From NCBI GenBank assembly GCA_963706025.1, contig CAVPLM010000008.1:64001-128000 (forward strand): a stretch of DNA of 64,000 nt, read 5' to 3'. The translations under genes were made by a program, and so were the position numbers. Positions 1 to 64,000 of this stretch are shown here, piece after piece (position 1 is the stretch's first letter; every line of letters starts with the position of its first letter). This DNA comes from an uncultured Actinomycetes bacterium (GTDB taxonomy: Bacteria > Actinomycetota > Thermoleophilia > RBG-16-64-13). The notes under the pieces were generated by a model. It saw only the letters and a list, made by a program, of their open reading frames with translations. It was not told where the DNA came from and made no database searches.

Positions 1-28
1 ACCGGGGCCGCGCGCACCGGAGTCGCCG

Positions 29-1564
29 TCACGACGAGGAGGCCCGGAAGTGTCTCCCGTCTTTGTGACACATCAGTTGCACGACCTGGCGTCCGGTCAT
101 CACGCCCGAGGGCAGGCCCCCTCCGGGCGAGACCCACTGGCCGGCCATGTAGAAGGCATCCAGTCCGGGCAGCGTCTTGCGCAACTCAGCGGTGAGGTTG
201 GCCGGGGTGGGCAGCCACCCCTCGAAGCTGGCGCGCCAGTTGCCGGTGAACCGCTCCCAGGTGGCGGGGGTGGCGACGTCCACCATCTCCACCAGCTCTG
301 CCAACCCTGGGAATCGTCGGTCGAGGGTCTTCACCAAAGCATCGGCGATGGCCTTCTTCTCCTGTTCATAGCGCCCGCGATCTTGCGATAGCTCTCTCCA
401 GTAATCGTAGTCGGCGGTGATCAGGCAGGTGATGGCGGTCTTGCCCGCGGGAGCCAGCGTGGGATCGTAGTTATGGAGATGGTAGGTCAGACGGTCGACG
501 GTGGTGTTCCCGATCTGGATGGACTCGGTCAGGCCCAGAGTACACCCGCTCGCCAGCCGAGGCTCCTCAGGGAAGGTCCGGTTCACCCCGATGCCTACGA
601 ACACCAGGGGCGGGAAAGGTATGAACTCCTTGAACCACCCGCGCACGGTGTCGTCCACGTAGCGACCCTGCAGCATGTCGAAGATGGTGGCGTGACCGTC
701 AGCTGCGGATACCACCACGTCTGCTCGTTCCTCGCGTCCGTTGGCGAGACGGAGACCAACGGCGCGATCATTCTCCACCAGGATCTCAGTCACTCGGGCC
801 CGATAGTCAATCTCTCCGCCCAATGCCCTGAACCTCCTCTCCACCGCCTCCGCCAGCGGCATGGATCCCCCGATGGGGTAGCCGGCCTGCCGGCCGTGAA
901 ACCACGCCAGGGTCTGGAGGAGCGCGAAGGCCGACATCTCGGGGATCATGAGATCCCGGAAGGCTGCACGAAGACGCGGGTTTCGGACCCGTTCCACGAA
1001 TTGGGCCATGGTCAGGCTGTTCCACCTACGAAGCGGCCTCATGACGCGGAGCAGCCGGGGCATCAGACGCAGCGTGGTGCCAAGGCCCATCAGCTCTCGA
1101 GGCGGCAGGTCGGAGGGCAGCTCGGTACGGGCCATGCGCTTGGCGTCGCCCAGGAATCTCTTGAGCAGTTCGGCGTCTTCCGGAGCCACCTCGATCAGGT
1201 GCGTCAGGAGACGGTCGAGATCGGCGTAGAAGATGATGCTGGGGCCATCAGGGAACTCCGCCCTGGTGAACTCATCGAGGTCGATGATCTCTAGGCCTTG
1301 GATCAGGCCGACCTCCTGCCACAGCTTGTAGAAGTCGCTTCCCGGCCGAGAACCGGTGAGCCAATGGATGCAGGCGTCAATGGTGTAGCCATTGCGAGTC
1401 CAAGCGGTGCAAAGGCCGCCGGGCTTCGTGTGCATCTCGTAGATGTGGGCCCGGTATCCGTTCATCTGGGCGTAGCAGCCGGTGCACAGGCCGGCGATGC
1501 CCGCCCCGATGACCGCTACGCTTGGGCCGGTCGTGCCGTTTGTCGAGCCGGTTTTATCGGTCAT
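29..1564 (-). CDS. NAD(P)/FAD-dependent oxidoreductase, phytoene desaturase (COG1233) family
   Basis: N-terminal VIGAGIAGL..E..PGG FAD motif; C-terminal YMAGQWVSPGGGLP; 511 aa. Confidence 0.85.
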   Translation of the reverse strand: MTDKTGSTNGTTGPSVAVIGAGIAGLCTGCYAQMNGYRAHIYEMHTKPGGLCTAWTRNGYTIDACIHWLTGSRPGSDFYKLWQEVGLIQGLEIIDLDEFTRAEFPDGPSIIFYADLDRLLTHLIEVAPEDAELLKRFLGDAKRMARTELPSDLPPRELMGLGTTLRLMPRLLRVMRPLRRWNSLTMAQFVERVRNPRLRAAFRDLMIPEMSAFALLQTLAWFHGRQAGYPIGGSMPLAEAVERRFRALGGEIDYRARVTEILVENDRAVGLRLANGREERADVVVSAADGHATIFDMLQGRYVDDTVRGWFKEFIPFPPLVFVGIGVNRTFPEEPRLASGCTLGLTESIQIGNTTVDRLTYHLHNYDPTLAPAGKTAITCLITADYDYWRELSQDRGRYEQEKKAIADALVKTLDRRFPGLAELVEMVDVATPATWERFTGNWRASFEGWLPTPANLTAELRKTLPGLDAFYMAGQWVSPGGGLPSGVMTGRQVVQLMCHKDGRHFRASSS

Positions 1565-1612
1565 CGCGTCCCCCTGAGGTCGGCGTGGCCCCGTGCGGTT
1601 CTCCAGCAGTGG

Positions 1613-1957
1613 TCAGTCCGTCTCCTCTTCCACGATGGCGGCGAGCCACCATCTTTGCGCCTTCTGTTTTGATCGCGGCTGCCGGTCGAAGTAGATGTCC
1701 ATCTGGGTTCCGTCGGTGACCTCTACTCGGAACCAGTGCCTACGGACGTACTGTTCCCCGCTCCCATGCCGGCACGGCCCGGCCGTCTTCCACTTGTCGA
1801 TCACCCTCGTCACGTCGTACTGGGTGCCACGCCATACAAAACGTGTGGGTAATCCCGGCTCGCCGGTGCACATGGATGAGGTGTCAAACGAAGCCTCAAC
1901 CGGGGTTATAGCCTCGGATATGAAGTGCTTGCGATTCAGAGCAGCCGAGTCTGTCAC
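1613..1957 (-). CDS. DUF6504-like small cytoplasmic protein
   Basis: GEPGLPTRFVWRG...YVRRHWFRV...IYFDRQ pattern. Confidence 0.65.
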   Translation of the reverse strand: MTDSAALNRKHFISEAITPVEASFDTSSMCTGEPGLPTRFVWRGTQYDVTRVIDKWKTAGPCRHGSGEQYVRRHWFRVEVTDGTQMDIYFDRQPRSKQKAQRWWLAAIVEEETD

Positions 1958-2021
1958 TCACCCTCCCAGGTTACGGCTTCACGCAATGACTTCTTTGATC
2001 ATACCTCCCTGTTGCGCGATC

Positions 2022-2270
2022 TTCCGAGAGGCTTTCGGAATGAGCGCAAGCGACTGGCTGCGCACCGGCAGCAAGTCACGCAGCAAAGATAGGAAAGGCG
2101 AAAGCAACGGAAGCCAAGGGGTCCGCAAACAACGAGAAGCAACTGCTCCTGCCTTGCGTATCCTTGATCCTGTCTCTAAAAACTGGTCGTGGAGGTTGGC
2201 GATGGAAGCGGGTCAGGTAAAGATCGAGGTCAGAGACGTTCCCGAGATGCATGTGGCCTACCTGCGCCAC
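2022..2270 (+). pseudogene. Internal fragment of an AraC/GyrI-like transcriptional regulator
   Basis: FREAFGMSASDW (end of AraC HTH) to IEVRDVPEMHVAYLRH (start of GyrI-like domain); both ends missing. Confidence 0.6.
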
Positions 2271-2337
2271 AGATTGGGACGCGCAAGCGCCGGCGCAAAG
2301 ATGCACCGACACGCATGTGCGAACGATCGGGGGATCC

Positions 2338-2502
2338 GTGAACGTCCGCAGGCTGATCGTCATCCCTGCTACCGCGCTTCTCTGTGGCTGCGTATTCGTG
2401 GTAGCCGGGTGCATGACTCCCGAGAACCTAGCTGAGCTGACCACGACCACCGCGGCACCAAGTGTGTCCGGAACGCCCCCTATCGGGCCCCGCAGCATTT
2501 CT
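2338..2502 (+). pseudogene. Truncated lipoprotein N-terminus
   Basis: VNVRRLIVIPATALLCGCVFVVAGC lipobox plus TTTT linker, cut where the duplicated STAS cassette begins. Confidence 0.45.
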
Positions 2503-2942
2503 GGGCCCGTGGGTGTAGCGTTGGCCTTGTATCTCACTCAAAGGAGGGGACGGCAATGGAACTGATAGATGCCCTGCTGGGAGACGTTCCCATGCTCGTG
2601 GCCACTGGGACCATAGACCACAGCACGTGCGGTGTTCTGCAGGCGGCCCTTCACCGAAGACTCGAGTCCCGCCATAACATCGTCTTCCTGGATCTCAGCA
2701 ACGTCACCCATATGGACGACGCCGGTCTCTCGGTCCTCCTCGCCTGGGTGCAGGCCTTGCACGGGAGAGGATGGCTGGGGGTGATCGGGCCAAACGTCGA
2801 CGTCCGCCGCCTTCTGGAAGGCGAGGGGTTCCTCGTCCATCCGAACGTGCGCGTCTTCGAAACCAGGCAGGCGGCTCTCGTTGCCACGGGGGAGAGGCAA
2901 AGCACGTAACCAAGCGGGATCAGCGAAGCTTGGCATGGACCG
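2503..2942 (+). repeat. 440-bp duplicated segment, copy 1 (copy 2 at 21098-21537)
   Basis: Direct comparison shows near identity at an offset of 18595 bp; differences seen only in the leader (ttgg vs tccg). Confidence 0.95.
2556..2909 (+). CDS. STAS-domain anti-sigma-factor antagonist
   Basis: GTIDHST..IVFLDLSNVTHMDDAGLSVL; AGGAGG RBS. Confidence 0.85.
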   Translation: MELIDALLGDVPMLVATGTIDHSTCGVLQAALHRRLESRHNIVFLDLSNVTHMDDAGLSVLLAWVQALHGRGWLGVIGPNVDVRRLLEGEGFLVHPNVRVFETRQAALVATGERQST

Positions 2943-2988
2943 TCCGCGTCGACACCCGGGACAGAATGAACGGAATGAGACGGACGCC

Positions 2989-3023
2989 AAGGCCGGGTTT
3001 CCGCGTCTTCGGGGCGAGTTCGG
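2989..3023 (+). repeat. Junction repeat (att arm-like), left of GNAT gene
   Basis: AAGGCCGGGTTTCCGCGTCTTCGGGGCGAGT; 28/31 match to 3796-3826. Confidence 0.8.
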
Positions 3024-3103
3024 CCCCACCCGTCCCTTTCCCTGCGCCGCCTCCCAGTGACCGCCAAAGCGCGCTATCTTTCGTGGTTGAAAGGAGATCG
3101 CTG

Positions 3104-3712
3104 ATGAATGCGGACGGTAGACCGACGGTCAGACCGGCTCGAAGCGAGGACGTGTACGGGTACGTGGAAGTCCTCGTCCGGGCTTTCCCTGACAAGTTCA
3201 AGGCCATATTCGGAGACGACGCCAACGGGGCGACGGAGTCAATCGTCGACCACTACAGACCCCTCGACCGATACCCGGGGCACTATGTCGCCGCGCATGG
3301 CGCCGAAATACACGGCGTCCTTCATCTCGCCACCACGGAGGGCGGCGGGCCGGGATGGAAGGGGATGCTGCCGTTTGTGCGGAGGCTGGGGATCCTGCGG
3401 GGCCTCCGGGCCGTCATCGCGCTGTCGATTCTTGGCAGCAGAGTGAAACCGGACGAGGCCTACGTCGCCCATCTTGCCGTCGACCCGGGTCTGCATCGGC
3501 AAGGACTCGGGGCGATGCTGCTGGAATGCGCCGAGCAAAGAGCGCGTACCTTGGGCAAGGCGAGACTCACCCTCTACGTAGCCGGTGGCAACGATGCGGC
3601 CAGAGAACTCTATCTCGCCCGGGGCTTCCGCCTGGTGAAGACGGACAAGAGCGAGATCACCAGGCGGCTGGTAGGAATCGGACTCTGGGAGTACATGATC
3701 AAAGACCTATAG
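3104..3712 (+). CDS. GNAT family N-acetyltransferase
   Basis: YVAHLAVDPGLHRQGLGAMLL motif A; NDAARELYLARGF; AGGAG RBS. Confidence 0.9.
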   Translation: MNADGRPTVRPARSEDVYGYVEVLVRAFPDKFKAIFGDDANGATESIVDHYRPLDRYPGHYVAAHGAEIHGVLHLATTEGGGPGWKGMLPFVRRLGILRGLRAVIALSILGSRVKPDEAYVAHLAVDPGLHRQGLGAMLLECAEQRARTLGKARLTLYVAGGNDAARELYLARGFRLVKTDKSEITRRLVGIGLWEYMIKDL

Positions 3713-3795
3713 AAGACGCCGAGGATAGCGTCCCCAGAGAGGTGAACCGGTACCGGCCTATTTGAAGGGGTTTCTTCAGATAGAGCCCAGTCGTA

Positions 3796-3848
3796 AAGGC
3801 CGGGTTTTCGCGTCTTTGGGGCAAGTCGGTGGCAAACTCGGTAGCAGG
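3796..3848 (+). repeat. Junction repeat (att arm-like), right of GNAT gene
   Basis: Matches 2989-3019, then GGCAAACTCGGTAGCAGG whose pieces recur at 26646-26695, 24615 and 15468. Confidence 0.8.
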
Positions 3849-3995
3849 GAAGGGAAAGAGACGGACGTGAAGGCACCGGACGATACAGCCCCCTCTCTCC
3901 GGTAGGCCGCCAGACAACCATGAACCTTTGCTCGGTTCCGCGCAATGGAGGACGCGCCTGCGTGGCCCCATCAGAGGCCGCGAGATGGGGGTCCC

Positions 3996-4592
3996 CTACC
4001 GCCCCTGCTGCTCTCGACCGCCCCTCTTCCTGACGAGAAGCCAGGGAAGCGCGAGCAGGATGACAGCCGCCGCACAGCCGACGAGGGTTCCCGCAAGAAC
4101 GCCGGGGACCCGAAAGCTAGTGGCGGCCAGGGCGATGAGCCCGAGCAGGGCGCCGGCGAGAGCGGTCAACCCCAGGTTCCGCAGCCACACTCCGACGACA
4201 CGGGTATCGACGAAGGCTGAGGATGGCAGTTGCCCCAGCCAGAGAAGGACTTCTGTCAAGACCACCAGACCGGCGGCGTACGCGATTATCGAGAAGGTGC
4301 CCGCCCGGCCGGTCGCTTCGACCACCACATATTCGGCCGCCAGGCTGAAGAGGGCGGGGCCTGCGAAGTGGATGCGGGAGAACAGAGCGAGCAGCGTGAA
4401 AAGCACGCCAACGGCTCCGAGCGCCGTCACAGCCGGGACTAGGCTGCCGGCGCGCACGATGGGATAGGCGACGAGGGCGCCGGCCATGACGACCGCCACT
4501 GCCCCCAGCCCTATGCGAATACGTATCGCGCGAAGCGACGGAATGCTGTCACCTCCTCCACTACAGCCGCGAGAGGGGCTCGGCCGTCCCAC
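3996..4592 (-). CDS. Hypothetical membrane protein of the MoxR operon (true start probably near 4520)
   Basis: Several hydrophobic segments; follows the DUF58 gene. Confidence 0.6.
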   Translation of the reverse strand: MGRPSPSRGCSGGGDSIPSLRAIRIRIGLGAVAVVMAGALVAYPIVRAGSLVPAVTALGAVGVLFTLLALFSRIHFAGPALFSLAAEYVVVEATGRAGTFSIIAYAAGLVVLTEVLLWLGQLPSSAFVDTRVVGVWLRNLGLTALAGALLGLIALAATSFRVPGVLAGTLVGCAAAVILLALPWLLVRKRGGREQQGR

Positions 4593-5779
4593 TCGAGGAC
4601 CGCGACCCCCGACTGCTCGAAGCGAAAGCGCATGGCATCTCGCCAGAGACGCCAGAACCGGGCAGCGAGAGCATCCAGAGAGTCTGTACTGTCGCCGACA
4701 TATGCCAGCGGCGAGATCTCGATGACCACCAGGTCGAACCCCCGCCGGCGCAGGTTGAGCAGCGCGTGCAGGCCCCGCTCGTCCAGCAAGGGGGTGAGGG
4801 CGATGACCAGAGCCTGCGGCGTCAGGCAGCGGGACGGCAGCGCATCGATGTCCTTCCAGGCGAACGAGAAGGCGATCTCTGTCTCAAGCAGAGCCTCGAT
4901 GATCCGATAGTGCTGGACGCTGCCGCTGCTCGGGGTGAGCCAGCGCACCAGGCCGCCGAAGCTGACGAATCCGACACGGTCGCGTACCGACAGGTAGTGG
5001 CTTGCCAGCGAGGCAGCGGCCCGGACGGCGACATCAAGGGTGCTCTCATCGTGGCCTCTAGCCTCCGCAAAGCTGTCGACGAAGATGATGACGTCGCTGT
5101 TGCGCTCGGGATGCTGCTCGTTCACATACAGGGTCTGATGCAGGGACGAGGCCCGCCAGTTGACGCGACGCGGGCGGTCACCGGGCGCGTAGGACCTGAT
5201 GTCGGCGAACTCAATGCCCTCGCCGCGGGCTCGGGCCACCCGGTTGCCGGCAAAGGGCTGCGTGTCGAAGGGCTTCACCAGGGACCGGAGCCGCTCGGTC
5301 CGCGGGTAGACCTGGAGTAGCGAGTGGCCGCGCACGCGGGCGTCCATGAAACGGAGGCCGGCCGCGTCACTCACGCGCCAGATGGCGTCGCCGAGCTTAT
5401 AGGCCCCCCAGCGGTCGCACGTCAGGCGAAGGGGTACCCGCCGCTCCTCCTCCGCGTCCAGCGCGAGCAAGAACGCAGCCTCTCCCACGGCGAGCCTCAC
5501 ACCGTCGGGAAGGGAGAAAGAAAGGTAGAGGGCCGGGGTCCTGGACGATGCGTGGGCAACCAGTTCTGCCTCTACCTCGTCACCTTCCAGCACCCGCTCC
5601 TTCTTGGCCTCGAGCGTCGCCCTGACGATGCCCGGCCGGGGCGACGCAAGGCCGAGGACGAGAACGAGGGCGAACGGCGCGCCCAGCGCCGCTAACTCGG
5701 GGCGGCCGAGCGCGAGTGCCAGAAGAAAGACGACCGCGGCAAAGGCGCCATAGATGACCAGCTTGGGGGAGCGCTTCAT
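4511..5779 (-). CDS. DUF58 domain protein
   Basis: GIEFADIRSYAPGDRPRRVNWRAS motif; ATGA overlap with moxR. Confidence 0.9.
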   Translation of the reverse strand: MKRSPKLVIYGAFAAVVFLLALALGRPELAALGAPFALVLVLGLASPRPGIVRATLEAKKERVLEGDEVEAELVAHASSRTPALYLSFSLPDGVRLAVGEAAFLLALDAEEERRVPLRLTCDRWGAYKLGDAIWRVSDAAGLRFMDARVRGHSLLQVYPRTERLRSLVKPFDTQPFAGNRVARARGEGIEFADIRSYAPGDRPRRVNWRASSLHQTLYVNEQHPERNSDVIIFVDSFAEARGHDESTLDVAVRAAASLASHYLSVRDRVGFVSFGGLVRWLTPSSGSVQHYRIIEALLETEIAFSFAWKDIDALPSRCLTPQALVIALTPLLDERGLHALLNLRRRGFDLVVIEISPLAYVGDSTDSLDALAARFWRLWRDAMRFRFEQSGVAVLEWDGRAPLAAVVEEVTAFRRFARYVFA

Positions 5780-6759
5780 CCGCGCGCCGGTTCTGCTTCT
5801 CTGGGTGACGGGGCGGGAACGGTGTCGAGCACTTCCCGGACGATCTCTTCCGTCGACACGCGCTGCACCCACTGCTCCGGCCGCAGGGTCAGACGGTGGA
5901 CCAACGCCGGCACGGCAACGTCCTTCACATCCTCGGGAGTGACGAAGTCACGCCCCTGAAGAACAGCTCGGGCCCGCGCAAGGGTGTACAGGGCCAGGGA
6001 GCCCCGAGGGCTCGATCCCACCTGGACGCGGCGGTTCTCCCGTGTCTGCCGGACGAGGTCGACCATATAGAGCCGGATGCTCTCCGAGACGTAGACTTTC
6101 TCGATGGTGCGCTGCATAGCCAGCATCGTGGCCGCGTCGATCACCGGGTCGAGCTCGATGTACTCCTGCCGACGCTCGCCGCGCCTCGCCAGAACAAGCG
6201 CTTCGTCTGCGCGCTCCGGATAACCGACGGATAGGCGGAGCAGGAAGCGATCGAGCTGTGCCTCGGGCAGCGGATAGGTGCCTTCGTATTCAATGGGGTT
6301 CTGCGTGGCGAGCACCAGGAAGGGCCGGTCCAGCCGGTGAGTGGTGCCCTCGATGGTGACCTGCCGCTCCTGCATCGCCTCCAGCAAGGCGGCCTGGGTC
6401 TTCGCCGGGGCGCGGTTGATCTCGTCGGCAAGGAGCAGGTTGGCGAACACAGGTCCGGGATGGAACTCGAACTCGCCCCGTTTCTGGCTGAAGATGGAGG
6501 CGCCAGTCACATCGGAGGGCATGAGGTCGGGGGTGAACTGGATGCGCCGGAACACCAGTGAGGTCGCCTGGGCGAATGAGCGGGCGATAAGCGTCTTGGC
6601 TAGCCCCGGAAGATCCTCGATCAACACGTGCCCATCAGCGAGCAGGCCGAGCAGGACCAGCTCGAGTACGGCTCGCTTGCCCACGACTGCGCGCTCGACC
6701 TCACGCAGGATCGCCGCCCCCAGCAAGGCGACTCGCTCGAACGCCAGGTCTTCCATCAC
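5776..6759 (-). CDS. moxR: MoxR family AAA+ ATPase
   Basis: HVLIEDLPGLAKT, RIQFTPDLMPSD, LLADEINRAPAKTQAALLEAM, ATQNPIEYEGTYPLPEAQLDRF. Confidence 0.95.
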   Translation of the reverse strand: MMEDLAFERVALLGAAILREVERAVVGKRAVLELVLLGLLADGHVLIEDLPGLAKTLIARSFAQATSLVFRRIQFTPDLMPSDVTGASIFSQKRGEFEFHPGPVFANLLLADEINRAPAKTQAALLEAMQERQVTIEGTTHRLDRPFLVLATQNPIEYEGTYPLPEAQLDRFLLRLSVGYPERADEALVLARRGERRQEYIELDPVIDAATMLAMQRTIEKVYVSESIRLYMVDLVRQTRENRRVQVGSSPRGSLALYTLARARAVLQGRDFVTPEDVKDVAVPALVHRLTLRPEQWVQRVSTEEIVREVLDTVPAPSPREAEPARG

Positions 6760-7265
6760 AGGTTCTCCAGTTCCTCGACGAGTTGCTCGACTTCGTGCTC
6801 CGACCAGCCCGGGGCGGACCGGTCTGAGTCCGAGCGGTAGTCCGGCCGCACGAGTTCCCAGGCGCGCCCCTCCCCGAGGATGCCCGCCGCTCGGTCGGGC
6901 TCACGCTCCAGATCGACGCCGTAGCTCCGGGAGAGACGGGCTGCGACGATGTCGCGCACAGGGGTCCGCAGCCGGAAGTAGAGGTCCGACCGGCTGTAGC
7001 GGGCGATCGCGACCCAGAGCTTCACCGTCTCGAACTGCTCCGCGTGCGCCTCCGGCAGGGCGGGCGGGGGCAGCATCCTACGAAACTCCACGGCCAGGGG
7101 CAACACGCGCCGGAGCCGGCCGATGAGCATGGCGAACAGCAGCGCCACCAGGAAGATCACGTATGCGAGCAAGACCAAGCCCTGCGCCACCCCGGTGAGC
7201 ATGAGGGCGATGACGAGGGCAACCGTTGCAGCCAGTCCAAGCAAGGCTGCCTTCCAGATCTTCAT
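6756..7265 (-). CDS. Hypothetical membrane protein (MoxR operon)
   Basis: Two N-terminal TM helices; coupled stop/start overlaps. Confidence 0.75.
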   Translation of the reverse strand: MKIWKAALLGLAATVALVIALMLTGVAQGLVLLAYVIFLVALLFAMLIGRLRRVLPLAVEFRRMLPPPALPEAHAEQFETVKLWVAIARYSRSDLYFRLRTPVRDIVAARLSRSYGVDLEREPDRAAGILGEGRAWELVRPDYRSDSDRSAPGWSEHEVEQLVEELENL

Positions 7266-8173
7266 CCCACCTCTTCCCCCAGCTCATGCCGAAGCGTGAG
7301 GAGAGCTGCGGTCGCCTCTTGCTTCATGTCCTCATCGACCAGGTGGAGACTGAACCGGGCCCGCTCGTACAGTCGGGTGAGAGCCTCGGCCGGCGAGCGG
7401 CTGACACGGACCGCGCTCGACCAGCGGGCCAGATACTCAAGGGGAGCCTCAGACGGTCTCCGTGCCAGCCCGTGCCGCGACAATGCCTGTTCCATGCTCG
7501 CATAAGCGCCGATGACGGCTTTCCGCGGGTCGGGATCTTCTTCCAGCTCCTCCAGCGATGCTTCGACCGCAGCCAACAACTCTTCGCGTTCTGACGGTGC
7601 GCTCTCAGCCTCGACCTCAAGGCGACGGCGACGCAGCAGGACTGTCAGCAGCAGGCCGGCCAATCCGAACAGCGCCAGTCCCAAGAGGATCCACCAATGG
7701 ATGACGAAGGTCTGGGCCGCGGACTGATCGCTTCCCAAAGGGGGCAGGCCGACCGGCGGAGCGAAGCCGAGCGGAGTCGTGGAGCCATCACCTCCGTTCC
7801 GAGCGGCGACCCCGATGAACACCGCAAACAGCATCAGCGCTACGAGGCTGGCAAGAAGCCTCTGACCCCAGGAAGTGGGAGCACGCGCCTCGCCTCCGTC
7901 AATCCCTGATCTCCGCTTGCGGAGATGCGATACCCATATGTAGACCAGCAGGCAGAACTCCGCGACGAGGATGGCGCCCAGGATCACGAAGAGATCACCG
8001 AGAACGACGCGGGCATCGAGCAAAGTGCGCGAGGGAGAAACGTTGGCGAACGACCTGCGACTGCCGAGCGCGACCAGGAAGACCAGGGCGGCAGTGAGGG
8101 CTGTCAGCCACGCCTGTCTCGAAAGAGAGGATCGACTCGGTCCCGGCTGAGCGGTCCGTGACACTGCCTGCAA
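7262..8173 (-). CDS. DUF4129 domain membrane protein
   Basis: DPRKAVIGAYASME...SEAPLEY...LTRLYERARFS. Confidence 0.85.
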   Translation of the reverse strand: MQAVSRTAQPGPSRSSLSRQAWLTALTAALVFLVALGSRRSFANVSPSRTLLDARVVLGDLFVILGAILVAEFCLLVYIWVSHLRKRRSGIDGGEARAPTSWGQRLLASLVALMLFAVFIGVAARNGGDGSTTPLGFAPPVGLPPLGSDQSAAQTFVIHWWILLGLALFGLAGLLLTVLLRRRRLEVEAESAPSEREELLAAVEASLEELEEDPDPRKAVIGAYASMEQALSRHGLARRPSEAPLEYLARWSSAVRVSRSPAEALTRLYERARFSLHLVDEDMKQEATAALLTLRHELGEEVG

Positions 8174-8325
8174 ACCTCCTGGTCCGGCGTACGTTGTCTA
8201 CGCCCCTACTTAGCGGCCCCGAGAGACCACCACCACAATGGGACAAAACGGTGCCTCTGTCCAGAGGGTTGCCCCTGTCACGGGGGTACCTGGCACTAAG
8301 CCTGGGACAAGGGGGCGCCAGCGCC

Positions 8326-8380
8326 CGAAAACCGTTGTGCCGCGCAAGCGGTACCGGGGGTTCGAATCCCCCCTCTCCGC
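8326..8380 (+). repeat. tRNA-Ser(CGA) 3' half (att-like fragment, not a functional tRNA)
   Basis: CGA-AA-ACCGT, long variable arm GTGCCGC-GCAA-GCGGTAC, T arm GGGGG-TTCGAAT-CCCCC, acceptor strand CTCTCC-G-C; no 5' half. Confidence 0.85.
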
Positions 8381-8513
8381 TTGGGCGCAGGTATTCTTCG
8401 AAACGAGCCGGTCCACCTCGGGCTTAGGGCGGCCGATTCTCGAAAGCCGAGGCGGTCCCCTGTTGAGCCCGACACGGCTTGAGCAAGAACTCGCTGCCGC
8501 CTAGTCCTGCCGC

Positions 8514-9707
8514 CTATTCCTCGGGCGGCAGATCGATCACGTTCGTCGGAGTGCCGTGCGCCGCCATCAGGTCGAGGAACGGTCTGGGGTCGATCCGCTC
8601 CGGGGGGAACACACCCCTATTCGTGATGAGACCACGGATCAACATGATGGCTGCACAGGCTGCGGGAATGCCGGTTTGGAACCCCGTCCCCTGGACTCCG
8701 TACCGCTCGAAGGCCTCGTCGTGTGAAGTCGCCTGGTACATGAACCGGCGCACCGGCCTGCCCGCGACGGTGCCTTCGGCCAACGTGCCCACGCAGGCCG
8801 TGCCGTGCATCTTGCCGATCAGGTCCACTGAGCGCGGCAGGCGTGAGACCAGTAGGTCCAAGGGCCGGAACCGGGCCCCTTCAAACTCGATGGACTTGTT
8901 ATGGGCGAACCCGAGCTTGCTCCACACCTGTAGCAGGTTCACCCATTCATCCGCCAGGGCGATGAAGAAGTCGGCGTTTCTCAGGCCTTTCCCCGACAGG
9001 TAGAGCGGCATCAGTTGCGATTCCTCGTGGTCGACATTCCACACCTTCAGCCGGCCCACAGGCTCCGGGAATTCGAAGTGTCGCCAAACGGTCATGGGGT
9101 CCCGCCGGACAAGGCGCCCGTCCTCGAAGGCGTGCGGTGGCAGGATAAGACATTCCTCCACCATGGTACTGGGGGAGAAGCTGGGCGCGAACTCCACTCC
9201 CTCGACCGTGCTGTTGTCGCCGTCGAAGACCGTCAGCGCCTCCAGCGTGTCGAACTGGTCGTAGAGCGCCCGCGCGAATACGTCGGATGCTCCCGGGTCC
9301 ATGCCGAAGAACACTAGACCGGTCAGTCCCCGGCGCTTGAAGTCGCCGTTAAGCGCCAACTCCTCGTCCACATCCGCCGTACCGACAATGTCTCGGGGCC
9401 CAGCCGCGGCCATGTCCAGGTAGTGGGTCCCGGTTTCCAGACAGGCGTTCATGACGTCCAGGTTGTACTCAGGTATCAACGCGTTTATCACCAGGTCCAC
9501 ATCGGCCAGAGCGGCCACGAGAGCTTCGGCATCCTCCACATCCAGAGGCCGTAGCTCTACCTTGCCCGCAGCAAGCCGGGGCGCCACCTCGGCCAGCCTC
9601 TGCTCGTCGATATCGACGAGCACGACCCCGCTCACCTCGGGGATCGAGGCCAGGGTACGCGCGGTGACTTCGCCGACCGAGCCGACGCCGAGCTGCAGCA
9701 CTTTCAT
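8514..9707 (-). CDS. Saccharopine dehydrogenase / carboxynorspermidine dehydrogenase family oxidoreductase
   Basis: LGVGSVG Rossmann motif, THYLDMA, GMDPG, DHEES, QTGIPAA, GVFPPE. Confidence 0.85.
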   Translation of the reverse strand: MKVLQLGVGSVGEVTARTLASIPEVSGVVLVDIDEQRLAEVAPRLAAGKVELRPLDVEDAEALVAALADVDLVINALIPEYNLDVMNACLETGTHYLDMAAAGPRDIVGTADVDEELALNGDFKRRGLTGLVFFGMDPGASDVFARALYDQFDTLEALTVFDGDNSTVEGVEFAPSFSPSTMVEECLILPPHAFEDGRLVRRDPMTVWRHFEFPEPVGRLKVWNVDHEESQLMPLYLSGKGLRNADFFIALADEWVNLLQVWSKLGFAHNKSIEFEGARFRPLDLLVSRLPRSVDLIGKMHGTACVGTLAEGTVAGRPVRRFMYQATSHDEAFERYGVQGTGFQTGIPAACAAIMLIRGLITNRGVFPPERIDPRPFLDLMAAHGTPTNVIDLPPEE

Positions 9708-9899
9708 GGTTCACCTCCGTGGACGGAACGATCCTGCGCCCTAACAATACGCCTGCGCACTTGCTAACGTCGGCGCGATGGTGTCTGATGGGGATGCTCA
9801 GATCCGCTTACCAACGGGCGGTGTTCTCCGCGCCACATGTGGCCTGGAGAGCTTCATCTGCCGCACGTATGCAAGCGCTCCAACTGATGGGAGGCGACC

Positions 9900-11459
9900 A
9901 TGGCGAACGAACCTGTCCCGTCCGTGGCGAGTGAGATCAGCGCCGAACGCAAGATGCTCAAGCGTTCGCTGACGTTGCTGCCGCTTTTCGGGATCATCTA
10001 CTTCACCGTCAGCGGGGGGACGTTCGGGATCGAGCCCCTCTTCAGCTACTCGGGGGCCGGCATGGCCCTCCTTCTCATCTGCATCATCCCCTTCATCTAC
10101 AGCCTCCCCTACATCCTGATGGTGCGGGAACTACAGTCCATGATGCCCGTAGAGGGCAGCTACTACTACTGGACCAAGGAGGCCTTTGGGCCGTTCCCCG
10201 GCTTTCTGATCGCCTGGATGGACTGGGTGCTGACGTTGGTCGACGTGGCCATCTACCCGGTGCTGGCGGTGACCTATCTGAGCTTCTGGGTCCCCCAACT
10301 GACTGAAGGCGGCTGGGGTATGCCAGGCTGGGTGGTGCAGTGGCTGGCGGCTATCGCCATCATCTTGATCATCTCGCTCCTGCAGATACGGGGAGTGCGT
10401 TTGGCCGGAATGACCAGCGTCTGGATCGGGGTCATCCTGTTGATACCGATCGCAATCATGACCGTGCTCGGCTTCTACAACTGGGGAGCGCACGGGAGCA
10501 CCTTCGACATGATCTTCCTGCCCCAGGACACGTCGGTGTGGGGTGCCTTCAGCATCGGCTTATTCGTGGTCATGTGGAACTACATGGGCTGGGAGTCGCC
10601 GACCACCGCTGGTGACGAGATCGTCAAGCCCAGACGCACCTATCCCTTGGCCATGGCCCTGGTGCTCATCGCGGTAATCGCGACCTACGCCCTTCCGACG
10701 GTCGCCGCCCTCTACGGAGGCGCCGGTGAGGACAACAAGGTGCTGCTCTGGGGTCTCGAAGAAGAGGATGGCATCGGACAGGTGCTGCTCGAGGGGGGAA
10801 TGACGCAGGAACAGATGGACGCGGCGGGGGTCGACCCCACCGCCACGGAAGGTTGGTGGCTGCCGGACATCGCTCAGGCGGTAGGTGACGAGACGGCCGG
10901 CGAGGGAAGTTGGTTCGGGTCGTTCTTAGGCAACTTCATGATGGCGGCAGCCTTCCTCAGTATGGTCGGTCTGCTCATCGGTTGTAGCATCTCGGGTACG
11001 CGAATGCCGTTCGCTGTGGCGCAGGACGGGATGGCGCCCCTGTGGCTGGTCCGCGTTCACCACAAGTGGGGGACGCCGTGGGTCGCCATTGCGGTGACCG
11101 GCTTCTTCTTTGCCATCTTCTCGGTCAATGCCTTCGCGGCGTTGGTCGTCCTCGACGTGCTGCTCAACTCGTTCACGGTGCTCCTTGACTTCGCGGCCCT
11201 CTGGTGGCTGCGCCGAAAGAGACCCGACATCCCGCGGAGCAAGATACCGGGGGGTCTGGTCGGGCTGATCATCGCGACCATCCTGCCCGCGGCGGTCATC
11301 GTTTTCGCCATCGTGAGCCAGGTGAAGGAAGAGGGGTGGCGGGCCATCTGGCTGGCCGCGATCGCCATTGCGATCGCGCCTATCCTTTACTTTCCGTTCC
11401 GCAAGTATCTCAAGAAGGATCGTGGCGTTCCCGACGTGAATCCTTATGTCGAGGCGTGA
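9900..11459 (+). CDS. APC family amino acid/polyamine permease
   Basis: Many TM helices; VSGGTFGIE, VVMWNYMGWE, GTPWVAI. Confidence 0.9.
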   Translation: MANEPVPSVASEISAERKMLKRSLTLLPLFGIIYFTVSGGTFGIEPLFSYSGAGMALLLICIIPFIYSLPYILMVRELQSMMPVEGSYYYWTKEAFGPFPGFLIAWMDWVLTLVDVAIYPVLAVTYLSFWVPQLTEGGWGMPGWVVQWLAAIAIILIISLLQIRGVRLAGMTSVWIGVILLIPIAIMTVLGFYNWGAHGSTFDMIFLPQDTSVWGAFSIGLFVVMWNYMGWESPTTAGDEIVKPRRTYPLAMALVLIAVIATYALPTVAALYGGAGEDNKVLLWGLEEEDGIGQVLLEGGMTQEQMDAAGVDPTATEGWWLPDIAQAVGDETAGEGSWFGSFLGNFMMAAAFLSMVGLLIGCSISGTRMPFAVAQDGMAPLWLVRVHHKWGTPWVAIAVTGFFFAIFSVNAFAALVVLDVLLNSFTVLLDFAALWWLRRKRPDIPRSKIPGGLVGLIIATILPAAVIVFAIVSQVKEEGWRAIWLAAIAIAIAPILYFPFRKYLKKDRGVPDVNPYVEA

Positions 11460-11542
11460 CATGAAGGCGCTCTTGGTAGGCCAGGAACTGCGACGTATGA
11501 CCGCGGGGCTAGATGAAATACGCGGCCACGTGGTTGCTCTAC

Positions 11543-11590
11543 GCCTTCATGGCCTTCACCGGGCTGGTACCCTCGGAACACTCGAGCGGG
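11543..11590 (+). mobile_element. IS110-family transposase remnant
   Basis: AFMAFTGLVPSEHSSG resembles the conserved IS110 GLxPxxxSSG motif; only about 16 codons remain. Confidence 0.55.
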
Positions 11591-11623
11591 TTGTCTCCCC
11601 ACCACGCTACGATGGGGGAGAGC

Positions 11624-11659
<36 letters not shown>

Positions 11660-11704
11660 TATGGTCTTCCGCAAGAAACCACGAAGTGGCTCCCACCAAG
11701 GTAT

Positions 11705-11848
11705 GGGGGGATTCCGAACCCGCGAGGGCGCGAGCGTCAGCGAGACAGTCCCTTTGGACTGTCGAACAGCGAGCGGTCTGAGCCGAGCCGGACGGCGAGG
11801 CAAGGACGGCAGCTTGCGCGGCAAGATGCGCGAATCCCCCCTCTCCGC
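11705..11848. repeat. Structured tRNA-linked repeat unit bounded by an inverted T-arm and a direct tRNA 3' end
   Basis: GGGGGGATTCCGAACCC at 11705; hairpin GACAGTCC-CTTT-GGACTGTC at 11744-11763; CGAATCCCCCCTCTCCGC at 11831-11848. Confidence 0.65.
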
Positions 11849-11946
11849 TCGTTCGGAGGACAAACTTGATCTGAAGCCCGGTCAATGGGGCCGGGTTTCG
11901 AGCGCTGCTCGCGCAACGACTGCTATGATTCGCGAAGCGATCGAGA

Positions 11947-12750
11947 TCAGGTCCCCAGGAGGACCACCGCGTCGACGAACAACTCGTACTCGTCGTCCTC
12001 GTCCAGATCGCGGATGAGCACCTTTTCGACCTCGCCCTCGCCACGCACGGCAAGCAGGCGGGAGCGGAGGAGCACCTTGACGTCCGAGCGCTTGACGCCG
12101 GTCGCCACTTCCTCGGGGAGGCCGAGTGTCTCGAGCTCGGTGACGAAGATGACTCGGGGGGTGACGCCCGTGAGCGCGAGGGCAAGCCGGGCCGAAGGGA
12201 TTCCCTTGTCGACCACGAGCACGCGTTTGTCGGCGAGCACCGAGACATCGTCGAGGGAGACGTAGACGCCCTTGCCGGCATACTCTGCGACTCCCTGGAC
12301 CACCGTCGCCTCGCGGGCGCCGCAGCCCGCTCCCGCGGCGGCGATCTCTTCCGCGCCGAGGGGAGTGAGGCGCTTACCCGAGCGCCAGTTCTTGATGGCG
12401 TCGTGCAGCGCGTCGGCCGCAAGGTTCGAACAATGCATCTTGACCGGCGGCAGGCCGTCGAGGGCGTCCGCCACGTCGGCCCGGGTGACCTCCACAGCCT
12501 CGTCGAGGGTCTTTCCCATGACAAGCTCGGTGATCATGCTGGACGTGGCGACGGCCGAGCCGCAACCGAATGTCTGGAACTTGATGTCGTCGATACGGTC
12601 GTCCTTGACGCGAACGTACATCTCCATGAGGTCGCCACAGACAGGGTTACCGACGCGACCCACGGCCACGTCGTCGCCTTCGAGAATGCCTACGTTGCGG
12701 GGGTTGCGAAAGTGGTCGAGCGTCTTTTCGGAGTATTGAGTGGATTTCAT
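11947..12750 (-). CDS. iscU: IscU/NifU scaffold fused to a degenerate thioredoxin-reductase NADPH-binding domain
   Basis: HFRNPRNVG, GNPVCGD, TFGCGSAVA, LPPVKMHCSNLA; C-terminal GKGV...KRVLVV...RGEGEVEKVLIRD...ELFVDAV. Confidence 0.85.
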   Translation of the reverse strand: MKSTQYSEKTLDHFRNPRNVGILEGDDVAVGRVGNPVCGDLMEMYVRVKDDRIDDIKFQTFGCGSAVATSSMITELVMGKTLDEAVEVTRADVADALDGLPPVKMHCSNLAADALHDAIKNWRSGKRLTPLGAEEIAAAGAGCGAREATVVQGVAEYAGKGVYVSLDDVSVLADKRVLVVDKGIPSARLALALTGVTPRVIFVTELETLGLPEEVATGVKRSDVKVLLRSRLLAVRGEGEVEKVLIRDLDEDDEYELFVDAVVLLGT

Positions 12751-12759
12751 AGAAACTCC

Positions 12760-13938
12760 TCAGGCTTTGTCGTAGAGCGGTGACATGTCCCGCAGGCGTT
12801 TGACGATCCCGGGCAGGACGCTCATCACGCGGTCGATGTCCGACTCGCGGCTGTACCGGCCGAACGTGAATTCGAGCGACCCGTGAGCCTCTTCGTGGAG
12901 CAGCCCGCAGGAGATGAGGGTGCGTGAGGGCTCCAGGGTCTTGGAGGAACAAGCCGAGCCGGTGGACACCGCTATCCCTTGATCCCTCATGGACAACAAC
13001 AGCGATTCGCCTTCGACCCCGTCGAAGCGGAAGTGGGCGTTGTTGGGCAGGCGGTCGACCGGATGGCCGTTGAGGTGCGAGTCGGGGATGGTGGAGAGCA
13101 CCTCGCTGATGAGCCGGTCGCGCATCGCGGCGAGCCTCGGCGCCTCGGTGGCGAGTTCGGCTGCGGCGATCCGAGCGGCGGCAGCCATACCCACGATGCC
13201 CGGGAGATTCTCTGTGCCCGACCGCAGCCCACGCTCTTGTCCACCGCCCATGGTGATCGGCGCCAGCCGTACCCCCGAGCGCACGTACAGCGCTCCGAGC
13301 CCGGGAGGACCGTAGATGTCGTTGCTCGAGATCGTCAACAGGTCGACGGGCACGGTGGCCATGTCGATGGGCACCTGGCCTTCGGCAGCCACGGCGTCCA
13401 CGTGCAGCGCCACGCCGGTGCCCTTGAGCATCTCGGCGATGGCGGGGATGGGTTGCAGGGTCCCGATCTCATTGCTGGCCCAGCATACGGAGACAAGGAT
13501 CGTGTCGTCGGTGATCCGGGTGCGGAGCTTGTCGGGATTGATCCGGCCGAACTGGTCCGGAGGCACCTTGGTGACCCGGAAGCCTTCCTTCTCCAGGTAC
13601 TTGCCGATGTTGTGCAGGGAGATGTGCTCGACCTCGGAGATCACCAGGTGGTCGCCGGATCGCTTGTTTCGGCTCGCATAGCCGATCAGCGCCAGGTTGT
13701 TCGACTCGGTGGCGCCTGACGTGAAGACGATCTCTTCGGGCGACGCGCCGAGGAAGCCGGCGACGGCGGCCCGGCTCTGCTCGAACGTCTCCGTCGCCCG
13801 GTCACCCGGGGCGTGCAAGGAGGCTGGGTTGCCGAAGCGCTCCGTGAAGTAGGGCAGCATGGCCTCGACAACCCGGGGGTCCACCGGTCGGGCCGACTGA
13901 TAGTCTAGGTACACCTCATCTTCCGGCGGGAGCGCCAT
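12760..13938 (-). CDS. iscS: Cysteine desulfurase (IscS/NifS type)
   Basis: YLDYQSA, FTSGATESNN, GGGQERGLRSGTEN, STGSACSS catalytic Cys; SSNDIYGP stands in place of the usual SxHK. Confidence 0.9.
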   Translation of the reverse strand: MALPPEDEVYLDYQSARPVDPRVVEAMLPYFTERFGNPASLHAPGDRATETFEQSRAAVAGFLGASPEEIVFTSGATESNNLALIGYASRNKRSGDHLVISEVEHISLHNIGKYLEKEGFRVTKVPPDQFGRINPDKLRTRITDDTILVSVCWASNEIGTLQPIPAIAEMLKGTGVALHVDAVAAEGQVPIDMATVPVDLLTISSNDIYGPPGLGALYVRSGVRLAPITMGGGQERGLRSGTENLPGIVGMAAAARIAAAELATEAPRLAAMRDRLISEVLSTIPDSHLNGHPVDRLPNNAHFRFDGVEGESLLLSMRDQGIAVSTGSACSSKTLEPSRTLISCGLLHEEAHGSLEFTFGRYSRESDIDRVMSVLPGIVKRLRDMSPLYDKA

Positions 13939-13950
13939 CGGAGAGTCTGC

Positions 13951-14313
13951 CTAGAACCACATGGTGGCGCCGGCATCGAGAGCGAGATCATTCAGGGTCG
14001 CCGCGCCCACAATCTTCACCCCCTCGATGAGCTCGACCGCATCCCATCCGAGCATCTGCTTGGACGCTTCGCACACCAGAATGGGGATGCCCATTTCCAT
14101 GGTCTTGTCGAGCATCTCACGCACGCTCGGGAACGTACCGAGCTTGATCTTCTCGGCCTCTCCGGGTCGCAAGATGAGCAGGCCCATGCCGAGGTAGTAG
14201 ACCGTGGGCTTCAGATCCATCGCCTTCGCCGACTGGGCGAGTACGAGCGGAGAGTACTGTCGTGGAGGAGCGTCGCTGGTTTGCACATACAGGATGGCAT
14301 TCTCGTCTTTCAT
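13951..14313 (-). CDS. DsrE/DsrF-like family protein
   Basis: ILVCEASKQMLG...IVGAATLNDLAL. Confidence 0.8.
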   Translation of the reverse strand: MKDENAILYVQTSDAPPRQYSPLVLAQSAKAMDLKPTVYYLGMGLLILRPGEAEKIKLGTFPSVREMLDKTMEMGIPILVCEASKQMLGWDAVELIEGVKIVGAATLNDLALDAGATMWF

Positions 14314-14325
14314 GGTGCTCGCCTC

Positions 14326-14568
14326 CTAGCGGCCTTTGCGTATCAAGAACCGTTTGTAGTCACCCCGATCCTCTATCAGAGCGACCTCGTGGCCCGCCCG
14401 CTTGGCGAACCTTGTAAGGTCTTCTTCCGCAGCCGGGTCGTCCGCAAGTATTTCGAGGATGTCGCCGACACGCAGACCGTCCATAGCCTCGCGCGTCTGA
14501 AACAGAGGCTCGGGGCAGAACAGGCCGATGCAATCGAGGGACTTCTCGGCTGGCTCTTCGTCGTGCAT
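14326..14568 (-). CDS. tusA: TusA family sulfurtransferase
   Basis: LDCIGLFCPEP...LADDPAAEED. Confidence 0.9.
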   Translation of the reverse strand: MHDEEPAEKSLDCIGLFCPEPLFQTREAMDGLRVGDILEILADDPAAEEDLTRFAKRAGHEVALIEDRGDYKRFLIRKGR

Positions 14569-14687
14569 GTGAACTCTCCCGGGGGAATCTGACCTTACTT
14601 TGCCCTGATGTTCCCCATTGTCGAGATATCTAAGCGCGGCGAGCCCAGCCGCAAGAAAAGGCGTCTTGAAGGCGCCCGCGGCTCTTG

Positions 14688-15227
14688 CTACTCGCTAGGC
14701 TTCCGGCAGACAATCTGGGCCATGGCTCTTCGAGGGTCTTCTAACAGGCCTTCAAAATAGTGGATGATGTGCCAGTCCTGAAACCAGTCAGCCAGCTCTC
14801 CGGGTTGCAGCAGATAGTCCGGATTATGAGGGTGGCCGTACTTGGGCTGTTCGCTGGTGAAGGTCTCATAGATGAGGATTCCCCCTTGGCGGATTCCTTT
14901 TCGGATACGGGGGATAAGCGGCCGATGGAGGTAGTGGAAGACCAGAATCGCCCGGTAGTAGTCCTCTTGAAGAGGATCCCTGCCGGTCTCCAGATCAACC
15001 TCCCAGAATTGCACCTTGAGTCCCCGGTCTTCTGCCGACCTTCGGGCCACTGCCAGCGCCTCTGGGGATCCATCTGCAAGAATGACCGGCAGGTTCCCGG
15101 CCAGGAATAGCCCATTTTCCCCCCTGCCACAAGCCAGATCCAGGACGGGACCTTCCAGGTTCTTGTCCTCCAGGAGAGAGCTGAATTCCGTTAGCAAAGG
15201 ATTCGGGGCCACCTGCGTACCTACCAA
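14688..15227 (-). CDS. Class I SAM-dependent methyltransferase (TehB-like)
   Basis: VLDLACGRGENG, YLHRPL, GGILIYETF, NPDYLLQPGEL; start uncertain. Confidence 0.8.
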   Translation of the reverse strand: MVGTQVAPNPLLTEFSSLLEDKNLEGPVLDLACGRGENGLFLAGNLPVILADGSPEALAVARRSAEDRGLKVQFWEVDLETGRDPLQEDYYRAILVFHYLHRPLIPRIRKGIRQGGILIYETFTSEQPKYGHPHNPDYLLQPGELADWFQDWHIIHYFEGLLEDPRRAMAQIVCRKPSE

Positions 15228-15315
15228 GCTCGACCGTCAAGGCCCGTGTCTGCCTTGAGAACGGATTGTGGCTTTCGATAATATGACAGATTCCCACGTC
15301 TGGGGAGGGCTGGAC

Positions 15316-15346
15316 CGATACCGGAGGTTCGAATCCCCCACCGCCT
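15316..15346 (+). repeat. Degenerate tRNA-Ser 3' fragment
   Basis: CGATACCGGAGGTTCGAATCCCCC vs consensus CGGTACCGGGGGTTCGAATCCCCC. Confidence 0.7.
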
Positions 15347-15480
15347 GGCCCAGCCCGCCATTTCAGCCACAACCCCGCGGCTCCCGCTACTTCCTCGCGC
15401 GGCACCAAACTGATCGCCCCCAGCGGCGCTCTAGGCAGTGTTCACCGCCACTATCACAAAAGGCGTGCCAACTCGGTAGT

Positions 15481-15591
15481 GTGATACAGCTCGAGCTTGG
15501 CTATCCGGGGCCGGACTTCTTCTCCGGAGCGGACCCTAGGGCCGACCCGGCGATACTCGAATCACTGAAGCAGCCGGGCAAGCTGCGCTGA
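15481..15591 (+). pseudogene. C-terminal remnant of a hypothetical gene
   Basis: IQLELGYPGPDFFSGADPRADPAILESLKQPGKLR* reads as a protein end with no N-terminus. Confidence 0.4.
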
Positions 15592-15731
15592 AACGCGGGA
15601 GCAAGCATCATGCAGAGTGCGGCCGTTGTTGTTGAAAGGGGCCTCACGGCCCGGCAAACGCGTGTAAATACGGTCGTCCCCGGCGAGACTCCCCTCGAAG
15701 TCCGGGCGTGGAATAAGCGTTCGGCCGGACG

Positions 15732-17909
15732 TCAGCCTTCGTGGTCGCTTTGGAGGCTCTCCCCGCTGCCGGCGATCGTGATCCGTCGGCTCCGAGCAGC
15801 GAGTTTCGAGGGCCACCAGACCCTGTCGCCGACGTCGTACACCAGTGCGGGGACGAAAAGGGCGCGCACGACAAGCGCATCGAGCAGCACCCCGAAGGCG
15901 ACTATGAAAGCAAGTTGCACCAGGAACATTATCGGAATCACCGCCAGGGCCGCAAAAGTCGCGGCCAGTACGACTCCTGCCGAGGTGATCACACCACCGG
16001 TGGCGATCAGTCCGCGCAATACGCCCTCCCTGGTTCCGTGCACCAGCGACTCCTCGCGGACGCGTGTCATCAGGAATATGTTGTAGTCGATGCCGAGGGC
16101 GACCAAGAACACGAACGCATACAGTGGGACCGACGGGTCGGAGCCGGGGAATCCGAGCACGTTGTTGAAGACCACACTGGAGACGCCCAGGGCCGTGCCG
16201 AAACTCAGCACCGTCGTAAGCGTGAGCAGGAGCGGAGCCACGACGCTGCGGAGTAGCACCATCAGGATCAGCGTGATGACCACGAGCACCACCGGGATTA
16301 TGAGGTTGCGGTCGCGGGCGCCGGTCAGGTTCGTGTCGAGTGCCGTGGCCGTCGTACCGCCGACCATGATCGACGGGTCGACCGAGCGGAGCTCGGTGCG
16401 CAACTCCTTGACCGCCTGCTCGGCCTCCAGCGAGTCCGCCTTGTCCTCGAGGGTGAGTTGCAGCATCACGTCGCCATCGGCGACGGTGGGTGTCGCCTGC
16501 GCCAGTGGTCCGCCCTTCGGGAAGGGAACCGGGATCATACCGCTCGGTGAGTCCGCCGAGACTACGGAAGCGCTGCTCACTCCAGCAACGGCGAGAGCGA
16601 CCGCGGCAGCCTCGCCGAGCTTCTCCTCCGGAACGATCACCTGCGCGGGCTGACCCGAGCCACCGGGGAAGTGGGCGGCAAGAACGTTCTGCCCGTCACG
16701 CGCTTGCGACGGTCCCAACACCAGGTCGCTGGCCGACACCCCACCGGCCTGCAGACCGAGGAGCCCCAAGCAACCGAGCACCAGCACGATCCCAACGACG
16801 ATCCACATAGGCCGCGCTCGAGTCCGGACCGCCCCGGCTATCCTGACCCAACTGCTCTTCGGGTTCTGCTCGCCGTGCACGCTGCCGTACTCGACGTGGC
16901 GAGGCCAGAAGGCGGCCCGCCCGGCCAGGAGCAGCATGGCCGGAACGAACGTGAGAGCGGCCAGTACCGCGAACACGATGCCGACGGCGGCGACCGGACC
17001 CAGCGCCTTGTTGGAAGCCAGGTCGGAAAGGAGCAGGCACAAGAGCCCGGCGATGACAGTGCTGCCGGAGGCGACGATCGGTTCGACCGATCCCTTCCAC
17101 GCAGCCTTGGTGGCGTCCCAGACCGACCGGTGGTCGCGCAGGGCCTCGCGGAAGCGCGACACGTACAGAAGCGAGTAGTCGGTCGCCGCTCCGATGACGA
17201 GGATGAAGAGGATACCCTGCACCTGGGCGTTGATCTTTAGGAGATCGGCCTTCGCCAGATAGAAGCTCAGCGCGATCGCTGCGCACAGCGCGCTCATCGA
17301 CGCCAGAAGTACCATGATCGGCAGCAGCGGCGAGCGGTAGACGACCACCAAGATGATGAAGACGGCCGTCACCGCCACTACGAGCAACAGCCAGTCCACG
17401 CCGGCGAACCCGTTGCCCAAGTCCGCGCTCAGTCCCGCCGCGCCGGTGACGTACACAGCGAGGCCTTCCGGGGCCCCCTCGAGGCTCTTGCGAAGCTCCG
17501 CGACCGCCGCCCTGACGTCGGCCCCCGTGGACAGGGGCACGAAGATCTGCGCAGCCTCGCCGTCTGCGGACGGGATGGACGGAGACACTCCTCCCGAGAT
17601 GGCGGAGACCTGCTCGGGCAGGCGTGCAGACCGCGCCTGGAGCCAGGTCTTGTCCTCCAGACTCATCCCGCCGGCGCGCTCGGCCACCACCACGGCGGGG
17701 ATCGTAGAGTCCCCGAAGAAGTCGGTGAAGCGCTTCTGCACCTGAGTGGATTCGGCGCTGCTGGGAAGATAGGACGCCTGGTCGTTGACCGAGACCTCAC
17801 TGATGCGGCCGAAATAGGGGCCGCCGATACCGGCCACGGCTATCCACGCGATGGTCAGCGCAAGTCCGATCACAGGTCGAACCCAGCGTCGTGAAGGTTG
17901 TGCCGTCAC
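15732..17909 (-). CDS. MMPL family (RND) transporter
   Basis: IGAATDYSLLYVSRFREAL and FLVALGIDYNIFLMTRVREE motifs. Confidence 0.92.
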   Translation of the reverse strand: MTAQPSRRWVRPVIGLALTIAWIAVAGIGGPYFGRISEVSVNDQASYLPSSAESTQVQKRFTDFFGDSTIPAVVVAERAGGMSLEDKTWLQARSARLPEQVSAISGGVSPSIPSADGEAAQIFVPLSTGADVRAAVAELRKSLEGAPEGLAVYVTGAAGLSADLGNGFAGVDWLLLVVAVTAVFIILVVVYRSPLLPIMVLLASMSALCAAIALSFYLAKADLLKINAQVQGILFILVIGAATDYSLLYVSRFREALRDHRSVWDATKAAWKGSVEPIVASGSTVIAGLLCLLLSDLASNKALGPVAAVGIVFAVLAALTFVPAMLLLAGRAAFWPRHVEYGSVHGEQNPKSSWVRIAGAVRTRARPMWIVVGIVLVLGCLGLLGLQAGGVSASDLVLGPSQARDGQNVLAAHFPGGSGQPAQVIVPEEKLGEAAAVALAVAGVSSASVVSADSPSGMIPVPFPKGGPLAQATPTVADGDVMLQLTLEDKADSLEAEQAVKELRTELRSVDPSIMVGGTTATALDTNLTGARDRNLIIPVVLVVITLILMVLLRSVVAPLLLTLTTVLSFGTALGVSSVVFNNVLGFPGSDPSVPLYAFVFLVALGIDYNIFLMTRVREESLVHGTREGVLRGLIATGGVITSAGVVLAATFAALAVIPIMFLVQLAFIVAFGVLLDALVVRALFVPALVYDVGDRVWWPSKLAARSRRITIAGSGESLQSDHEG

Positions 17910-18071
17910 CCTCTCCCCTACCGGTGGTTGCTCATGAATCCCGGGCCGCCTACGGAACCGTGGCGCCTCGAGCCTATGATGATATAGCTTCGGACACCTC
18001 GAGACCGGAAATCTGGTCGAGAGAGGAAGCTTGCCGTATTCGAGATCAACTCCCGCACCGCCGGATCAGAA

Positions 18072-19364
18072 TCACTCGTCTGGGGCCACGCGCGCGATCG
18101 GATGGTCGGATGCCGCCGATCCCGGCACCGGGTCTGCATCCAGCAACCTCCACGCGCGCAAGGGCAGCGCCGCCACGACCACGGCAAGCAGGCCGATGGC
18201 CAGGCCGATGAAGGCGGGACGCGTGCCGACCCCCTCGACCAAGAAGCCCACCGCCACGAAACCCGCCGGCCCCGCGGCCATCGCTGCCGAGTTGGTGGTC
18301 CCCACCACCCGCCCGCGCAGACGATGTGGCGTCCGGAGCTGCATCGCGTGGTTGAATAGCGGACCCACCGGTCCCCAAAAGATCCCGGACAGAGCCCCGG
18401 CAGCCAGCAGCTGGCCAAACCCAGGCAGGAAGGCCATCCAGACCAGGGAAAGAGTCGCTCCGATCATGCAGATGGACCACAGGCGCCGTCTCGACGTCCA
18501 ACGGACGAGTCGCTCGTAGGCGAGCGTACCCACCACGATACCCCCGCTCATCACCATCAGCACTGTGCCCAAGCGTTCCGGAGCTCCCAAGCTTGTGAAG
18601 TGTACGGGGAGTATCACGCCCTCCACCGGATAGTAGAGCGCCACGATGAGGGCCACGAACACGGTGAGGGGAAGGAGCAGGGGGTCGCGAACGATGAAGC
18701 GAAGTCCCTCGGTGGTCCCACGCCACAATCCCGCCGGGCGGGTCTCGTGCGGCGGCCGCCCGCTTCCGGGCAGGGCCCGAAGCGGAACGATGCTAACCGC
18801 GGCGAGCAGGAAGGCCACACCCGTGCCGATCAGTGCGCTGCTTGCTCCCCACAGTGCTATCAGCAATCCCCCGACGCCCGGCCCCACCAGATAGGCGAGT
18901 CCGAACACCGTCTCGTGGATGCCGTTAGCCCTGTCGAGCGTCCATCGCGCCCTACCGGCTGCCTCGGGGAGCATGGCCTCACGGGCGGAGGACCCGGCCG
19001 GGTCGAAGAGGGCGCCCAGGACTGCGAGCACGACCAGGACGCCGACGGAGAGGCCACCCAACACATCGAAGAGCGGTATGAGCAGTACGGAAACCGCCGA
19101 GAGAAGATCGGACACGATCGCGGAGAGTCGTCGACCCACCAGGTCGACCACAGTGCCTGAGACCAGGGCTACCAGCACCAGAGGCACCGCGGTTGCAGCC
19201 GCGACCACGCCCGCCATGGCCGCGCTGCCGGTGCGCTCCAGCACCAACCAGGGCAGGGCGACGCTCGTGATCCCGTTCCCGACCCCGCTCAGGAAGGTGG
19301 CGGACTCGAGCAGGAGCACATCACCCCGGTGCCGAGCAACCCCTTCCGGTCGATCCCGCGTCAT
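18072..19364 (-). CDS. MFS efflux transporter (Tap/Rv1258c-like)
   Basis: GNGITSVALPWLVLERTGSA, GTVVDLVGRR, AREAMLPE. Confidence 0.88.
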   Translation of the reverse strand: MTRDRPEGVARHRGDVLLLESATFLSGVGNGITSVALPWLVLERTGSAAMAGVVAAATAVPLVLVALVSGTVVDLVGRRLSAIVSDLLSAVSVLLIPLFDVLGGLSVGVLVVLAVLGALFDPAGSSAREAMLPEAAGRARWTLDRANGIHETVFGLAYLVGPGVGGLLIALWGASSALIGTGVAFLLAAVSIVPLRALPGSGRPPHETRPAGLWRGTTEGLRFIVRDPLLLPLTVFVALIVALYYPVEGVILPVHFTSLGAPERLGTVLMVMSGGIVVGTLAYERLVRWTSRRRLWSICMIGATLSLVWMAFLPGFGQLLAAGALSGIFWGPVGPLFNHAMQLRTPHRLRGRVVGTTNSAAMAAGPAGFVAVGFLVEGVGTRPAFIGLAIGLLAVVVAALPLRAWRLLDADPVPGSAASDHPIARVAPDE

Positions 19365-19658
19365 CCGAGAGAGCGCCGCGGTTCTCGCCCAAGGCCCAGG
19401 GCCCCCACCTCCCGCCCGATTGTCCGAACGCTATCAGGACGGATGCACGGAAGCACCGGCGCCGGGCAAGGTCGGACGAGCCGAACTCGTTCAGGCCGAA
19501 GAGGTAGTCCACAAGGGCTTCGCGCAGGCGGGTGAGCAGTGGTGCTCGTCTCGACCGGCTTCATCGGCCGACTGTAACATACCCGGCGGCGCCGCGGCCT
19601 GCACGCCGGCCGCGGCGGCTGTCTTGCTTCGCCTGGGCTGAATCCCTATTGTTAGGCA

Positions 19659-21032
19659 ATGTTTTGGCGCCGCCCGCATAAGAGTGCGAAGCAAGCCCCG
19701 GTCACCTTACCCCCTGCGGATACGGCGCTTGCAGTCAAGTTCGTCGCGGAGGCAGGGAAGCAGATGCTCGAGGCGAGCCCATCGGTCAGCGAGGTCCTGG
19801 ACCGTTTGCGCAGATTCCTGCCTGCGATCGGACTCGAAGGCTGCATGATCGACGCCAACCTCAGCACCCTGACTCTGAGCTACTGGGGGCCGGGGATGCC
19901 TTTGCCCGTGACCATGATGCAGGACGTGAGAGCGCCCGAACCACGGTTGGAGAGGATGGCGGAGACCGTGTCGCTGCTCCAGAGGGTCGAACGGAGGGAG
20001 ATCGATCTTGCGGCGGCTTTCGAGCAACTCCAGGCGCTCGCCCGGGCTCCCAGCATGCGGCGGCGCTATGCGCGCACCGCCATCCTGGTCTCCGTGGTTG
20101 GATGGGTGCTGTTCCTAAACGGTCTGGACATCGTCTCAGTACTCGTCGCACTTCTGGCGACGGCGCTCACCCTCCCGGTCAACTCCGTCGTCAGCCGGCT
20201 GCGCCTTCCGCTCATATCAGGGACATTCGTTGCCGCGATCATCCTGGCTGCTGTTCCCAACCTGTTGGCGGCTGCTGGATTGTCGTTCTCGGTAGCCGCC
20301 GCCGTGGTCGGCGGGCTCTTCATCTATCTGCCGGGGCGCGCCTTCGTCACGGCCGTCATCGACGGTCTTGGCAACGCGCCTGTCTCGGCCATCACCCGCG
20401 CTTTCGAAGCCCTGGTCACCGCGGGCGCCCTGGCGCTCGGCGTGGTGGTCGGCGGCGAGATCGGGGCCGGGCTCGGGGTGGGACTCCAAGCCGACGTTAC
20501 TTCAGCACCCTTGTGGATCTCGGTCCTTGCGGCGGGAGTCGGCGTGCTGGGTATCGCAGTGGCCTGGGGAATGCCGCGCACCCGGGTGATACCAACGGTG
20601 GCGATAGCCGCAATCGGCTGGCTGATCGTCGCACTGCCGGCTCGGGAGGAGGGCGGGGCGGGCTGGGTCGCCTATCTTCTCGCAGCCATGTTTGTAGGCT
20701 TCGCCGGGGTCATCGGGGCTTCCCTCCAGGGCGGGACCGCTAGTGTGTACTCCGGGGTGGCGATACTGCCTCTGGTCCCGGGGTTCAGCATCTACCAGGG
20801 GATGTTGGCTCTCACTCTGGGGACAGGGGACGCTGCGGATCCGTTGAAGAACGCAGCCGTCATCTCGCTTGCCATTGCAGGCGGTGTGGCCGTGGGCCTG
20901 GCACTGGGCCGGAATGCCTTCTCGCTCGCTAGGTGGCTAGGGAGCCACACGCGATCTGCCGGGTCCGACCGCGAGGCCGTCACCCCTACCGAGGCTGCCG
21001 ACTCCTCCGGGGGCGCCGGTCCCCCCGGCTAG
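19659..21032 (+). CDS. Threonine/serine exporter (ThrE) family protein
   Basis: Soluble N-domain then many TM helices; YLPGRAF..A..D and ILPLVPGFSIYQGM. Confidence 0.8.
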   Translation: MFWRRPHKSAKQAPVTLPPADTALAVKFVAEAGKQMLEASPSVSEVLDRLRRFLPAIGLEGCMIDANLSTLTLSYWGPGMPLPVTMMQDVRAPEPRLERMAETVSLLQRVERREIDLAAAFEQLQALARAPSMRRRYARTAILVSVVGWVLFLNGLDIVSVLVALLATALTLPVNSVVSRLRLPLISGTFVAAIILAAVPNLLAAAGLSFSVAAAVVGGLFIYLPGRAFVTAVIDGLGNAPVSAITRAFEALVTAGALALGVVVGGEIGAGLGVGLQADVTSAPLWISVLAAGVGVLGIAVAWGMPRTRVIPTVAIAAIGWLIVALPAREEGGAGWVAYLLAAMFVGFAGVIGASLQGGTASVYSGVAILPLVPGFSIYQGMLALTLGTGDAADPLKNAAVISLAIAGGVAVGLALGRNAFSLARWLGSHTRSAGSDREAVTPTEAADSSGGAGPPG

Positions 21033-21097
21033 CTCGAAGAGAACAGCACTCACGAGTGCCGCACGGACGGGTATACATTGGGCGGGACGATCATTCC

Positions 21098-21537
21098 GGG
21101 CCCGTGGGTGTAGCGTCCGCCTTGTATCTCACTCAAAGGAGGGGACGGCAATGGAACTGATAGATGCCCTGCTGGGAGACGTTCCCATGCTCGTGGCCAC
21201 TGGGACCATAGACCACAGCACGTGCGGTGTTCTGCAGGCGGCCCTTCACCGAAGACTCGAGTCCCGCCATAACATCGTCTTCCTGGATCTCAGCAACGTC
21301 ACCCATATGGACGACGCCGGTCTCTCGGTCCTCCTCGCCTGGGTGCAGGCCTTGCACGGGAGAGGATGGCTGGGGGTGATCGGGCCAAACGTCGACGTCC
21401 GCCGCCTTCTGGAAGGCGAGGGGTTCCTCGTCCATCCGAACGTGCGCGTCTTCGAAACCAGGCAGGCGGCTCTCGTTGCCACGGGGGAGAGGCAAAGCAC
21501 GTAACCAAGCGGGATCAGCGAAGCTTGGCATGGACCG
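21098..21537 (+). repeat. 440-bp duplicated segment, copy 2
   Basis: Near-identical to 2503-2942. Confidence 0.95.
21151..21504 (+). CDS. STAS-domain anti-sigma-factor antagonist (identical protein to 2556-2909)
   Basis: Identical 117-aa translation. Confidence 0.85.
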   Translation: MELIDALLGDVPMLVATGTIDHSTCGVLQAALHRRLESRHNIVFLDLSNVTHMDDAGLSVLLAWVQALHGRGWLGVIGPNVDVRRLLEGEGFLVHPNVRVFETRQAALVATGERQST

Positions 21538-21552
21538 ACAATCGGATCATCC

Positions 21553-21823
21553 GAGCGGGGATACGATCTCTCGGGGCAGCGGGCGAAAGGCATCGACGAG
21601 TACCTGGGCAAGGTTCTCTTTCAATACCTCATTATCGTGTGTGCCGAGGCCGAGAAGAACTGTCCCACCGTCTGGCCGGGAGTAGGCAAGCGCCTATCGT
21701 GGTCCGTCGATGATCCCAGCTCGTCCGAGGGCTCGGTAGAGAAGCGACTGGCCGGGTTCGGTGCAGCTCGGAACCCAGATCGACGGACTGGTCAGGACCT
21801 GGGTGGGTAAGGCTGACCTCTAG
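21553..21823 (+). pseudogene. arsC: C-terminal half of a thioredoxin-coupled arsenate reductase (LMW-PTP fold)
   Basis: ERGYDLSGQRAKGIDEYLGKVLFQYLIIVCAEAEKNCPTVWPG...WSVDDP; N-terminal CX5R missing; frameshift near 21775. Confidence 0.75.
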
Positions 21824-21856
21824 CCTCCGGTCGCCCTTCCCACCAGGAACGTGTCC

Positions 21857-22070
21857 TCACCCCTTTGCGCCATCGAGCAACTGCCGACCTACTCCAGCTT
21901 GCTCAAGAGGTTTCCACAGCATCTGGGCCACCTCGCCTCGGGTGGCGTGGCTGCCGGTGAGCCAGCCGTCCAGGGTGCCGGCCGGTCCCTGGATGCCGGC
22001 CAGCAGTCCGTTGAACTCGGCTCTTCTGATGTTGCTTCCGTGAGTGGGGTCGGCATAGCTGAGCACCCCC
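21857..22070 (-). pseudogene. C-terminal fragment of an SLH-domain protein
   Basis: YADPTHGSNIRRAEFNGLL...ATRGEVAQMLW, paralogous to 61334-62572. Confidence 0.7.
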
Positions 22071-22083
22071 GTCCAGGAGACTC

Positions 22084-22116
22084 CGGGCGAGTTCGGGGGC
22101 ACTTCTTGGGCACAGT
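22084..22116 (+). repeat. Junction repeat (att arm-like)
   Basis: CGGGCGAGTTCGGGGGCA is identical to 26661-26678; followed by GGGCAC direct repeats. Confidence 0.75.
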
Positions 22117-22287
22117 TCCGGTACCTTTGCGACACCTGTTGCGGTAGGTGGACGACACCAGTTCCGGTACTGTGACACATGGACGAGGCTTGAACCGGCA
22201 CCGAATCGGGATGATAGGATGTCCGGGCATTGACCGATCACGGTCGGCAAGAGTGATTCTCGTTAAGACAAGACGGAGGTTCGCGTA

Positions 22288-22761
22288 ATGAGGCTGCGTA
22301 GCGTGCTGGTCCTGCTTATCATCTCGTTGCTTGTCATACCGCTTGTTGCCTGCGGTGGAGATGGCGAGTCGACGGATACGACGGCTGCGGCGACGCAAAC
22401 GACCGGGGCGATGAGCGCTCCGGCAGGGGAGAAGGTCGCCAAGATGTCGTCTCAGGCTGTCCTGGACGCTATCGGTGCGGGCGCAAAGGACGGTGAAGTG
22501 GTCAGGCCGTTGACCGCTTGGGTGATCAGCAGCGCGAACGCGGCGAACCTATATTTCGTAGCCATGGAGTTCTCGAGCAGCACGGAGAACCACGTAGGAC
22601 TGTGGGCGACCGATGATCCAGAAGGCGCCGGCCAGTTCTGGGCGATCGACGATGTAGCTCAGGACGTGACGACGTTTCCTAAGGGTGATGACGCCGAGCC
22701 GGAGATCACCATGGATGACGCCGCCGCGAAGGAGGCACTGGCCAAGTACAACGTCCAGTAA
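22288..22761 (+). CDS. Hypothetical lipoprotein
   Basis: Signal peptide with LVAC lipobox, Thr-rich linker, GGAGG RBS. Confidence 0.8.
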   Translation: MRLRSVLVLLIISLLVIPLVACGGDGESTDTTAAATQTTGAMSAPAGEKVAKMSSQAVLDAIGAGAKDGEVVRPLTAWVISSANAANLYFVAMEFSSSTENHVGLWATDDPEGAGQFWAIDDVAQDVTTFPKGDDAEPEITMDDAAAKEALAKYNVQ

Positions 22762-22786
22762 GTGATGCCCGGACGACCCGAGAAAG

Positions 22787-22814
22787 GAAAGCCCTGGGAG
22801 TCTCCGGGGCTTTC
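22787..22814. terminator. Intrinsic terminator-like hairpin
   Basis: GAAAGCCCTGG-GAGTCT-CCGGGGCTTTC. Confidence 0.65.
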
Positions 22815-22820
22815 TGCTTT

Positions 22821-22841
22821 GTGCGCCCGATGGGGTTCGGA
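22821..22841 (-). repeat. Possible 3' fragment of a second tRNA (Arg-like acceptor)
   Basis: Minus strand TCCGAAC-CCCAT-CGGGCGC-A-C, followed by the hairpin. Confidence 0.4.
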
Positions 22842-22851
22842 TGAGATACGG

Positions 22852-23679
22852 GTGGCCAAATCCCTGCGTGTCGCCCTCATGTTCGCCGCAGAAGTTGCGC
22901 TCGTGCTCTCCGTGCTTATGCTGACCAGTTGTGGTGGCTCAAGTTCGTCATCCAACGCTTCGGCAGCATTCGACCGGACGTTCACACGCGACAATTGGGC
23001 TGAACTCGACGCCGATCCCGACGCCTTTGAGGGCGCGTGGGTGGACATTGTAGGCGAAGTGCTGGGCGAGCCCGTGAAGGACGGGGACTCCACCTACTGG
23101 CAGATGTGGCCCCACCCCACCAACGTAGACTGGCTCGCCGTGGTCGAGTTCGAGGACCCGTCGTTCACCATCGCCGATGGCGACTGCGTCCGTGTGCTGG
23201 GCACTGTGCGAGGTACGGCCGAGGGCAAGATCCCTTTCCTGGCGACGCTCGATGCCGTGGCCGTGCACGCCGAGACGGCGGAGGTAGTCGACCGAGACGC
23301 CCTTGCGCCGCCGGCACTGCGCACCGTCGAAGTGGCACAGAGCGTCGACCAGCACCGCTTGGTCGTTACCGTGGACAAGGTGGAGTTCGCCGCCAACGAG
23401 ACCCGCGTCTACGTCACAGTAAGCAACCAGTCAACCGCTACCGCCATGTTCAACGGCTACAAGGCCAGAGCAATGCAGGGGCAGACTCAGTATGCACCCG
23501 AGGACCTCACCTACTACCCGTGGGTGGAGCCGGAACTGCCGCCGGCCGCCTCATCCTCCGGGGTGATTCTCTTCAAAGCGCTAGACCCCTTGCAGGCCAC
23601 AAAACTATCACTAGAGCCTCGTACCGACGATTATCAACTGAAGTTCACCCCGTATGTCTTTGCGATAGCAGGGAACTAG
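22852..23679 (+). CDS. Hypothetical lipoprotein (OB-fold-like plus DUF4352-like domains)
   Basis: LTSC lipobox; VTVDKVEFAANETRVYVTVSN...LPPAASSSGVILF. Confidence 0.65.
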   Translation: MAKSLRVALMFAAEVALVLSVLMLTSCGGSSSSSNASAAFDRTFTRDNWAELDADPDAFEGAWVDIVGEVLGEPVKDGDSTYWQMWPHPTNVDWLAVVEFEDPSFTIADGDCVRVLGTVRGTAEGKIPFLATLDAVAVHAETAEVVDRDALAPPALRTVEVAQSVDQHRLVVTVDKVEFAANETRVYVTVSNQSTATAMFNGYKARAMQGQTQYAPEDLTYYPWVEPELPPAASSSGVILFKALDPLQATKLSLEPRTDDYQLKFTPYVFAIAGN

Positions 23680-23699
23680 GCCGTCCTTCAAGAGACCCG

Positions 23700-23740
23700 G
23701 CCGCGCAACCGGTACCGGGGGATCGAATCCCCCCCTCTCC
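23700..23740 (+). repeat. tRNA-Ser 3' fragment
   Basis: GCCGCGCAACCGGTACCGGGGGATCGAATCCCCCCCTCTCC. Confidence 0.88.
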
Positions 23741-23769
23741 AACGGCGACCGAGGATCTCCCCCGACTTG

Positions 23770-24492
23770 TCAGGCAAGCGCAATGACCCTGGCCGGGCCG
23801 GAGTCGGCCTTCAGTCTGATGGGAAGGGCCATGATATAGCAGCGCTTCCCGGTCACCTCGTCGATCTCGCCCCCCAGATTCTCTATGAGCAGTATCTCGT
23901 TCTCTATGAGGCACACTCGATGCAAGGGATGGTCCCAGTGGTCTTGCTCGCTGCCCGGTTCCACACAGATCGTATCCATGCCGATCATCTTGATCTTTTT
24001 TTCCAGTAAGAACCTCTCTACGGCAACCCCGTCCAGTCCGGGGTGCAGGGTGCCATACTCCTTGGTCCCGAATTGCTTGTGCCGGCCCGTATTGATGATG
24101 AGGATGTCGCCTTCCTCGATCGTGGGCTCCGCCTTCTCAAGGTCCTCCCCCGTGATGGGCGCGCTGTCCCCCAGATGCCTGAAATCGAGCACGACGCCGG
24201 GTCCCATGAAGGCGTCGAGCGGGAACTGGTAGATCGCCTTTCCTTCTTTGCTGAAATGCCAGGTTCCATCGACATGCGTTCCCGTGTGGGTTGTGATCTG
24301 CACGTCGTGGTAGATAGGCCATCCCGGCGCGGGTCCGCTACCCCCGCCACACATGGGAGGCACGTCCTCGGGCATGTCGTGCCGTTCGACCAATGTCCTC
24401 GCGCCTGCCGCCTCCTCCGCGGGATGCATCTGCATGTCGGAATATGTCAGAACGCTTAGATCGTAAGCTTTCTCAAACTGAATGATGTTCAC
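23770..24492 (-). CDS. Cyclase family metal-dependent hydrolase (kynurenine formamidase-like)
   Basis: HTGTHVDG motif, IGMDT, LLIENL, DSGPARVIA. Confidence 0.9.
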   Translation of the reverse strand: MNIIQFEKAYDLSVLTYSDMQMHPAEEAAGARTLVERHDMPEDVPPMCGGGSGPAPGWPIYHDVQITTHTGTHVDGTWHFSKEGKAIYQFPLDAFMGPGVVLDFRHLGDSAPITGEDLEKAEPTIEEGDILIINTGRHKQFGTKEYGTLHPGLDGVAVERFLLEKKIKMIGMDTICVEPGSEQDHWDHPLHRVCLIENEILLIENLGGEIDEVTGKRCYIMALPIRLKADSGPARVIALA

Positions 24493-24791
24493 CTTGTTTT
24501 CCTATCTCTTTCCTATAGTCTACGATTTAACTTCGCTTTCAAACCACGATAAAACTGCATCAGTACATTCGCATAATCTCACTAAACAATATCGTTGTTT
24601 TCATTCTTCTGGAGGGCAAACTCGCCGCCCCACAGTATCCCCCGTCGTGTGAGATGCCACAAGGCAAACCCTCGACCACAACGACAACCCTCTATTTCAG
24701 GCTCGGCGAGACCTGGACCTCGGTCGTGACTCCTTGACATGAGCAGGCCCATCTGCGTTGGTCCATTCGTCGGCCAAGCGGTTGCGGGGGA

Positions 24792-25580
24792 CTAGTTCGG
24801 CCGCCGCAGCAGGAAGAACACGTTGCCGTAGTACCCCGGGTACTTGCGGCGTATGTCGATCTCCGCTTGGATCCGCTCCAGCAGCTCCAGCCTCTCCGGA
24901 TCGGCGGCGAGACTGTTGCGATACCGGGCGAGACGAGCTTCGAGTGGGCGGTAGTAGAAGTCCCACCACGATGAATCGGGGAGCACGAACTCGCCCACGA
25001 GCTCGAACCCGCAGTCGGCGATGAGCCTTTCATTGGCTATCACGTCGAGCATCGCGGGATACTCGGCGGCGAAGAACTGCGCGCACTCCGCCGGCGGGTC
25101 GGGAAGCAGCCAGGCGAGTTCGGAAACCGCCGCCAGCCCACCGGGCACCAGCCGGGCGAAGCAGGCCTCGAGTCCGGCCTGAAAGCCCATGACGAAGAGA
25201 GACCCCTCGGCCCAGACAAGGTCGAAGACTCCCTCCTCCTCGCTCAGGGCGTGCATGTCTTTCAGGCAAGAGCGGATCTTCTCCCCCAGACCCTCGGCGC
25301 GGGCGCGGCTCTCCAGCTCGTCCAAGTACGGCTGGTGGTTGTCTACGGCCAAGACGGTGCCGTCCAGATGACGGGCCAGTTGCAGCGTCTGCGCGCCGGT
25401 GCCGCAGCCGATGTCTAGGACCCGCATGCGCTTGGGCTGTGGCCTGTCCGAGCCTCGACCCCCGGCAACCAGCAGACTACTCAGAGCGCGCAGGGTCGAA
25501 GCGTCATCTCCCGGGCCTAGCCGCGGCATCGTGGGGTCGAATATCTCGTAGAAGAGACGCCATTGTTCTTGTTCGTCCAT
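24792..25580 (-). CDS. Class I SAM-dependent methyltransferase
   Basis: PRLGPGDDASTLRAL, VLDIGCGTGAQT, FDLVWAEGS. Confidence 0.9.
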   Translation of the reverse strand: MDEQEQWRLFYEIFDPTMPRLGPGDDASTLRALSSLLVAGGRGSDRPQPKRMRVLDIGCGTGAQTLQLARHLDGTVLAVDNHQPYLDELESRARAEGLGEKIRSCLKDMHALSEEEGVFDLVWAEGSLFVMGFQAGLEACFARLVPGGLAAVSELAWLLPDPPAECAQFFAAEYPAMLDVIANERLIADCGFELVGEFVLPDSSWWDFYYRPLEARLARYRNSLAADPERLELLERIQAEIDIRRKYPGYYGNVFFLLRRPN

Positions 25581-25710
25581 GGTGGTGTTCTTCACCCTTC
25601 CTGACGTAGGCGGCCAAATCGGCGTGGACAGGCTACCTAGATTCGCGTGCCTCACAACCGGTCACACGGTCTGTAGACGCCCTAGCTCCGTCTGCAGGCG
25701 GGTGCTCGCG

Positions 25711-26596
25711 CTACCGCTGCCTACGTCCGAGGAAGGGGACCAGGACCGGTGTCCGCCGTTTGTAGGCCTCGTACGCTTCCTGGCCGCCCCAGGTCGTGTC
25801 GGCCTTCTTCTCAAGGAGCGGCACGCCGCTCACCCGGGTGATGAGCAGATAGACGAAGACCGGCGAGATGAGGGTCACGAACTGCCAGCCCCGCAGCACC
25901 GGCAGGGCGATGAGGGCGATGCCGATCCACAGGGTGATCTCCCCGAAGTAGTTGGGGTGCCGGGAGATGGCCCACACACCCGAGGTGATGAACGAGCCCT
26001 GGTGGGCAGGGTCGGCCCGGAAACGGCTCTTCTGGAGGTCGGCAATGGCTTCGAGCCCGAAACCGATCGCCCACACGCCCAGGCCTACGTACGCGAAGCA
26101 GGTCGAGTCCCTGGGGCTCGGTCGAGGTCACGGCCGCCAGCGCGGCGGCCAGGGTCAGGCTCACCCACAGCCCTTGCAGCGTCCAGGTCATAAAGAGGCG
26201 GGGAGCAGAGCGCTTGATCTCATCGAAGCGGTCGTCCTTGCCCGCTCGGCGCACCCGGCGAAAGAGGAAGGGTCCCAAACGTCCGGCCCACACGAGTACC
26301 AGCACCAGCAGCAGGATGGAGCGGGCGTCGCTGGCCCCGCTCAAAACGACGGCAAGCACGATGCCCGAGATGTAGGTGAAGCTGCCGGTGAGATCGTAGA
26401 AGCGCTCGGTCTGCCCGAGGTAGGAGGGTACGAAGGCCAGCCACTGCACGAGGAAGGCGTAGCCGACGATAAGCGCGAAGACCGGCATGACCCCAACAGT
26501 GACCCCACCCTGGGAGCCGGCCCAGGCGACCAGGCCGGCGACCAGAACGACCACGAGCGAAGCGGCGATCGACGAGGCGCTCTTTTTGCCGGCCAT
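25711..26596 (-). pseudogene. DUF1295 (steroid 5-alpha-reductase-like) membrane protein, frameshifted near 26098
   Basis: ERFYDLTGS..DDRFDEIK in one frame; ADLQKSRF..SRHPNYFGEI in another. Confidence 0.8.
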
Positions 26597-26645
26597 CTGC
26601 TGCTCCTCGGGGACGGTATTCGGTGCGCGCGAACTCGAAAGCCAT

Positions 26646-26753
26646 GGTAGCAGGACGCGTCGGGCGAGTTCGGGGGCAACTCGGGGGCAAACTCGACGGC
26701 ACTCGATGGCAGTGAACGGACCGGGACGGACCGGGACGGACGCGAAGACGCGG
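26646..26753 (+). repeat. Junction repeat region (att arm-like tandem motifs)
   Basis: CGGGCGAGTTCGGGGGCAACTCGGGGGCAAACTCG; ACGGACCGGG tandem. Confidence 0.75.
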
Positions 26754-26771
26754 GATCACAGATTCGAGGCG

Positions 26772-27389
26772 CTATCTCATGTCCATCTTCTTCTCGTATC
26801 GTCTCTTGACCATGAGGCAGATCGGCGCGGGTATCGCGGGCCTGATGAAGTAGTCAACTCGTGGTGCCGAACCACCACTATTCAAGTCCGAAGCTATCGC
26901 GGCAAAGGCCCTCTTCAGCTTCAGGTCCAGGAAGGGCACCCGTTTGGTCGTCACCACGACCGGCCCGCTGGAGATGCAGACCGCGAATCTCCAGTCGAGA
27001 GAGAGCCGGCGGCAGAAATTCATCAAGACCCGGACGCATTCGCCGAATATCACCGGTCTGGGGAAACCGCAGTTCACGATCGCGTAGACCTTGGCCTCTC
27101 GCGTGTATTGTTTACCCGATCTGGTGTACGAGTAGTAGTCCTCGAGGAGCCGCATGAGCGCTCCGGGAATCGCGTATGCGTAGAGAGGGAAGACCAGGAT
27201 CAGAGCGTCGGCGGCGGCCAGTTGTCCTAGTACCTCCGACGGATAGCTCCCGTTAAGGCGTGCCTTGACAGTGACTATCGTCTTGGCGTATTCGGCGTCG
27301 GGGAGCCGACTCTCGACATCCCTTAGGAACTCGAGGGATGACGCCTTCTTGCCCCGGAGACTACCGTTTATCAGACAGATGCGTCTCAT
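26772..27389 (-). CDS. Flavodoxin-like NAD(P)H-dependent oxidoreductase
   Basis: LINGSLRGKKASS, ADALILVFPLY, AIVNCGFP. Confidence 0.75.
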   Translation of the reverse strand: MRRICLINGSLRGKKASSLEFLRDVESRLPDAEYAKTIVTVKARLNGSYPSEVLGQLAAADALILVFPLYAYAIPGALMRLLEDYYSYTRSGKQYTREAKVYAIVNCGFPRPVIFGECVRVLMNFCRRLSLDWRFAVCISSGPVVVTTKRVPFLDLKLKRAFAAIASDLNSGGSAPRVDYFIRPAIPAPICLMVKRRYEKKMDMR

Positions 27390-27916
27390 GCCTGACCCGC
27401 GGCCAGCAGGTCTCGTCTCAGACTCTCACAGATCGCGGCGTTCTCTTCGAGGGACTGCGTGACATGGACATCGACCCTGCTATCCATCCCGGGGTGAACG
27501 ATATCTGCGCTACCACAGTGCTTGGCAGTCAGATCGATGAAGGTGCTCTTCTCCTCAGCGTCGATATCGCTGCTGCACCCGATGACTATCTGCCACGCAT
27601 GACTGCCGGTACCTCTGTCGAGGGCGTTCTTGACGGTCGAGGAGAAGTGTCCGAAGACGACCGGAGTCACAAAGACCGTCAGGCCCAACTGCTTCACGTC
27701 CCTTCTGATCTCACCCACGGCATCCTTGTTGACGCACTCCCCTCGGTGTCTTGTCGCGCAAAGGAAACAGCCAAGGCAGGGGGCCACGCGGTCTCTCTGG
27801 AGTCCGATCGCTTGAACCTGGGCGCCGTTATCCGCGAGCACCCGGGCCAAACCGGCCGTCAGGTTCTCCGACAGCTCGGTTTTGCAGTCGCTGTCTGAAA
27901 AGATGACGGCTCTCAT
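27386..27916 (-). CDS. Flavodoxin family (iron-sulfur flavoprotein-like) protein
   Basis: PCLGCFLC...ECVNKD, TPVVFGHFSSTVKNALDR. Confidence 0.75.
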   Translation of the reverse strand: MRAVIFSDSDCKTELSENLTAGLARVLADNGAQVQAIGLQRDRVAPCLGCFLCATRHRGECVNKDAVGEIRRDVKQLGLTVFVTPVVFGHFSSTVKNALDRGTGSHAWQIVIGCSSDIDAEEKSTFIDLTAKHCGSADIVHPGMDSRVDVHVTQSLEENAAICESLRRDLLAAGQA

Positions 27917-27960
27917 CACGACCCTCCGCGGTTCCGCTACTCCTTTGTGCACAGTCGCGG

Positions 27961-28503
27961 CTATGACCCGGCCACCAGCCGGGGCATCGCGTCCAGCGCG
28001 GCCTCCGGGGCGCGGCTGGACGGATCGTCGCGCATCATGCGGATGGCCTCTGTTCCAATTGCCATCGCGAAGACAGCCGTCATCTCGGGATCTTCCACGT
28101 GCAGTTCGCCGGCCTCGTTTCCTTGGACGATGAGGCCCTGCACCATCGGGCCGAAGACGCGCGCGTTCACCTCGGCCACGATCTCGGGCGGCTCACCGGC
28201 ATCTCGGTAGGGGTTCGCCTCGAACCCACGACGGGCGTCGGCGAAGGCGATCCTGGTCACTTCGACGATGCGGCCGAGCGCGCTCGTCTCCGTAAGCAAC
28301 GACTCCACACGCTGCCGTTGCTGCATCGCCCAGAGCTCCACCGAGGCCCGATAAATGCTTTCCTTGGTCCCGAAGTGCTCGTAGATCGTCTGCTTCGAGA
28401 TGTGCAGCGCTCGTGCCAGGTCATCCACCGATGCACGGCGGTAACCGTAGCGCAGGGCTAGTTCGCCGAACGCTGCGGCTATTTCGTCTTTCGTGGCCGG
28501 CAT
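27961..28503 (-). CDS. TetR/AcrR family regulator
   Basis: GYRRASVDDLARALHISKQTIYEHFGTKE HTH. Confidence 0.92.
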   Translation of the reverse strand: MPATKDEIAAAFGELALRYGYRRASVDDLARALHISKQTIYEHFGTKESIYRASVELWAMQQRQRVESLLTETSALGRIVEVTRIAFADARRGFEANPYRDAGEPPEIVAEVNARVFGPMVQGLIVQGNEAGELHVEDPEMTAVFAMAIGTEAIRMMRDDPSSRAPEAALDAMPRLVAGS

Positions 28504-28525
28504 ATGCCTCTCCGCTTGGCTGTAC

Positions 28526-28556
28526 TGCTGTACTCATAGAGTTCGAAAGTACAGCA
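28526..28556. promoter_or_regulatory. Probable TetR operator
   Basis: Perfect inverted repeat TGCTGTACT-N13-AGTACAGCA just upstream of tetR. Confidence 0.6.
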
Positions 28557-28641
28557 TAGTCTCCTTCACGAGGTAAGTCAAGGGATTACTGGCCTCCCGT
28601 CGGAGAGGCACTCAGCGCCTCGCGGCCACGGCGTTGAGAAC

Positions 28642-28681
28642 CCGCGCAATCGGTACCGGGGGTTCGAATCCCCCCGCTTCG
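28642..28681 (+). repeat. tRNA-Ser 3' fragment
   Basis: CCGCGCAATCGGTACCGGGGGTTCGAATCCCCCC. Confidence 0.88.
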
Positions 28682-28831
28682 TTTGGAGATCGAAATCGTC
28701 TCTTTCGTGGGATTCTTCACTCAGTCTGCACGATGGCTTGCCGATCCTCAGGGCGCAGCTCGACGATGCCGATACCGTGACTAGTTGCATGATGGTCGGC
28801 CGGCCCATTATCCTACAGCAGCCGGTCGTGG

Positions 28832-29731
28832 ATGACCGCAAACAGCCACCGCACAGGAATGACACGCCGAAGGAACATCGCCAGAGCATCGATCTGCGGA
28901 GCAACGGCGCTGATGACGATAGCGCTGGTTTCCCTCCTCACCTGGGGATGTGGAGAGAACGCGTCTCCGCCGCTGAGCCTCTCCGCGGGGCCCACGGTCT
29001 CCGACGCCCCCGTGTGGCCCAGCGCGACCGCGCCCAGCGGTCAGGGGAGAGGCTCGGTCTCCCTGCACGAGAGGGTGATGGCCGAGCAGGGCCGTCGGAC
29101 CGGCGCGGCGGCCGCGGACCGCCCGACCACGACCACTTCGACGGACGCGCCTCAGTCGACCACAACCGCCTCCAGCGCCCCAGCGGGCGCGGCGGGCGAG
29201 ACGACCGCTGTCGTACTCACCGCAGGACAGACACCGCTCGTAGGGGTATGGAGCGGAGCGGCCGAGCGGCTGGCCTCATTCCTTCTTCAGGCCTCTCCTT
29301 CCCCTCGCTTCACGGTCCCGGTCCCGGTCCTGGCCGAGTACTACATCCGCTACTGTCGCGAAGCGGGACTGCGGGCCGATCTGCTCTGGGCGCAGATGAT
29401 CCACGAAACCGGCTACGGCATGTACGGCGGGGCCTTGGTGCCGGAGCAGAACAACTACGCGGGCATCGGAGCCACCGGCGGCGGCGAACCAGGTGCGTGG
29501 TTCCCCACAGCCGAGGCGGGAGTCGTCGCCCACGTGGCCCACATGGTGGCTTATGTCTACGACTCGAGCCCGGTACCGTGGGCCGATGCGACCACCGATC
29601 CGCGGTTCGACTTCGTCTACCCTCGGGGCGCGGCCTCCGTCCTGGCCGACCTGAATGGACGCTGGGCCGTTCCCGGTACCGAGTACGGCCAGCATGTCGA
29701 AGCAATCGTCCGGGCGATAAACCCGGAGTAG
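28832..29731 (+). CDS. Glucosaminidase-domain lipoprotein (peptidoglycan hydrolase-like)
   Basis: WAQMIHETGY..GG..PEQNNYAGIGATGG..GRWAVPG; lipobox-like WGC. Confidence 0.8.
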   Translation: MTANSHRTGMTRRRNIARASICGATALMTIALVSLLTWGCGENASPPLSLSAGPTVSDAPVWPSATAPSGQGRGSVSLHERVMAEQGRRTGAAAADRPTTTTSTDAPQSTTTASSAPAGAAGETTAVVLTAGQTPLVGVWSGAAERLASFLLQASPSPRFTVPVPVLAEYYIRYCREAGLRADLLWAQMIHETGYGMYGGALVPEQNNYAGIGATGGGEPGAWFPTAEAGVVAHVAHMVAYVYDSSPVPWADATTDPRFDFVYPRGAASVLADLNGRWAVPGTEYGQHVEAIVRAINPE

Positions 29732-29814
29732 GGGACAACACCCTGAATCGAAACGCATCGTCGATCTGTACGTTCCGGTGAAGCCTTCTACTCCGGCGCC
29801 GCGTGCGTTCGTTA

Positions 29815-30129
29815 CTACTGGGCCGACATCCGCCCGACCTCGGTGGCCAGATCAAACGTGCGAATGCTCATTTCTTCCAGCAACTCGCGAATCTTGGCGA
29901 GACGCTGCTTGAAACCGTCGCTCGCCCGCCACTCCTCTACTGCGCGCTCGTCGGGCCAAGCTCCAACGCTTCTGAAACGGGCCGGGTCTTCCTTGTCCCT
30001 GAACAGCTTGCCCCACCCGTTGGGGCCGTATTCATTGGTGCTCCACTCGGCGAGCTCCCGCCAGGCATCCACGAACTCCTGCTCGCGGCCTGGCTTCACC
30101 TGCCAATCCCCAGATGTATAGACGGCCAC
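29815..30129 (-). CDS. Antibiotic biosynthesis monooxygenase (ABM) domain protein
   Basis: WQVKPGREQEFVDAW...DPARFRSVGAW. Confidence 0.8.
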   Translation of the reverse strand: MAVYTSGDWQVKPGREQEFVDAWRELAEWSTNEYGPNGWGKLFRDKEDPARFRSVGAWPDERAVEEWRASDGFKQRLAKIRELLEEMSIRTFDLATEVGRMSAQ

Positions 30130-30300
30130 GATGCGCCTCCTCCCGTGGGTAGTATGTGTCCTCCTACTTCCCGCAATCGGGACCAGCTAACCGTCGATCA
30201 GGGCATCCGGGCACGCGAGTCCGTTTCGATCCTGCCTCTGTTGGCAGCGGTCTGTCGTGGTCCCCAGTTTCAAAGATAGGAGCCCGAACCTGAGGCTCGG

Positions 30301-31101
30301 CTACAGCCGCGCGGCCAGCGCCTGCCTCATCTCCTCGGCCGACGGGTATCGGGCGGCCGGGTCCTTCTGCAGCGCCCGCAGGACCACCTTGTCGATCCAC
30401 CCGGGCACACCGGCCCGGCGCTGGCTCGGAGGGGTGGGCGGCGTGGTCAGGTGCTTCTGGGCCACCTCGGCGGCCGAGGTGCCGTCGAACGGGACCGCTC
30501 CGGTTACCAGCTCGTACAGGATCACTCCCAGCGCGTAGACGTCGGACTGAGGGATCACCCGGTCGCTCTGGATCTGCTCCGGGCTGAGGTAGTAGGCTGT
30601 CGCCGCCGCCCGGCTCTCCCCCTCGGGCAGGATGCTGGCGATCGCCATGCCCCACCCCAGCACCTTCACCTCGTCGGACTCGGCCGAGACCAGCAGGTTG
30701 GAGGTCTTCAGGTTGCCGTGGGACACGCCCTGGGACTCGATGGCGGTCACCGCCGCGGCGGCCTGCAGGAGGTAGCGGACCGCGAGCGAAGGCTCCAGCG
30801 GTCCTCCCGCCTGGATCATGCTCTCGAGGTCGATACCCGGGATGTAGTCGCGCACCACGTAGAAGTTATCCCCGTCGCGGCCCCACGCGCTCGGGGTGAT
30901 CAGGCCGGGATGTCCGGCCACGGCCTCCAGGCGCGCGGACATGTCGGCGGCAAGCTCCGGCGACACGTCCCGCAGCACCTTCAGAACCACGACCTCCCCG
31001 CCCGGCCCCGTCGCCTGGTGCGTCTCCGCCGACCCGGCCGCATCCAGCCGCCGTCCCAGCCGGTACCCACCGACCACCACCGGCTCCCTCACTCTGCCCA
31101 T
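30301..31101 (-). CDS. Ser/Thr protein kinase-like domain, probable pseudokinase
   Basis: VLK, YLSPEQ and SDVYALGVILYE retained; HRD is HGN and DFG is GWG. Confidence 0.75.
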   Translation of the reverse strand: MGRVREPVVVGGYRLGRRLDAAGSAETHQATGPGGEVVVLKVLRDVSPELAADMSARLEAVAGHPGLITPSAWGRDGDNFYVVRDYIPGIDLESMIQAGGPLEPSLAVRYLLQAAAAVTAIESQGVSHGNLKTSNLLVSAESDEVKVLGWGMAIASILPEGESRAAATAYYLSPEQIQSDRVIPQSDVYALGVILYELVTGAVPFDGTSAAEVAQKHLTTPPTPPSQRRAGVPGWIDKVVLRALQKDPAARYPSAEEMRQALAARL

Positions 31102-31498
31102 CTCGACCCCCATCCTCGAAGTTGACCTGCACGCGTCGCGAGAGACGCCGGTGCTGTCGCTCCTCCTCAGTGTAGAGGAAGACGAGACCGTCCGCCGCCT
31201 CGTCGAGCAAGCGCGGGACCTCCGTTCTCTACCCGTAATACCATCTTGCTGCCCGCCCAAGGAGGCGTCACCTTCGATCGGCCCGCCGAACCCACGCCTC
31301 TGCAACGGCGGGCCTTCGAGCTCTTGGGTGCCCCAATCCCCCCGCGCTTCACGTAGTCAGAAACCCCTCCTGGGCTTGGGCACCTTTCCCCTGCAGTTGG
31401 GCGGGTTCGGTGCGGGCGAGCGGGGGTAACTTGGGGCTAGTACGCCGGCGGCCGCTCCCAATGTGATGCAAGGGCCGTCGGGCGGCACAGGAATCGGC

Positions 31499-31900
31499 TC
31501 AGTGGCAACTACCTCCTCCGCACACTTGCCTCGCCGACATCACCGGGACACGGTCTTGGAGGAGGGCATCCACCACTTCTTTCACCGTGGGCAACTCCTG
31601 GTCGGCGTAGACCGTGATACCCATGTCGCCGAAAAACGCCAGAGGACGGGCGCCCATGCCACCCACCACGATCTCGGTTGCGCCCAGGGAGGCAAGAAGC
31701 TTCACTGGGTCGAGACACCCGCCCTCCTGATGGGGGGTATTTGCGACCACGCTCACCTTCGTCCCGCTGTCTCCGCCCACTTCGACCAGCGTGAAGAAGT
31801 CACAATGGCCGAAGTGCCCAGAGCGCTCTGCCTCAAGGCCTCCTGGGGCCAGGGAGGGCACCGCGATGGTTCTCTTTGGTTTGTTGAACGGCTCTGACAC
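31499..31900 (-). CDS. NifB/NifX family (FeMo-co biosynthesis domain) protein
   Basis: SGHFGHCDFF, HQEGGC, GGMGARP. Confidence 0.85.
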   Translation of the reverse strand: MSEPFNKPKRTIAVPSLAPGGLEAERSGHFGHCDFFTLVEVGGDSGTKVSVVANTPHQEGGCLDPVKLLASLGATEIVVGGMGARPLAFFGDMGITVYADQELPTVKEVVDALLQDRVPVMSARQVCGGGSCH

Positions 31901-31931
31901 GTGAGATTCCTTCCTGTACATGGCTGGCATA

Positions 31932-31950
31932 TAAGTGTTGTTAGCACTTA
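31932..31950. promoter_or_regulatory. Operator-like inverted repeat
   Basis: TAAGTG-N7-CACTTA in AT-rich spacer upstream of 31900. Confidence 0.35.
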
Positions 31951-32037
31951 GCTTAGCATCTTCTCAAGGACGGTCAGGGTATTGGCTTCCGCGGAAGAAC
32001 CGGCTCCAAAGCAAGGCTGCTAACTGGGCTCACCAAG

Positions 32038-32781
32038 CTACAGCCTGATGTTTACTTTGCGGATGCGCTCGCCGAAAAGCCTCATCCCGCCTCCTTCGCT
32101 TACCACCTGAAGGATCCCGGGTCCATCGGTCACCGTGATGCCGGAAAGCAAGGTGACTCCGAGGGGTGCGAAGACTGCCGGTACCAGGGGCGTGGAGGCA
32201 CCGACCAGGGCAATCTCGCGACATCCGGCCGCCGCCTCCAGCAGAGGGTCAAGATCACCCAGGATGAGCGCGGTCGAAGTGATGATGGCCACCTCGCAGC
32301 GGGGCAGCTCCGCAAGAGCCTCCGCCGCTGGGAGCACCCGCTCCGAGCGAGCGGCATTGCGCTCGAAGATGACCAGTTCGCGGACGCGCTTCTCTAGTGG
32401 GGCCACCAAGGGGCCAAAATACCCCACCATGCCCACCCGGTCCAGGAAGCCGACTGAGATGACGTGGAGGACGTCCCCCTCATGCTGGCCGGCGCTGCGC
32501 CGGTTGGCGAGAGCATTGGCGACGGCCAGCCCCACACTGCACTCTAACGCCTCATCTGATCCCAGATACCCAAGGATCTCGGTGGTTGTTCTACCGACGG
32601 GGAACCGCCCGCCCGTGAAGACCGAGGAGTCCGCGGCCGCCTTCTCGCGGAACGTGTAGGCCACACCCACGTTCCCATCCTCCAGCATGGCCGCTGTGTA
32701 GCCGGGGCCGATGCGCACATCGGCGACCCGCTGTTCAGTGGCGGTCGAAACCAGGTAGTTGCGCAACTCCTCAGCGATCAT
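32038..32781 (-). CDS. DUF364/DUF4213 putative metal-chelation protein
   Basis: SVGLAVANAL, VGMVGYFGP, LVGASTPL. Confidence 0.8.
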   Translation of the reverse strand: MIAEELRNYLVSTATEQRVADVRIGPGYTAAMLEDGNVGVAYTFREKAAADSSVFTGGRFPVGRTTTEILGYLGSDEALECSVGLAVANALANRRSAGQHEGDVLHVISVGFLDRVGMVGYFGPLVAPLEKRVRELVIFERNAARSERVLPAAEALAELPRCEVAIITSTALILGDLDPLLEAAAGCREIALVGASTPLVPAVFAPLGVTLLSGITVTDGPGILQVVSEGGGMRLFGERIRKVNIRL

Positions 32782-32966
32782 GGGCCCTCCATCATTACTC
32801 GCCTGAGCTAACTGCAAGAAGCATTTAGATAATACTACCACCTGCAGTAAGACAACCTTGCGTACGGGGCCATTGCTCCCCTTCTCTTCGCGACAAGCCG
32901 GTGGTGAGGCGAGGACAGGACTGGCGGCGCTTGAGTTGGCGCCAAGTAAATAGCTTGCCGCGGCGC

Positions 32967-33015
32967 TTGACAGCATGGGCCGCTAATGGTTACATATAGA
33001 TGTAGTTAACATCTA
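32967..33015 (+). promoter_or_regulatory. Sigma70-type promoter with overlapping operator
   Basis: TTGACA at 32967, TACATA at 32991, inverted repeat TAGATGT-N5-ACATCTA at 32997-33015. Confidence 0.55.
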
Positions 33016-33030
33016 GATGCAGAGAGTGCC

Positions 33031-33642
33031 ATGATGTACGTTGATGACAACCTGTGTACCGGCTGCAGCCTTTGCGTGGACGTCTGCGTTCAGGGGGCCA
33101 TATCTCTCCAGAAAACCAAGGCATCGATCGATGAGGCTCTTTGTACCTCGTGTAGCCGATGTGTGGATGTATGTCTCACGGGCGCCATCATCTCTGTGGA
33201 GATCGTTTCTGAGCACTCCCCTACCCCCGTCCTCGCTCCGTACGCACGGACCCAACAGGCCTGGGCGGGGGCCCCTTCTTTCTACCCGACAGGGATAGAT
33301 GCCAACACGCCGCCCCCCGCGTCTGCCGTACCGCAGCCCGCGCCTACATCCAAGCTGGAAGTCGTCGAGAGACTGCTCTCCGGGTTTCTGAGCGTGGCCG
33401 CCTTCGTCCTTGAGCGCAGGCAAGGCCGGTCGGCCCGGCCGACTTCGCTCAAGGCCCTCGTCAGAGGCGGCACCCCGGCCACAGGCGCCGGGAGCACCAA
33501 CTGTTCCGGCCCCCGGCAGGTTCGCGGGGGCCGACGACAGGGCCTGGGCGCCGGCCAAGGCCCGAGAGATGGACGCGGCCCGGGGGCCGGTCGAGGTCGC
33601 AACGATCGATGCCAGGCCAACAGACGAAACCGTTCGACCTAA
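33031..33642 (+). CDS. 2x[4Fe-4S] ferredoxin-domain protein with Gly/Arg-rich tail
   Basis: CTGCSLCVDVC and CTSCSRCVDVC. Confidence 0.8.
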   Translation: MMYVDDNLCTGCSLCVDVCVQGAISLQKTKASIDEALCTSCSRCVDVCLTGAIISVEIVSEHSPTPVLAPYARTQQAWAGAPSFYPTGIDANTPPPASAVPQPAPTSKLEVVERLLSGFLSVAAFVLERRQGRSARPTSLKALVRGGTPATGAGSTNCSGPRQVRGGRRQGLGAGQGPRDGRGPGAGRGRNDRCQANRRNRST

Positions 33643-33658
33643 CGGAGAGGAACACCAT

Positions 33659-34018
33659 ATGAAACTTGCGATCACCGCCGCGGGGCCAGATCTGTCTAGT
33701 CCGATCGATCAGCGCTTCGGCAGAGCCCGGTATCTGCTCATCGTAGACACCCCGGAGCGTACGGTGCAGGCCATCGACAATCTTGCCGGCATGAACGCGG
33801 CCCAGGGCGCGGGCATCCAGGCGGCGCAGAGCGTCATCGACAACCAGGCCACCGTGCTCATCACCGGGCACTGTGGGCCGAAGGCCTTTCGAGCCCTGGA
33901 GGCCGGAGGCATCCACGTGTATCTCGCGCCCCGGGGAACGGTCGATGAGGCGATCGGCAAGTTCCAAACGGGTGAGCTTTCGCTGGCCCCCACCGCAGAC
34001 GTAGACGGCCATTGGTAG
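33659..34018 (+). CDS. NifB/NifX family protein (Orange-protein-like)
   Basis: IDQRFGRARY, GAGIQAAQ, TGHCGPKAF. Confidence 0.9.
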   Translation: MKLAITAAGPDLSSPIDQRFGRARYLLIVDTPERTVQAIDNLAGMNAAQGAGIQAAQSVIDNQATVLITGHCGPKAFRALEAGGIHVYLAPRGTVDEAIGKFQTGELSLAPTADVDGHW

Positions 34019-34065
34019 ATCGATCAAGCATCAGCATCGTCATGCGCAAATGAAGGAGGTAAGAA

Positions 34066-34440
34066 ATGCCTAGAGGAGATGAAACGGGACCATTTGGTGA
34101 AGGTCCGATGACGGGAAGAGCCGCCGGATACTGTGCCGGATATGCAGTCCCGGGCTTCACAGGCGGCCGAGTCTTTGGTCGCGGCGGTCCTGGCCCCGGC
34201 CTGGGCTACGGGCGCGGAGGCGGCCGTGGGGCTGGAGGCGGCCGTGGGGCTGGTGGCGGCTTCGGCTATCGTAACCGCTACTACGCGACCGGCATCCCGT
34301 TCAACGCCTACGCGGCTCCCGGTCCAGGTCCCGTTCTCGACCGTGACGAGGAGATGGCTCTGCTCAAGAGCGAATCTCAGCGGTTGAAATCGGTGCTGGA
34401 GACCATCGAGCAGCGCTTGGCCCAGCTCGAGACCGAGTGA
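34066..34440 (+). CDS. DUF5320 domain protein
   Basis: MPRGDETGPFGEGPMTGRAAGYC, Gly/Arg-rich, C-terminal coiled coil. Confidence 0.85.
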   Translation: MPRGDETGPFGEGPMTGRAAGYCAGYAVPGFTGGRVFGRGGPGPGLGYGRGGGRGAGGGRGAGGGFGYRNRYYATGIPFNAYAAPGPGPVLDRDEEMALLKSESQRLKSVLETIEQRLAQLETE

Positions 34441-35357
34441 AGATCGTTATTGCCAGCGGCAAAGGCGGCACCGGCAAGACCACTCTCGCAGTCAACCTGG
34501 CCGTGGCGCTTGCCGGTGAGGGATCCGTTGGGCTCCTCGACTGTGACGTCGAGGAGCCCAACTGCCACCTCTATCTGAAGCCCCTATTCGACGTTACGGA
34601 ATCGGTGGGGACCCGCGTACCGGCGGTGGACGGGGAGGCCTGTACCGGGTGTGGCCTGTGCGCCCGGGCGTGTGAGTTCCATGCTTTGCTGGCGCTACCA
34701 GGAGTGCCTCTACTCCTCCCCGAGCTGTGCCACGCCTGCGGGGTCTGCTCCTACGTATGCCCGGAGGAGGCGATCTCCGAGACCTACCGGGAGATCGGGC
34801 TGATCGGCGCGGGAGAGGTGAGCGGCCTCTATCTCCGCTGGGGACGCCTGCACATCGGCGAGGCCCGGTCTACCCCCATCATCCGGGCGGTCAAGGATCT
34901 TGTCATGGCCCCCTATCTCGATACGGTCATCATCGATGCTCCTCCGGGGGTCGCCTGTCCCGTGGTCGAGACTCTGAGGGACGCCGACTTCGCCGTGCTG
35001 GTCACGGAGCCCACCCCCTTCGGGCTCCACGATCTCAAGTTGGCCGTACAGACGGCCCGGGAGATGAGCATCCCCTGCGGCGTCGTCGTCAACCGAGCCG
35101 GGATCGGTGACAACCGGGTCAACGATTTCTGCACCAGCGAAGGCGTGCCTATCCTTCTTGAGATCCCCGCCGACAGACATATCGCCGAGGCCTGCTCCCG
35201 GGGAGAGGTGTTCGCCGCCACCGACGCTGCCTTTGCCTCCGAGCTACGCACCTTTGCCGCCGACCTGCAGGCCCGAATCGGGAACCTGCGAGCAGAGGGT
35301 GCCGATGTCTCCGTCTCCGCAACAAAGTCCCCCGCCGAGAAGGTGGCGTCGTCGTGA
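34437..35357 (+). CDS. MinD-like P-loop ATPase with inserted ferredoxin domain
   Basis: SGKGGTGKT, DCDVEEPN, two CxxCxxC motifs, VTEPTPFGLHDL. Confidence 0.9.
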   Translation: MKIVIASGKGGTGKTTLAVNLAVALAGEGSVGLLDCDVEEPNCHLYLKPLFDVTESVGTRVPAVDGEACTGCGLCARACEFHALLALPGVPLLLPELCHACGVCSYVCPEEAISETYREIGLIGAGEVSGLYLRWGRLHIGEARSTPIIRAVKDLVMAPYLDTVIIDAPPGVACPVVETLRDADFAVLVTEPTPFGLHDLKLAVQTAREMSIPCGVVVNRAGIGDNRVNDFCTSEGVPILLEIPADRHIAEACSRGEVFAATDAAFASELRTFAADLQARIGNLRAEGADVSVSATKSPAEKVASS

Positions 35358-36277
35358 CCTCCTTCGACTCGACACAGGGGCCAAAGCAGTTGGTGGTCCT
35401 GAGCGGAAAAGGGGGCACCGGCAAGACCAGTCTGGTCGCGGCTCTGGCCACCTTCGTCCCCGACAAGGTCCTCGCCGACTGCGATGTCGACGCCGCCGAC
35501 CTGCATCTGGTGCTGGATCCTAAGCGCAAGCACAGGGAGCCCTTCGTCTCCGGCAAAGAGGCCCGCATCGCGCCGGAGCGCTGCAGCGCGTGCGGCCTGT
35601 GCATGGAGCACTGCCGATTTGACGCCGTCCACATGGCCCGATACAACGGCGGTCGGTCGGTCTATGCGGTCGATCATCTCGCTTGCGAGGGATGCGGGCT
35701 CTGCGCCCGGGTCTGCACGTCCGGGGCGGTGGATATGTTGGACGCCGAGCGCGGGGAATGGTTCGTCTCGGATACGCGCCACGGTCCCCTGGTGCATGCT
35801 CGACTCAACATCGGAGGGGAGAACTCGGGTAAGCTCGTCACCGTCGTCAGGAACCAGGCTCTGGCACTGGCTCAGGAGACGGGCGCCGGCCTAGTCCTCG
35901 TCGACGGTCCCCCGGGCATCGGTTGCCCTGTCATCGCCTCCGTCACGGGGGCGGACCTGGTACTGGCCGTGACCGAACCGACCGTCTCGGGGGCCCACGA
36001 CCTGGAACGGGCAGCCGACCTGGTGCGGGGTTTCGGCCTGCCCCTGGCGGTATGCATCAACAAGAGCGACCTCAACCCGGACATGGCCGAACGCATCAGT
36101 GACCTCTGCGCCGCCCGTGGATTCCCCGTGGTGGGTGAGCTGGACTACGATATCGCCGTGGTGCGGGCGCAGGTGGAGGGGAAGAGCATCGTGGAATACG
36201 GCCCCAGCGTGGTCGCCGATCAGATACGAAAGATGTGGGGAGTCCTGGAAAGCATGTTGAAGAAAGCGGAGGCATAG
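35354..36277 (+). CDS. MinD-like P-loop ATPase with inserted ferredoxin domain (paralog)
   Basis: SGKGGTGKTS, DCDVDAADLHL, ENSGKLV, DGPPGIGCPVIAS. Confidence 0.9.
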   Translation: MTSFDSTQGPKQLVVLSGKGGTGKTSLVAALATFVPDKVLADCDVDAADLHLVLDPKRKHREPFVSGKEARIAPERCSACGLCMEHCRFDAVHMARYNGGRSVYAVDHLACEGCGLCARVCTSGAVDMLDAERGEWFVSDTRHGPLVHARLNIGGENSGKLVTVVRNQALALAQETGAGLVLVDGPPGIGCPVIASVTGADLVLAVTEPTVSGAHDLERAADLVRGFGLPLAVCINKSDLNPDMAERISDLCAARGFPVVGELDYDIAVVRAQVEGKSIVEYGPSVVADQIRKMWGVLESMLKKAEA

Positions 36278-36279
36278 AG

Positions 36280-37521
36280 ATGGATTGCACGCAGCCGGGC
36301 AACGACCGCGCGCTGGCGGTCAACGAGAGAATGGCTCACGTCAAGCACAAGATCATCGTCCTGTCCGGCAAAGGCGGGGTGGGCAAGAGCACGGTCGCGG
36401 TCAGTCTCGCCACTTCTCTCGCGCTCGAAGGCAAGCGTGTAGGGCTTCTGGACGTGGATCTGCACGGACCGACCGTCCCCCAGCTCATGGGTTTGAATGG
36501 TCACTCGGTGGTCACCGAGGGACAGGTCCTCGTCCCCGTCGAGGTGGGCGAGAGTCTCAAAGTCATGTCGATCGGCTTCTTGCTGGGCGAGCAGGACGGA
36601 GCCGTCGTGTGGCGCGGCCCCATGAAGGCGATCGCCATCGAGCAGTTCCTGGGAGAGGTCGAATGGGGTGAGCTCGACTATCTGATCATCGACTCGCCAC
36701 CGGGTACGGGTGACGAGCCGCTGGCGGTCTGCCAGGCCATCGGCAAGATGGACGGAGCCATCATCGTGACCACTCCACAGGAGACCGCGCTCAGCAACGT
36801 GCGCCGTTCGATCAAGTTCTGCGCGCTGCTCGACCTGAAGGTCCTGGGGGTCATCGAGAACATGGCCGGCTTCGTCTGTCCGCATTGCGGGGAGGTCACC
36901 AACGTCTTCAGCAAGGGCGGCGGAGCCACGATGGCGGCCAAGGCCGGCGTCCCTCTGCTGGCCACGGTACCTCTCGATCCCACTATCGTCGAGGCGGGCG
37001 ACGCCGGCCGGTCCTTTGTCTATCACTACTCGAAGAGCCCTGCCGCCCAGGAGTTCGCCAAGGCCGTGGGCCCCATACTTGCCCTTGACGAGGACACATC
37101 TGTTGAGGCCACGCCGGCGGGAAGCCGCGGCCCAGAGGCTGACCGCGTTGATGCGGTCCCGGTCGCAGAGGTCGACTCCGTTCTCCGTTTCGCCGTTCCC
37201 ACCAGTGACGGACTCCTCTGTCCCCACTTCGGCCACTGCCAGGAATTCACCCTCATCGACGTCGATGCGCCGTCGAAAAAGGTGCTCGGCCTGACCAGGG
37301 TCCCCGCTCCCGAGCACGAACCCGGGCTGCTTCCCGCCTGGCTGGCCGACAAAGGAGCCGGCTTCATCATCGCCGGAGGGATGGGTTCGCGGGCCCAGCA
37401 GTTGTTCGCCGAGCAGGGGGTGACCGTCGTCACCGGTGCGCCCATGGCCGAGCCGGAGACCATCGTCCAGCAGTTTTTGGACGGCGCTCTGGTGATCGGG
37501 GATAACGTGTGCGATCACTGA
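36280..37521 (+). CDS. Mrp/NBP35 Fe-S carrier fused to a NifB/NifX domain (MrpORP-like)
   Basis: GKGGVGKST, WRGPMK, DSPPGTGDE, CPHC; C-terminal HFGHCQEF..HEPGLLP..NVCDH. Confidence 0.9.
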   Translation: MDCTQPGNDRALAVNERMAHVKHKIIVLSGKGGVGKSTVAVSLATSLALEGKRVGLLDVDLHGPTVPQLMGLNGHSVVTEGQVLVPVEVGESLKVMSIGFLLGEQDGAVVWRGPMKAIAIEQFLGEVEWGELDYLIIDSPPGTGDEPLAVCQAIGKMDGAIIVTTPQETALSNVRRSIKFCALLDLKVLGVIENMAGFVCPHCGEVTNVFSKGGGATMAAKAGVPLLATVPLDPTIVEAGDAGRSFVYHYSKSPAAQEFAKAVGPILALDEDTSVEATPAGSRGPEADRVDAVPVAEVDSVLRFAVPTSDGLLCPHFGHCQEFTLIDVDAPSKKVLGLTRVPAPEHEPGLLPAWLADKGAGFIIAGGMGSRAQQLFAEQGVTVVTGAPMAEPETIVQQFLDGALVIGDNVCDH

Positions 37522-37539
37522 TCGGGGACGGAGCGAGCC

Positions 37540-37971
37540 GTGGATGGAGAAGAGCCCGGACGCGCAAGGTTATACCTGGATCCCGTCCTCGAGCACTTCT
37601 TGCGTCCCCGTAACGTGGGTGAGATCGCCGATGCCGATGGCGTAGGAGTCGTGGGTGATCCCGAGTGCGGTGACTACTTCAAGGTCTGGATCCGGGTGGA
37701 GGGCGATGTGCTTGCCGAGGTCAAATACAAGGTCTTGGGCTGCCCCGCGGCCATAGCCACCTGCAGTATGATGAGTGAGTTGGCCACGGGAAGGAGCGTC
37801 GATGAGGCTTATGAGCTGGACGACCTTGATATCATGCATGCTCTGGGAGGGCTGCCAGAGTCCAAGCAACACTGCTCCAACCACGCGGCGTCAGCCTTGC
37901 ATGAGGCTATCGATGACTTCGTATTCCGGAAACCAGCAAGACAACGGGCGGTGACCGAGGATGGGCCCTGA
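37540..37971 (+). CDS. IscU/NifU-like Fe-S scaffold
   Basis: HFLRPRNVG, PECGD, LGCPAAIA, LPESKQHCSN. Confidence 0.88.
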   Translation: MDGEEPGRARLYLDPVLEHFLRPRNVGEIADADGVGVVGDPECGDYFKVWIRVEGDVLAEVKYKVLGCPAAIATCSMMSELATGRSVDEAYELDDLDIMHALGGLPESKQHCSNHAASALHEAIDDFVFRKPARQRAVTEDGP

Positions 37972-38467
37972 TCAAGGCGGGACTCGAGGCCGAGGCAGGC
38001 GAGGAGCGGGACCAGGCTCCTGCGGCGGACCGGGCGGCGGACCGGGCGGCGGACCGGGCGGTGGCCCAGGCGGTGGCCCAGGCGGCGGCCGCTATCGGAG
38101 ATCGGTGCTCGAAGTGGCGATACTTTCCTCGCTCGCCCAGTCCACTGCCCACGGATACAACCTGGTGGATCAGATCGAGGCTCTCACTGGGGACTTGATC
38201 TGCATCGACCCGGGAAGTATGTATCGTCTCCTACGCGCCATGGAGGAAGAGGGGCTGCTCAGTTCGTCGTGGCAGACGCCTGAAGCGGGCCCCAGCCGAC
38301 GAGTCTACGCAATCACCGAACGAGGCATCGAGGCACTAGAGCTCGTAGCGAGGTCCCTTTCGCAGAGAGCGGCTTCCATGCAGCAACTCGCTGATCATGC
38401 TGCTCAGGCTGTTGCCAGGTTCCGCGCTGCCGGTCTAGTCGCAGATGCGGGTACTCCGCAGCGGTAG
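37961..38467 (+). CDS. PadR family regulator with N-terminal (GGGP)n tract
   Basis: AHGYNLV..DPGSMYRLLRAMEEEGL..RRVYAITERG. Confidence 0.88.
   Translation: MGPDQGGTRGRGRRGAGPGSCGGPGGGPGGGPGGGPGGGPGGGRYRRSVLEVAILSSLAQSTAHGYNLVDQIEALTGDLICIDPGSMYRLLRAMEEEGLLSSSWQTPEAGPSRRVYAITERGIEALELVARSLSQRAASMQQLADHAAQAVARFRAAGLVADAGTPQR
38024..38089 (+). repeat. 12-bp coding tandem repeat (GGGP)
   Basis: GGCGGCGGACCG / GGCGGTGGCCCA, about 5 units. Confidence 0.8.
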
Positions 38468-38537
38468 AGCAGGACTCCTCCGTCCGGCACGAGCGTCAGC
38501 GAGCCGGCCGACGCCGAACGCCGGCTCCTCGCACCCG

Positions 38538-38690
38538 CTGGGGATCTTTCTCCCTTTTCTTCGCCTCGGGTTAACCGCTTTTGGTGGCCCGGCCGTGATC
38601 GCCTACATCAAGAATCTGGCCGTCCAGAAGCAGCACTGGCTGAGCGGCGGTTCGTTCAGCGACGGCGTGGCCCTGTGCCAGACCATTCCC
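38538..38690 (+). pseudogene. chrA: N-terminal fragment of a chromate transporter
   Basis: FLRLGLTAFGGPAVIAYI...HWL..SFSDGVALCQTIP, then homology stops. Confidence 0.75.
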
Positions 38691-38853
38691 AGAGCCCAGG
38701 TATCTCGCCACGAATCGGCCCCTGGGTGTTCCAAGGTATATGGTGAGGCTACCAGATCCTCAGGGCACGCCTCGGCGCTGCCGATACCGGCTATGAGTTG
38801 CACGGTGGTTCCGTCCAGCCCATGATTCTGCAGCAGCACGTTATGGGGTACCG

Positions 38854-39744
38854 ATGAAAAGCCACTGCGCGGGAACCACACGCCGAAAGAGCATTGCTCG
38901 AGCATCGCTCTCTGGAGTAGCGGTGCTCATGACGATAGCGCTCACTTCCGCCCTCACCTCGGGATGCGGGGAGAGCGCTTCACCACCGCGGAGCCTCTCC
39001 GCGGCTCCCATGCGGTCCGTCGCGACCACGTCCGTCGCGACGACGTCCGTCGCTCAAACGGGGGGCTCATTCTCCCTACATGAGAGGGTCATGACTGAAC
39101 AAGGCCGTGGGACAGGCGCCGCAGCCGCAGACCGCCTGACGACGACCACTTCGGCAGGCCCGCCTCAGTCCACCACGACCACGTCCAGCGTTCTCTCGGC
39201 CGAACCGGACCCTACCACCACAGTCATCCTCAGCGGGGGGCAGACACCGCTTGAAGGGGTATGGGGCGGGACAGCGGAGCGGCTGGCCTCGTTCCTTGCC
39301 GGGGCATGTCCTTCGCCTCGCTTCACGGTCCCCGCTTCGGTTCTGGCCGAATACTACGTACGCTACGGTGCGGAAGCGGGACTGCGCGCCGATCTGCTCT
39401 GGGCGCAGATGATCAAAGAGACCGGCTATGGCATGTACGGGGGAGATGTGGTGCCGGAGCAGAACAACTACGCGGGCATCGGAGCCACCGGTGGTCACGA
39501 ACCAGGCGCGTCGTTCCCGACGGCCGAGGCAGGGGTCATGGCCCACGTGGCCCACATGGTGGCCTATGTCTACACCTCGAGCCCGGCGTCGTGGGCCGAT
39601 GCGACCACCGATCCGCGGTTCGACTTCGTCAACCCTCGCGGCGCGGCGTCCGTCCTTGCCGACCTCAACGGACGCTGGGCCGTTCCCGGTACCACGTACG
39701 GCGAGAGCATCGAGGCGATCGCCCGGGCTATCAATGCGTATTAA
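38854..39744 (+). CDS. Glucosaminidase-domain lipoprotein (paralog of 28832-29731)
   Basis: Collinear similarity including WAQMIKETGYGMYGG..PEQNNYAGIGATGG. Confidence 0.82.
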   Translation: MKSHCAGTTRRKSIARASLSGVAVLMTIALTSALTSGCGESASPPRSLSAAPMRSVATTSVATTSVAQTGGSFSLHERVMTEQGRGTGAAAADRLTTTTSAGPPQSTTTTSSVLSAEPDPTTTVILSGGQTPLEGVWGGTAERLASFLAGACPSPRFTVPASVLAEYYVRYGAEAGLRADLLWAQMIKETGYGMYGGDVVPEQNNYAGIGATGGHEPGASFPTAEAGVMAHVAHMVAYVYTSSPASWADATTDPRFDFVNPRGAASVLADLNGRWAVPGTTYGESIEAIARAINAY

Positions 39745-39863
39745 GGGCTCGTTTCAGAATGACGCTTTGCCGACAGGGTGCGATCGGCGCGAGTGAGGCA
39801 AGGACGATGGATCGCTCCGCCCAGCGCGGATAGGCGGCCAAGACTTCATTCCGAAACGAGTCC
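39745..39863. mobile_element. 119-bp MITE with 18-bp terminal inverted repeats and TAA target duplication
   Basis: GGGCTCGTTTCAGAATGA vs reverse complement GGACTCGTTTCGGAATGA (16/18); TAA on both flanks. Confidence 0.75.
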
Positions 39864-39980
39864 TAAGACCGCTGGGGCCTGTCAGTGCGGACCCTGATGG
39901 CAGAAGAACCGCGTGGTTTCCGAGTGGTGTCAGCGTAAACGGGAGTCAACACCGGAGTCACGCCTCGGACGCCGATTGAA

Positions 39981-40169
39981 CTATCCGCGGTGTGGCACTT
40001 TCCGTGTCGGCGGCGTCGTGCAAGTGTCCCCAGTCGGACTCGCCGGCTGCCTCTCAAGGTCCGTGAACGCACGGGTGAGCCGCGGGGCTTCAAAGGCCCT
40101 GTTTCGCCCGCCAGCAGTCACCTGACGGAGCACTCCGGCTTCCTCCAGTCGAGCAGTCACCTCATTCAC
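39981..40169 (-). pseudogene. C-terminal remnant of a Fic-family protein
   Basis: RLEEAGVLRQVTAGGRNRAFEAP..FTDLERQPASPTGDT resembles actinobacterial Fic C-termini. Confidence 0.5.
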
Positions 40170-40194
40170 CGCTTGCCAACTCCGGAATCATTAG

Positions 40195-40389
40195 GGACTG
40201 GACTTCAGGCGAAACGCGTGGGAGGGCTCGATCGTAGAGAAACGACTCAAGAAGCTTAAAGGGGTCGCGAGTCTCACTCTCAGCATGGTGACGAATCGTC
40301 TGAGCGTCGTCTACGATCCCGAGGTGGTATCCGTTGAGGACATCGAGAAAGAAGTGACCAAGGCGGGGGCGAAGACGGTGCGCACCTGA
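40195..40389 (+). pseudogene. HMA (CopZ/CadA-like) metal-binding domain remnant
   Basis: GLD[FRRNAW]EGSIVEKRLKKLKGVASLTLSMVTNRLSVVYDPEVVSVEDIEKEVTKAG*; no start codon and no Cys motif. Confidence 0.65.
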
Positions 40390-40432
40390 TCGGGCTCGGC
40401 TTGGAGAACCCTGGTGAAGGCTTAACGAGCTG

Positions 40433-40822
40433 ATGAACGAACAACCGGTGAAATCGACCATGCGTGTGACGAAGGCTCTGGCCGATCCTCAGCGTGTCCG
40501 AATCTTGCTGCTTCTACGCCGCGGTGAGCTGTGCGTATGCCAGATCGTCGAGGTACTCGAACTCGCTCCTTCCACCATCTCCAAGCACCTCTCTCTTCTG
40601 GCCGCTGCCGCCCTCGTTGAGGTGCACAAGCAGGGACGCTGGGCGTACTACCGACTGCCCGACGGGGACGCCGGCCAATTTCTCAGTCCACTGCTTGAGT
40701 GGTTGACACTAGCTCTGCGGGGCGACGAGACGATCGAGCAAGACGCACGCACCTTGGATGAGGTCCTGGCCCTCTATCCTGAAGAGGTTGCGCGTAATCA
40801 GAGGGCGCGTGCCCATGAGTGA
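40433..40822 (+). CDS. arsR: ArsR/SmtB family regulator
   Basis: KALADPQRVRIL..ELCVCQ..SKHL..WAYYRL. Confidence 0.9.
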   Translation: MNEQPVKSTMRVTKALADPQRVRILLLLRRGELCVCQIVEVLELAPSTISKHLSLLAAAALVEVHKQGRWAYYRLPDGDAGQFLSPLLEWLTLALRGDETIEQDARTLDEVLALYPEEVARNQRARAHE

Positions 40823-40935
40823 AGCTCAGGCGGAGTCTCTCTCTTCGACCAACTGCGCGATGGTCGTTCCCTGGAACAACTCTTCGAGTAGATCGGTTGC
40901 TTTCATCCAGAAGGGGCGGACACCCGGGGTAAGAC

Positions 40936-41991
40936 CTAGACAGGGACCTCCAACTCCCACAGCAACTTCGCAAGAGCATCCGTCAGATCACTTGGCAACG
41001 GGCTGCACTGCACTAAGGCTCGCGCCGTATCGAGCGTCTTGCCACACATGGATTCGGTCAGCGCCTGCAGGTCGATCTGACGGGGCAGCAAGAAGTCGCC
41101 TTGCACGTCCACCCTTCGCAGAATGGGCCCGTCCAGGTCGACGACGAGGGTCAGCACTCCACTGGGGGTCTTGGTGGAGAGGACCGACGTGTACGCCAGC
41201 CGGGGGTGGAACGTCCATTCCGGGCGTGCATACTTCACCTTGTACAATTCACCCGTGCGAGCGCGTTCCTCTCTCAAGAGTTCTCCCGGAACCAGCCTGA
41301 TCTCAAGCCGATCCGCGAGGTGCCTCGTGAGTTTCTCCATCACCTCATGCACTTGGATCAACCGGTCGGCCGCCTCGCTCAGCGTGATGACCCGATCTCG
41401 AACAGTGTCGATCCCCTTGTCGGCGAACTTCAGCCGCGACGGCCGGAGCGCTTTCTCCATCACTGCGCAATCTGTGGAAACGAGGAAGGTGCCGCTGTGC
41501 ACGAAGGCCTTGCCCCACTCCACCTGCGCGGAACCGTAGACCTTGCGTCCGCCAACAGTGCAGTCGTTCGTCGGTGAATGGGCCGCCTCCACGCCATATT
41601 CCGCGCACGTATCGACCACGGCGCGTGCGACTATCGGGTAGAGTTCGGCTGCTTCAGCTATTCCCATTCGGTCGAACAACTCCTTATGCCGGAAGAAAAG
41701 CGAGAAGCAGAAGCTCCCCTCATCCTGGTATACGGCACCTCCGGGGTTGTGGCGCCGCACGACGGGTATGCTCTTGCTCCGGCAATACTCCAGATCCACG
41801 TCTTCCTCCGGCACCTGATAGACGCCGATCCAGACTGAAGGCACTACTTGGCGTAGGCGAAGAGTGTCGGGACTGGTCCCTTCATCGACGCCACGCAGCA
41901 GGGCCTCCTCCACGGCAAAATGCCGGAAGGGGCCCTTGATGCCGTCGAACAGTAGCCGGAATGGAGGCCTAGTTGGTGTGGAAGTAGACAC
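40936..41991 (-). CDS. lplA: Lipoate-protein ligase A (catalytic plus C-terminal domain)
   Basis: AVEEALL, VVRRHNPGGAVYQD, NDCTVGGRKVYGSAQ, HSGT, C-terminal GDF. Confidence 0.88.
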   Translation of the reverse strand: MSTSTPTRPPFRLLFDGIKGPFRHFAVEEALLRGVDEGTSPDTLRLRQVVPSVWIGVYQVPEEDVDLEYCRSKSIPVVRRHNPGGAVYQDEGSFCFSLFFRHKELFDRMGIAEAAELYPIVARAVVDTCAEYGVEAAHSPTNDCTVGGRKVYGSAQVEWGKAFVHSGTFLVSTDCAVMEKALRPSRLKFADKGIDTVRDRVITLSEAADRLIQVHEVMEKLTRHLADRLEIRLVPGELLREERARTGELYKVKYARPEWTFHPRLAYTSVLSTKTPSGVLTLVVDLDGPILRRVDVQGDFLLPRQIDLQALTESMCGKTLDTARALVQCSPLPSDLTDALAKLLWELEVPV

Positions 41992-42691
41992 AGCGTTCCC
42001 TCTTACATTCCTCGGTCACTTGGGAGAACGCGCAGTGGATCACGTCCGAAACGACAAATGCGACCCCTAGTTCGCTGCTCATGAATCCCGCGGCAGCCTG
42101 AAGCGTGGCGTACACGCTCTGTTTGCAGCAACGTGGACCACCGAGTTGGGCTGCGTCCATCAACGCGCGGGCAGTCCCTCGCAGGGCCAGTGACCGCTCC
42201 CGGTCCGAACGGAACGTGGCCCCGGTCAGAAGAGAGACCGCACAGCCCAGGCCGGCACAGGCTCCGCAGTCACCCCTTGTGCCGCATACGCCTACCGGTA
42301 TATCTCCCATCCGACGGAGGGCAGCCCGGATTGCACCTTTTCGCACCGAGCAACCTTGATTCCGTAGCGCCGCCAGAATCGTAGGCGCCACCAGCAGATG
42401 ATGCTCGGGACCATGTTGATTGAACACAGGGTGCTTCATGATGAGGTCGACGATCTCGAGCGGGTCCGGGTTCGTGGTTGCCACGCACAGGCGCTCGATG
42501 ATTTCCTCGGAGGATGCCGTCCTGCAGCTCTCGCAGACATAATGGCCCTGGGGGCAGAGCCATTCACACCTCTCCTCGGCCCCGCAATATGAACAGGTCT
42601 GCAGTCGCGATTTCTCCAGCAGCTCAACGCCGCAAAGGGGACAATAGAACGCTACCGGGACCTGCCACTCCCCTCCAGGAATAGTCTCCAC
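41969..42691 (-). CDS. DUF5714 Cys-rich protein
   Basis: CPQGHYVCESC, HGPEHHLLV, GVCGTRGDCGAC, GPRCCKQ; start uncertain. Confidence 0.8.
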   Translation of the reverse strand: METIPGGEWQVPVAFYCPLCGVELLEKSRLQTCSYCGAEERCEWLCPQGHYVCESCRTASSEEIIERLCVATTNPDPLEIVDLIMKHPVFNQHGPEHHLLVAPTILAALRNQGCSVRKGAIRAALRRMGDIPVGVCGTRGDCGACAGLGCAVSLLTGATFRSDRERSLALRGTARALMDAAQLGGPRCCKQSVYATLQAAAGFMSSELGVAFVVSDVIHCAFSQVTEECKRERCVYFHTN

Positions 42692-42692
42692 C

Positions 42693-43028
42693 CTACTCCT
42701 GCCAACCTTCCGGTCCCTTTGCCAACTCCTCGCGTATCCTGGCATCGACCTTCCGAGACTCCGGCACCACCTGTTTAGTGACCAAGCGTCCATTGATATA
42801 GACGGCCGGAACCCGACAATACTTCCTCTGGGCCCGATAGGACACGGTCGTCGTCACAGGCGGTGTTTGTCCCCACACATAGACGTCCAACCGCACGAGG
42901 TCGGGAAAGCGACGCGTCATCTCCTCCATCACCGCCACGGTGGCCCGACACTTCTGCGTGGGCGGGCCGGCGATGACCACTTCCAGTCGCAGACGCTTTT
43001 GTGGCCTATTCTTATTCACAGCAGTCAC
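42693..43028 (-). CDS. Thioredoxin-like small protein (TxxC)
   Basis: LEVVIAGPPTQKC...VPAVYING...VP, similar to 51133-51390. Confidence 0.65.
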   Translation of the reverse strand: MTAVNKNRPQKRLRLEVVIAGPPTQKCRATVAVMEEMTRRFPDLVRLDVYVWGQTPPVTTTVSYRAQRKYCRVPAVYINGRLVTKQVVPESRKVDARIREELAKGPEGWQE

Positions 43029-43130
43029 TTGTCAGTTCTCCTGGAGCTGGGCCGTTATTCACGGTGGTCGGCTTGTCCGCCCTGTGACCACGTGCGGAGG
43101 AACATCACGGGTCGGGGTTGGATCTTGACG

Positions 43131-44560
43131 CTAGGGGCACCGTATCACCCCGTGGCTCCACAAACATGCTCCGCAGCGCGGGAAGGTGTCGTCCTCGCAG
43201 TCCTCCTCGTTGCCGTCAGACATGCTGCAGCCTCCGCAGGCGACGCAAGGGCGAAGTCGAAGTCCTGGACCCTCTTGCGAAAGGCGACATAATCGGGATC
43301 AGACCAGATATCCGTGAGACTCCGCTCGTTTAAGTGGCCGATCGCGTAGCGGTCGACGCGGCGTATTCGACGAAATAGCAGCTCCTCATGCGTGTGCACC
43401 AACGCCTGACAGGGACTGACGTTGCCCTCCCAAGAGACCGATGTGCTTCCCGCCTCGATGAAAGGGCAGCGCCTGGTGATCCCGCCCACATCTGTTCCAA
43501 GAAGCGTCGCTTCATGTCGGCCGTGAATCACCACCCAGAGAGGTCTCCGCGTGGTCTCAGTCACGTCCATGGGCGGCAGTCTTAATGCGTCGGGCCACGG
43601 GGTCGGTAGCGGCGCTATTCCGAGGGAGTCCTCGTAGAGGATCTCGGAGAGCAGCTCTCGGGTGTAAGGGATGACGTTGCTGATATTGAATCGGCTGGCT
43701 CCGACTAGTCGTCCGATCCAAAGGAGGAAGGGGAGATCGGTGATGTTTCGCTTCATGGCCACGAAGGCGATGCCGATCTCGGGGGCCGGACGGGAGCCTC
43801 TAGTATCTTGGAGATGTGTAGACGAGGTGGTGAAGACCGTGGAGCTGTCGTCCTTCAAATCCCGTACGAGGTCCAAGAGGTAGCGTTCCATGGATACGTA
43901 TTGGTCAACGAGCCCTCGGACCAGTCCCCAGCCCGGAAGTTCGTGCGGTTCGGGAAGGCTGGAGCAGTCACACAACCGGCGGCGGACTTCTCTGAACCCC
44001 CGCAAGTTCTCCAGCACCTGGGGGAGCAAGGCGCCCAGGCGCACATCGCTGTAGCTCTCAGGACGGATGCCGTCCAGCGATACCCAGAGAGTATCGAGAC
44101 CGGCCTCAATCAGGGAGCGGGAGGTCTCTTCGCTTAGGAGGCAGCCGTTGGTTATGAGTTCGACTTTGGGGGAGCCCAGATCCTTCACCCGAGCCACCAT
44201 CTCCAGGATCCCGGGATGGGCCAGGGGCTCGCCGAACCCGCCGAAAAACACAGCTGGCAAACGATCGAAGGCCGCAAGTCCTTCAAGCAGGCGAGTGAAG
44301 GTCTCCTCGCTCATGTCGCCCAAAGGTTCTGCCCAGGCATTTCGGATGCAGGTGCGGCAGGTGAGGTTACAGCGGCTGGTGGGCTCCACATACACTTTGG
44401 CCAGCTGCTCTACCGGGCGGCGGAGACGGGCGCTGTTGGGCTCCTCATCCAGGGTGACCGAAATTCCCGGACGTAGGCCCAGGCGGTTTGCCACTTCAGG
44501 GGGAAGCACCAACCGACCATCGGTATCGACGGTAGCTATGAGGTGGTCAAGAAGGTTCAA
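43131..44560 (-). CDS. Radical SAM/SPASM protein with AbrB-like N-terminus (W-cofactor oxidoreductase maturase-like); 1-nt frameshift at about 43250
   Basis: CNLTCRTC, GGFGEPL, RCPF..VSPC; one extra C restores PCVACGGC..DC..CGACLWSHGVIRCP*. Confidence 0.85.
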
Positions 44561-44578
44561 GACAGGCCGCCGCTGCCA

Positions 44579-44977
44579 TCAAGTGGGAACACACGAGCCT
44601 CCCGCGGCACACGTCTTCACTGCGAGCCAGTGCTGGAGCCGCTCATCAAGGGCGGATAGAACCTGCGGATCCAAGGCCTCTCTAGCACTCGCCAGAATGG
44701 CACGTAGCGGAGGTTCAAGATCATCGGCCAACCGGTAGTAGATCCACACGGCTTCCCGACGATCGTCAACCAGTCGCGAGTTCAAGAGGTAGTGCAGGTG
44801 GCGCGAGGCCTTTGACTGGGTGATATCAAGCGCATGCTCAAAGTCACAGACGCACAACTCCGCATGCTCAGCGAGCAGGACCACCATCTGTATGCGGGTT
44901 TCATCGGACAGGGCCTTGAGCTTCCCTGCCAGTTGACGCGCATCCGAGGAAGGGTGTGTCATCGAATCCTCACACAC
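44579..44977 (-). CDS. arsR: ArsR/SmtB family regulator
   Basis: KALSDETRIQM..ELCVCD..SRHL. Confidence 0.9.
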   Translation of the reverse strand: MCEDSMTHPSSDARQLAGKLKALSDETRIQMVVLLAEHAELCVCDFEHALDITQSKASRHLHYLLNSRLVDDRREAVWIYYRLADDLEPPLRAILASAREALDPQVLSALDERLQHWLAVKTCAAGGSCVPT

Positions 44978-45075
44978 TTCGACTCAATTTGCGCTACCAT
45001 TATAACCGTTCAAGCGTGTGTACGCGAGGACGGCATGATCAGTAACTCCAGTCGCGGCGAAACGCGTGGGAGGCT

Positions 45076-46434
45076 ATGAAGCGTCTTTCTTTTCTTGACA
45101 GGTTCTTGACCCTGTGGATCTTCCTGGCCATGGCCATCGGCGTGGTGGCCGGCTACCTCTGGCCCCAGATCGGCAAGGCCATCGAGAGCGCGTCTATCGG
45201 CACCACCTCGATCCCCATCGCCATCGGTCTTATCGTCATGATGTACCCGCCGCTCGCGAAGGTCCACTACGAGGAATTGGGAGACGTCTTCCGCAATACG
45301 AAGATCCTGGGGCTTTCGCTGGTGCAGAACTGGATCATCGGTCCCATCCTCATGTTCTTCCTGGCCATTTTGCTCTTGTCCGACAAGCCGGGACTCATGC
45401 AAGGCGTGATCATGATCGGACTGGCCCGCTGCATCGCCATGGTCATCGTCTGGAACGAGCTGGCCAAGGGGGATAGCGAGTACGCTGCCGGACTGGTGGC
45501 CTTCAACTCGGTGTTCCAGGTGCTGTTCTACTCGGTCTACGCCTACGTGTTCCTCACCGTTCTGCCCGGCTGGTTCGGGTTGGAAGGGACGGAGGTGGAC
45601 GTGAGCATGGCCGAGATCGCGAAGAGCGTGGGTATCTACCTGGGCATCCCGTTTGTCGCCGGTATCCTCACCCGGTTCACTCTGCTGCGCTTCAAGAGCA
45701 AAGAGTGGTACGACCACGAGTTCATCCCCCGCATCAGCCCCATCACCCTGATCGCCCTACTGTTCACCATCCTGGTGATGTTCTCGCTCAAGGGCGAGAT
45801 CATCGTGCAACTGCCGCTGGACGTCGTGCGTGTGGCCATTCCTCTCTTGATCTACTTCGTGGTCATGTTCTTTGTCAGCTTCTACATGGGCAAGAGGGTG
45901 GGCGCCGACTATCGCAAGAGCACCACTCTTGCCTTCACGGCCGCCTCCAACAACTTCGAGTTGGCCATCGCAGTTGCCATATCCGTATTCGGACTGGCTT
46001 CGGCCCAAGCCTTCGCGGCCGTCATCGGTCCCTTGGTGGAGGTGCCGGTCATGATCGGCCTCGTCAACGTGGCCTTCTGGTTGCAGCGACGATATTGGCC
46101 GGCCAGGGAAACGGACACGGCGCCTGCGGTGGTGGGCGCGGAAGGGCAGGATCTTGGCTGTCCGACCGATGATCGGCCGTACAATCCAAGACACATACCA
46201 AGACGGGAGATGAATGATGTCACAAGGCAAGGACCAAGAGACGGTCCACGAAGCCGTGCGCGACCGGTACGCGGAGATCGCGAGAACAGGCTCATCGTGC
46301 TGCGGCGGTTCGCCCTGCTGCGGTCCAGCGCCGGCGGACGAAGAGGGCGACGAACTGTATCTCGCCCGCAAGGTAGGTCACACCGAGTCGCTCAAGCTTG
46401 GCTACACCGAGGAGGAACTGGCGGCGGCACCTGA
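45076..46434 (+). CDS. acr3: Acr3 arsenite efflux permease (natural stop probably near 46182; ORF runs into arsM as assembled)
   Basis: [48 protein letters not shown]. Confidence 0.95.
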
Positions 46435-47050
46435 GGGAGCCAACCTGGGCCTGGGCTGCGGCAATCCGCAGGCCATTGCGGACTTGAAGCCGGGAGAAGT
46501 GGTGGTGGATCTGGGTGCCGGTGCAGGTTTCGACTGCTTCCTCGCCGCCCGGGCGGTCGGCTCGGATGGTCTCGTGATCGGTGTGGACATGACCCCAGAG
46601 ATGGTAGGCACGGCCCGTGAGATCGCGAGGAGCTCCGGATACGAGAACGTCGACTTCCGTCTGGGCGAGATCGAGCATCTGCCGGTACCCGACGAGACGG
46701 CAGACGTGGTCATCTCCAACTGTGTGATCAACCTATCTCCGAACAAGCCGGCGGTCTATGAGGAAGCCTTCCGGGTGCTCAGGCCGGGGGGACGTCTGGC
46801 AGTGAGCGATGTTGTGGCCACGGCTGAGCTACCGCAGGAATGGCGGGACGACATGCGCCTGCTTTCGGCCTGCATCTCGGGAGCCGCCACCACGAGGGAG
46901 GTTGAAGAGATGCTTCGGGCGGCGGGTTTCGTGGACATCGCCATCCGTCCCAAAGAGCAAAGCCGGGAGTTCATCCAAGAATGGGAACCAGGGAGAAACC
47001 TCGAGGACTACGTCCTCTCTGCCAACATCTGCGCGACGAAACCCCAATAA
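46214..47050 (+). CDS. arsM: Arsenite S-adenosylmethionine methyltransferase
   Basis: [38 protein letters not shown]. Confidence 0.95.
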
Positions 47051-47088
47051 CGACCTGACGCGACAACGGAGAGGAGACGTGAGAGGGG

Positions 47089-47823
47089 ATGAGGCGAACG
47101 ATCGAGACTCTGGCGCTCTTCTCTGACGTGCACGGGAACCGCCTCGCCCTCGAGGCAGTCCTCGACGACCTGCGGGCCCGAGAGATCACCAGGATCTGCT
47201 GCCTGGGTGATCTGGTCGGATACGGCCCCGATCCCAACGGGGTGATCGACCTGATTCGTAGCCAGGGCATCGACAGCATCCTCGGAAACTACGACGAAGG
47301 GGTCGCCTGGGAGACGGGCGATTGCGGCTGCTTCTATGCGGATGCGGAGGCCAAGCGCATCGGCGAGGCGTCTTATGCCTTCACCGTCGCCACGGTGACG
47401 GCCGAGAGGAAGGCCTATCTGCGCACCCTGCCGCGGGAGCTGCACGTGGACCTCGCCGGCAAGAAGGTCCACTTGGTGCATGGCAGTCCCCGGCGCATCA
47501 ACGAATACCTCTCCCGTGACCGCGACGAACGGACCTACCGGCGACTGGCGGAAGCCGAATCGGATGACGTCCTCGCCTTCGGACACACCCACGACCCCTG
47601 GTTCCGCCGGTACGGAAAGACGTTGTTCGTCAACGTGGGTTCGGCCGGGCGACCCAAAGACGGGGACCCTCGAGCCGCCTATGTCCTCTTAAGGTCGTCC
47701 ACCGAAGTACCGGTGGACGTAGAGATCGTCCGGGTCGCGTACGATGTAGAGGCTGCGGCCGACGCAGTCCTTGCCGCCGGTCTGCCGGCCACGCTCGCCG
47801 AAATGTTGCGGCGCGGAAACTGA
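47089..47823 (+). CDS. Metallophosphoesterase family protein
   Basis: SDVHGN, GDLVGYG, GNYD, HGSP, GHTH, NVGSAGRPKDGDPRA. Confidence 0.92.
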   Translation: MRRTIETLALFSDVHGNRLALEAVLDDLRAREITRICCLGDLVGYGPDPNGVIDLIRSQGIDSILGNYDEGVAWETGDCGCFYADAEAKRIGEASYAFTVATVTAERKAYLRTLPRELHVDLAGKKVHLVHGSPRRINEYLSRDRDERTYRRLAEAESDDVLAFGHTHDPWFRRYGKTLFVNVGSAGRPKDGDPRAAYVLLRSSTEVPVDVEIVRVAYDVEAAADAVLAAGLPATLAEMLRRGN

Positions 47824-47948
47824 GCAAGGAGACACTCTCAATGGACCCACGCGCAGCCCACGCCACCAGCATCTGGAGATCGACATCCACCGGTCGGGGC
47901 GCGGATGGTCGTGATAGTCGTCGCACTTATTGTGGAGGTTGAGGACTG

Positions 47949-48374
47949 ATGGCCGAGACAGCGGAAGAACTGGAAACCACCGAGAGCAAGCAGCAACGAC
48001 CCGGCCTGATCATGTGCGTCTGCACCGGCAAGTGCCCGGGATTCGAGAAGATGGACATCTGGGACTTCATAAATCGAGTGCGGATCGAATTGCCGGTCGA
48101 ATTCGGGATGATCCATCCGCAACTCTGCGAGGAAGACGGGGACCGTTTCTTGGCCGACTTTCTCCAGGCCAAGCGGCCGTTGGTCATTGCTGCCTGTGCC
48201 CCCAACATGCAGTACAAGATGTTCCGGGACGCCTTCGCCGCCGAGGGCATGGACGTGAAGAAGGATATGGTGCCTCTCGACATCCGCGACATGACCACCG
48301 ACGAGGCGGTTGAGAAGGTGGCGGCAGCGCTGCGCGACATGGGCATCGACGAGGACGGTGGCGAGGATGGCTGA
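47949..48374 (+). CDS. Stand-alone heterodisulfide reductase HdrA N-terminal-like domain
   Basis: MCVCTGKC...QLCEEDG...VIAACAPNMQYKMFR...LDIRD. Confidence 0.7.
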   Translation: MAETAEELETTESKQQRPGLIMCVCTGKCPGFEKMDIWDFINRVRIELPVEFGMIHPQLCEEDGDRFLADFLQAKRPLVIAACAPNMQYKMFRDAFAAEGMDVKKDMVPLDIRDMTTDEAVEKVAAALRDMGIDEDGGEDG

Positions 48375-48675
48375 GACCACTTTCATGGGAGTGCCGCGCA
48401 GCAAGATCCCGTGGGCTCCCACCATCGACTACGACAAGTGCGACTTCTGCATGGAGTGTGACGAGTTCTGCCCGCACCGGGTCTTCGAGCGGCGAGAAGG
48501 CGACGTCAAGCTCGTGGTAGCCAATCCCGACAACTGCGTGGTGTTCTGCCGGGCCTGTGCCAAGACCTGCGGCCCCGACGCGCTCTCGTTCCCCGACAAG
48601 CCGGAGACCGTGGCCCTCATCAAGAAGCTGCATGCGGCGGAAGGCGAGTCGCGCACCGAGGAGGGCGGGGCATGA
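48367..48675 (+). CDS. 2x[4Fe-4S] ferredoxin
   Basis: CDFCMECDEFCP and CVVFCRACAKTC. Confidence 0.9.
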   Translation: MAETTFMGVPRSKIPWAPTIDYDKCDFCMECDEFCPHRVFERREGDVKLVVANPDNCVVFCRACAKTCGPDALSFPDKPETVALIKKLHAAEGESRTEEGGA

Positions 48676-49532
48676 GCTACGCAGTCCTTGCCTGCACGGG
48701 TCTCGACAAGGCCGAGGGTTCGGTGACCCGCGAAGTGGCCATCCGCCTGGCCCAGGAGACTGGAGCCGAGATCGTCTGCCCGGTCGTGCTCAACCGCACC
48801 CCTGCCCGATACAAGAAGACACTGGCCGAGAACCGGCTAATCGTCGTCGACGGGTGCGCCACGCAGTGTGCGAGTAAGCTCGCCGCGGCCAAAGGAACGA
48901 AACCGGCCCAGAAGGTGATCGTTTCCGATGTGGTCAAGAAATCAGGTGGCGCCCTTGAACCTGACCTCCGCCTCGGCTCCGATGCTCTCGAGCTTGCCCG
49001 GAAGATCGTCGACGACATCAAGGCAGCTGAGACTGCCGAATCCAAAGAGACGCGGGCAGCCAAGGAAGCACCGGCGGAGGCGGAGTTTGAAAGCCCATCG
49101 GATTTCACGGTAGTCGTCTACGACAAGTACGAGTTCCGCGTCCCCTTGACCGGATTCTTCTTCAACGCTAACGACGTCTGGGCGCAGGTGGCCGGAAGCA
49201 GGGCCCGAGTGGGCATCTCCGACTACATGCAGCAGCGGCTCACGGATATCACCTACGTGGACCCGCCCGACGTCGGCACGACCATCGAGCAATTCGACGA
49301 GGTGGGCACTGTCGAGTCGACCAAGGCTACCTTCGAGGTAGTCTCCCCTGTGAGCGGCACGGTCGTGAAGATCAACGAGGCGGTGACAGACGTGCCCGAG
49401 TCGATCAACGAAGATCCGTACGGCAGCTGGATCGTCGAACTGGAACTGACCTCTTGGGAGGAAGACCAGGCGTTACTGGTCGATGGACCGGCGTACGCCG
49501 CCGACGTGGAGCGCAAGGCCGCCGAAGACTAA
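48672..49532 (+). CDS. DGC zinc-binding domain fused to a GcvH-like lipoyl carrier
   Basis: N-terminal AC..C..DGCATQCA; C-terminal RVGISDY..GTVESTKAT..SPVSGTV..INEDPYG with the lipoyl Lys. Confidence 0.88.
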   Translation: MSYAVLACTGLDKAEGSVTREVAIRLAQETGAEIVCPVVLNRTPARYKKTLAENRLIVVDGCATQCASKLAAAKGTKPAQKVIVSDVVKKSGGALEPDLRLGSDALELARKIVDDIKAAETAESKETRAAKEAPAEAEFESPSDFTVVVYDKYEFRVPLTGFFFNANDVWAQVAGSRARVGISDYMQQRLTDITYVDPPDVGTTIEQFDEVGTVESTKATFEVVSPVSGTVVKINEAVTDVPESINEDPYGSWIVELELTSWEEDQALLVDGPAYAADVERKAAED

Positions 49533-49547
49533 AGAGCGAGAGGACTC

Positions 49548-49967
49548 ATGGAAAACGACTGCGACAAGGTGCTGGTCATCCCCTGTAGCGGCATCGGCAA
49601 AGTCCACGGGCTCATCAGCCGGGAGTCCGCCTACCTGGTCACCGATGAGCTGGCGCCGGGAGAGACCGACGTGGTCTGCTTGGCGCTTCTAGTGAAAGAA
49701 GATGAAGAGACCCGGGCCGAAGTGCAGGCGCACCCCTGCATCACCATCGATGGCTGCGGCAAGGCCTGTGCTCAGAAGAACGTGGAGATCGCCGGAGCAA
49801 AGGTGGCTGAAGCCTTTCAGGTGGCCAGATTCCTGAGCAGCCACCGGGGAGCCCAGCCGGGCAGCGGGTCGGAGCTGACCGAAGAGGGCTGGGCCATCAG
49901 CCGGGAGATCGCTGAAGCCGTGGCCGCAGAGGCCGCTCGCCTCCGCGCAGGTGAGGAGGTGGCCTGA
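49548..49967 (+). CDS. DGC domain putative zinc-binding protein
   Basis: PCSG..CL..IDGCGKACA. Confidence 0.88.
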   Translation: MENDCDKVLVIPCSGIGKVHGLISRESAYLVTDELAPGETDVVCLALLVKEDEETRAEVQAHPCITIDGCGKACAQKNVEIAGAKVAEAFQVARFLSSHRGAQPGSGSELTEEGWAISREIAEAVAAEAARLRAGEEVA

Positions 49968-50659
49968 TGTCCGCCGAAATGAACAAGGCCACCAAGGTGG
50001 GGATCATCTCCTGCAGTGGCGAGGAGATCCCCGAAGGCACCATCTCGCGCAGTGCCGTCCGCCGGGTGCTCGAGTCCCTGCGTCCTCACGATGCTGTCAC
50101 TCTCTGCTTGCCGCTGTTCTTGGCCGGTAACGAAGGCGAGCGCAACTTCGCTCGGACCCACCCCACGATCACTATCGATGGGTGCGACAAGCAGTGCGCG
50201 CGGTGGGGCACTGAGAAACACGGCGGGCCCGTTGCGCGTGCGTTGGTGGTCTCGGAAATCTTGGGCACTGAGGCAGCAGGCTGTTCACGCTCCTTGCGCG
50301 GGCGTGGGCAGGCCGACGAGACGGCCGTTGCTGCTGTGGCCGACCGGATAGCGGCCGAGGTCGACGCGCTCATGAGCGAAGGCGTGAAACCGCAAATGGC
50401 AGAGGACCCAGAGGCGGACGTATGCGCCTGCATGAAGCCTGCGCCGACGGGATCCGTCTGCGTGCGCGGAAAGCAGGTGGAGATAAACGCTTTGCCCATG
50501 GTCTTCGCCAAGTTGGCTTCCGATGGGATGCGGGCAGAGGACTCGAACGCTTCGGCTCTTCTCGAGACGGTGAAGATGTTCCACTACATCGCTCCTGAAG
50601 AGGAGTCGGACTACCGGGATGCCCTCCTCGCGGCGTACCGAGCCTTCGTTGGAGGTTGA
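49967..50659 (+). CDS. DGC domain protein with C-terminal extension
   Basis: SCSG..CL..IDGCDKQCA; CAC linker. Confidence 0.85.
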   Translation: MSAEMNKATKVGIISCSGEEIPEGTISRSAVRRVLESLRPHDAVTLCLPLFLAGNEGERNFARTHPTITIDGCDKQCARWGTEKHGGPVARALVVSEILGTEAAGCSRSLRGRGQADETAVAAVADRIAAEVDALMSEGVKPQMAEDPEADVCACMKPAPTGSVCVRGKQVEINALPMVFAKLASDGMRAEDSNASALLETVKMFHYIAPEEESDYRDALLAAYRAFVGG

Positions 50660-50722
50660 TCCAGCAAACAACCGTTTGTACAGTTATAATTCGCCGAGTC
50701 GAGAGTTCGGGAGCTACGGAAT

Positions 50723-51097
50723 ATGGATACCCTGAGCGACACGTTCAAGGCGTTGTCCGACGAAACGCGCGTACAGATCATGACGCTTCTCTTGGAGCAT
50801 GACGAGCTATGTGTGTGCGACTTCGTCGGTGCGCTGGGCCAGACACAGTCGAAAGTGTCACGTCATCTCCGCTATCTCTACCACGCCGGGCTGGTGCGGG
50901 ACCGCCGAGAAGGGCTCTGGATGCACTACCGCGTCTCCCCCGATCTCAGGCCGGAGCAGGCGACCATCTTGGCTGCGCTTTCCGAGGCGGTCGGTGAAGA
51001 GCGAAAGAAGGAACTGCGTCAAGCGCTGGAACGGTGGTTCGCGCAGAAGGCATCGACTGGTGAGGCGGGAGGGCAAGAAGCGGCGTCCTGCTGTTAG
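50723..51097 (+). CDS. arsR: ArsR/SmtB family regulator
   Basis: FKALSDETR..ELCVCD..SRHLRYL; C-terminal CC. Confidence 0.92.
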   Translation: MDTLSDTFKALSDETRVQIMTLLLEHDELCVCDFVGALGQTQSKVSRHLRYLYHAGLVRDRREGLWMHYRVSPDLRPEQATILAALSEAVGEERKKELRQALERWFAQKASTGEAGGQEAASCC

Positions 51098-51132
51098 CGG
51101 GCCGCAATGCTGGACATGGAAGGTGGAGGGTC

Positions 51133-51390
51133 TTGATCGAGGTCAAGGTTTTCGGTAGCGAGCCGCCCTGCGTGAAGTGCAAGCAGGCGGAAGGGGAAGC
51201 CAGGAAGGCGGCGGAGAAGTTCCCTGGCCAGGTAACGGTGGCGAAGCATTCGGCCCTTTCCCCGGAAGGGCTGGGACTGGGGCTCATGATGACGCCCGCG
51301 GTGGTTGTCAACGGCAAAGTGATCTCCCAGGGCCGCGTCCCGCAAGAGAGCGAACTCGAACGTATCTTTCGATCAGAACTAGGAGGGTGA
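51133..51390 (+). CDS. Small thioredoxin-like redox disulfide protein
   Basis: PPCVKC, TPAVVVNGKV..GRVP. Confidence 0.88.
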   Translation: MIEVKVFGSEPPCVKCKQAEGEARKAAEKFPGQVTVAKHSALSPEGLGLGLMMTPAVVVNGKVISQGRVPQESELERIFRSELGG

Positions 51391-51391
51391 C

Positions 51392-51667
51392 GTGCCTGTG
51401 CTTATGGAAGTGTTCAGCGGAGATCCGCCCTGCCCCGGCTGCGTCGCCATCCTGGCGATGGGAGACCGGTACGCCCAGAAGTACCCGGCGGAGGAGCTGA
51501 CGGTCAAGAAGTACGTCGGTCGGGAGGCGCTCGAGAAGTACGAGGAATACAACCTCTCCTGCGTGCCGGCGGCCGTCATCAACGGCGTTATCAAGATAGA
51601 AGGAACGGCTCCAGATGAAGGCACAATGAACAACGCGCTCCGGGAGGGCGGGCTATGGATCCGATAA
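51392..51667 (+). CDS. Small thioredoxin-like protein
   Basis: PPCPGC, VPAAVING. Confidence 0.85.
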   Translation: MPVLMEVFSGDPPCPGCVAILAMGDRYAQKYPAEELTVKKYVGREALEKYEEYNLSCVPAAVINGVIKIEGTAPDEGTMNNALREGGLWIR

Positions 51668-51918
51668 AGGTGGAGGTCTTTCTTTCGGTGCCTGCTTGCT
51701 CCGGCGGCGTTGCGGTCCGGCGGTTGATCGATGATGTCGCCGCGGAGTACGGCGACCAGATGGATGTCGTCTATCACCAGGGCCGCGACGAGCGCTACGA
51801 GGAGCTGAAGCTGTCTTCCGCCCCGGCGATCATCGTCGGTGATCTGGTGCGTTTCATCGGATTATGCCCCACCAAGGAAGGCTTGATCGGTGCGCTGAGA
51901 GAAGCCGGGCTGGAGTAG
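51655..51918 (+). CDS. Small thioredoxin-like protein (CxxG)
   Basis: VEVFLSVPACSGG, APAIIVG, GLCP. Confidence 0.75.
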   Translation: MDPIKVEVFLSVPACSGGVAVRRLIDDVAAEYGDQMDVVYHQGRDERYEELKLSSAPAIIVGDLVRFIGLCPTKEGLIGALREAGLE

Positions 51919-52053
51919 TAGGTGGACGCCTAAGCGTCCTGCTGGCGGCCACAACGGGAGATCGGCTCGGGCAACTCGCGAAGTATCCGTGGAACCGCGA
52001 GCCGCCCGCGCGCGTTCAGCGCACCGCCTGCAAGGCCCCGCTAGAACACGCAC

Positions 52054-52290
52054 TCATGACTCTTTCCAAACGACTTCCACGCCCTCTGAATCCCCAACAG
52101 CTTGTTCGAGAATACGTATGAGTCCAGAACTAGCGCCGCGCTGCTCAAGAGTCTCTATGGTCATCGGAGTGATGTAGTAATCCGTGTCTTGCTCGTCTTC
52201 CTCCTCGAGCTGATCGATCAGCAGCTGCAGATCAGCCTCGTCGATCGTTCCGAGGAACGCACCGTCATCCTTCAACGATAAGGTAATCAT
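52054..52290 (-). CDS. Small acidic hypothetical protein
   Basis: LGTIDEADLQLLIDQLEEEDEQDTDYYI; GGA RBS. Confidence 0.65.
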   Translation of the reverse strand: MITLSLKDDGAFLGTIDEADLQLLIDQLEEEDEQDTDYYITPMTIETLEQRGASSGLIRILEQAVGDSEGVEVVWKES

Positions 52291-52538
52291 CAGGCGATCC
52301 TTCCATTCATGTGTTCGAGCACCCACTGTGCGATCTGTCTACCTCGATGAAGACGGTCACCCCAGTCTCGATAGCGCTGGTCGCGGTCTTCGTCGCCGAT
52401 CTTCCGCCTACCTCGCCGTTACCAGACCAGGCCGGACAATCGAGGGGATTATCCCAGGAGTTGGCCATAGGCGTGTTCGGCCCTCGTCTTGGGTAGAACG
52501 AAGTCATAATCAGAACAGCCGCCCTGGAGGGAGCACGA

Positions 52539-53183
52539 GTGATCATGACTACCCCAATCGACTCAGTCACCGCGATCCACAACGCCTTCCGACGCGACAT
52601 GGCAGACATCGACACAGCCGCGCTGGACACGGCGCGCGGCAGACCGGGGCTCGAAGCCACGATTGACCGCTTCCGCTTCTTCAACGAAGTGCTGGTGTGG
52701 CATGCCCACGGTGAAGAACTGGCTATCTTCCCTGCGTTGGAGGTTGTCGCTCCGTCCGTGGCCGAGGCGTACCTGAGAGACCATCGCGGTCTAGACGCCG
52801 CGTTCGACGCTCTGAACGACGCGGTCTCTGCCCGTGACCCGCTGGAGACAGCACGAGCCACAGCTGCCTTCAAGTTCCATCTAGACATTCACCTGGCCAA
52901 AGAAGATGCGCACGTCTACCGTCTCATAAGGGAACGCGTTTCCCTACCTGATCAGGGCAAGGCAGTCGGGGTCATGGCCAGCACAGTCCCCCAGGAGCGC
53001 TTCCCAGAGGTGGTCGCCTGGCTATTCCCTTTGATCGGCCACGACGACCGCGCGAACATGACCCGGGTATGGCAAATGCTCATGCCTCCGGAGACCTTTG
53101 CGGGAGTCAAGAAACTGGTGCAGAAGGCGGTCGGCGACGACTGGGCAGAGCTGACTCAGCGCATCCCTGAACTATCGCTTTGA
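52539..53183 (+). CDS. Hemerythrin-domain protein
   Basis: IHNAFRRD, HAHGEE..IFPAL, DH, HLAKED. Confidence 0.85.
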   Translation: MIMTTPIDSVTAIHNAFRRDMADIDTAALDTARGRPGLEATIDRFRFFNEVLVWHAHGEELAIFPALEVVAPSVAEAYLRDHRGLDAAFDALNDAVSARDPLETARATAAFKFHLDIHLAKEDAHVYRLIRERVSLPDQGKAVGVMASTVPQERFPEVVAWLFPLIGHDDRANMTRVWQMLMPPETFAGVKKLVQKAVGDDWAELTQRIPELSL

Positions 53184-53186
53184 GAA

Positions 53187-53207
53187 ACCGGGGGGTTCGA
53201 ATCCCCC
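53187..53207 (+). repeat. tRNA-Ser T-arm fragment
   Basis: ACCGGGGGGTTCGAATCCCCC directly after the hemerythrin stop codon. Confidence 0.75.
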
Positions 53208-53378
53208 GTCGAAACCGCGCTTTGGCGTCTTCGGTGCTGGACATATGATGAGCACATCCGGTTCATGAGTTGCAGTTGACGCTCGCAGTAGCGAGGCAGA
53301 CTGGGGAGACATCCTTGCAGCAACTGGACACAAAGTGCAGGAGGGAATGGACGTCGATCGCGTGGAAGCCGGGGCCGC

Positions 53379-55114
53379 CTAACGCCACATGGCGTTCCAC
53401 AAGATCTGAGCTACCTCCCCCCTAGTGGCCGTCGCCCATGCGTTCCAGCCCGTGCCGAACCCGGCAAGCCCGTCCGTCAGGTCGTTGTACTCGGCCTTTC
53501 TCATGGCCTCGGCGTGTTCGCCCGACAACCCACCGATGCTCGAACTGAAGCCGGCAGGGACCGCATCCAAGGAGCCTGGAGCCAGGCTGTCAAGTGCCCG
53601 AACAACCATCAAGAATGACGCCTATCCGGTAGATGCCGTCGTAGGGCTTGAACTTACCTTGTTGTCGCCTTTGATGATGCCGGCTGCGGAGGCGGCGGCA
53701 ACGAAGTCGTGAGGATAGATGTCATTCGCTACGTCAGTCCCCAGATCGGGAAAGGGTGCCGCGGAATCGAGCCAGGAGTCTTCGCTTACCTTGATGTCCA
53801 TGGCTCCACAGACCATCTTGGCGAACTGCATGCGCTTCACTACCTCAAGCGGGGCAAACACCCAGACGCCGGCTTGTTGGCGCCCGCTTACGATCCCCGC
53901 CTGGCTCATGCCGAGGATGGCGGCCTTGTATGGGCTGGAGGAGATATCGGCAAAAGCACCCACCGCTTGGACCTGGCCAAGACCGGACTGGGTGCAGCTC
54001 ACCTTCTGCCCGGGGCTCAACGTCACCTTACCTCCAGCATTTGCAGTGACCTCTACCTGCCCAGAGAAGAGAGCGATCTCGTCCTTGACGCCCGGGGCCA
54101 CGATCACCTGGAATTCGGTGCCCATCACCCCGGCGACCGACGTGGGAGTGACGACCTCGAATCGCGTCCCTTGCTTCTTCAGGTTGAGCCACACCTCGCC
54201 CTGCTGGAGCTGAAGGCCACCCGACAGCAACCTCACGATGCAGTCCCGGCCTTCATGCACGAAGAACGAGCCGTCCGGGAACACGATCTTGGTCCGAGTG
54301 CCGGCGAACGTTCTCGACCGAGATCATGTCGTCCACCGTTACCGCCTCGCCTGATGCGGCCTCAGTCCACGTGGTGCCTCCATCGTGCGAGACCCTTATC
54401 TTGCCCGGTGCCTCTGAACCCTCCAAGCACCGTGCCATGCTCGGGCACGATCCCGGTCAACGTGAACGTGACATGGCGCGCGTCTGAGCCCCAGCTCGGG
54501 CTGGCCTCTTGCCATCCGCCGCCCGGCGCCGGGGTGTAGTGAGTCACCGTCCAGGAGCCCTTGAAAAAGAGGCTAGCCGTCTTCGCATCCGCGCCCAAGG
54601 CCGCCTCTACCGTCCCGTTGTACGCGCCCACCTGGCGCTCGGTGCCAAACCAGGCTGAGTTGTAGACGATGTCGTATTCGTAGTAGTAGGTACCCTGGAG
54701 AAGACCCGTCGCGTCTTCGAAGGTCCCCGTCAGGGATAGCGCTGCGGTACCCGTGAGCGGCTTGCCACCATAGGTGAGCGAGATGGGCAGATTTGTCAGA
54801 CCGTTGGCCTCACCTGACTGGACCACTATCGATGTTGCCTTGAACAGCTCCTTCAGCGCCATGCCGCCCGGCGTGGTGTCGTCGTATGACTGAACCCCGT
54901 TGGTTAGCGTGAAGGCGGCCTGGCCGGTTGCGGCCGTAGCCAGCGAGGGCTCCCCGAAAAGGATGCCGACGCCCATGAGAGCCACTGCCACCGCGACCAA
55001 CAACGTGATCCTAGCGGCAGCGAGGCAAACCACGCCCGTGGATCGAAGACCGCGGGTTGTCTCGTCTCGCTCGCCCTCCACCGCCTGCCCGTTTGATCGA
55101 GCATGCGTCGTCAT
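53379..55114 (-). pseudogene. Secreted FecR- plus SLH-domain protein broken by several indels
   Basis: Signal peptide; FEVVTPTSVAGVMGTEF (FecR); KRMQFAKMV and ATRGEVAQILW (SLH) spread over at least 4 frames. Confidence 0.75.
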
Positions 55115-55224
55115 CCCTGCCTCCTCTCGCCGGACACTCCCGCCGTTCATTCTAGCGGCCCTTGGCGAGCATGGCCAGGGTGGGGCACGTCTCCTTGGCC
55201 GCCGAGCTTCTGGGCCTCGGCCTG

Positions 55225-55385
55225 AGCGCGCCGGGAATCCCGTAGGCAAACAGAGTAGAGACCAGTATCAACGCATCGGCTCCGGCCGGGTCTCGCAGCG
55301 TCTCCAATGGATGGCTTCCCTTCACCACGGCCGTGACAGAAATCGTCTTCTTGGCGTATTCGGCGTCGGGCAGCCGACTCTCGCG
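55225..55385 (-). pseudogene. Fragment paralogous to the flavodoxin-like gene at 26772-27389
   Basis: ESRLPDAEYAK..ADALILV..AYGIPGAL vs ESRLPDAEYAK..ADALILV..AYAIPGAL. Confidence 0.8.
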
Positions 55386-55470
55386 GCCGGTGTTAGTATG
55401 GACTTCGTCTCGGAGGACGGAACGGGGTCTCTTCACTCCCGTGCCTGCGTGAGCGAGGAGGTGCGCGTCC

Positions 55471-56457
55471 ATGAAAGCCTTAGTACTTGCGCCCTTTCAT
55501 GCCGACGCCCTTGCGCAACTCGCCTGTGACGGCGAGGTGGTCTACGAGCCATGGCTGGAGACCGGGCAGATCGCCGACCCGGTCGAGTTGGGAGTGCGCC
55601 TCGAGGAGGGCGGGTTCGACGTGCTCATCATCGAGGCCGACTTCGTCTTCGAGGAGACCTTCGCTGCCGCCCCCGGCCTACGCTTCGTGGGCGCCTGTCG
55701 GGGCGACATCGGCGAGCACGTCGACTTGGACGCCGCCTTGGCCCGGGGCCTGACCGTCGTCAATACACCGGGCCGCAACGCTGTCGCTGTGGCCGAACTC
55801 ACGATCGGGCTGATGTTGGGACTGGCCCGCCGCATTGCCGCGGCGCATGCCATGATCCGCGGCGGGCAGTGGGCGAGCGCGGTGGACAATCTGACGGCCT
55901 GGCAGGGGATCGAGCTTTCGGGCAAGACCGCGGGCTTGATCGGGTACGGTAGGGTCGGCCGTGAGGTGGCGCGGCGGCTGGCGGCCTTCGAGATGGAAGT
56001 GATCGCCTACGATCCGATCGCCTCACAGGCCGGGGATGGGACAAAGGGCGGAGCGTGCGCCTCGCTGGTGGGGCTGGAGGAGTTGCTGTCCCGGTCGGAT
56101 TTCGTCTCGATCCATGCCGCCGTAAACGCGGAGTCGCGTGGGCTGCTCGGAGCGCTCGAGTTGTCCTGGATGAAGCCGTCCGCCTATCTGATCAACACTG
56201 CGCGAGCGGCGATCGTGGACGAGGGCGCGTTGCTGGACGCGTTGCGCGCGGGCCGGATAGCGGGCGCCGGGCTGGACGTGTACCGGGTCGAGCCCCTGCC
56301 GCCTGATTCCCCGTGGTTGGCGCTCGACAACGTCCTGCTCACGCCGCATCTGGGCGGCGCCACCGGCGACGTGGTGCGTCGCCATTCGGAGATGATCTTG
56401 AGCGATCTACGGCGCTGGCGGCAGGGGCAGCGACCCGTCCATCTCGTGACGGGCTGA
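55471..56457 (+). CDS. D-isomer-specific 2-hydroxyacid dehydrogenase
   Basis: NTPGRNAVAVAE, GLIGYGRVG, LINTARA, GLDVYRVEP, TPHLGGAT. Confidence 0.92.
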   Translation: MKALVLAPFHADALAQLACDGEVVYEPWLETGQIADPVELGVRLEEGGFDVLIIEADFVFEETFAAAPGLRFVGACRGDIGEHVDLDAALARGLTVVNTPGRNAVAVAELTIGLMLGLARRIAAAHAMIRGGQWASAVDNLTAWQGIELSGKTAGLIGYGRVGREVARRLAAFEMEVIAYDPIASQAGDGTKGGACASLVGLEELLSRSDFVSIHAAVNAESRGLLGALELSWMKPSAYLINTARAAIVDEGALLDALRAGRIAGAGLDVYRVEPLPPDSPWLALDNVLLTPHLGGATGDVVRRHSEMILSDLRRWRQGQRPVHLVTG

Positions 56458-56491
56458 GCGGGACACGGAAAGGTAGGCCGGCAGAGGGCGC

Positions 56492-58084
56492 ATGGGAACG
56501 AGCGAGCCCGCTTTTCTGGCCCTTGACGGTGGAACGAGCGCCGGCCGGGCCGCGCTGTTCGACGTTAGCGGCCGTCTGCTCGCAGAGGCCGTTCGCCTCT
56601 GGAGCTACGAGACGCCGGACGACGCTGCGCCCTGGGGTCGCGAATTCGCTCCGGATCGTTTCTGGGCGGAGCTGTGCGACGCCGGCCGCGCCGTCTGCAA
56701 CGCCGAACAAGCGGGTGGGCCTTACCGGGTGGTCGCGATCGCGGCGACCGCGCAGCGCCAGGCGACCGTACTGCTCGACGCCTCGGGACATGAGCTCTAC
56801 GCGGGACCCAACATCGACCTGCGCGGCGCCTTCGAGGGGTTGCGCCTGCTGAACGAACGTGGTCCTCGCATACACGCCATCACCGGGCACCTCCCCCCGC
56901 TGATGTTCGCGGCGGCGCGGTGGCTCTGGTTCTGCAATCGCCGCCCCGAGGTGTGCGCCCAGGCGGCGCATCTCCTGATGATGCCGGACTGGTTGACCTG
57001 GCGGCTCTGCGGAGAAATGGCTACCGAACCGAGCAGCGCGGCCGAGTCCGGCCTGTTCGACGTCGTCCGGCGCGCATGGTCCGAGGAACAGGCCGAGGAT
57101 GCGGGGATCCCGCTGAGCATCTTGCCGCCCGTCCGCTCGGCAGGGGAGGTCGCCGGCCGGCTCCTGCCCGCCGCTGCCGAAGCACTCGGCCTGGCGCAGG
57201 GAACCCCGGTCGTCATCGGTGGCAGCGATACGGGGTGCGGCATGCTGGCGATGGACGCGATCCGTCCCGGCCAGGCCGGTCTGGTGGCCGGCTGGAGCGC
57301 GCCGACGCAACTCGTGACCGAGCGGCCTGTCTTCGATCCATCTTGCTCCCTGTGGACGAGTTGCAGCGCGGCGGGGGCACCCTGGGTGCTGGAGGGTAAT
57401 TCGGGGCCGGCGGGCTCCGCGCACCGGTGGGCGCGCGAACTGCTCTTGCCGGGCGCCGCCTACGAGGACTTCGACAGCCTGGCGAAGCAGGCCTCGCCGG
57501 GCTCGAGTGCCACACTCGCCCTTCTTGGGCCGCGCGTCGCCGACTACGCCGACCCGCAGCTCCTGTGGGGCGGCTTCCTCTTCCCCCAAGCCAACGACAT
57601 GCTGACCTGCGGCCGCGCGGAGTTCGCCCGTGCCGTCCTGGAGAACATCGCCTTCGCCGTCAAGGCGAACCTCCTTCGCGTCCAGTGCTGCGCGGCAGGC
57701 GCGGGGCAGGCGTCCCCAGGCGTGGAGCAAGCGCCCCCGGGCGCGGGGCAAGCGCCCCCACGCGCGGCGCAGGCGCCCCCAGGCGCTTTGAGGCTCGGCG
57801 GCGGACTGGCGGCCAGCGCCATGTTCAGCCAGATCCTGGCGGACGTCCTCGGAATGCCGGTCGAAGTGGCAGCGGTTTCGCCCGTCAGCGCGCAGGGGGC
57901 AGCCGTCTGCGCTGCCGCCGGCGCGGGTTTCTATGCTGATATCCTGGAGGCCGCCAATTGCATGCGGCAGGCGGGTGTAGAAAGGCTCCCCAGGCCGGCG
58001 GCACAGGCGGAGTATCTCGACGCCTACGAGCGCTGGGTCCAGACATACGAAGCGCTCCGGCAGCTCAGTCAGGCGCTGGGATAG
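56492..58084 (+). CDS. FGGY family carbohydrate kinase
   Basis: LALDGGTSAGRAALFD, TAQRQ, GGSDT, RAVLENIAF, GGG. Confidence 0.9.
   Translation: MGTSEPAFLALDGGTSAGRAALFDVSGRLLAEAVRLWSYETPDDAAPWGREFAPDRFWAELCDAGRAVCNAEQAGGPYRVVAIAATAQRQATVLLDASGHELYAGPNIDLRGAFEGLRLLNERGPRIHAITGHLPPLMFAAARWLWFCNRRPEVCAQAAHLLMMPDWLTWRLCGEMATEPSSAAESGLFDVVRRAWSEEQAEDAGIPLSILPPVRSAGEVAGRLLPAAAEALGLAQGTPVVIGGSDTGCGMLAMDAIRPGQAGLVAGWSAPTQLVTERPVFDPSCSLWTSCSAAGAPWVLEGNSGPAGSAHRWARELLLPGAAYEDFDSLAKQASPGSSATLALLGPRVADYADPQLLWGGFLFPQANDMLTCGRAEFARAVLENIAFAVKANLLRVQCCAAGAGQASPGVEQAPPGAGQAPPRAAQAPPGALRLGGGLAASAMFSQILADVLGMPVEVAAVSPVSAQGAAVCAAAGAGFYADILEAANCMRQAGVERLPRPAAQAEYLDAYERWVQTYEALRQLSQALG
57698..57781 (+). repeat. 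Four 21-bp in-frame tandem repeats within the FGGY kinase
   Basis: GGCGCGGGGCARGCGYCCCCR x4 (GAGQAPP). Confidence 0.8.
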
Positions 58085-58105
58085 AAGAGTAGCGAAGGGG
58101 GTGAG

Positions 58106-58750
58106 ATGGAATACGAGATCATACGGACCGAGGTACTAGGAACTGCCCAGGCGCTGGTCGGCCAAGGCCTCACGATAGGCGACAGCGGCAACGTGAGCGC
58201 GCGGGTACCGGACGAGAACCGTTTGCTGCTGGCGATCACTCCGCATGGTCGCTACTACGATCTCCTGACGCCGGAGGACGTCGTCGTGGTCGATGAGGAG
58301 GGCGAGCCGGTCGCCGGCGAGGACATCCCCTCGGCCGAGCTGCTGCTGCACGCCGAGGTCTACCGTGTCCGGCCCGATGTGAACGCCGTGATCCACGCAC
58401 ATCCACCATTGGCCAGCGCGGCCGCCGTCGTCGGCAGACCGATCCCACCGATCCTGGAGGACCAGATGATCTTCCTCGGTGGACAGATCGAGGTCGCCCG
58501 GCACGCCATGACGGGCAGCGAGGACCTGGTCGGCGCCGCCGTGGCAGCGCTGGGAGATCGCAACGCCTGCCTGCTGGCCAACCACGGCGCCTTGAGCGTC
58601 GGGCGCGACCCAAGAGCCGCCCTGTGCGCGTGCCAGTACCTCGAGAAGCTCTGTCAGGCCTTCCTCTTTGCGACCTGGTGCGGTGCGGTGAACGTCCTCT
58701 CGCCGGAGGTCGTTGCTGCCGAGACAGCTTTCTTCCGGATGCGACGCTAG
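58106..58750 (+). CDS. Class II aldolase/adducin family protein (FucA-like)
   Basis: SGNVSAR, PSAELLLH, AVIHAHP, LLANHG. Confidence 0.92.
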   Translation: MEYEIIRTEVLGTAQALVGQGLTIGDSGNVSARVPDENRLLLAITPHGRYYDLLTPEDVVVVDEEGEPVAGEDIPSAELLLHAEVYRVRPDVNAVIHAHPPLASAAAVVGRPIPPILEDQMIFLGGQIEVARHAMTGSEDLVGAAVAALGDRNACLLANHGALSVGRDPRAALCACQYLEKLCQAFLFATWCGAVNVLSPEVVAAETAFFRMRR

Positions 58751-58766
58751 CCCCTGGAGGTGCTTC

Positions 58767-59138
58767 ATGGTCACGGTCCCCGCCTTTCTTCTCAAACGGC
58801 TGTACGTCAAGGGCAGCCTCAAGCCTACCCCGGACGGCTTCGAGTTCCGGGTGGAGAACAAGCTCGGGTCGGGCTACGCGACCGAGATGCTGCCGGTCAC
58901 ACTGGACGGACAGCCCTTCCCGCTCGAGCAGAGCTACTTCCGCCCCGACGGTGAGGACGAAGTCCGCTTCAGCGAGGTCGGCTCGGACAAGCCCTTCACG
59001 CTGGAGGTAGGCAAGGGCCTGGCGATAGGCGTCCACGGGACGCCGCCGCCGATCGCCGGACCGCACAAGGTCGGATTGGGCTTCGTCGTCCAGGGCATCT
59101 CCGCACTCAGCTTCGAGGTCTCCGAAGTCGTCCAATAG
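58767..59138 (+). CDS. Conserved hypothetical protein
   Basis: VPAFLLKRLYVKGSLK..GFEF..NKLGSG; GGAGG RBS. Confidence 0.7.
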   Translation: MVTVPAFLLKRLYVKGSLKPTPDGFEFRVENKLGSGYATEMLPVTLDGQPFPLEQSYFRPDGEDEVRFSEVGSDKPFTLEVGKGLAIGVHGTPPPIAGPHKVGLGFVVQGISALSFEVSEVVQ

Positions 59139-59327
59139 CGGCCGCCGCCGACGCGGTCGCCGCGATGCGCGCACGCCGGCCGGGCAGGGAGACAAGGCGG
59201 GCTTCATCGATCCGGCCGGCGCCCGCGTGGGGCAACCGCATCGCGGTCCACGCTTGCGCGCAGTACAATAAGGGTGCGGCTGCTGGAGAGGGCGTTTCGC
59301 CAGAGCGCGAAGCAGGGGGAGGTCCAC

Positions 59328-61157
59328 ATGGAGAGCCTCATCGGGCGCACGCTCGGAAAGTATGAGCTCACCGCCATGATCGGTGGCGGTGGGATGGCCA
59401 CGGTCTATAAGGCCCGTCACCCCGGCCTCAACCAGCAGGTCGCCGTCAAGATCCTTCACCCGTTCCTTTCCACCGACCCTTCCTTCATCGACCGCTTCCG
59501 GCGTGAGGCCCACGCGGTCGCCGCCCTGCGCCACCCCAACATCGTGCGGGTGCTGGACTTTGACCACGAGGAGCACATGTACTACATGGTGATGGAGTAC
59601 ATCGGTGGCCCCACGCTGTCCACCGTGCTCTCGGGACGAAAGACCTCCGGAGGATTATCGCTCCCGGAGATCGGCCGGATCTTCACGCCGCTCTGCAGCG
59701 CCATCGATTACGCGGCCAGCCGGGGCATGGTACACCGGGATATCAAGCCTGCGAACATCATCATGTCTGAGGATGGAGAGCCGATCCTCACCGACTACGG
59801 TATCGCGAAGATGATCGGCTCGACCTCCATCACCTCGCCGGGGACGGTGGTCGGTTCGGCGCACTACATGTCCCCCGAGCAGGCACAGGGCCAGGACTGT
59901 GATGTCCGGTCCGACCTCTACTCGCTCGGCATCGTGCTTTTCGAATGCCTCTCGGGAGCCGTACCTTTCGACGGCGACACGACCGTGACGGTGTTGATCA
60001 AGCACATCTCCGCGCCCATCCCGTCGATCCGCGCCCTACGCCCGAACCTCCCGCCTGCGGTCGAGCCGATGCTCACCCGAGCGCTCGCCAAACAGCCGCG
60101 GGAGCGCTACGAGATGGGGATCAGTTTCGCCGAGGAACTCGCGACCGCCCTCACTCCGACCAAGTCCACCCTTCCGGTCACGGAGGTGGTGGCGCCGGCC
60201 GCGATCCTCGCGGAGACGGTATTGTCGGAGGCACCCCCAGCGCCGACCGCCTCCCTCACAGCGGAGACACCTCCACCGCTGGAGACGCCTCCACCGTCCG
60301 ACGCGGCACTTGCATCCGCGGCAGCACTTGCGTCCGCGGCGGCAGTTGCGTCCGCGGCGACAGTTGCGTCCGCGGCACCTGCAGCTGCAGCGACAGTCCC
60401 GTTGGAGACGATCCCTGTATCGGAGACGCCACCGCCGCCCCCGACGCCTGTGTCCACGCCGCTGGCCACCCCGGAGCCTCCGGTCACGCCTCTCGCCCCG
60501 ACGCCGGATTCCACCTCCGTCGAGCAGCCCGTGGTCGGAGCGACTCGGATCGAGACCCTGCCTGTGGTCGAGTCTGTCGCGGTCCCGGCGATGACGCAAT
60601 GGGAGGCGCCCCCGGCTCCTCCGCCTCCGCCGGTGTCGACGCCGGCCGGGTCGACCACGTCTTTCGAGGGAGAGGCTCCGGTCGGTAAGTACGATCTCCA
60701 GGCACCGCCTACCGCGGCCGTGTCGGACTCCGCGGCACCGAGCGCCGGCGGCAAACGCGGAGGAGTTGCGCCTCGCCGCGGCAACCGCAAGAGAGTGATC
60801 GTGGTGGCCGTCTTGGCGGTCGTCCTGGTGGCAGCCATCGGGGCAGGGGCAACCTTCGCGCTACAGGGCGGGGGCACCGAATCGACAACTACGACCTTAG
60901 CCACTACCACCAGCACGACGTCCCTGTCGACGACGACCTCCGCCCCCACCACTTCAACAACCGTGATGTCGACGACGACCGCGAAGCCGATCACCACCGT
61001 CAGGGCAACAACGACGACCACGGCCAAACCGACAACCACGACCGCGAAGGCAACGACGACCACGAAGAAAGTGACAACGACTACCAGGAGGCCGACGACG
61101 ACCCAGAGGCCGACGACGACCACGACCGCCGGCCCGCCACCTACGATCGGGCCGTAG
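59328..61157 (+). CDS. Membrane Ser/Thr protein kinase with Pro-rich linker and Thr-rich extracellular tail
   Basis: GGGGMATVY, VAVK, HRDIKPAN, DYG, YMSPEQ; one TM helix. Confidence 0.95.
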   Translation: MESLIGRTLGKYELTAMIGGGGMATVYKARHPGLNQQVAVKILHPFLSTDPSFIDRFRREAHAVAALRHPNIVRVLDFDHEEHMYYMVMEYIGGPTLSTVLSGRKTSGGLSLPEIGRIFTPLCSAIDYAASRGMVHRDIKPANIIMSEDGEPILTDYGIAKMIGSTSITSPGTVVGSAHYMSPEQAQGQDCDVRSDLYSLGIVLFECLSGAVPFDGDTTVTVLIKHISAPIPSIRALRPNLPPAVEPMLTRALAKQPRERYEMGISFAEELATALTPTKSTLPVTEVVAPAAILAETVLSEAPPAPTASLTAETPPPLETPPPSDAALASAAALASAAAVASAATVASAAPAAAATVPLETIPVSETPPPPPTPVSTPLATPEPPVTPLAPTPDSTSVEQPVVGATRIETLPVVESVAVPAMTQWEAPPAPPPPPVSTPAGSTTSFEGEAPVGKYDLQAPPTAAVSDSAAPSAGGKRGGVAPRRGNRKRVIVVAVLAVVLVAAIGAGATFALQGGGTESTTTTLATTTSTTSLSTTTSAPTTSTTVMSTTTAKPITTVRATTTTTAKPTTTTAKATTTTKKVTTTTRRPTTTQRPTTTTTAGPPPTIGP

Positions 61158-61187
61158 TCTGCCGGCCCGCCACCTACGATGGGGCCG
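61128..61187 (+). repeat. 27-bp duplication of the kinase gene 3' end
   Basis: 61128-61154 vs 61161-61187, 26/27 identical. Confidence 0.85.
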
Positions 61188-61333
61188 GGGCAAAGCGTCA
61201 TGTTTCTTTCGCCGGGTGGCTCAGTAGGATTGCGCATCTGGCCGTTGGGGCGGCCGGCCCTTGACACGTCCGTTCGGGTCGTTCAGTCTAGGGACAGAGT
61301 GCAGACCGGGCACTGTGGAGAAGTGGAGATACG

Positions 61334-62572
61334 ATGAGGCGTACGTCACGATTGTTCGTCGTCGGGTCACCGTTGTTCTTCCTCGGGGTTATTGGCCTGA
61401 TCGCAGTCCTGCTCTGCCCCGGTGTTGCCCTCGGTATCTCGGATTTCTCGGATGTCAAGCCCGGCGACGACTATTCGGAGGCCATCGCCGACCTCTCCAG
61501 CCTGGGAATCATCAATGGCTTTCCTGACGGCACTTTCCGGCCCAAGGCGCTGGTAACTCGGCAACAGTTCGCCAAGATGATCGTGCTCGCCCTGGGTCTG
61601 CAGGTGACCGAGAACGACATCTGCCCCTTCTCTGACGTCCAACGCAGCGGTGCGAACGACCTCTACCCCGACAACTTCGTGGCAGTGTGCGCCGCGTACG
61701 AGATCACCAGAGGAAAGACCGCCAATACCTTTGACCCCTACAGCAACATCAGCCGGGCTCAGGTCATGAGCATGGTTGTGCGCTCAGCGCCTATCGTCCG
61801 CATCACGCTCGACCCACCCACCGGCGCGTACTACGACGACCCCAAGCGCGTGATGCGGAACTTCGATGATCCCACACACGGCCTGAACGCCCATATTGCG
61901 GAAGTGAACTCACTCCTGTGGGGCGTCCGGCCGGACAGTGTCGGCGTGTGGGACCCATGGAAGAACGCCACCCGAGGTGAGGTGGCTCAGATCCTGTGGC
62001 GGCTCCGGCAGAAGATCCCCACCTCGAACCTCCTCGCGTACGACGACTTCTCGGACCCGGACAGCGGCTGGGCCGTCGGCGACTTCCCCAATTATCGGGT
62101 GGGCTACGACCCGGGTGAGTACTATTGGATGGGAATCACCACCAATTATTGGACTTCCGCGTCGTGGTGGGGTGAAGAATTCGAGGACGTATACTGCGAT
62201 GCCTGGGCCTGGCCGATGTGGGTCTCGGGGGACTGGTACTACGGCCTTGTCTTCCGACTACAGGACATGGATAACCGGTATGAGTTACGCGTGATGGGCA
62301 ACGACACCGCGCAACTCTGGAGGCGAGTCAACGGTCGATGGACAGAGATGTCACCGCCCGTCGATCTGCCGCGGTCTGTCAATACTTGGCGCCACCTGGA
62401 AGTCACTATGATGGGCGACTCGTTCGGGGCATGGGTGGACGGCGTCGAAGTCGGTGAGTTCACCGATGGTACGTTCGCGACCGGCAAGGTGGGATTCCAA
62501 GTCGCCACGGGCCAGTCGGATGAATTCGCCGTCTACTTCGACGACTTCTCGGTCTGGCAGATCGTCTACTAG
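61334..62572 (+). CDS. S-layer homology (SLH) domain protein with C-terminal lectin/DUF1080-like domain
   Basis: GIINGFPDGTFRP..VTRQQFAKMIV, ATRGEVAQILW; YDDFSDPDSGW..VYFDDF. Confidence 0.88.
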   Translation: MRRTSRLFVVGSPLFFLGVIGLIAVLLCPGVALGISDFSDVKPGDDYSEAIADLSSLGIINGFPDGTFRPKALVTRQQFAKMIVLALGLQVTENDICPFSDVQRSGANDLYPDNFVAVCAAYEITRGKTANTFDPYSNISRAQVMSMVVRSAPIVRITLDPPTGAYYDDPKRVMRNFDDPTHGLNAHIAEVNSLLWGVRPDSVGVWDPWKNATRGEVAQILWRLRQKIPTSNLLAYDDFSDPDSGWAVGDFPNYRVGYDPGEYYWMGITTNYWTSASWWGEEFEDVYCDAWAWPMWVSGDWYYGLVFRLQDMDNRYELRVMGNDTAQLWRRVNGRWTEMSPPVDLPRSVNTWRHLEVTMMGDSFGAWVDGVEVGEFTDGTFATGKVGFQVATGQSDEFAVYFDDFSVWQIVY

Positions 62573-62596
62573 CGATCACCGGTAGTCCGCGCCGAG

Positions 62597-62794
62597 GCTT
62601 GCGCGTCGCTCGTTTGCTTCACTGCATCGGCGGCAGGGCTCTTCCTGCTTGCCGTTCCCGCTTTGGCTTTCACCGATGTCCCTGCCGATAGCCAATACGG
62701 GCCGGCTATCGAGGACCTTGAGGCCCGCGACATCGTGCAAGCGCCGGCGAGTCCGGTCGATGGCCTGATCACTGTTGATGAGATGCTCACCTGA
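62597..62794 (+). pseudogene. N-terminal fragment of an SLH protein
   Basis: LFLLAVPALAFTDVPADSQYGPAIEDLEARDIVQ; no start codon, early stop. Confidence 0.55.
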
Positions 62795-62843
62795 GTGCAC
62801 GGCCCGCAAGCATCCGGCCACTCCAGCCGCTTTTCAGGCGCGT

Positions 62844-63935
62844 TCAATCTCCATCGTGAATGTTGAGAACACCATCTCGAATGACGGTCCGCCTCGTTCC
62901 ATCTGGGAAGATGAAGTCCAGCCGCCTGCAGACAATGGGATTCCCCTTGGCATACACGATGTCCTGGTGGAGCGCCCTGTTCGGCGCGGAGAAGTCTTTC
63001 GGGCCCACCGTCCCCCCTATGTGATCGCTCCGCCCGTATGCCCAGTGGAACCCTGCTTTCTCGTCTTCCAGCACATTTCCAGTGACGACGGCCCTGTCGT
63101 TGCAGCCGATCGCCACCTCGGCAATATTGCGCAAGGCTTTCTCGTCACCGAACTTCTGCCGCTTTTCGGCCGCCATCGGGGCGTCGCCGCGAACGTCCAT
63201 GATCTGATTGCGCTGCACCACGAAGACGGCGATCTCGCCGCCGTAACTCACAGGGATCTCGCCCGTTGTTCCGCTGTCAGGCCTCTCGTTGGGAACCACG
63301 CATACCTCGCCGGAGGGGAGATTCCTGAAGCGGAAGGCACCCGGATCTGCACTCGGGTGCAAGCGACCGTCGTCCTGGATGGCGGGCTTATGGTCGGATA
63401 TGTCGAAATGGCAGGCGTGCCCTGTGGAGAACGTCACTTCGATGCCGTCGGACTGGTCGAAGAGCGGTGCCAGCTGAGCACAGGACTCGGCGATCCTGCT
63501 GTAGTCGGCGGACAACCCCGTCTCCTGCATCGCTTTGGTGACCCCCGGCAGGCTCGCCACGCGCAGCTTTTGGTATTTCTTGGTGAAAACAATGAGCGGT
63601 GCCGAGGCCGAGAACTGGGGCATCGAAATAATGATGGTGGAGTCCCCGGCGACGTCTTCGAGGCGAACACCGTGTCCTTGGCGCAGGCCATACTCCGGCA
63701 ACTCGCCGTTATGCATACCGGTGGCCTCATACATGACAACGGGGTCGAGTGAGAAACCGTACTTCCTAGAGAACTGTGCGATCTCCTGGTGCCAGTCCTG
63801 CGCCATCTGACGTCGGTCCCGCCATTCCTGGGTGTCCTGAACCTCACCGTGGGGCAGGTCGTACATGATTGTCACAACGTCGCCCGTTTGGGGACCGAAG
63901 ACGTCTACGAACAGTCTTTCGAGTGAGAAGGACAT
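62844..63935 (-). CDS. Aminopeptidase-like (M29-related) protein
   Basis: NLPSGEV, NIAEVAIGCN..TGNVLEDEKAGFHWAYGRSDH. Confidence 0.7.
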   Translation of the reverse strand: MSFSLERLFVDVFGPQTGDVVTIMYDLPHGEVQDTQEWRDRRQMAQDWHQEIAQFSRKYGFSLDPVVMYEATGMHNGELPEYGLRQGHGVRLEDVAGDSTIIISMPQFSASAPLIVFTKKYQKLRVASLPGVTKAMQETGLSADYSRIAESCAQLAPLFDQSDGIEVTFSTGHACHFDISDHKPAIQDDGRLHPSADPGAFRFRNLPSGEVCVVPNERPDSGTTGEIPVSYGGEIAVFVVQRNQIMDVRGDAPMAAEKRQKFGDEKALRNIAEVAIGCNDRAVVTGNVLEDEKAGFHWAYGRSDHIGGTVGPKDFSAPNRALHQDIVYAKGNPIVCRRLDFIFPDGTRRTVIRDGVLNIHDGD

Positions 63936-64000
63936 GAAAGTCTAGGCGACCGGATACCAGATGCTGGCCGAGAACGAAGTCGGCTCCACCAGCTGATGAA

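Follow-up and report, generated by a model that had tools for sequence, protein, structure and literature searches.

What are genes for a lipoic-acid carrier, iron–sulfur proteins and cysteine-rich proteins doing among genes for arsenic resistance? The question arises from a window of 64,000 nucleotides (the whole stretch of DNA that was analysed) from an uncultured soil or sediment actinobacterium, Gaiellales-like, whose metagenome-assembled genome is 92% complete, is 7.3% contaminated and shows indel errors. All 18 genes of the original prediction were found in place by Pfam and NCBIfam profiles and by translation. The region is best read as an arsenic island under ArsR control, in which acr3 efflux and arsM methylation are joined to a conserved, uncharacterised accessory cassette. 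Its regulators and classical ars genes, with the phosphoesterase gene that follows them, are:

40433–40822, plus strand: arsR1, ArsR/SmtB regulator (PF01022, 57.5 bits; NF033788, 92 bits), ELCVC
44579–44977, minus strand: arsR2 (PF01022, 44 bits; NF033788, 85 bits), ELCVC and C-terminal cysteines
45076–46434, plus strand: acr3, arsenite efflux permease (TIGR00832, 464.2 bits over residues 4–333; cut-off 282.8)
46214–47050, plus strand: arsM, As(III) S-adenosylmethionine methyltransferase (NF008823, 342.6 bits; cut-off 263)
47089–47823, plus strand: YfcE-like metallophosphoesterase (PF12850, 93 bits)
50723–51097, plus strand: arsR3 (PF01022, 57.8 bits; NF033788, 95.4 bits), ELCVC and C-terminal SCC

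As anticipated, ELCVC, a site of the As(III) type, is present in all three regulators, which score far below cut-off for BigR. The two divergent gene runs that had been described are present, with arsR2 at the head of the leftward operon and divergent from acr3, but arsR1 is convergent to lplA and belongs to neither. Translation of arsM shows the Cys-rich N-terminus and the GCGNP, NCVINL and ACISG motifs. The acr3 family match stops near 46075, while the open frame continues to 46434 across arsM; one-base differences are present at 46166–46192 in other public runs, and the overlapping extension is probably an indel artefact. The metallophosphoesterase gene comes after arsM both here and in four related loci (L002, L009, L012 and L013).

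The accessory cassette consists of an HdrA-N-like Fe–S protein, a 2x[4Fe-4S] ferredoxin, three DGC-domain proteins with four cysteines and small ArsE-like thioredoxin-fold proteins, the first five genes forming its core:

47949–48374, plus strand: hdrAN, HdrA-N-terminal-domain-like five-Cys protein, 141 aa (profile match to HdrA N-termini)
48367–48675, plus strand: 2x[4Fe-4S] ferredoxin, HgcB-like (PF12838, PF00037)
48672–49532, plus strand: DGC–GcvH fusion (PF08859, 69 bits; PF01597, 103.5 bits)
49548–49967, plus strand: second DGC-domain protein (PF08859, 54.5 bits)
49967–50659, plus strand: third DGC-domain protein, with a C-terminal extension of ~90 aa (PF08859, 59.8 bits)
51133–51390, plus strand: Trx_3/ArsE-like protein, CVKC (PF13192, 54.9 bits; TIGR00412, 52.7 bits, below the cut-off of 62)
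51392–51667, plus strand: Trx_3-like protein, CPGC (PF13192, 29.9 bits)
51655–51918, plus strand: trx3, Trx_3-like protein with CSGG and a single Cys (PF13192, 23.0 bits, below the cut-off of 24.8; TIGR00411, 33.3 bits)

The hdrAN product had no Pfam match, but a profile built from 15 orthologues matched only HdrA N-termini in PDB (three matches; E = 0.001, 0.013 and 0.2), and its nearest Atlas cluster carries the name HdrA-like. It is very strongly conserved, at 71–91% identity to the window copy across families, and C23, C25, C29, C60 and C83 are invariant in the alignment. The ferredoxin gene, whose start overlaps the end of hdrAN, scored 37.7 bits against NF040864 (HgcB), below cut-off. 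In the fusion protein a disordered linker joins a four-Cys DGC domain to a GcvH domain that retains the predicted lipoyl lysine (VESTKA); C8, C36, C62, C66, E215, S216, K218 and A219 are invariant in 23 sequences, and the lysine is kept in all but one of the aligned cassette-linked GcvH proteins. In an AF2 model of the fusion (pLDDT 85.3), the GcvH domain matched 1dxm (Z 22.0, rmsd 1.2, 130 aligned), and the best match to the DGC domain was 3pu6 (Z 9.5, rmsd 3.2, 116 aligned). The DGC cysteines may be merely structural holders of zinc, as one preprint assumes (10.1101/2022.10.17.512643).

In the window genome a second ArsR operon brings an LplA ligase, a DUF5714 protein, a Trx-like protein and a radical SAM/SPASM enzyme; behind arsR2 it reads, in order of transcription:

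43134–44560, minus strand: radical SAM/SPASM protein with an N-terminal AbrB/MazE-like domain (PF04055, 54 bits; PF13186, 42.6 bits)
42693–43028, minus strand: small Trx-fold-like protein without CxxC (TQKC), assigned by Atlas neighbours
41969–42690, minus strand: DUF5714 protein (PF18978, 170.6 bits)
40936–41991, minus strand: lplA, LplA-type lipoate–protein ligase with C-terminal domain, 351 aa (PF21948, 147.3 bits)

The radical SAM protein scored 230.8 bits against TIGR04317, below the cut-off of 380. Its gene is frameshifted near 43248–43250; the listed reading frame stops at 43145 and the last 39 residues lie in another frame. This is probably an assembly error, because contigs from two public runs (X2 and X4) carry one more G behind 43248. 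The Atlas neighbours of the small protein are Trx-like and glutaredoxin clusters (0.91–0.95), which is a lead only; the C-terminal part of an LplA-like protein from an archaeal locus (L014) shares 30% identity with it (E = 4e-11). Of the ‘four thioredoxins’ predicted, only two have a CxxC motif; trx3 falls below its Pfam cut-off and this fourth protein has no Pfam or NCBIfam match. The DUF5714 frame is open to 42793, public gene calls beginning at a Met that gives 240 aa. Alignment shows an N-terminal double zinc ribbon and, in the protein, 12 invariant Cys; the score against NF045648 (MbdU) was 142.9 bits, below the cut-off of 600, and an AF2 model (pLDDT 92.8) had no clear fold match in PDB. 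The ligase scored 177.7 bits against TIGR00545, below the cut-off of 280; in an alignment, its GGAVYQD and GRKVYGSAQ stretches coincide with the corresponding motifs of other proteins of the LplA type.

The arrangement is not due to chance, because it recurs in many genomes. The order hdrAN–ferredoxin–DGC-GcvH–DGC–DGC is kept in 15 actinobacterial loci of the window's own family (L001–L013, L015 and L016); among L001–L016, at a query coverage of at least 50%, arsR3 follows in 13 of 16 loci, and arsM and acr3 lie upstream in 9/16 and 5/16 respectively. The core cassette recurs at 38–47% identity in four further actinobacterial families, a reduced GcvH–DGC–DGC form is present in a fifth, and three archaeal genomes have the cassette with DGC and GcvH as separate genes:

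L177, actinobacterial: arsR–acr3 ... DsbD_2, Se_S_carrier, FeS (PF04060), cassette, trx, all on one strand
L178, actinobacterial: arsR–trx ... cassette, then an LplA catalytic-domain gene
L180, actinobacterial: arsR–acr3 divergent to a run with the cassette, an LplA catalytic-domain gene and an extra GcvH
L181, actinobacterial: cassette, LplA catalytic-domain gene, trx, ArsC (LMWPc)
L183, actinobacterial: arsR, arsR, acr3 divergent to GcvH–DGC–DGC
L227, archaeal: acr3–arsR divergent to hdrAN–fdx–DGC–DGC–DGC–GcvH
L226, archaeal: the same cassette ~4 kb from arsR–acr3, with an ArsC-like gene near
L014, archaeal: cassette, then DUF5714 and two LplA-like genes

An arsR, acr3 or arsC gene adjoins the cassette in eight of nine lineages, the ninth being cut by a contig end. 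Across 401 Actinomycetota genomes (400 and the window's own), acr3 was present in 18 of 22 DGC-positive as compared with 91 of 379 DGC-negative genomes. In 11 of the 17 other genomes having both, from five families, DGC lies within 10 kb of acr3; our rough estimate, based on genome size, is that chance would give such proximity in ~1% per genome. Five of the 20 actinobacterial DGC loci fetched had no ars gene (L176, L179, L184, L185 and L186), two of them ending at a contig edge, and no ars gene was seen in most archaeal loci with a single DGC. DUF5714 alone was linked to arsR, acr3 or arsC in 10 of 20 actinobacterial loci without a nearby LplA. The survey of DGC and GcvH neighbourhoods proposed with the original prediction thus revealed strong, repeated linkage to ars genes in several actinobacterial families and in archaea, rather than the lack of enrichment that would have spoken against it.

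Two further parts of that prediction have to be modified. It held that the carrier is privately lipoylated. An LplA-type gene does adjoin the cassette in five of nine lineages, and lplA of the window is the only LplA-type gene in its genome, which also encodes LipB (the other PF21948 match) and LipA. Nevertheless, in each of the five close relatives that carry the cassette, the one LplA/LipB-family gene present lies at a distance from it, and a dedicated cassette-linked ligase is therefore not required. Among other roles, the carrier was also proposed as a reductant for ArsM; this cannot be its function in general, since arsM is found close to the cassette in no family but the window's own. 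A role confined to ArsM is unlikely, because most lineages lack a nearby arsM.

What was observed, then, is that the genes are present, that Cys and Lys residues in their products are conserved, and that in distant lineages they are repeatedly linked to arsR, acr3 or arsC and to LplA-type genes. That the cassette is an arsenic-linked accessory module with a lipoylated carrier is very probable. Judging from the sequences, we propose an ArsR-controlled, ferredoxin-fed dithiol relay around a putative lipoylated carrier, handling trivalent arsenic, and give this reading a probability of about 0.5. The GcvH domain would be lipoylated by the linked LplA where there is one and otherwise by LipB/LipA. 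Low-potential electrons would pass from ferredoxin to the HdrA-N-like cluster and on to the DGC cysteine sites, and the lipoyl arm would be held as a dithiol. Trivalent arsenicals bind tightly to dihydrolipoyl dithiols; the vicinal dithiol on its tether, along with thiols of the DGC and Trx-like proteins, would capture As(III) and MAs(III), shielding the cell's lipoyl enzymes, and the arsenical would be passed to Acr3 and, where present, ArsM. The window genome encodes GcvH, GcvP and GcvT as well as three E2 lipoyl enzymes, on which As(III) could plausibly act; as predicted, gcvP and gcvT lie outside the window, on other contigs along with the E2 genes (C5, C3 and C16). Capture and hand-over specifically is a tentative proposal, with the odds somewhat against it; the carrier might bind arsenic, pass electrons, or both.

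The strongest competitor, though still unlikely, is that the cassette is a ferredoxin-dependent disulfide or arsenic reductase system, in which ferredoxin, the HdrA-N-like protein and DGC would reduce the lipoyl arm, which in turn would reduce the Trx-like proteins, pentavalent arsenicals (As(V), MAs(V), DMAs(V)) or an ArsM disulfide, replacing or supplementing ArsC and NADPH–thioredoxin reductase. Neither type of ArsC was matched in the window genome by the PF03960 profile or by tblastn with an LMWP-type ArsC, although one tblastn query may overlook an ArsC that has diverged, and LMWP-type ArsC adjoins the cassette in L181 and L226. The profiles found no dihydrolipoamide dehydrogenase in the cassette, leaving Fe–S and Trx-fold proteins as the carrier's only conserved redox partners, and an FAD disulfide reductase gene lies upstream of acr3 in L010 and L011; yet arsenate reduction has no need of a low-potential donor. 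AhpD in Mycobacterium draws electrons from a lipoyl protein, and NCBIfam holds ArsM–AhpD fusion families, but the absence of arsM near the cassette outside the window's family tells against the reductase reading.

Less probable again is that the genes traffic persulfide, selenium or thiophilic metals, perhaps making thioarsenicals, in the manner of sHdr-LbpA systems, and merely travel with ars genes. Se_S_carrier, DsbD_2 and rhodanese genes in related loci, a ChrB_C gene in L014, a DUF5714 protein fused to a cysteine desulfurase, and NCBIfam neighbours that are selenoprotein families (MbdU, TsoR/TsoX/TsoC) are consistent with this. However, the regulator sites are of the As(III) type, the recurrent neighbours are acr3, arsM and arsC, and HdrB/C, DsrE and TusA families had no match among the genes profiled in the window and related loci.

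Of slightly lower standing still is a repair function, in which an arsenic-induced spare GcvH and ligase would re-lipoylate or replace arsenic-poisoned lipoyl proteins, by analogy with the GcvH-mediated lipoyl relay of Bacillus. The adjoining LplA-type genes, the two LplA-like genes of archaeal loci, one of them degenerate, an ECF S-component gene near the L014 cassette, and the glycine cleavage system and E2s that the genome has to protect all fit; but close relatives have no linked ligase, and the most conserved parts, the DGC fusion, the three DGC paralogues, the HdrA-N-like protein and ferredoxin, are left unexplained. A chance juxtaposition of unrelated operons is rejected as highly improbable: despite the contamination of the assembly, slightly lower GC over 40–46 kb, and an 18-nt exact repeat (40208–40225 and 45056–45073) and truncated HMA gene that suggest past rearrangement, the genes are linked in the same way in archaea and in six actinobacterial families, and similar depth was seen over the left arm and acr3–arsM in contigs from other public runs.

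Our literature search, in agreement with the original prediction, found no published ars system of this build. The nearest is a passing mention of a DGC gene in the arsR–arsP–arsE operon of Pseudodesulfovibrio mercurii, an operon upregulated by arsenic (10.1101/2022.10.17.512643). A conserved, undescribed set of iron–sulfur, cysteine-rich and lipoic-acid-carrier genes thus stands beside ars genes in distant bacteria and archaea, and its recurrence there suggests a candidate new way for cells to handle arsenic. Telling against the dithiol relay, sulfur systems with lipoate-binding proteins are likewise controlled by regulators of the ArsR family (PMC12423496); in favour of the trafficking alternative, sHdr-LbpA systems are described as combining Hdr-like Fe–S proteins and a lipoate-binding protein resembling GcvH with dedicated ligases and repressors of the ArsR type (PMC6067878, PMC12423496).

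The source genome is a MAG of 3.66 Mb (92% complete, 7.3% contaminated) whose closest public relatives are MAGs labelled Gaiellales or Actinomycetes. Every gene named in the original prediction is present, as judged by Pfam and NCBIfam scans and by the translations; the 18 genes of the island (40433–51918) are arranged as follows.

Convergent gene: arsR1, downstream of lplA and convergent with it.
Leftward operon (left arm), minus strand: arsR2; a radical SAM/SPASM protein with an AbrB-like N-terminus; a small Trx-like ORF (42693–43028); a DUF5714 protein; an LplA-type ligase (lplA).
Rightward operon (right arm), first genes: acr3; arsM; a YfcE-like phosphoesterase; a 141-aa protein with five cysteines (hdrAN, 47949–48374); a two-cluster ferredoxin (fdx).
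Rightward operon, later genes: a DGC–GcvH fusion (48672–49532); two further DGC proteins (DGC2, DGC3); arsR3; three Trx_3/ArsE-like proteins (trx1, 51133–51390; trx2, 51392–51667; trx3, 51655–51918).

The five genes from hdrAN to DGC3 are called the cassette here. All three ArsR translations contain ELCVC, a CVC-type motif that we take to be the As(III)-binding site in helix 3 of ArsR. Acr3 and ArsM score well above their NCBIfam cut-offs (TIGR00832, 464.2 bits against 282.8; NF008823, 342.6 against 263). CxxC is kept in only two of the four Trx-like proteins; the PF13192 cut-off is reached by trx1 and trx2 alone, and on TIGR00412 (MTH895/ArsE) trx1 scores 52.7 bits, below the curated cut-off of 62, with the other trx genes lower. 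The small Trx-like ORF of the left arm matched no family in the Pfam and NCBIfam scans. Both core and SPASM domain are present in the radical SAM/SPASM protein (PF04055, 54 bits; PF13186, 42.6 bits), which reaches 230.8 bits on the tungsten-cofactor maturase equivalog TIGR04317, below the cut-off of 380. Promoter and terminator scans of the region gave signals no higher than background, and no shared operator-like inverted repeat stood out there.

The radical SAM gene reads as frameshifted, its last 39 residues lying in a different frame; it is probably intact in nature, because contigs of two other public sequencing runs have an extra G behind 43248. Similarly, the acr3 frame overlaps the start of arsM by 220 nt, which looks like an indel artefact given the single-base gaps at 46166–46192 in other runs. 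Contigs of run X1 cover the right arm and leave 40407–43662 without cover; those of runs X2 and X4 depart from the window sequence after 47821, with little cover over 48547–50581 at 90% likeness. A second right arm (acr3–arsM–hdrAN–fdx–DGC–GcvH–DGC–DGC–arsR and three trx genes) lies elsewhere in the genome, at 2600–10750 of contig C13, with 69–96% protein identity and several frameshifts. Since this copy lies apart from any lplA, DUF5714 or radical SAM gene, it is described here as a right arm only; it could be a paralogue, or it could belong to a co-binned strain.

An exact 18-nt repeat occurs at 40208–40225, upstream of a truncated HMA (CopZ-like) frame (40228–40389) that lacks its N-terminal metal-binding half, and again at 45056–45073, over the ribosome-binding region of acr3; repeat and truncated frame look like the trace of a recombination event at the island's left edge. 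Just to the left, at 35354–38467, is an Fe–S assembly-type cluster: a MinD/CbiA-type ATPase with a ferredoxin insert, an Mrp/NUBPL–NifX fusion, NifU_N/IscU and then a PadR regulator. PadR genes with Cys-rich N-termini also adjoin the cassette in two other actinobacterial loci, L177 and L180.

In the AF2 model of the DGC–GcvH fusion (pLDDT 85.3), the GcvH domain has a canonical H-protein fold (Z 22.0, rmsd 1.2 and 130 aligned residues against 1dxm), with the lipoyl lysine, K218, in a hairpin; this residue is invariant in 23 sequences. The domain scores below the GcvH equivalog cut-offs (TIGR00527, 95 against 115.85 bits; NF002270, 112.5 against 117), and the cassette GcvHs are alike in being extended at the N-terminus, unlike the canonical GcvH of the genome. 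Among aligned cassette-linked GcvH proteins the lysine is present in all except a 192-aa GcvH-like protein adjoining arsR–acr3 (L180:5283–5861), in which LPTERL replaces ESTK; this protein may be a non-lipoylated decoy or regulator. The island ligase has an LplA/LipB catalytic domain (PF21948, 147.3 bits), and in an alignment its GRKVYGSAQ and GGAVYQD fall on the corresponding stretches of other LplA-type proteins, presumably as the conserved catalytic (lysine) motifs of lipoate-protein ligase; its score on the LplA equivalog TIGR00545 is 177.7 bits, below the cut-off of 280.

The three DGC domains reach 69, 54.5 and 59.8 bits on PF08859 (gathering score 27), and cysteines C8, C36, C62 and C66 are invariant. 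That of the fusion is flavodoxin-like, with one notable structural neighbour, 3pu6 (Z 9.5), a Wolinella protein that is itself uncharacterised; searching PDB sequences with DGC2 gave no meaningful match, and longer fused forms of DGC–GcvH were not found in a search that is weak as evidence. The 141-aa protein matched no Pfam family. A profile of 15 of its orthologues, however, matched three PDB chains, all of them HdrA N-termini (E 0.001, 0.013 and 0.2), the best match being to residues 6–93 of 7bkb_A (E 0.001). This HdrA-N-like protein is 71–91% identical to the window copy in families where the fusion is only ∼40% identical, which argues for strong constraint on it. Complex prediction for the HdrA-N-like protein and DGC–GcvH gave no answer (score 0.00), which weighs neither for nor against binding.

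A search for related loci gave 78, of which 16 have a full-length relative of the fusion (tblastn matches were counted at a query coverage of at least 50%). The order hdrAN–fdx–DGC–GcvH–DGC–DGC is kept in all 15 actinobacterial loci. Next after the cassette come arsR3 (13 of the 16) and at least two Trx genes (9/16); upstream lie arsM in nine, acr3 in five and the radical SAM gene in three. The genes lplA and DUF5714 adjoin the cassette in none of the 15 actinobacterial loci of the window's family, and DUF5714 was not found in three of the five close-relative genomes searched. In metagenomes the fusion is common: the matches listed include at least 120 clusters at an identity of at least 59%, none with a label other than 'glycine cleavage H protein'. 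Metagenomes from freshwater, sediment and wetland also contain near-identical DNA. In an RNA library made from sediment, small contigs match arsM, DGC2, DGC3, arsR3 and trx2/3 at 91–100% identity; as DNA carry-over is possible, they give only a hint of transcription and do not show induction.

Several loci of the family have further genes beside acr3. An FAD-dependent disulfide oxidoreductase (frameshift-split) and a rhodanese lie upstream of acr3–arsM–cassette in L010 (4418–6030) and L011; the flavoprotein was rejected as Lpd, its best scores being with PRK06370/RclA/MerA-like families. The rhodanese (L008, L010) was likewise rejected as an Acr2-type arsenate reductase: it has a signal- or lipoprotein-like N-terminus and a six-residue active-site loop, a length that we take, by the loop-length rule, to speak against that class. 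Two tandem radical SAM/SPASM paralogues, 69% and 54% identical to that of the window, are divergent from acr3 in L002/L175 (1957–4694).

Beyond the family, 401 genomes were surveyed (400 Actinomycetota and the source genome), in which DGC occurs in 22, DUF5714 in 25 and acr3 in 109. Acr3 is present in 18 of the 22 DGC-positive genomes as against 91 of the 379 DGC-negative ones. Leaving the source genome aside, 17 genomes have both genes, and in 11 of them the two are on the same contig within 10 kb (families f1, f13, f21, f30 and f35), where we estimate a chance expectation of ∼1% per genome. Of 20 DGC loci examined, 11 have acr3 and 13 an ArsR-family gene within the stretch retrieved. Four further actinobacterial families have the full cassette, with a fusion protein of 38–47% identity, and related cassettes were found in Archaea.

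Gene order at cassette loci outside the window's family (L176 and L179, also actinobacterial, are interrupted by contig ends).
L177, single strand: arsR–acr3–...–DsbD_2–Se_S_carrier–FeS(PF04060)–cassette–trx.
L178: arsR–trx–...–cassette–LplA catalytic domain.
L180: arsR–acr3–trx–trx, divergent to GcvH-like–PadR–ABC–cassette–LplA catalytic domain–GcvH.
L181: cassette–LplA catalytic domain–trx–ArsC (LMWPc).
L183, a reduced form: GcvH–DGC–DGC, divergent to acr3–arsR.
L014 (Bathyarchaeota): fdx, three DGC genes, a separate GcvH, a CBS pair, DUF5714, two LplA-like genes; the contig ends just upstream.
L226 (archaeal): hdrAN–fdx–DGC–DGC–DGC–GcvH, ∼4 kb from arsR–acr3 with a Trx_3-like gene between; an ArsC-like gene on the other side.
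L227 (archaeal): acr3–arsR, divergent to hdrAN–fdx–DGC–DGC–DGC–GcvH.

A ∼180-aa PF04060 'putative Fe–S cluster' protein adjoins the cassette at L177:5675–6229, L178:11502–12044 and L181:2269–2817, and is missing in the window. One of the two LplA-like genes of L014 (3363–4460) adjoins an intact one and encodes a protein whose catalytic motifs have degenerated (neither GGGAV nor the Lys is present) and which has a fused Trx-like domain, 30% identical to the 42693–43028 ORF of the window; a degenerate and intact pair also lies 3′ of DUF5714 in L214 and L215.

Among 301 genomes of the L014 phylum, DGC occurs in 49 and DUF5714 in 13. In 9 of 20 archaeal loci examined, an HdrA-N-like gene, mostly with a ferredoxin, adjoins the DGC gene, and for this reason the hdrAN–fdx–DGC trio looks like the deepest core. 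Cassettes that include GcvH occur in nine lineages: f1, f30, f23, f35, f66 and f21 (the window's family being one of these) and three archaeal genomes. In eight of the nine, ars genes adjoin the cassette; the ninth is cut by a contig end. The neighbourhood survey as a whole (two phyla, about 100 loci) thus shows strong, repeated enrichment of DGC–GcvH/lplA modules near ars genes, the lack of which would have counted against the original prediction. This enrichment establishes that a conserved accessory module exists, linked to ArsR and centred on a putative lipoyl-type carrier. The original interpretation is partly supported and can be sharpened: what deserves attention is the hdrAN–fdx–DGC–GcvH cassette, which Bacteria and Archaea share, more than this one island.

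The island LplA is the sole LplA-type ligase found in the genome, and LplA-type genes adjoin the cassette in five of the nine lineages. Private lipoylation of the carrier, as originally proposed, is supported in some lineages but not in the closest relatives of the window, as all five examined have one PF21948 gene each, distant from the cassette.

DUF5714 is linked to ars genes independently of the cassette: at 20 actinobacterial loci examined, an ArsR-family gene is adjacent in 10, acr3, arsM or an LMWP-type ArsC is present in 7, and LplA, GcvH or DGC was found in none. The linkage of DUF5714 to LplA is a separate one, seen in the window and three archaeal loci; elsewhere in Archaea, at two loci, the DUF5714–LplA–LplA triad occurs by itself. 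The AF2 model (pLDDT 92.8) gave no Foldseek match at E ≤ 0.001, and the best VIA-align match, CyuA (Z 5.3, rmsd 3.9, 132 aligned), leaves the protein with no clear solved relative; 12 cysteines and one histidine are invariant in the alignment. A 467-aa protein, P0184, joins a class-V aminotransferase/cysteine desulfurase domain to DUF5714, a fusion that hints at a possible sulfur-transfer role.

The constant neighbours of the cassette are Acr3 and ArsR, whereas arsM lies near it solely in the family of the window. It is therefore unlikely that the cassette serves only to recycle ArsM. We favour a mechanism in which a ferredoxin-fed dithiol relay would keep the lipoyl arm and DGC thiols reduced, and in which these would capture trivalent arsenic and then hand it over. 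A more far-reaching reading is that the cassette is an unrecognised arsenic machine of Bacteria and Archaea, with a ferredoxin-powered lipoyl arm that would bind As(III) and methyl-As(III), or reduce pentavalent arsenicals, and feed Acr3; we hold this tentatively, at a probability of about one in three (0.35). A bolder variant would have the lipoyl arm carry sulfane sulfur and make thioarsenicals.

The main rival, which we place second, is that the cassette acts as a reductase. Searches of the 92% complete genome for an arsenate reductase gave no matches, either with PF03960 or by tblastn with the LMWP-type ArsC of L181, and this apparent lack fits a reductase; as the genome is incomplete, ArsC is best described as not found rather than absent. 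In L181 and L226, however, ArsC genes adjoin the cassette, which weakens the case for such a role. Sulfur or selenium trafficking is possible, and so is lipoyl repair: the organism has lipoyl enzymes to protect, since canonical gcvH, gcvP and gcvT (contig C5), three E2 genes, lipA and lipB are all present, on contigs other than that of the window.

Arsenic toxicity is classically explained by the binding of As(III) to dihydrolipoyl groups. An ars-regulated lipoyl carrier, if such it is, would turn this classical target into a defence, and would be the first such use of protein-bound lipoate. The cassette would also give a first functional context to DGC (PF08859), DUF5714 (PF18978) and the stand-alone HdrA-N-like protein, families without a known role. 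Its carriers include soil and sediment Actinomycetota with arsM, so that in wetlands and paddy-type soils it may influence how arsenic is methylated and how mobile it is.

No description of an ars system based on DGC, DUF5714 or a lipoyl ligase/GcvH was found in the open-access literature searched; on that footing the cassette counts as a variant of arsenic-resistance systems not described before, and the mechanism proposed for it is plausible and new. An arsR5–arsP–arsE–DGC operon of Pseudodesulfovibrio mercurii ND132 is reported to be up-regulated with arsenic, its DGC protein being 'of unknown function' (10.1101/2022.10.17.512643). This operon resembles the island in being ArsR-controlled and in encoding both a Trx-like ArsE (PF13192) and a DGC protein (PF08859); it differs in having one DGC gene, ArsP in place of Acr3/ArsM, and no GcvH, LplA, HdrA-N-like protein or ferredoxin.

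The nearest precedent is the sHdr–LbpA sulfur oxidation system, in which genes for Hdr-like Fe–S proteins, for LplA-type ligases of its own and for ArsR-type repressors are reported to accompany that of a GcvH-like lipoyl carrier used outside central metabolism (PMC6067878, PMC10332631, PMC12423496). The island, in contrast, has only a 141-aa protein like the HdrA N-terminal domain, not a full HdrA with its FAD domain, and no Hdr family, HdrB/HdrC (CCG-domain) included, has a match among its 18 genes. Its carrier bears a fused DGC domain, the neighbours are acr3/arsM/arsC rather than sulfur transferases, and its LplA scores 106.9 bits on NF053751 (sLpl(AB)/LplAB) against a cut-off of 550.

The GcvH-L/SirTM/LplA2 operon likewise pairs a ligase of its own with an additional GcvH-like carrier and is tied to stress response; the fusion, however, reaches 59.3 bits on TIGR03077 against a cut-off of 144.05, and sirtuin and macrodomain families have no match among the 18 island genes. 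In the Lpd–DlaT–AhpD–AhpC antioxidant relay of Mycobacterium, also an actinobacterium, a lipoylated protein reduces a Trx-like adaptor for detoxification; that relay uses a metabolic E2 and NADH-dependent Lpd, where the cassette has a separate carrier and Fe–S proteins.

In arsRDABC operons, ArsD is a cysteine-rich metallochaperone that binds As(III) and passes it to the efflux pump ArsA/ArsB. We propose ArsD as a functional analogue of the cassette, both being Cys-rich proteins encoded with ars genes, although ArsD has no sequence or fold relation to the cassette and needs no cofactor or Fe–S partner. We know of no chaperone for Acr3, for which the cassette is a candidate partner; if the lipoyl arm acts as we suggest, the cassette would be to Acr3 the missing chaperone or reductase.
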